Assembly (NCBI GenBank): GCA_016840855.1
Contig: JAEORO010000085.1
Span: 1 to 16,974 of the forward strand
Origin: Candidatus Thorarchaeota archaeon
GTDB taxonomy: Archaea > Asgardarchaeota > Thorarchaeia > Thorarchaeales > Thorarchaeaceae
Reading direction: 5' to 3'
DNA length: 16,974 nucleotides
Positions 1 through 16,974 of the stretch are shown here, one piece after another. Under the pieces are notes generated by a model that made no database searches, was not told the DNA's origin, and saw only the letters and a program-made list of their open reading frames with translations. A program made the translations under genes and the position numbers. Positions within the stretch are counted from its first letter, which is position 1; each line of letters begins with the position of its first letter.

Positions 1-621
1 CATCATGTAGATGTGTTAGTTCTCCCTGAGTTGGCGAATTCTGGTTATTATTTCGATTCGTATGAAGATGTGATGATGTGTTCTGAGAACATACCTTCTG
101 GTCCCCTATCGAAAGAACTAATCAAATGGTCTAAGAAGGGGGGTCTTGTTGTGGCAGGGATCAATGAATCAACGGAGAAGGGTCTTTATAACTCAGCAGC
201 AGTAATGGCAAATGGGACTCATTTGGGAACTTATCGAAAGCATCACCTTTACGGTCCTGAGAAGGAATGGTTTTTGAAAGGACCAATTGAGCCACGAGTC
301 TTTAGGTACCATGAACTTGTATTCAGTGTTGTAATTTGTTTTGAATGGAATTATCCTGAGAGAATCAGGAGTGCTGCTCAAAAGGGGTCAAAGTTAATTC
401 TTCATCCAGTAAATAGTAGCAACTATCGCTGGCGAGATGCCATGAAGACCATTGCCATCAATAACGGTGTTTTCACAGCTTCTGCAAATAGAGTTGGAAG
501 TGAAGGAGATTGCACTTTCTCTGGAGAATCATCCATCATAAATCCAAATGGTGAAATCATACTAAAAATGGATTCACAAAACCATCGGGTAGAGTGTATT
601 GATATCGAAAAAATGGCTTAA
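1..621 (+). CDS. Carbon-nitrogen hydrolase (nitrilase/amidase superfamily), 5'-truncated by the window edge
   Basis: Frame is open from base 1 (HHVDVLVLPE...), so the true start lies outside the window. Glu-Lys-Cys triad motifs are present (LPEL, YRKHHL, VICFE), plus YNSA, ANRVG and FSGESSIINPNG. Stop TAA at 619-621. Confidence 0.88.
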   Translation, partial: HHVDVLVLPELANSGYYFDSYEDVMMCSENIPSGPLSKELIKWSKKGGLVVAGINESTEKGLYNSAAVMANGTHLGTYRKHHLYGPEKEWFLKGPIEPRVFRYHELVFSVVICFEWNYPERIRSAAQKGSKLILHPVNSSNYRWRDAMKTIAINNGVFTASANRVGSEGDCTFSGESSIINPNGEIILKMDSQNHRVECIDIEKMA

Positions 622-789
622 TTATCTAATATCCTCTTTTACTTGATTTTCTATATGTTACTCTCACAGTTTCCAGTCTTCTTAATCTGACTAGATTACC
701 TTTGTACAGAAGAACCATCATCCAATAAATAATAGTTAATAATATGTCGCTTTTGGAGTGGCCTTTCTATTTGTATTTGTCCAATAATC

Positions 790-2673
790 TCAAAGATTCA
801 GTAGGAATGTATACTGGTCATCCTCTATGCTCAGTTTACTCTCAATCAACTTGCCTGTTCTATGTATGAAGTCAATCATTGGAATATTCTTGGGATGCAC
901 GTAGGCAATGAACGCACTGACACCCTTGCTTTTCGCAATTCTCATCATCTGACTAAGGAGAAATGTACCAATTCCCCTGTTCTGATACTCGTCTTGGACA
1001 AGAAGTGCAAACTCAGCTTGATTCGTGCTTCTATTTAGCAGATATCTTCCTGCTGCAATTATCTTTTCACACTCGTCATCATTATATAGAACACCAACCA
1101 AGGAGATATCAGATTCTTGATCAACATAGTAGAATTCTTGCAAAGTTTGTCTTCTGAGACTCCTTAGAGGTGTTAAGAATCTAAAGAAAATTGACTCCTC
1201 ACTGAGATCATAGAAGAGTCCTTTGATTCGATCAGCATCGTCCGGTCGTATAAGTCTAACATGTACAGTGATTGGTCCATCTGGTCCCTCAAACTCTTGC
1301 TGCGATTCGTATTCTGTTGGAAAGTAAGTACCTCTTGAGAGGAATGGCACTTGGTCTTCAAACACATAGTGCATTTTCTTGGCTGCTTCAAGAAGTCCAT
1401 CTCTAAAATCTGGGTGGGCTATAGCAATCAGAGATAGGACTCTTTCACGTATTGTTTTCCCTCTTAGCATCGCTAATCCATATTCTGTGATGATGACATC
1501 CACATCTCCTCGAGTCGTAACAACTCCTGCTCCTTCACTTAATCGAGGTACAATCTTTGAAACTGTGCCATTCAAAGCTGTGGACTTGAGACAAATAATG
1601 GATTTTCCACCTTCAGATCTAGATGCACCACGTATGAAGTCAACTTGTCCACCAATGCCACTATAAAAAGCATGGCCGATTGAATCTGAGCAAACTTGTC
1701 CAGTCAGGTCTACCTCAAGTGCTGAGTTGATTGCCACCATCTTCCTATTCTGACTAATGACATATGGGTCATTGACATAAGCAGTATCTCGAAACTCAAA
1801 TACTGGATTGTTGTTCACATAGTCATAGAGTTTCTTAGTTCCCATCGCGAAGCTAGATGTAACCTTTCCTCTATTGATGCTCTTCTTCTGGTTTGTGACA
1901 ATACCACTCTCAATTAAGTCGATAATACTATCACTGAATATTTCAGTATGTATTCCTAGATCCTTTACTCCCGAGTTGATGAGGTTATTAGTGACTGCTT
2001 TAGCAACTGTACCTATCCCTACTTCTATTGTTGATTCGTTTTCTATTAGTTTCGCTGCATATTCTCCAATCCGATTTTTTCTCTCACTCACTTCAGGAGG
2101 TTCAAACTCCCTTAGCGGTTCGTTATATGGCACTAGGTAATCCATCTCTTTAACATGAAGAAAGGAATCTCCATGAGTCACTGGCATTCGTTCATTCACT
2201 TGGGCTATCACCAAGTCTGCATTTTCTGCTCCTGTCTTGGTGACATCTACAGAAATTCCAAGTGAACAATAACCAAAATCGTCAGGAGGGCTAACTTGTA
2301 TCAATGCGACATCAATTGGTATTCTTCTAGTTCTAAAAAAGAATGGGATGTCTGATAATGGTGCAGGCGTATAATCCGCACGTCCCTCTGAAACTGCATT
2401 TCGAATGTTGTCTGAAACAAAGAATGTGTTATGTCTGAACTGCGTTTGGAATTTTGGATCCGCTGATGGAGTATTTCCAATTGTGAGTAAATGGACAATC
2501 TCATTATCTGCCATCCTGTCTGCATTCTTGCCTAGCTCCTGAACAAGATGATATGGGACACCGCATCCTGTTCCGAGCAGGATACGAGTCCCACGCCTGA
2601 TTTTCGAAATGGCTTTTGCAGCTGTGACAATCTTGTCCTTGTATTTCTCAGTCCAATCTCCCTGGGCATTCAT
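790..2673 (-). CDS. Acetyl-CoA hydrolase / family I CoA-transferase (4-hydroxybutyrate CoA-transferase-like) fused to a C-terminal GNAT acetyltransferase
   Basis: 627 aa. N-terminal ~440 aa contain DVALIQVSPPD, GIHTE (catalytic Glu), INSALEVDLTGQV, SGIGGQVDFIRGA and VTTRGDVD..ITEYG. C-terminal ~180 aa contain IRPDD, AEFALLV and the acetyl-CoA-binding motif QNRGIG. Confidence 0.9.
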   Translation of the reverse strand: MNAQGDWTEKYKDKIVTAAKAISKIRRGTRILLGTGCGVPYHLVQELGKNADRMADNEIVHLLTIGNTPSADPKFQTQFRHNTFFVSDNIRNAVSEGRADYTPAPLSDIPFFFRTRRIPIDVALIQVSPPDDFGYCSLGISVDVTKTGAENADLVIAQVNERMPVTHGDSFLHVKEMDYLVPYNEPLREFEPPEVSERKNRIGEYAAKLIENESTIEVGIGTVAKAVTNNLINSGVKDLGIHTEIFSDSIIDLIESGIVTNQKKSINRGKVTSSFAMGTKKLYDYVNNNPVFEFRDTAYVNDPYVISQNRKMVAINSALEVDLTGQVCSDSIGHAFYSGIGGQVDFIRGASRSEGGKSIICLKSTALNGTVSKIVPRLSEGAGVVTTRGDVDVIITEYGLAMLRGKTIRERVLSLIAIAHPDFRDGLLEAAKKMHYVFEDQVPFLSRGTYFPTEYESQQEFEGPDGPITVHVRLIRPDDADRIKGLFYDLSEESIFFRFLTPLRSLRRQTLQEFYYVDQESDISLVGVLYNDDECEKIIAAGRYLLNRSTNQAEFALLVQDEYQNRGIGTFLLSQMMRIAKSKGVSAFIAYVHPKNIPMIDFIHRTGKLIESKLSIEDDQYTFLLNL

Positions 2674-2744
2674 TCTTACTCGCCTTTGGTTAAAAGTACG
2701 TGACTGTATCTTTGGATTTGAGCGTTTCGAACCATTCTAATATC

Positions 2745-3554
2745 CTAGTTTTCCTGTCCTAGTAACCGTAGCAGTGTAGCTTCACTGAGTAATCCAAGTT
2801 TCTCAGCAATTGAGTCAGATGCTTTCACAGCTAGCGATTTTCCATCCAGTTCGAATAGTGACTCTCCTCTATAGTTGGCTCTGGAGAGCTCCTCATCGCT
2901 CGGAATCATTCCGACAAGTTCCAATCCCTCAGCTTCCAACTTCATTCTAAGGTCATTCTCCATATCTGGAGGAATCCGGTTCCCAATCACAACGATCTTC
3001 TTGAACTCAATATGAACCTCCTTTGCAAGGTCTCTTATCCTCAGGGCTGCTTCATAGGCTGCTCTTGAAGGATCTACCACAATAATGAGGACATCCACGT
3101 TACGGTTTGTGCGTCTGCTTAGGTGTTCAAGACCCGCACTCATATCCATAAGTGTGATTTCGTAGTTTTGACTTAAAGTATCTAGTATCTGTGTAAGGAG
3201 TCGATTGACGTAACAATAACACCCCTCACCTTCTGTTCTTCCCATAGCTAAAAAATCAAACTTCGGATTTTCCACAAGTGCCTCGAAAATCTCTCCTTCA
3301 AGAACATCCTGCTTTGCGACTTCTCCCGAGTATGTACCATTATCAATATCTTGGCGAAGTCTAGTTGCTATTGATCCAACAGATTTTTGGACCTCAATAC
3401 CAAGCGCACGAGGGAGATTCATAACTGGGTCTGCATCAACCACAAGAAGGTCTCTTTTAGTCTTCTCAGTAACAATGCGTGTGAGAAGAGCTGATATTGT
3501 TGTTTTTCCCACACCGCCTTTGCCTGATACAGAAATTACGAGACGTTCTCTCAT
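2745..3554 (-). CDS. cooC: CooC/AcsF-type nickel-insertion ATPase (ACS-associated CooC2-like)
   Basis: Deviant Walker A GKGGVGKTT, DADP, metal-binding EGCYC, DMSAGLEHLSR. Start moved from 3581 to ATG 3554, which avoids overlap with cdhE and follows GAGGAGTGA spanning the cdhE stop. Confidence 0.88.
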   Translation of the reverse strand: MRERLVISVSGKGGVGKTTISALLTRIVTEKTKRDLLVVDADPVMNLPRALGIEVQKSVGSIATRLRQDIDNGTYSGEVAKQDVLEGEIFEALVENPKFDFLAMGRTEGEGCYCYVNRLLTQILDTLSQNYEITLMDMSAGLEHLSRRTNRNVDVLIIVVDPSRAAYEAALRIRDLAKEVHIEFKKIVVIGNRIPPDMENDLRMKLEAEGLELVGMIPSDEELSRANYRGESLFELDGKSLAVKASDSIAEKLGLLSEATLLRLLGQEN

Positions 3555-3565
3555 TCTGGTGGTTT

Positions 3566-4981
3566 TCACTCCTCTTTCCATTTGCCTTCTTGCAAATACT
3601 TTCCAATTCCACTCGAATCTCGTGGACCTACTTTTATTGTCCAGCCACTGGCTTCTTCAGTTTCACCACTGATCCTAGCTGCCATCCCTGGACTTATCAG
3701 AATCTTGTGATTTACCTTATCTGCGACCTTATATTCCTCAAGAGTTTCGGCCACTTTTTCAGCTGTGAGTTTACGACCAGCTACAGCTGATTGAACGCTC
3801 ATTCCTTCAGTATCCACTACAACCAGATAAGTATCAACACCTGCTTGTTTGATGTCGCTCTCAACTGTGAAGTAAGTGAGTGCGAAATTGGTTGTGTACA
3901 TGACTGGTGCATCCGGTCCCACAGTCCCGAATTCTTTCAATCCTGGCTCAACAGCAACGGGTTTCACAGGATCTGTATAGAGATTGCTACGAAGGAATGT
4001 CGTAGGAAGATTCGTCCACATATCCAAACTGTGCAGCACAATTAGGTCTGCATATCTTACTATGAGCGCTGATGCGGTGAGAACTTCATTCCATTTTGTT
4101 AGTTCAGGAGCTTCGCCTTCTCGATGATCCGCCCATGCTCCAATTGGTGCTGCGAGGGTAGGATAACCGAGAAGTTCATTTTCTTCGTTAATTGCAGAAC
4201 GTCTGATTTGCGTAAAATCATCGACTGTGGTTCCAAGACCTGATTTTGAGAGAGTACCTGGGTCGAGTATGATATCTTCAACCCCTAACGCTCGCAATGT
4301 ATTTACAAGTGAAGATAGATTGTCAAGACTTCCAGGTGCATATGCCACCAGCGGTAAATTGTGTTTGGCAGCAACTGTCCCAACATCGGCCCATGTGTCC
4401 AATGTTGCAGCATAGAGTAATGGTCTCCTATCCGCAATAGCATTAGCCGCAGCTGCAAGCATCTCTGGATTCAGCGAGCATAGCATTATTGGCCATTTGG
4501 TCAACTCAGTCAGTTTCTTTGCAGCAGTAGCGAAGGTCTTCGGATCCTGAGAAACGCCTCTAAGTGCAATTCCATCCAAGCTGAGGTTGGTTCCAATGTA
4601 GACATATGTCCAATCTTCTATTGCTTTCACTCTAGCTGCAAATGCCTCAGCTGCTAGGTTGTCCGGAATGTCAATGAAGAACGAAGTCGGGTTCGAGTAT
4701 CTAAGGTCATGCCTGTATAGCACGAGTTTTCCACCAACACTTTTGGCATGTTCACCAACACCGATGACAACTTCCCTTACTGGAGGTCTGACAAGTTCTC
4801 TCAGTTTTTCTAGCTTCTTGGCATACTTTGCTTCCTTAAAGAGTGGAGCACAAGCCTTCAGCTTTACAGTGTGTTCCGCCATCTTTGTTGCAAATGCCAT
4901 GCAGTTGGCTTCTCCACACTCTTGGCAATTTGTACCGGGGAGTAATGGGTAGATTTCTAATGGACCTGGTAGCTTTGCCAT
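3566..4981 (-). CDS. cdhE: ACDS gamma subunit, corrinoid Fe-S protein large subunit
   Basis: 471 aa. N-terminal LPGTNCQECGEANCMAFA...C [4Fe-4S] motif, VLYRHD, YTDP.KP, TTNFALTYFTVESD, VGPRDSS. Confidence 0.96.
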   Translation of the reverse strand: MAKLPGPLEIYPLLPGTNCQECGEANCMAFATKMAEHTVKLKACAPLFKEAKYAKKLEKLRELVRPPVREVVIGVGEHAKSVGGKLVLYRHDLRYSNPTSFFIDIPDNLAAEAFAARVKAIEDWTYVYIGTNLSLDGIALRGVSQDPKTFATAAKKLTELTKWPIMLCSLNPEMLAAAANAIADRRPLLYAATLDTWADVGTVAAKHNLPLVAYAPGSLDNLSSLVNTLRALGVEDIILDPGTLSKSGLGTTVDDFTQIRRSAINEENELLGYPTLAAPIGAWADHREGEAPELTKWNEVLTASALIVRYADLIVLHSLDMWTNLPTTFLRSNLYTDPVKPVAVEPGLKEFGTVGPDAPVMYTTNFALTYFTVESDIKQAGVDTYLVVVDTEGMSVQSAVAGRKLTAEKVAETLEEYKVADKVNHKILISPGMAARISGETEEASGWTIKVGPRDSSGIGKYLQEGKWKEE

Positions 4982-4982
4982 T

Positions 4983-6173
4983 TCATGTCCCCTCCGGTAT
5001 AGAAAGTGTGGTCCAATCCGGATACTCCTCCGGTTTGACCTGTCTTTTTTCTTTCATCCAATCAACAAGATCATGTAAGGTCTTGATGGCCGCTGGATGC
5101 ATCATCATGAAGAGATCATTTCCTGCAAGTAAAAGCGCGAGAGCAGTGACACTTTCCCAAATTGGTCCTCTCAGCTCTCTTGGACCTAGTTCAGGATTAT
5201 TCAACCAAGCTTCTCTTGCAGCCCACGCATTGGTGGTTCCTGAGCTAATCGGAAAACGAAGTTCATCATCACCAAGCAAACCAGCGAGACGCATTCGTTG
5301 CATGATTGTAAATGCATACTCCAGACCATATCCTAAAGCTGCTGTTGTAGGATCTATGACAATTTGTTCTGGTGTCAACCATTCAAAGAGTCTTCGATTT
5401 AGTTCCTTCTGCTGGTTGATGTCAATTGATGTCCAAGATAACACAACTTGGTCATGTTTCTTTGCTGCAATAGCGATATCCTCGTAAACATCAACAGTTG
5501 CAGAACATAGGAGTGTTCTCTCTCCTTCACAGACTTCCGCAGCTTTGGCTAAAACAGATCCATCCTTCTCAGGGTCACCTGCTGAACCAATGAGGATGGG
5601 AACTTTAACCGCCTGCAATACTTCCTCGATTGTTTTTGCGGCATCGTTAGGTGACGTGTCACCGAGTTGACGGTCAGTGCTAATCAAGTGAAGTGTGACT
5701 ACATCAGCTCCAAACTTATCTACCACAAGCTTCGCCCATGCTGCTGGATCATCAAGAACCTCTTTGTAGTGCATTTTTACTGCCTTTGCTAATGATATGG
5801 GCATATCAAATACATCAGCTGCTACAATAGGTGGATGTTTTGGAGGTGCTTGAAACAGATCCCATGCCGGGGCAGTGTGTCCTCCGATTGTCACTGTTTT
5901 GTTTCTTGTGCCTCCTTGCCCTTTAGTAGCTCCAAGAGTAATCTCTTGGATACTCTTTGTGTATTTCCCTATGGGAGGTGTAAATGAGGCTGGGATTAAT
6001 GATTTTGGCATCTCAAGAGCTGGACGTGCTACAGCTTTTGCTACCTGTTGTACCATAGGACGTAGCGCCAACTTGAGCTCATCAAGTTCTATAGTGACAT
6101 TCTCAAGGATAAGTTCAGCAAAATCGCCGAACATATCATCCAGCGATGTGGTCCTTTCCTTGTCGGTTGTCAT
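4983..6173 (-). CDS. cdhD: ACDS delta subunit, corrinoid Fe-S protein small subunit
   Basis: 396 aa. GGTR..TVTIGG, DVFD, HLISTD, DPTTAALGYGLEY, TTNAWAAREAW, MMMHP. ATGA overlap with the cdhC stop at 6170-6173. Confidence 0.96.
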   Translation of the reverse strand: MTTDKERTTSLDDMFGDFAELILENVTIELDELKLALRPMVQQVAKAVARPALEMPKSLIPASFTPPIGKYTKSIQEITLGATKGQGGTRNKTVTIGGHTAPAWDLFQAPPKHPPIVAADVFDMPISLAKAVKMHYKEVLDDPAAWAKLVVDKFGADVVTLHLISTDRQLGDTSPNDAAKTIEEVLQAVKVPILIGSAGDPEKDGSVLAKAAEVCEGERTLLCSATVDVYEDIAIAAKKHDQVVLSWTSIDINQQKELNRRLFEWLTPEQIVIDPTTAALGYGLEYAFTIMQRMRLAGLLGDDELRFPISSGTTNAWAAREAWLNNPELGPRELRGPIWESVTALALLLAGNDLFMMMHPAAIKTLHDLVDWMKEKRQVKPEEYPDWTTLSIPEGT

Positions 6174-7576
6174 TTCTTCTTGTCACCTTTTCCTGTTCTT
6201 CGGATGATTACCTTCTCGGCGTAGATCTTTGCGTTCTTGAAGATGATTTCAAGTCCTCCTCCTACACCTCCGACATAGGCTGTCATCTCACCCGGAACCG
6301 CCATATAATCAGTTCCTGCTTCATCCGTAGCCATGGCTGCTTCATCAACTTCCTCTAGCTCAACCCATCGTTGTGCTACAGGATGGTTATTCTGTTTGAG
6401 AAATGTTTTGAGGTCTCCAATACTCATGACTTCTTTTTCAGTTGGGATTTTATCCCTTATCTCCTCTGGAATAAAGTCACTGACTCGATCTTTGATAACC
6501 TCTGGCATCCAAACAATACGGTTCCATCCATCGTCAACTTGTAAGAACTTGGGAGATCGCATATATTCAATCGAGATGCCATGGAATCCCGGAACTTGGC
6601 GACCTCCGGCTGTTGAATCTGCCATACTCGAGAATGGTAACCCGTTGACCGTATCTCCTTTGAAGTCTCTATGTACAATTCCCAAGCCATCCACTTCTGG
6701 TATGACGAACGCAATAGCTTCGAAGCAACCACAACTTGTGTGTGGCTTCTCAAATGCACTGTAAAGTGAAACTGAATTCACCTTACCAAGCGATTTCTCT
6801 GTATATGCTTGATTAACTCCTTCATATTCGCCACGATACTCATCAATTGTTGCACCTTTTGGAATTGCGTATAGTGGACCTTTTGGATCAACTCGTGCAG
6901 CGGCTCTCCCATCAAACCAACTAATTGCACCACAGTTCGCGTACCGTTGTGGTGTGATTGTACAAACATGAGTGGGAGCGAATGACTGACATAGTGAACA
7001 CCCGTAGAACGTATCTACTTCTGCGTCAGTGAGTCCTCGAGCACGCTCATCTCGCTGGTTGTATCTGTTAATCGCATCATCGTACCGTTCTTCAACAACT
7101 TTCGGGTCTGTAATGAAGGTTACCTGAATCTTTTCTATGATGTTCATCTCAGTCTTGAAAAGTCGTATCAGAACTCGGCCTAAGAACTCGAAAGAGTTGA
7201 AACCCTTCTCAAACGATTTCTTGCTGAGTCTAATCCAGATATCGTAACGCTGGTTGAGATGCATCATTCCCTCTACAAAGTTGACGTACTCATGGATACG
7301 TCTTTCAATTACCCCTTCAAGGTCTGGTTCAATCTCTTTTCCAGCTACTTCCACAACTATTCCAAGAGGATGATAGCTTCCTTCCTCCATATCCTTAAGG
7401 TCCGGACCAATTATTGTGATCTTTTCATCCTCGACATCACCCATTTCTCGGGCAATTGCTAGTTCGAATTTTTGCTTCATATTTGGTCCACCGAGTTCGA
7501 CAAACATATCTTTGCCACGAACTCGCTCACCTTCATATACAACACCAATATCTACAGGAATGTCTTCAAATGACAA
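6170..7576 (-). CDS. cdhC: ACDS beta subunit, acetyl-CoA synthase (archaeal short form, A-cluster)
   Basis: 468 aa, TTG start. YEGERVR, MHLNQR, A-cluster motifs FYGCSLCQSFAPTHVC, CGAI and HTSCGCFE. Confidence 0.97.
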   Translation of the reverse strand: MSFEDIPVDIGVVYEGERVRGKDMFVELGGPNMKQKFELAIAREMGDVEDEKITIIGPDLKDMEEGSYHPLGIVVEVAGKEIEPDLEGVIERRIHEYVNFVEGMMHLNQRYDIWIRLSKKSFEKGFNSFEFLGRVLIRLFKTEMNIIEKIQVTFITDPKVVEERYDDAINRYNQRDERARGLTDAEVDTFYGCSLCQSFAPTHVCTITPQRYANCGAISWFDGRAAARVDPKGPLYAIPKGATIDEYRGEYEGVNQAYTEKSLGKVNSVSLYSAFEKPHTSCGCFEAIAFVIPEVDGLGIVHRDFKGDTVNGLPFSSMADSTAGGRQVPGFHGISIEYMRSPKFLQVDDGWNRIVWMPEVIKDRVSDFIPEEIRDKIPTEKEVMSIGDLKTFLKQNNHPVAQRWVELEEVDEAAMATDEAGTDYMAVPGEMTAYVGGVGGGLEIIFKNAKIYAEKVIIRRTGKGDKKK

Positions 7577-7577
7577 T

Positions 7578-8126
7578 TTACTTACCGCCTCCTACGAGTT
7601 CAAGAATTTCGTCAAGAGATTCATGATACTGTTTCTCTTTCATGTTTGGGAAAGACCACTTTGCGTGGGGTTGATAATATCTTCCGAGAGCAATCGCCAC
7701 AATGTGTGGTGCAAAATTCATTACACCAGATAGCATGGTCCATTGCATATAGTATGGCTGGCCATATATCAATATCATATCATAGGGTCCTGTGCCATGA
7801 GGTCCTTTCCAATCTGGGTCTTGAAGTCTATATGCAAGCTCCATAGCTCCCATTGATTTTGCTCCATCAAAACCTCTCTCAATGAATGCTTTAATGGCCC
7901 CGCCTGTTGCAATCACAGGAATCTTACCAGCTCTAGAGAGGGCAATCGCGTAATCTACCATGTTTCCTTTCCCATGTTTTTCATTAGGTGCTTCTGAGCC
8001 AACAATTAGAAGTGGCTTCTTGGCTTTTGATAGGTCTCGTTTGAGAACATCTGGTTTCGAGAGAGCTTTAGCACTATCAGGGCCGCATATCTCTCCAGTT
8101 TGCCACGGAACAGGCTTCATTACCAT
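7578..8126 (-). CDS. cdhB: ACDS epsilon subunit
   Basis: 182 aa. AKKPLLIVG, LQDPDWKG, YYQPHAKWSFPN. Lies between cdhA and cdhC. TAATG overlap with the cdhA stop, preceded by a GGAGGTG Shine-Dalgarno-like sequence. Confidence 0.94.
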   Translation of the reverse strand: MVMKPVPWQTGEICGPDSAKALSKPDVLKRDLSKAKKPLLIVGSEAPNEKHGKGNMVDYAIALSRAGKIPVIATGGAIKAFIERGFDGAKSMGAMELAYRLQDPDWKGPHGTGPYDMILIYGQPYYMQWTMLSGVMNFAPHIVAIALGRYYQPHAKWSFPNMKEKQYHESLDEILELVGGGK

Positions 8127-10468
8127 TACTTTCCACCTCCAATGATTTGCTCCTTTAGGAGTGTCGGATCTGGTATCCTTCTCTCCTTCCAGTTGTGCTC
8201 CTTCATTTGAGTCAGAATCTTGTCTTTCAACGTGATTGGAATATCTGTGTCACGTCTTATGTATCGCCAGACATCTTCTGGGAAGAAGCCATAGTACTTC
8301 TCATGAACATCGATGTAGTGGCTCAGTTTGATGGAACGACCTTTGCCAGTGTCATTTGGTCGAAGAACAAGTTTTGCAGTCATTACATTTGCTTCAGCAA
8401 CAGTTTCTGCTGCATAGAAGAGATGTTCAGGACCCGGTGCTGTTACGACCCTATCTCCGGTTCGAGCATCATAGACTGTCCAGTCCCGTTCTTCTTCCGC
8501 CTTTCCGAGCAGCATTCTCCGGTATTTCGAACCATGTGGTCCCACAATCACAGGAACTCCAAGTCTCCAGAATCCTGCTGCTATAGATGCGGCTTTTTGT
8601 GACATCGCGCCCCAAGATATACCAACAGCTCCCACACGATTATGGATATAGTCAGCAATCTCCGCATAATTACCACGTAGATTTCTTTTAGCAAAAATCG
8701 CTGCAATCTTTATTGCTGCTCCAGCAATATGAGAGTTCGAAACACATGAGCCAACATTGACAACGCCACCAGCATCAAATTCACCTGTCCTTCTCTCATA
8801 GATGGACTGACCATTTTCATCTTTAACATGTCCAGCTGAAATCGCTGCGCATCCTGATGTCACAATGATGTAACGTCGCTTAGCGAACTCTTCAGCCATA
8901 TCGTGGACATCTTGGCCTCCACCTGGATAGTTAGCACATCCAACATGGGCAATGACTCCAGGAATCTCGCCGAATACAATTGGTTGCCCAACATTTCTAA
9001 TTTCAGTGTCTTGAATGGCTCCACGTCCAGTTCTCACCATGTGAGTTTCTTCTTTACAGTCTGCTTCTGCTGCTGCCACCATCCAGCTGTGCAAATCATA
9101 ATCATTCGGGCAAGCTGATTCGCAGCGTGCACAACCTATACAATTATGATAGACTTCTCGCAGGGGTTCAAAATTCCCAACTTGCGCCGCTAAGACTGCT
9201 TCCATAACATTCTGGTCATTTGGACATGCTCTAATACACTCACTGCATTTCTTGCATTCCTCAGCCATCTTTTGAATCTGTTTTTTAGATGGGAAAAACT
9301 TCATCTTTCTTCTCTTTGGTTTTAAAGCAAGAGCGACCTTAGTTGCAATCTCTCCCACAATTCTATGGTCCGGGATATAGGCACCTGGTATTTTTCCAGA
9401 AACAAGTTCCTCTACAATTGAGTCTGGGTCGTCATCCGATCTGTCAGGCAATCCCATTACTGCCTTATCACTTGTCGAGATGACAGGAGCTTTGACCTTT
9501 TTCGCCTCTCTCACAACGTCAGTTCGGACACATTGTTCGTCTACGACGATAACATCTGCTTTTCCGCTTCTGATGAATCTGAGTTGCCAAGAGATTGGGC
9601 CTACAACCTTTGCTTTTGGATCACGACGTGTGATATCCCAAGCAGTGCAACACATCCCACCTACTTCAGCGACTTCATGAAGTCGCTTTTCAGTTATGTA
9701 GTCAGTAATAGAGGCTGCCGGGACAATGTTGTGCCCAATTGTCAAAATGATGGCCTTATTTGTGTCCATCATACCAATTCCTGACTCAACCAGTGGAGCA
9801 TCTGGGTCTGCTTGTGGCATTCCTAGAGTGGAAATCTGTGCAAGATCTGCTATCTCCATGCTTAACTGGTCAATCATCCCTGCATGGAACACCTTGCTCT
9901 CGAAGTCCATCCAGTTCCCTTCTTGACCTGTTGCAGTCGCAGATAGAGTGTGGGTCATTTGGGTTTCACAGTAGTCGAGGATAATGCTTGCATCTTCTAA
10001 TGTTCGAGGACGCATTCCTGTGACTAAACGTGCAACAGGTGCATGTATCTCAGTACCGGGTCCTTGAATAAGTTCAGTTCTGGGCCCATACTCTTCTATC
10101 AGATGGTCTATCAGATGACGTGAGTGGGCTAAATGTGCTGAGCAACCTATATTAGCTGCAGCCAGTACAATTCTTGCTTGCTGACCTTTTATATCGAGTC
10201 CGCATGCGCCCCTTCTATCACCAGATAGATCGCATTTGCCCATTGTACATAAACAGCATACCTGACAGTATGGCATGTATGATGGTTGATATTTCGTCAA
10301 AATTTTATGATCCCATGAACGAAGAGTGGTTGGTCCTGGCATTGGGGTTGGTCCCATGGGTTCATCCCATTCATCGTCAACAATAGTGCCGATTCGGACC
10401 TCAAGCCCTTTGAATTTGCCAATTCCAGTGTCTGCTTCGTCCGCTCTGAAGTAAGCTTTCTTCTTCAT
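8126..10468 (-). CDS. cdhA: ACDS alpha subunit, archaeal Ni-CO dehydrogenase
   Basis: PMGPTP.P; B/D-cluster CQVCCLCTMGKC..CG; C-cluster ligand motifs GHN, GMCCT, DEQC, GCAN, SGC and GSCVSN; SQKA; E/F clusters CKKCSECIRACP and CIGCARCESACP. ATG 10468 is preferred to TTG 10510 because a TATA-like element lies at ~10517-10525. Confidence 0.97.
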   Translation of the reverse strand: MKKKAYFRADEADTGIGKFKGLEVRIGTIVDDEWDEPMGPTPMPGPTTLRSWDHKILTKYQPSYMPYCQVCCLCTMGKCDLSGDRRGACGLDIKGQQARIVLAAANIGCSAHLAHSRHLIDHLIEEYGPRTELIQGPGTEIHAPVARLVTGMRPRTLEDASIILDYCETQMTHTLSATATGQEGNWMDFESKVFHAGMIDQLSMEIADLAQISTLGMPQADPDAPLVESGIGMMDTNKAIILTIGHNIVPAASITDYITEKRLHEVAEVGGMCCTAWDITRRDPKAKVVGPISWQLRFIRSGKADVIVVDEQCVRTDVVREAKKVKAPVISTSDKAVMGLPDRSDDDPDSIVEELVSGKIPGAYIPDHRIVGEIATKVALALKPKRRKMKFFPSKKQIQKMAEECKKCSECIRACPNDQNVMEAVLAAQVGNFEPLREVYHNCIGCARCESACPNDYDLHSWMVAAAEADCKEETHMVRTGRGAIQDTEIRNVGQPIVFGEIPGVIAHVGCANYPGGGQDVHDMAEEFAKRRYIIVTSGCAAISAGHVKDENGQSIYERRTGEFDAGGVVNVGSCVSNSHIAGAAIKIAAIFAKRNLRGNYAEIADYIHNRVGAVGISWGAMSQKAASIAAGFWRLGVPVIVGPHGSKYRRMLLGKAEEERDWTVYDARTGDRVVTAPGPEHLFYAAETVAEANVMTAKLVLRPNDTGKGRSIKLSHYIDVHEKYYGFFPEDVWRYIRRDTDIPITLKDKILTQMKEHNWKERRIPDPTLLKEQIIGGGK

Positions 10469-10516
10469 GCTACGTTCAGTTCCTGTGCGTGGTAGAGTGG
10501 TCGGACGCAAATAGCC

Positions 10517-10539
10517 ATAATAAGCTTGTGAATTTCACA
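10517..10539 (-). promoter_or_regulatory. Putative archaeal promoter of the cdh operon with an adjacent palindromic operator
   Basis: Minus strand reads TGTGAAATTCACA-AG-CTTATTAT. A perfect 6-1-6 inverted repeat (10527-10539) abuts a TATA-like CTTATTAT about 50 nt upstream of the cdhA ATG. Confidence 0.45.
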
Positions 10540-10595
10540 TTTTTTTCAAATGATTGATTCGTAATCAAAAATTAACCATTCAAATCCACATGTTT

Positions 10596-10611
10596 AAGAA
10601 AGTAAACAAAA
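10596..10611 (-). terminator. Possible U-rich archaeal terminator after the upstream cooC
   Basis: Minus strand TTTTGTTTACTTTCTT about 35 nt after the stop at 10646. May simply be AT-rich intergenic DNA. Confidence 0.25.
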
Positions 10612-10645
10612 TCTTACTTATATTTTCATAATGAAATTTCAGTTA

Positions 10646-11443
10646 TTAACTGTTAGTTTCTTCGATTATGCGTTTTTTAATCTCGCGTATTGCAAGCATT
10701 CCTCGTGAATTGGGGTTTAAATCAATTGGTGCTATGCCTTTTCGATCAGCTTCCTTAATTGTATCATCCAATGGGACAATACCCAAAAGTTGAACTTCCT
10801 CTCTCTTCACCCACTCCTTTATCATATCTTCATCATCGGATGTTGCTACTTTGTTTCCAATAGCTAAAACTTGTCCGACATCAATGTCCTGAGCGAGTGT
10901 TCTTATCTTACCAAGGATGTCAAGTGAACGTCTACCTGGTTCGGCTACAACCAATAGTGCATCCATTCCTCTGGTTGTGCCACGTCCGAGATTCTCGATA
11001 CCTGCATCCATATCCATCACAAAAGCCTCATCAGTTCCGAGAATAAGGTGACGCATAAGGGTCTTTAGAAGAGTTGCTGAGGGGCACATGCACCCAGACC
11101 CGCCAATATCAACGGTCCCTGCCACCAAAAGGCTTACATTATCAGGACCTTGGATAGCAAATTTCTCTGCGAGATCATCAACCCTTGGGTTAAGTTTGAA
11201 GAAACCACTATATCCTTCAGCTCCCTTAATTTGCAGTCTTTCTTCAACAAGTTTTTCATTTTCCGTCAATGGCACAATCTTCATGGCTACCTCTCTCGGA
11301 ATACCCAAGGCTGACCAAAGTGTGTAGCTTGGATCTGCATCGACTGCGAGTATTTTGAGTCCATCTCTACCAAGTAGTCTCGCTAATGTTCCAGCGATGG
11401 TGGTCTTTCCAACTCCACCCTTTCCTGCTACTGCGATCTTCAT
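10646..11443 (-). CDS. cooC: CooC nickel-insertion ATPase (CODH-associated CooC1-like)
   Basis: 265 aa. MKIAVAGKGGVGKTT, DADP, FKLNPRVDD, GGSGCMCP, DMDAGIENLGRGT, EPGRRS, GNK. Confidence 0.92.
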   Translation of the reverse strand: MKIAVAGKGGVGKTTIAGTLARLLGRDGLKILAVDADPSYTLWSALGIPREVAMKIVPLTENEKLVEERLQIKGAEGYSGFFKLNPRVDDLAEKFAIQGPDNVSLLVAGTVDIGGSGCMCPSATLLKTLMRHLILGTDEAFVMDMDAGIENLGRGTTRGMDALLVVAEPGRRSLDILGKIRTLAQDIDVGQVLAIGNKVATSDDEDMIKEWVKREEVQLLGIVPLDDTIKEADRKGIAPIDLNPNSRGMLAIREIKKRIIEETNS

Positions 11444-11459
11444 TTAGCCACGCTCATTT

Positions 11460-12656
11460 CTATGTCATTTGACTACGTACAATCTCGTGCAATCTCTGTA
11501 AAACAGCAATCAGTGTTTCATCATCCCTAGATGCTTTCCATTTCTTGAACTCGATTTTATTCATGTCTAATCTCTTCATGCTTCCAGAACCTGAGATAAT
11601 AGGATCCGTTGTATGGATCGATACAGCCGCTCTTTCATCCGTCAATCCACCTGGTGGCCCAACATACACTATCTTTGTTTTTGTGAGTGCCCTTGCAGCA
11701 GGTCCTGGTAGTTTTGTTAATACATCATCGCCGACTATTAGAGTAGTATCAAACTCTCCTGCTGCTAGTTTCTGCAGTGAATCTACTCTAATTTTATGTT
11801 CCTGAACTAATTGGGTTACCCCCATAGTATTAGACTGCACAAACATTGGAAGAGCAAATGCGTCTTTCCCAGCTGCTCGTAATGTTGCAATTAGCTTGGT
11901 TATTCCTGAGAGGTTAGCGTCATGATTTCCAGAGTTAATCACACCTCCTCCATAGAAAATTATAATGCAATCAACCTTTTGCAAGCCTTTAACAAAGCCT
12001 ATCAATTCACTTGCAGGAATGCCTAATACCTTGGATTTGATTGCTGATCTGCCATCAAGCTCTGAAATAATAGTATCCAAAAGCTCTGCATCTGACCCAA
12101 TTGGAATAATGAGTCGATGGTTCGCCATTTTCATTGTTTCAGTTTGGCGAACATCAACTACTCCAATTGTTCGACTTTCAATACCTTCTGGTATCTTTTT
12201 ACCACGAGGCAAGACCGCAAACCTACTAGGGTGCCGGTGAAGACTTTCAGAAGGATTTGTACCCCAATATATGATGAATTCACCATTATTACGAACATAC
12301 TCAAGATCAATGTCGAGCCCACTCGTATGAATACCTTGTGACATTACTTGCAGAGGACCTAGTTCAGCGCTCGAACCAAAATGGCCCTTAAGAGTTGTTG
12401 CAAGGTCAAGTCCTTCCTTGACAGCCTCGTTCGTTGCATAGGTCCAACCAAATAGTAGTAAACTGTTTGCACTCGTAAGAATACTTGCCGCCTTCTCTAG
12501 CTTCCTCTCATTTGGCTCAATCTTGCTCGCTATAGCTGTTTCCAGATGAACCTGTCCTAGTCTACATAATCCTAGTGAGTTGATGTTTTTTCCTGATACT
12601 TCTGCTACTACGTCATCACAGAGCAAGGAACAACCATTGCAGACAATACTTTCCAT
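11460..12656 (-). CDS. Formylmethanofuran dehydrogenase subunit B-like protein (FwdB/FmdB family), predicted catalytically inactive
   Basis: 398 aa from ATG 12656, preceded by AGGTG. FwdB hallmarks: CNGCSLLCDD...CRLG, IIYWGTNP.ES..RH.SR...PRG, VVDVRQTET.KMA, IFYG.G and GSMKRLD. The CHGP and MRGH.N motifs are replaced by ELGP and MFVQSN. Confidence 0.82.
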   Translation of the reverse strand: MESIVCNGCSLLCDDVVAEVSGKNINSLGLCRLGQVHLETAIASKIEPNERKLEKAASILTSANSLLLFGWTYATNEAVKEGLDLATTLKGHFGSSAELGPLQVMSQGIHTSGLDIDLEYVRNNGEFIIYWGTNPSESLHRHPSRFAVLPRGKKIPEGIESRTIGVVDVRQTETMKMANHRLIIPIGSDAELLDTIISELDGRSAIKSKVLGIPASELIGFVKGLQKVDCIIIFYGGGVINSGNHDANLSGITKLIATLRAAGKDAFALPMFVQSNTMGVTQLVQEHKIRVDSLQKLAAGEFDTTLIVGDDVLTKLPGPAARALTKTKIVYVGPPGGLTDERAAVSIHTTDPIISGSGSMKRLDMNKIEFKKWKASRDDETLIAVLQRLHEIVRSQMT

Positions 12657-12666
12657 TAAGAAACAC

Positions 12667-13125
12667 CTACCAAATTTCAATCGCGTCAGTGCAGCAGTAT
12701 TGTTCGCATACCCTACAGTTCAACCTATCAGGCGGAAATCTCCGACACTTCTCAAGATTGATAATTTTAGATATGCCATTCTCAACCCTAAATACTGTGT
12801 CTTTACTCATTGCAGCTTTACCTTCACTTGTTGGAGGTTCAGTAGCAACATCCACGGGACATACAACAACACAATTGTTACAACCTGTGCATTTGTTCTC
12901 ATCGAGTTTGATTCCCGTTGCTTCTGCAGTGAGCATTGGAGTAACCATTTCTCTGATTTTAGTATAATTCTTCTCAAAACCTAATTCAAGGAGTGGAGGA
13001 CACTCATCAGGTGAAATGTCTCCGAGAGCTAACTTGGTAGCGAAAGCCATACAGGTCTTAGGTGCGCATTGTCTGCAGTTAGTTTTCGGCAATAGATTAT
13101 ATAGATCCATTGGGTTCAATTTCAA
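12667..13125 (-). CDS. Fe-S protein: CdhE/RnfB-type N-terminal Fe-S domain fused to an FwdG-like 2x[4Fe-4S] ferredoxin
   Basis: LLPKTNCRQC...CMAFA...ECPPL, then CTGCNNCVVVCP and C-x9-CRVCEQYCC. Likely start is TTG 13125 (GGAG 10 nt upstream); ATG 13110 is an alternative. The ORF-track start at 13194 runs into the divergent promoter region. Confidence 0.8.
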   Translation of the reverse strand: MKLNPMDLYNLLPKTNCRQCAPKTCMAFATKLALGDISPDECPPLLELGFEKNYTKIREMVTPMLTAEATGIKLDENKCTGCNNCVVVCPVDVATEPPTSEGKAAMSKDTVFRVENGISKIINLEKCRRFPPDRLNCRVCEQYCCTDAIEIW

Positions 13126-13290
13126 GATTAAGGGACTCCGTCGTTTTTCTTCTAAATTATTCTTCAGATTTTCATTGTGCACACGCCACAACAATTATCC
13201 GTTACGGTATGGACTTCTAAATACTACATTAGGACAGATTTATTGAATTTCACTCATCATGAAATCCGTCAAAATAATTACAGGAGACAC
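13126..13290. promoter_or_regulatory. Divergent promoter region between the Fe-S/fwdB-like/cooC unit and the hdrA-mvhD/fwdF unit
   Basis: AT-rich gap between head-to-head genes. TATA-like ATTTATT at ~13238-13244 is directly followed by TGAATTTCAC (13244-13253). AGGAG at 13282-13286 precedes TTG 13291. Confidence 0.5.
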
Positions 13291-15738
13291 TTGAGTCCAT
13301 TGAAGTCTAACTCTCAATCAGAATCAGCCAATAATGAGAGCGATAAGGTTGCTGTGTTCCTGTGTAAATGTGGATCAAATATTGCTGGACCAATAGACAT
13401 TGACGCTCTTAAGGAACGAGTGATGTCACGAGGGGTAGCAGTTGTTGAGATAATGGATCATCTATGTTCTGATCATGGTGTTAATGATCTAACTTTGGCA
13501 ATTCGTAAAAGTGGGGCTGAAAAAGTTGTCATTGCTGGTTGTACGCCACTTCTACATAAGGATCTCTTCAGCAATGCTGTTCGTCAAGCTGGAATCGACC
13601 CTGGCCATCTTCATATAGCAAACATACGTGAGCAGTGTAGCTGGGTACATAGCGACGACCGTGAGGCTGCAACATCGAAAGCTGCCACCATTATTGATAT
13701 TGGTTTGGCTGAAGTAGGTTTTTCTAATCCGACTAAGACCTATGAGTTGCCTGTAGTCCGCCGAGCAATGGTAATTGGAGGAGGAGTTGCAGGAGTAACT
13801 GCAGCTCTGGAACTCGCGGATCAAGGCATTGAAACAGTTCTCGTTGAGAAAGAAGCTTTTCTAGGAGGTCATATGGCAAAATGGGACAAGCTCTTTCCCA
13901 CCTTTGATTGTAGTATTTGTATTCTCGGTCCGATGATGGCAAGAGCCGCAAATCACTCTAGTATTCAGTTGATGGCACTTACAGACATAAAAGAAATCAA
14001 GGGCAGTACAGGACGATATTATGTGACATTGACTCAACGCCCCAGATACACTTCTACCGATTTATGTACTGGCTGCAATAGGTGTGTCGAAGTCTGTCCT
14101 GTTGATGTTATAGATGAATACAACTATGGTCTTGGTACGAGAAAGGCAATCGTACGGCATTCACTTGATGCCGTTCCTATTGCTCCGTATATTGATATGG
14201 ATAATTGTGTGGGTTGCCAGTCCTGTAGTGGAGTTTGCGAGGCGAAAGCCATACGATATGACGATTGTGAAAAAACTATCTCACTTGAAGTGGGTGCTAT
14301 CATAGTAGCTACAGGATTTCGCCCATTTGATGCTACTGCCGTGGAAGAGCTCGGTTATGGTGAAAATCCCGATGTCATCACATCCGTTGAACTCGAACGC
14401 CTCATTAATCCCTCGGGACCAACAGGTGGAAAGCTCGTAAGACCCTCCAATGGAAAAACTCCACGCAGTGTTGTGTTTGTAAACTGTGTTGGAAGCAGGA
14501 CTGCACGATTCAATCGACTATATTGCAGCCGAGCTTGTTGTGCGGAAGCAGTGAAACAATCTATCCAAGTTAAAGAGAACTATCCTGATTGCAGCGCTTA
14601 TGTTTTCTATACTGATCTTCGAACTGTCGGGAAAGGACACGAAGAGCTATATGTTCGAGCTGCAAATGAATACGGTATCCAATTTATTCGAGGCGCTGTA
14701 GGTGAAGTTGTCTATGACCCAGTGAAATGCAAATCCTTTGTAAGAGCAGAAGACACGCTTCTCAGGAAACTGATTGAGTTCGAAGTTGATTTAGTTGTTT
14801 TGATGGTAGGTATGGATCCCTCGCCAAGCAACAAACATCTGTCTAAACTTCTTAGAATTCCGTTGGATGAGAATGGTTTCTTCCTAGAGCAACATCCAAA
14901 ACTGAATCTAAGTGGAACCGCTTCGATGGGAATATTCCTTGCAGGCGTTTCGCAGGCTCCCAAAGACATCTCTGATACGGTCGCGCATGCAGGTCTTGCA
15001 GCCTCAAAGGTGAAGACTCTTCTAACAAGTAGTATGATTGTAACTGATATCAGCGTACCAACAATAGACCATGAAAAATGCATAAACTGCTTGCAATGCC
15101 AACAGGTTTGTGCTCCGAATGCAATCCGTTCAATTAATGGAGGAAAACCAGTTATCACTCAAGCAGCATGCAGAGGTTGCGGCGCTTGTGTTGCGGTCTG
15201 TCCAACTGATGCCCTTGATTTACCAAGCCTGACAACAGAGCAATTGATAGCAGCAACAAGGAGTGCTGTGCGGTTTAGTGGATCAAAACCAACTATAGTT
15301 GGCTATCTATGTAGATGGTGTGCGTACTCTGCAGCTGACCGGGCAGGAATGACAAGATTAACGTATCCTGTCAATATTCTACCTATCCAAGTGCCCTGCA
15401 CAGGCCGCCTTGATACTGAGATATTATTAACCGCCTTCGAAGAGGGTGCTGATGGAGTTGCTGTAATTGGTTGCCACGTTCAAGACTGTCACTATCGCTC
15501 CGGTGCCTTAAATGCACAAGTACGTACCGGAAATTTGAGAACGGTTTTGGAAGCAGCTGGAATTGATAGCAGACGTTTGTACTTTGGAAGTGTGTCTGCT
15601 TCCGAAGCAAGCGAATACGCTAAACAAATCACTGAGTTTACCAAGAACATCATTTCTCTTGGGCCCCTTGGAAGTGAAGCTACTATAAAAACAAAAAGAA
15701 ATCCCAGAAAGCCAGCGAAAAAGGATGTACTGAAATGA
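13291..15738 (+). CDS. hdrA: Heterodisulfide reductase subunit A fused to a C-terminal MvhD ([2Fe-2S]) domain
   Basis: 815 aa from TTG 13291. FLCKCGSNI, AGCTP, NIREQCSWVH, FAD motif GGGVAG, DKLFPTFDCSIC, inserted and C-terminal 2x[4Fe-4S] domains, ELERL, CVGSR, YCSRACC...K, PKDI. From ~15286 the MvhD motifs LCRWCAY.AAD, PCTGR and GCH..DCHY appear. Confidence 0.94.
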   Translation: MSPLKSNSQSESANNESDKVAVFLCKCGSNIAGPIDIDALKERVMSRGVAVVEIMDHLCSDHGVNDLTLAIRKSGAEKVVIAGCTPLLHKDLFSNAVRQAGIDPGHLHIANIREQCSWVHSDDREAATSKAATIIDIGLAEVGFSNPTKTYELPVVRRAMVIGGGVAGVTAALELADQGIETVLVEKEAFLGGHMAKWDKLFPTFDCSICILGPMMARAANHSSIQLMALTDIKEIKGSTGRYYVTLTQRPRYTSTDLCTGCNRCVEVCPVDVIDEYNYGLGTRKAIVRHSLDAVPIAPYIDMDNCVGCQSCSGVCEAKAIRYDDCEKTISLEVGAIIVATGFRPFDATAVEELGYGENPDVITSVELERLINPSGPTGGKLVRPSNGKTPRSVVFVNCVGSRTARFNRLYCSRACCAEAVKQSIQVKENYPDCSAYVFYTDLRTVGKGHEELYVRAANEYGIQFIRGAVGEVVYDPVKCKSFVRAEDTLLRKLIEFEVDLVVLMVGMDPSPSNKHLSKLLRIPLDENGFFLEQHPKLNLSGTASMGIFLAGVSQAPKDISDTVAHAGLAASKVKTLLTSSMIVTDISVPTIDHEKCINCLQCQQVCAPNAIRSINGGKPVITQAACRGCGACVAVCPTDALDLPSLTTEQLIAATRSAVRFSGSKPTIVGYLCRWCAYSAADRAGMTRLTYPVNILPIQVPCTGRLDTEILLTAFEEGADGVAVIGCHVQDCHYRSGALNAQVRTGNLRTVLEAAGIDSRRLYFGSVSASEASEYAKQITEFTKNIISLGPLGSEATIKTKRNPRKPAKKDVLK

Positions 15739-16974
15739 GTAAGGCGCGGATAACAGTTGGTGAGAAACCAGTCATCACGATGGATCTCATTGATGGTACA
15801 ATAAAATATGTCTGGAAGACTTCGCTTCTTACAAAAACTCTTGACTATTCGATCGACAAGTGTGTTGGATGCAATCTTTGCTTGTATTGCCCTTGGGATG
15901 CAATTACGATTGGACCTGTAGCTGAAACAGCTGCAGGAAGAATTGAAGGCGCACCTCTCATTAATATTGATCCTGATCTATGTACATTCTGCGGGCTCTG
16001 TGACTCAGCATGCATATTTAGAGCCTTCGCTACAAAATACGAGGGCGAGCAATCTGTAAATGACTATAATCGTGTATCAGGAACGCATGAGATTGACCAC
16101 AATAAGTGTGCTCCTTGCCTCTTATGCGCAAAGGTTTGTCCTACCAATGCCCTTGAAGTTAAGGTCGAAGTCGAGAAGAAGAAGAATCTAGTGACCTACA
16201 AGGAAGAACCACACGCAATTGGTAGCATAAAGTTGAATGAAGACAAATGCTCCTATTGCGGATTATGTGAGCTTCTATGTCCCGAAGTATTCACAATCTT
16301 CTGGTCAGATTCCGCAGAACCTCCTGAATTCAAACCTGCAGCAGCTATTAGAATGGAAGAGAAGGAATGTGACTACTGCAAGCTCTGCGAGAAGATATGT
16401 CCAGATGATGCTATAGAAGTCACATGCCTTGAAGCAAGTGCTCGTATTATTGAAGATCTAAAGATTTCTGGCAAGTTAAAGCAGAGTGATATTGCTTGTG
16501 TCAAATGTGGTCTCTGTGATCAAGTTTGCCCCTATGATGCAATCGAGGTTTCAAAGCCCTTCTCAGGAGAAGTTCAAATAAAGAAACTCGAGAAATGTGA
16601 TCCGATTGGATGTCACAACTGCTTCAATATCTGTCCGGTAAAAGCGATTTATCCAACTGGAAAGGAAGATAAGATCGCAATACTTGACCATTGCGTTTAT
16701 TGTGGCGCTTGTGCGAATTCTTGTCCATATGACGTTCTCGAAGTTGTACGAGAAGGCTACAATGTTGAAATGTTGGAGGAAGCTCGAGAATGGGAACGAG
16801 GCAGGTCAATATTCTTCAATGAGGTAGTCGGAAAAGAGCATCCTCCTAGTGGACTATTTGAGAGAAATTTAATCCTACGCGCTGAAGAAATTCAACCTGG
16901 CAACATGAAAGCGCTTAGTGCTTGGAAATCCATTGATGGCAATCGAAAAAGAGCTATGGCAATAGCAAAGAAAC
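15735..16974 (+). CDS. fwdF: FwdF/FmdF-like polyferredoxin (8 ferredoxin-type Cys motifs), 3'-truncated by the window edge
   Basis: Not in the ORF track; translated by hand. ATG 15735 overlaps the hdrA stop (ATGA) and the frame stays open for 413 codons. Motifs: CVGCNLCLYCP, CTFCGLCDSAC, CAPCLLCAKVCP, CSYCGLCELLCP, CDYCKLCEKICP, CVKCGLCDQVCP, CDPIGCHNCFNICP, CVYCGACANSCP. FwdF-like IGPV and VSKPFSG segments are present. Confidence 0.88.
   Translation, partial: MSKARITVGEKPVITMDLIDGTIKYVWKTSLLTKTLDYSIDKCVGCNLCLYCPWDAITIGPVAETAAGRIEGAPLINIDPDLCTFCGLCDSACIFRAFATKYEGEQSVNDYNRVSGTHEIDHNKCAPCLLCAKVCPTNALEVKVEVEKKKNLVTYKEEPHAIGSIKLNEDKCSYCGLCELLCPEVFTIFWSDSAEPPEFKPAAAIRMEEKECDYCKLCEKICPDDAIEVTCLEASARIIEDLKISGKLKQSDIACVKCGLCDQVCPYDAIEVSKPFSGEVQIKKLEKCDPIGCHNCFNICPVKAIYPTGKEDKIAILDHCVYCGACANSCPYDVLEVVREGYNVEMLEEAREWERGRSIFFNEVVGKEHPPSGLFERNLILRAEEIQPGNMKALSAWKSIDGNRKRAMAIAKK

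Follow-up and report, generated by a model that had tools for sequence, protein, structure and literature searches.

The minus-strand gene at positions 11460..12656 encoded a 398-aa FwdB-like paralogue, here called FwdB*, which was recognised with TIGR03129, an AF2 model and Foldseek. It lies in the window, which is the whole stretch of 16,974 nucleotides analysed from a Candidatus Thorarchaeota archaeon (contig JAEORO010000085.1). FwdB* is a stable paralogue of FwdB under selection. Because it lost the metal-ligand Cys/Sec, the His and the Arg-Gly-His, CO2 reduction and formate oxidation are unlikely, and judged from these residues FwdB* most likely cannot perform either reaction. The Fe-S site is the only site kept, and the gene stands with an Hdr module and CODH/ACS, so FwdB* is probably a wiring or scaffold piece and no enzyme. 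On balance, and with modest confidence, we read it as a non-catalytic subunit with a [4Fe-4S] cluster, belonging to an electron module that derives from Hdr/Fwd and is tied to CODH/ACS.

Translation of 11460-12656(-) gave zero internal stops and hence no in-frame UGA, as the first-pass annotation had stated, and a hidden selenocysteine was ruled out on this ground. An AGGTG core was located 7 nt 5' of the ATG and overlapped the stop codon of the upstream gene; together with the open frame it agrees with the earlier description of an intact ORF preceded by a Shine-Dalgarno sequence. The ORF finder proposed a longer ORF from a TTG at 12680, which was rejected because it would overlap the upstream gene and because the homologues begin at the ATG, reading 'ME.IVC'. 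Promoter and terminator scans over 10400-13400 gave signals no better than shuffled sequence.

The codons of Cys6, Cys9, Cys13 and Cys31 (CX2CX3CX17C, the [4Fe-4S] motif of the MopB N-terminal domain) were found at 12564..12641 on the minus strand, and all four cysteines were intact in the translation, as claimed before. Motif coordinates were counted arithmetically from the ATG at 12656. The two substitutions reported for the active site were also confirmed by HMMER alignment to solved FwdB (5t5i_B, E 3e-27; 8rja_B). SSAELGP (residues 95-101; 12354..12374, minus strand) replaces the SVCHGP segment with the metal-ligand Cys/Sec and the catalytic His, and was aligned as 'SSAEL--GP' opposite 'TASVCHGP', with a 2-residue gap at Cys-His. 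PMFVQSN (residues 270-276; 11829..11849, minus strand) stands opposite PMRGHYN, which carries the catalytic Arg. The catalytic residues of M. wolfeii FwdB are Cys118, His119 and Arg288 according to the accessible part of PMC6926001, and FwdB* had no counterpart of any of them in the alignment. The stretch after PMFVQSN had been described as shortened, and this was true: N276 to D303 spans 28 residues, compared with 45 in the canonical FwdB of this genome, so the loop is about 17 residues below canonical length, and the spacing was 24-29 residues in 120/121 family rows.

The family alignment contained 121 rows, FwdB* of the window and its 120 best homologues. The four cluster cysteines were kept in 110/110, 110/110, 113/113 and 115/115 of the covering rows, and were kept alike in the canonical, Cys-His-bearing and degenerate groups. 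The Cys-His dipeptide was found in 0/121 rows, which means that the loss in FwdB* is not recent decay, a possibility the first-pass annotation had left to the close orthologues. Gly-His of the second motif was likewise found in 0/121 rows, and an Arg within positions 271-275 in two of the 121. The replacements of Cys-His differ inside the family (G-P, G-L, G-A, E-Y). Asp359 of the own FwdB, at the end of the 'IDP' strand, was lost in the degenerate clade only. On the other side, FwdB* still has 33 of the columns that reach 85% conservation or more across 17 canonical FwdB rows, including W131-G132-x-x-P135, H142, D168-x-R170-x-T172, D189, G236/G238, N276, G279, D303 and R362-x-D364. Some of these may, as we assume, be dinucleotide-binding positions, and the kept columns mean that a pterin or another nucleotide could still be bound.

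Purifying selection was evident among the orthologues, with dN/dS of 0.138 at dS 0.19, 0.137 at dS 0.60 and 0.06-0.11 where dS was at least 0.9. FwdB* evolves faster than the neighbouring genes of the same Thorarchaeota loci: its identity was 54-73%, compared with 79-91% for the ferredoxin and 83-94% for CdhA. The alignment also had long, nearly invariant family-specific blocks. Intact frames were present in 42 genomes of the family and in 18/19 Hermodarchaeota genomes. One relative, G328, had an in-frame TAA, and in G368, a genome without cdhA, the match covered residues 1-171 only.

In a tree of 43 rows (IQ-TREE quick mode) the degenerate proteins of Thorarchaeota and Hermodarchaeota formed one clade (SH-aLRT 99), nested (99) among Cys-His-bearing proteins of Thermoproteota. 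The group in which they nest is Arg-less, with Arg at the PMRGH column in 0/33 rows, and is split (100) from canonical FwdB. The loss of Cys-His thus maps to a single branch, the one leading to Thorarchaeota and Hermodarchaeota, two class-level lineages. Cys-His has been retained in relatives from Thermoproteota, from other Asgard lineages and from Methanolobus; the Arg-less group extends at least this far, because queries with single proteins reached close relatives only. The whole Arg-less group, its Cys-His-bearing members included, differs from FwdB at 20 conserved columns. Elsewhere in the same genome we found a fwdD-fwdB-fwdA cluster of canonical type, in which SSVCHGP and PMRGHYN are both present, and the canonical fwdB that had been looked for is therefore present.

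The AF2 model of FwdB* had a pLDDT of 96.1 when built from the alignment, and a single-sequence run gave 35. Foldseek matched the model to FwdB chains with TM 0.89-0.90 and E 1e-29 to 6e-32, so the modelled protein has the three-domain FwdB fold. Its TIGR03129 (FwdB/FmdB equivalog) score was 199.7 bits, below the cut-off of 327.8, and the canonical copy of the genome scored 521 bits. With PF00384 it reached 14.1 bits, below the gathering score of 24; the own canonical FwdB reached only 24.7 bits, which means that PF00384 is a weak model for the whole FwdB branch. Canonical proteins and those bearing Cys-His scored about 25 bits and the Thorarchaeota proteins 14 bits, and the Hermodarchaeota proteins were unmatched. 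The fold match and profile matches to FDH and NuoG place FwdB* in the MopB / DMSO-reductase superfamily, and its best matches in profile and fold searches were FwdB, not FdhA/FdhG. The source records call it 'formylmethanofuran dehydrogenase subunit B' or 'hypothetical protein'.

Upstream of FwdB* is a three-cluster ferredoxin gene (12667..13119, minus strand; PF04060 and Fer4), here called Fd175, which ends in a stop codon 10 nt short of the FwdB* ATG. Its N-terminal FeS domain is of CdhE/RnfB type and its C-terminal 2x[4Fe-4S] part is FwdG-like; PDB profile matches were FwdG (9sfi_U 2e-13, 5t5i_G 3e-12) and the N-terminus of the CoFeSP large subunit (9fzy_F 4e-11). Twelve cysteines were invariant across 20 orthologues. 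A gene for a CooC-type P-loop NTPase of the Ni-insertion accessory family (10646..11443, minus strand; CbiA/ParA/NifH-type Pfam matches) begins 16 nt downstream of FwdB*. It is followed at 2745..10510 on the same strand by the archaeal CODH/ACS genes cdhA (8126-10510), cdhB (7578-8126), cdhC (6170-7576), cdhD (4983-6173) and cdhE (3566-4981) and a second cooC-like gene (2745-3581), with NCBIfam matches to TIGR00314 (1085 bits), TIGR00315, TIGR00316, TIGR00381 and NF003195. Divergent from the ferredoxin/FwdB* operon is an 853-aa HdrA-MvhD fusion (13177..15738, plus strand; FlpD and FAD/Fer4 Pfam matches), which matched HdrA (8rvu_a 2e-169, 5odc_A 2e-168) and MvhD (5odc_D 3e-31). A FwdF-like polyferredoxin gene (15735..16974, plus strand) encodes 413 aa with six CX2CX2CX3C motifs in the window, matching 9sfi_T (3e-42), FmdF 7bkb_K (1e-39), FwdF 5t5i_F (5e-39) and MvhB (1e-26). 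The contig end truncates this gene, and a 31-nt identical overlap with the start of contig C47 leads into its remainder there, with the frame staying open. We identified no fwdA, fwdC, fdhB or hdrBC in the window or the 20 related loci, and no ftr near FwdB* in any of these 20. HdrBC and hydrogenase genes were absent from the module, and both were found elsewhere in the genome. The 20 sequencing runs listed are all DNA and belong to six studies of sediment, estuary, mangrove and soil metagenomes.

The FwdD-like partner gene was found in 19/20 related loci. The copy in the genome analysed is on contig C47, the same contig that overlaps the window end, and is convergent to the polyferredoxin gene. 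Its protein scored 43.3 bits with PF01568 (cut-off 26.8). The motifs 'RT..QG' and 'GPWAN', the Asn of the latter among the losses, disappeared in exactly the lineages with Cys-His-less FwdB*, so the losses in the two proteins run in parallel.

The order ferredoxin-FwdB*-CooC was conserved in 16/16 loci of Thorarchaeota and Hermodarchaeota and was followed by cdhA in 11/11 Thorarchaeota loci. The same 11 loci all had the divergent HdrA-MvhD, and 10 had the polyferredoxin; the eleventh contig ends before that point. The four-gene module was found in 5/5 Hermodarchaeota, 3/4 more distant Asgard and 3/3 Thermoproteota loci. Co-occurrence was counted in 86 genomes of the family, which are related genomes and not independent samples, with FwdB* called at E <= 1e-50. 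Among 42 genomes with FwdB*, 41 had cdhA; among 46 with cdhA, 41 had FwdB*; neither was present in 39 of the 86. Canonical-level FwdB matches persist in genera without cdhA. It means that the distribution of FwdB* follows cdhA, not canonical FwdB, across these genomes.

A complex of FwdB* with Fd175 was predicted with ipSAE of 0.92, 0.92 and 0.91 in three runs (best of three controls 0.00); the ipSAE mark, reached by 58/80 solved complexes and 2/110 mismatched pairs, is rough here because own alignments were used. Contact agreement of the three runs was 100%, and partner pLDDT was at least 84. The predicted interface includes residues 13, 15-17 and 25-35 of FwdB*, around Cys13 and Cys31, and residues 77-86, 111-116 and 140-145 of the ferredoxin, around Cys77, Cys80 and Cys142. 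Since FwdB-FwdG is already solved, the high score may reflect that known structure, and the prediction shows likeness to FwdB-FwdG, not binding.

Comparison with known systems was made at several levels. FwdB* is like FwdB/FmdB (5t5i_B, 8rja_B, 7bkb_H) in fold, in the four-Cys [4Fe-4S] motif and in having partners homologous to FwdG, FwdF and FwdD. It differs in the missing Cys/Sec-His and Arg-Gly-His, the shorter loop, the score below the TIGR03129 cut-off, the absence of a fwdA/fwdC neighbour, the linkage to cooC-cdh and the position in a separate Arg-less clade. The NuoG/Nqo3 C-terminal MopB-like domain carries no pterin, and some bacteria keep there the [4Fe-4S] cluster N7, which has a structural role off the main pathway. 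FwdB* is only a distant relative of it (TM about 0.6), and the NuoG domain is fused into a larger complex I subunit. In methanogens low-potential electrons pass from HdrA to Fmd along the FmdF polyferredoxin (PMC13580544, available part).

FhcB of the methylotroph formyltransferase/hydrolase complex (6s6y) is a scaffold subunit derived from FwdB in which the catalytic Cys, His and Arg are gone, as are the [4Fe-4S] domain and the FwdD partner (PMC6926001, same accessible text). As a precedent, which the first-pass annotation had proposed, it holds for the loss of the catalytic pterin-site residues and fails for the cluster motif and the FwdD-like partner gene, both of which the FwdB* locus keeps. 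The match of FhcB to FwdB* was weaker (TM 0.66; profile E 1e-30 against 1e-160 for FwdB), and its context is fhcA, fhcC and fhcD (ftr), whereas that of FwdB* is ferredoxin, cooC, cdh and hdrA-mvhD. The intact, conserved FwdD-like cap gene speaks against a cofactor-less reading of FwdB*, as the cofactor-less FhcB lost FwdD. A second FwdB-like gene in the proteobacterial MAG L073 was considered as a stand-in for FhcB and rejected, as it is not close to 6s6y_B (81 bits).

The available text of PMC12054007 describes an Hdr-linked 'Molybdop' protein of ANME-2/3 and Methanosarcinales in an hdrABC-mvhD-fdhB-Molybdop cluster, a MopB-family protein without the ligand Cys that was proposed as a structural, non-catalytic subunit of a bifurcating complex. 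FwdB* is likewise of the MopB family, without the ligand Cys and in an hdrA/mvhD gene context. In the same text the 'Molybdop' clade is near FdhG/FhcB and pairs with FdhB (F420) and HdrBC; FwdB*, in contrast, is FwdB-type, has FwdG/FwdF/FwdD-like partners and lies beside CODH/ACS, features by which, and not by a joint tree, the two are set apart. Methanosarcina fwdG2B2D2 has fwdG-fwdB-fwdD without A and C and is constitutively expressed (PMC2838876, as far as accessible), and by gene order only it resembles the Methanolobus loci L058/L081 (ferredoxin, Cys-His-bearing FwdB-like, FwdD-like). The Methanolobus proteins fall in the same Arg-less group as FwdB* and keep Cys-His, and no hdrA was present within the fetched flanks. 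The part of PMC10100899 at hand remarks only that some FwdB/FhcB matches lack the Cys. For Asgard archaea we found no description of a FwdB-like paralogue next to cdh and hdrA-mvhD, neither there nor in the accessible text of PMC11237513, PMC11291895, 10.1101/826495 and PMC7325909, though subscription papers and supplements may differ. By analogy with FhcB, NuoG and the Hdr-linked dead MopB protein, FwdB* would belong to a known kind of event.

Could FwdB* still be an enzyme? Arsenite oxidase has a metal site of the W/Mo-bis-pterin type without protein ligand, and FwdB* could similarly hold W/Mo-bis-pterin with water, oxo or sulfido and, with the FwdD-like cap, catalyse a redox reaction other than that of CO2/formate. 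The 33 kept columns and the intact, conserved FwdD-like partner fit this idea, and the 20 columns differing across the Arg-less group suggest a different substrate already in the ancestor. We nevertheless think it unlikely, because Cys, His, Gly-His and Asp359 were lost in concert, the same lineages lost the FwdD-like 'RT..QG' and the 'GPWAN' Asn, the loop at the active site is shorter and PF00384 scores fall until the Hermodarchaeota are unmatched; moreover, the Cys-His replacements vary, whereas conservation would be expected at a new active site. Somewhat less credible still is a CODH/ACS accessory role, in which FwdB* with the ferredoxin and CooC would supply low-potential electrons for cluster maturation or for reductive (re)activation of the corrinoid protein. 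The place of FwdB* between a ferredoxin with a CdhE/CoFeSP-type domain and cooC upstream of cdhA, the invariant order of these genes and the co-occurrence with cdhA agree with it. Against it, the Cys-His-bearing relatives L051 and L054 have HdrA-MvhD and polyferredoxin with cooC/cdh not adjacent, Methanolobus L058/L081 also have no adjacent cooC/cdh, and an ATPase-coupled activator domain is absent. This role overlaps our preferred explanation, and the two cannot be separated by sequence alone.

An alternative B subunit of canonical Fwd, making an Fhc-like hydrolase that releases formate, not CO2, would have FhcB as a known case (PMC6926001, in the part seen), and L073 carries a cluster-keeping, Cys-His-less FwdB-like gene beside a fwdA homologue. 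It is highly improbable for FwdB*, since fwdA, fwdC and ftr are missing around it in the 20 loci, the canonical cluster already has its own B, and FwdB* tracks cdhA instead of canonical FwdB. A decaying pseudogene, or a recent functionless loss in one lineage, might be imagined from the fast evolution, the in-frame TAA of G328 and the partial match of G368. This reading is already contradicted by the data and has hardly any probability left: frames are intact in 42 genomes of the family and in 18/19 Hermodarchaeota genomes, dN/dS is about 0.14, family-specific blocks are nearly invariant and the loss is common to two class-level lineages.

So we return to the non-catalytic [4Fe-4S] subunit. 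The first-pass annotation had called FwdB* a structural or electron-relay subunit rather than a CO2 reductase, and the canonical copy, the dN/dS values, the 0/121 count and the fold support this; the Hdr/FwdF/FwdG-like module in cdh context gives substance to the relay idea. The module would represent the redox parts of the methanogen Hdr-Fwd supercomplex, namely HdrA-MvhD, the FwdF-like polyferredoxin, the FwdG-like ferredoxin with its extra CdhE-type FeS domain, FwdB* and the FwdD-like protein, with genes head-to-head and partly co-operonic with cooC-cdhABCDE. The cluster domain of FwdB* would dock onto the FwdG-like ferredoxin, and FwdB* would then be a non-catalytic end-piece or adaptor, either an electron relay or a cluster-bearing scaffold, tying the HdrA/polyferredoxin wire to CODH/ACS. 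We infer the absence of pterin, a physical complex and electron flow to or from CODH/ACS, and it is synteny and co-occurrence that suggest contact of FwdB* with the latter. Should the chain end at the FwdB* cluster, this cluster may lead nowhere and have a purely structural role.

More tentatively, and rather doubtful at present, Thorarchaeota and Hermodarchaeota may have re-used the redox half of Hdr-Fwd (HdrA-MvhD, FwdF-like nanowire, FwdG-like ferredoxin, FwdB/FwdD) as a hard-wired electron supply of CODH/ACS with the pterin site erased. The pair of FwdB* and its FwdD-like partner (FwdD*) would be the docking adaptor and the CdhE-type FeS domain of the ferredoxin the plug, and low-potential electrons from flavin-based bifurcation would bypass free ferredoxin on their way to the CO2/CO site or the corrinoid protein. 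The ancestral form of the module, still catalytic, would then be the one seen in the Cys-His-bearing relatives from Thermoproteota (one isolate labelled 'Kor3'), Freyarchaeota, Jordarchaeia, Helarchaeota and Methanolobus.

The view of Asgard archaea as H2- or organics-dependent acetogens comes largely from gene lists which count any 'fwdB' as CO2-reducing. About half of the genomes of this Thorarchaeota family carry a second 'FwdB' that is very probably no CO2-reducing enzyme. The HdrA-MvhD/polyferredoxin/FwdG-FwdB*-FwdD* module, locked to cdh, is a concrete candidate for the source of the very low-potential electrons of CODH/ACS. The graded series from canonical FwdB through Arg-less proteins with Cys-His to those that are fully degenerate, alongside which the FwdD partner decays too, is a clean natural example of the change from enzyme to pseudo-enzyme inside a complex.

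The FwdB paralogue (P0001; 11460-12656, minus strand) has 398 residues uninterrupted by a stop, so no selenocysteine is hidden in the frame, and an SD core (AGGTG) lies 7 nt 5' of its ATG. It scored 199.7 bits with the NCBIfam FwdB model TIGR03129, far below the curated 327.8. Pfam gave no match at E <= 1e-3 (PF00384 reached only 14.1 bits), and phmmer against PDB sequences matched it to FwdB chains only (8rja_B, 2e-27; 5t5i_B, 3e-27). In the phmmer alignments, 'SSAEL--GP' falls opposite the canonical '..SVCHGP' and 'PMFVQSN' opposite 'PMRGHYN', which means that Cys-His and Arg-Gly-His are both lost, while Cys6, Cys9, Cys13 and Cys31 align to the four canonical cluster cysteines. The stretch after the second motif is shortened as suspected (N276-D303, 28 residues versus 45 in the canonical FwdB of the genome). 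What the first-pass annotation observed in this sequence is thus confirmed, and its motif positions were exact. The canonical FwdB, with 521 bits on TIGR03129 and SSVCHGP and PMRGHYN intact, is encoded in a fwdD-fwdB-fwdA cluster on another contig. A third MopB-type gene of the genome (C144:37198-39426) encodes a full-length MopB protein of 805 aa that itself carries a PF01568 domain.

A word-indexed search gave 178 homologues of the paralogue, the best 120 of which were 51-92% identical; their named hosts were Thorarchaeota, Sifarchaeia, Hodarchaeota or 'Promethearchaeota' MAGs, and their source annotations 'hypothetical protein' or 'formylmethanofuran dehydrogenase subunit B'. It had been argued that close orthologues retaining Cys-His would imply recent decay only. 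Among the 121 rows (the paralogue and these best 120 of 178), none had Cys-His and none had Gly-His in the second motif; any Cys within residues 90-105 occurred in one row and Arg within residues 271-275 in two. The cluster cysteines were present in all covering rows (110/110, 110/110, 113/113 and 115/115), and long family-specific blocks, for example around residues 118-180, were almost invariant. Purifying selection, which the first-pass annotation had proposed to look for, was found with the Nei-Gojobori method on gene pairs of related genomes: dN/dS was 0.138 at dS 0.19, 0.137 at dS 0.60, and 0.06-0.11 where dS was at least 0.9 and saturation sets in. The paralogue is a family, not an accident. 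Its identity to the window in related loci (54-73%) is much lower than that of the neighbouring ferredoxin (79-91%), CooC (73-88%) and CdhA (83-94%) in the same genomes. Two copies may be decaying or be assembly errors: the match in G368, a genome without a cdhA match, is confined to residues 1-171 (C1:1582451-1583002), and that in G328 (C64:10954-12177) contains one in-frame TAA.

Three states were seen in the aligned FwdB-like proteins. Both Cys-His and Arg-Gly-His are present in canonical FwdB; in the proteins of Thermoproteota, distant Asgard archaea and Methanolobus, Cys-His is retained, as is Gly-His in most, but the Arg in none; those of Hermodarchaeota (Glu-Tyr in place of Cys-His) and Thorarchaeota (Gly-Pro, Gly-Leu and similar) have lost both Cys-His and Gly-His. 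In a quick IQ-TREE analysis (43 rows, LG+C20, SH-aLRT supports only, rooted on canonical FwdB), canonical FwdB and the Arg-less group, which is the paralogue with its Cys-His-bearing relatives, were each supported at 100. Thorarchaeota and Hermodarchaeota formed one clade (99), nested with Cys-His-bearing Thermoproteota proteins (99), and a single loss on a single branch would suffice to explain the degenerate paralogue. In this 43-row tree the nearest Cys-His-bearing relatives of the degenerate clade come from Thermoproteota MAGs and not from other sampled Asgard lineages, which hints that the whole module may have been transferred between phyla. The outline agrees with a 121-row FastTree, for which 105 of the rows were full-length representatives taken from a 1.8-billion-protein library, and where 54 rows lacked all five residues and six were fully canonical, in a sample biased because the query itself was degenerate. 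Cluster-keeping proteins without Cys-His and Arg-Gly-His (P0123-P0271) are numerous in this query-biased sample and fall in several separate clades. One proteobacterial MAG locus (L073) has a second, Cys-His-less FwdB-like gene with the cluster kept (14848-16035, plus strand), which adjoins a fwdA homologue downstream of a canonical fwdDBA set in an Fhc-like arrangement; its product does not closely match the solved FhcB (81 bits).

The FwdD-like partner has changed as well. 'R-T-x-x-Q-G' near the N-terminus and 'G-P-W-A-N', which we take to touch the pterin dinucleotide as in MopB domain IV, are common to canonical FwdD and to the FwdD-like proteins beside Cys-His-bearing FwdB-like proteins. 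In Thorarchaeota and Hermodarchaeota the first motif reads 'A-[RH]-S-F-E-x-D' or 'A-R-A-L-D-V-D' and the second 'GPWAL' or 'GPWAF', in ORFs still intact and conserved. We also took the columns in which at least 85% of 17 canonical FwdB rows agree and compared them with 10 Cys-His-bearing, 6 Hermodarchaeota and 17 Thorarchaeota rows. Twenty columns were gone throughout the Arg-less group, the Arg288 equivalent among them, and eight were lost in Thorarchaeota and Hermodarchaeota only (A38, C111, H112, G282, H283, G298, D359 and D409, numbering of the genome's own FwdB). Among the 33 columns retained in all three groups are several with Gly, Pro or Asp, as well as the W-G-x-N-P and D-x-R-x-T blocks; the 33 may be structural or ligand-binding, and therefore count against confidently calling the paralogue free of cofactor.

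Between 13194 and 2745 every gene lies on the minus strand. The ferredoxin gene (12667-13194) encodes a PF04060 FeS domain and two [4Fe-4S] motifs; the paralogue begins 10 nt past its stop, and a CooC-type NTPase gene follows 16 nt downstream, then cdhA, cdhB, cdhC, cdhD, cdhE and a second CooC-like gene. Apart from the 135-nt gap between cooC and cdhA (10511-10645), this row has no sizeable intergenic space; the listed start codon of cdhA is TTG. Directly 3' of the cdh operon lies a gene (790-2673, minus strand) for a 627-aa acetyl-CoA hydrolase/CoA-transferase (PF02550 and PF13336) fused to a C-terminal GNAT acetyltransferase domain, found after the second CooC-like gene also in L037 and L041. 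Divergently, on the plus strand, are genes for an 853-aa fusion of full HdrA (8rvu_a, 2e-169) and MvhD (5odc_D, 3e-31) and for a polyferredoxin closest in the PDB to FwdF/FmdF (9sfi_T, 3e-42; 7bkb_K, 1e-39; 5t5i_F, 5e-39; MvhB just 1e-26). The ferredoxin most resembles FwdG in its C-terminal part (9sfi_U, 2e-13; 5t5i_G, 3e-12), and its N-terminal domain is most like RnfB and the N-terminal end of the large subunit of the corrinoid Fe-S protein (9fzy_F, 4e-11). The window is an entire contig. Its last 31 nt (16944-16974) recur unchanged as the first 31 nt of contig C47 (L086, 1-31), where the polyferredoxin frame stays open and ends in a C-terminus resembling those of its relatives; the two contigs are neighbours, split by an assembly break of k-mer size. 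Convergent to the polyferredoxin, C47 carries the 132-aa FwdD-like gene (110-508, minus strand; PF01568 at 43.3 bits versus a cut-off of 26.8). The module thus has homologues of HdrA, MvhD, FwdF, FwdG, FwdB and FwdD; FwdA, FwdC and HdrBC are not part of it. Elsewhere the genome has HdrB/D-type CCG proteins (38 domain matches) and two [NiFe]-hydrogenase large subunits.

We placed the window proteins by tblastn on 20 loci, up to 20 kb each, of other Asgard genomes. The order ferredoxin-paralogue-CooC-cdhA with divergent HdrA-MvhD was found in all 11 loci of the window's own family (Thorarchaeota), the polyferredoxin being next in 10, while the remaining contig ends first. All five Hermodarchaeota loci had ferredoxin, paralogue, CooC, HdrA-MvhD and polyferredoxin, with cdhA inside the fetched stretch in four. 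Ferredoxin, FwdB-like gene, HdrA-MvhD and polyferredoxin were together in three of four distant Asgard loci; the fourth (Helarchaeota) had only the FwdD-like and FwdB-like genes. The FwdD-like gene was found in 19 of the 20 loci, the exception being a 6-kb contig. Three Thermoproteota MAGs (one isolate labelled 'Kor3') showed the same arrangement, with cdhA-cdhB adjoining in two (L055, L056). Methanolobus MAGs have the order ferredoxin-FwdB-like-FwdD-like, matching in gene order the Methanosarcina cluster to which Rohlin and Gunsalus gave the name fwdG2B2D2 (PMC2838876).

In 86 genomes of the family, with E <= 1e-50 required to P0001 and to TIGR00314 (cdhA), 41 had both genes, 39 neither, one the paralogue without cdhA (G368, only residues 1-171 matched) and five cdhA alone, the cdhA match touching a contig end in three. 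By genus, both were present in five, cdhA alone in one and neither in ten. Several cdhA-less genera still have matches at the level expected of canonical FwdB (E about 1e-17 to 1e-28). These counts rest on related, non-independent genomes and incomplete MAGs; even so, the paralogue follows cdh, not fwd.

The AF2 model of the paralogue (142-row alignment) had pLDDT 96.1 and pTM 0.92. Foldseek placed 8rja_B, 5t5m_B, 5t5i_B and 7bkb_H on top (TM 0.89-0.90, E 6e-32 to 6e-29), well ahead of FdhH (TM 0.74), FhcB (0.66) and NuoG (about 0.6), and the alignment profile matched 5t5i_B at 1e-160 and FhcB (6s6y_B) at 1e-30. With the ferredoxin (20-row alignment), the predicted complex had ipSAE 0.92, 0.92 and 0.91 in three runs with 100% contact agreement and partner pLDDT of at least 84; none of three controls scored above 0.00. 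Of the 80 solved complexes used in calibration, 58 reached the mark, as did 2 of 110 mismatched pairs; these counts are only rough here because our own alignments were used. The predicted interface joins the cluster domain (13, 15-17, 25-35) to the ferredoxin-type cluster loops (77-86, 111-116, 140-145). Since FwdB-FwdG complexes have been solved, this pass may reflect likeness to them rather than binding of the pair.

NuoG with cluster N7 is the closest analogue for a protein that kept the cluster and lost the pterin. FhcB, offered as precedent by the first-pass annotation, fits in part: it is a dead FwdB, but it also lost the cluster domain and FwdD (PMC6926001), whereas the paralogue keeps the cluster cysteines and a FwdD-like partner gene. 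The closest idea found in print is a 2025 proposal that the hdrABC-mvhD-fdhB clusters of ANME-2/3 and Methanosarcinales encode a MopB protein that is Cys-less and non-catalytic; this protein belongs to an FdhA/FdhG-like clade and has different partners (PMC12054007). None of the freely accessible main texts searched described a FwdB-like gene paired with a FwdD-like one next to cdh and hdrA-mvhD in an Asgard archaeon.

In the most economical account, the ancestor would be a FwdBD-type redox enzyme wired to HdrA-MvhD via FwdF- and FwdG-like proteins, beside CODH/ACS genes and already unlike FwdB because the Arg is absent. Its active site would have been lost in the common ancestor of Thorarchaeota and Hermodarchaeota, and selection would then have kept the paralogue as a structural or relay subunit that carries the cluster. 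Methanogens pass the low-potential electrons that HdrA-based bifurcation yields straight to Fmd by way of the FmdF polyferredoxin (PMC13580544). Here that terminal enzyme would be gone, and the obvious neighbour would be CODH/ACS, for which we infer the CdhE-type FeS domain of the ferredoxin as a candidate contact point.
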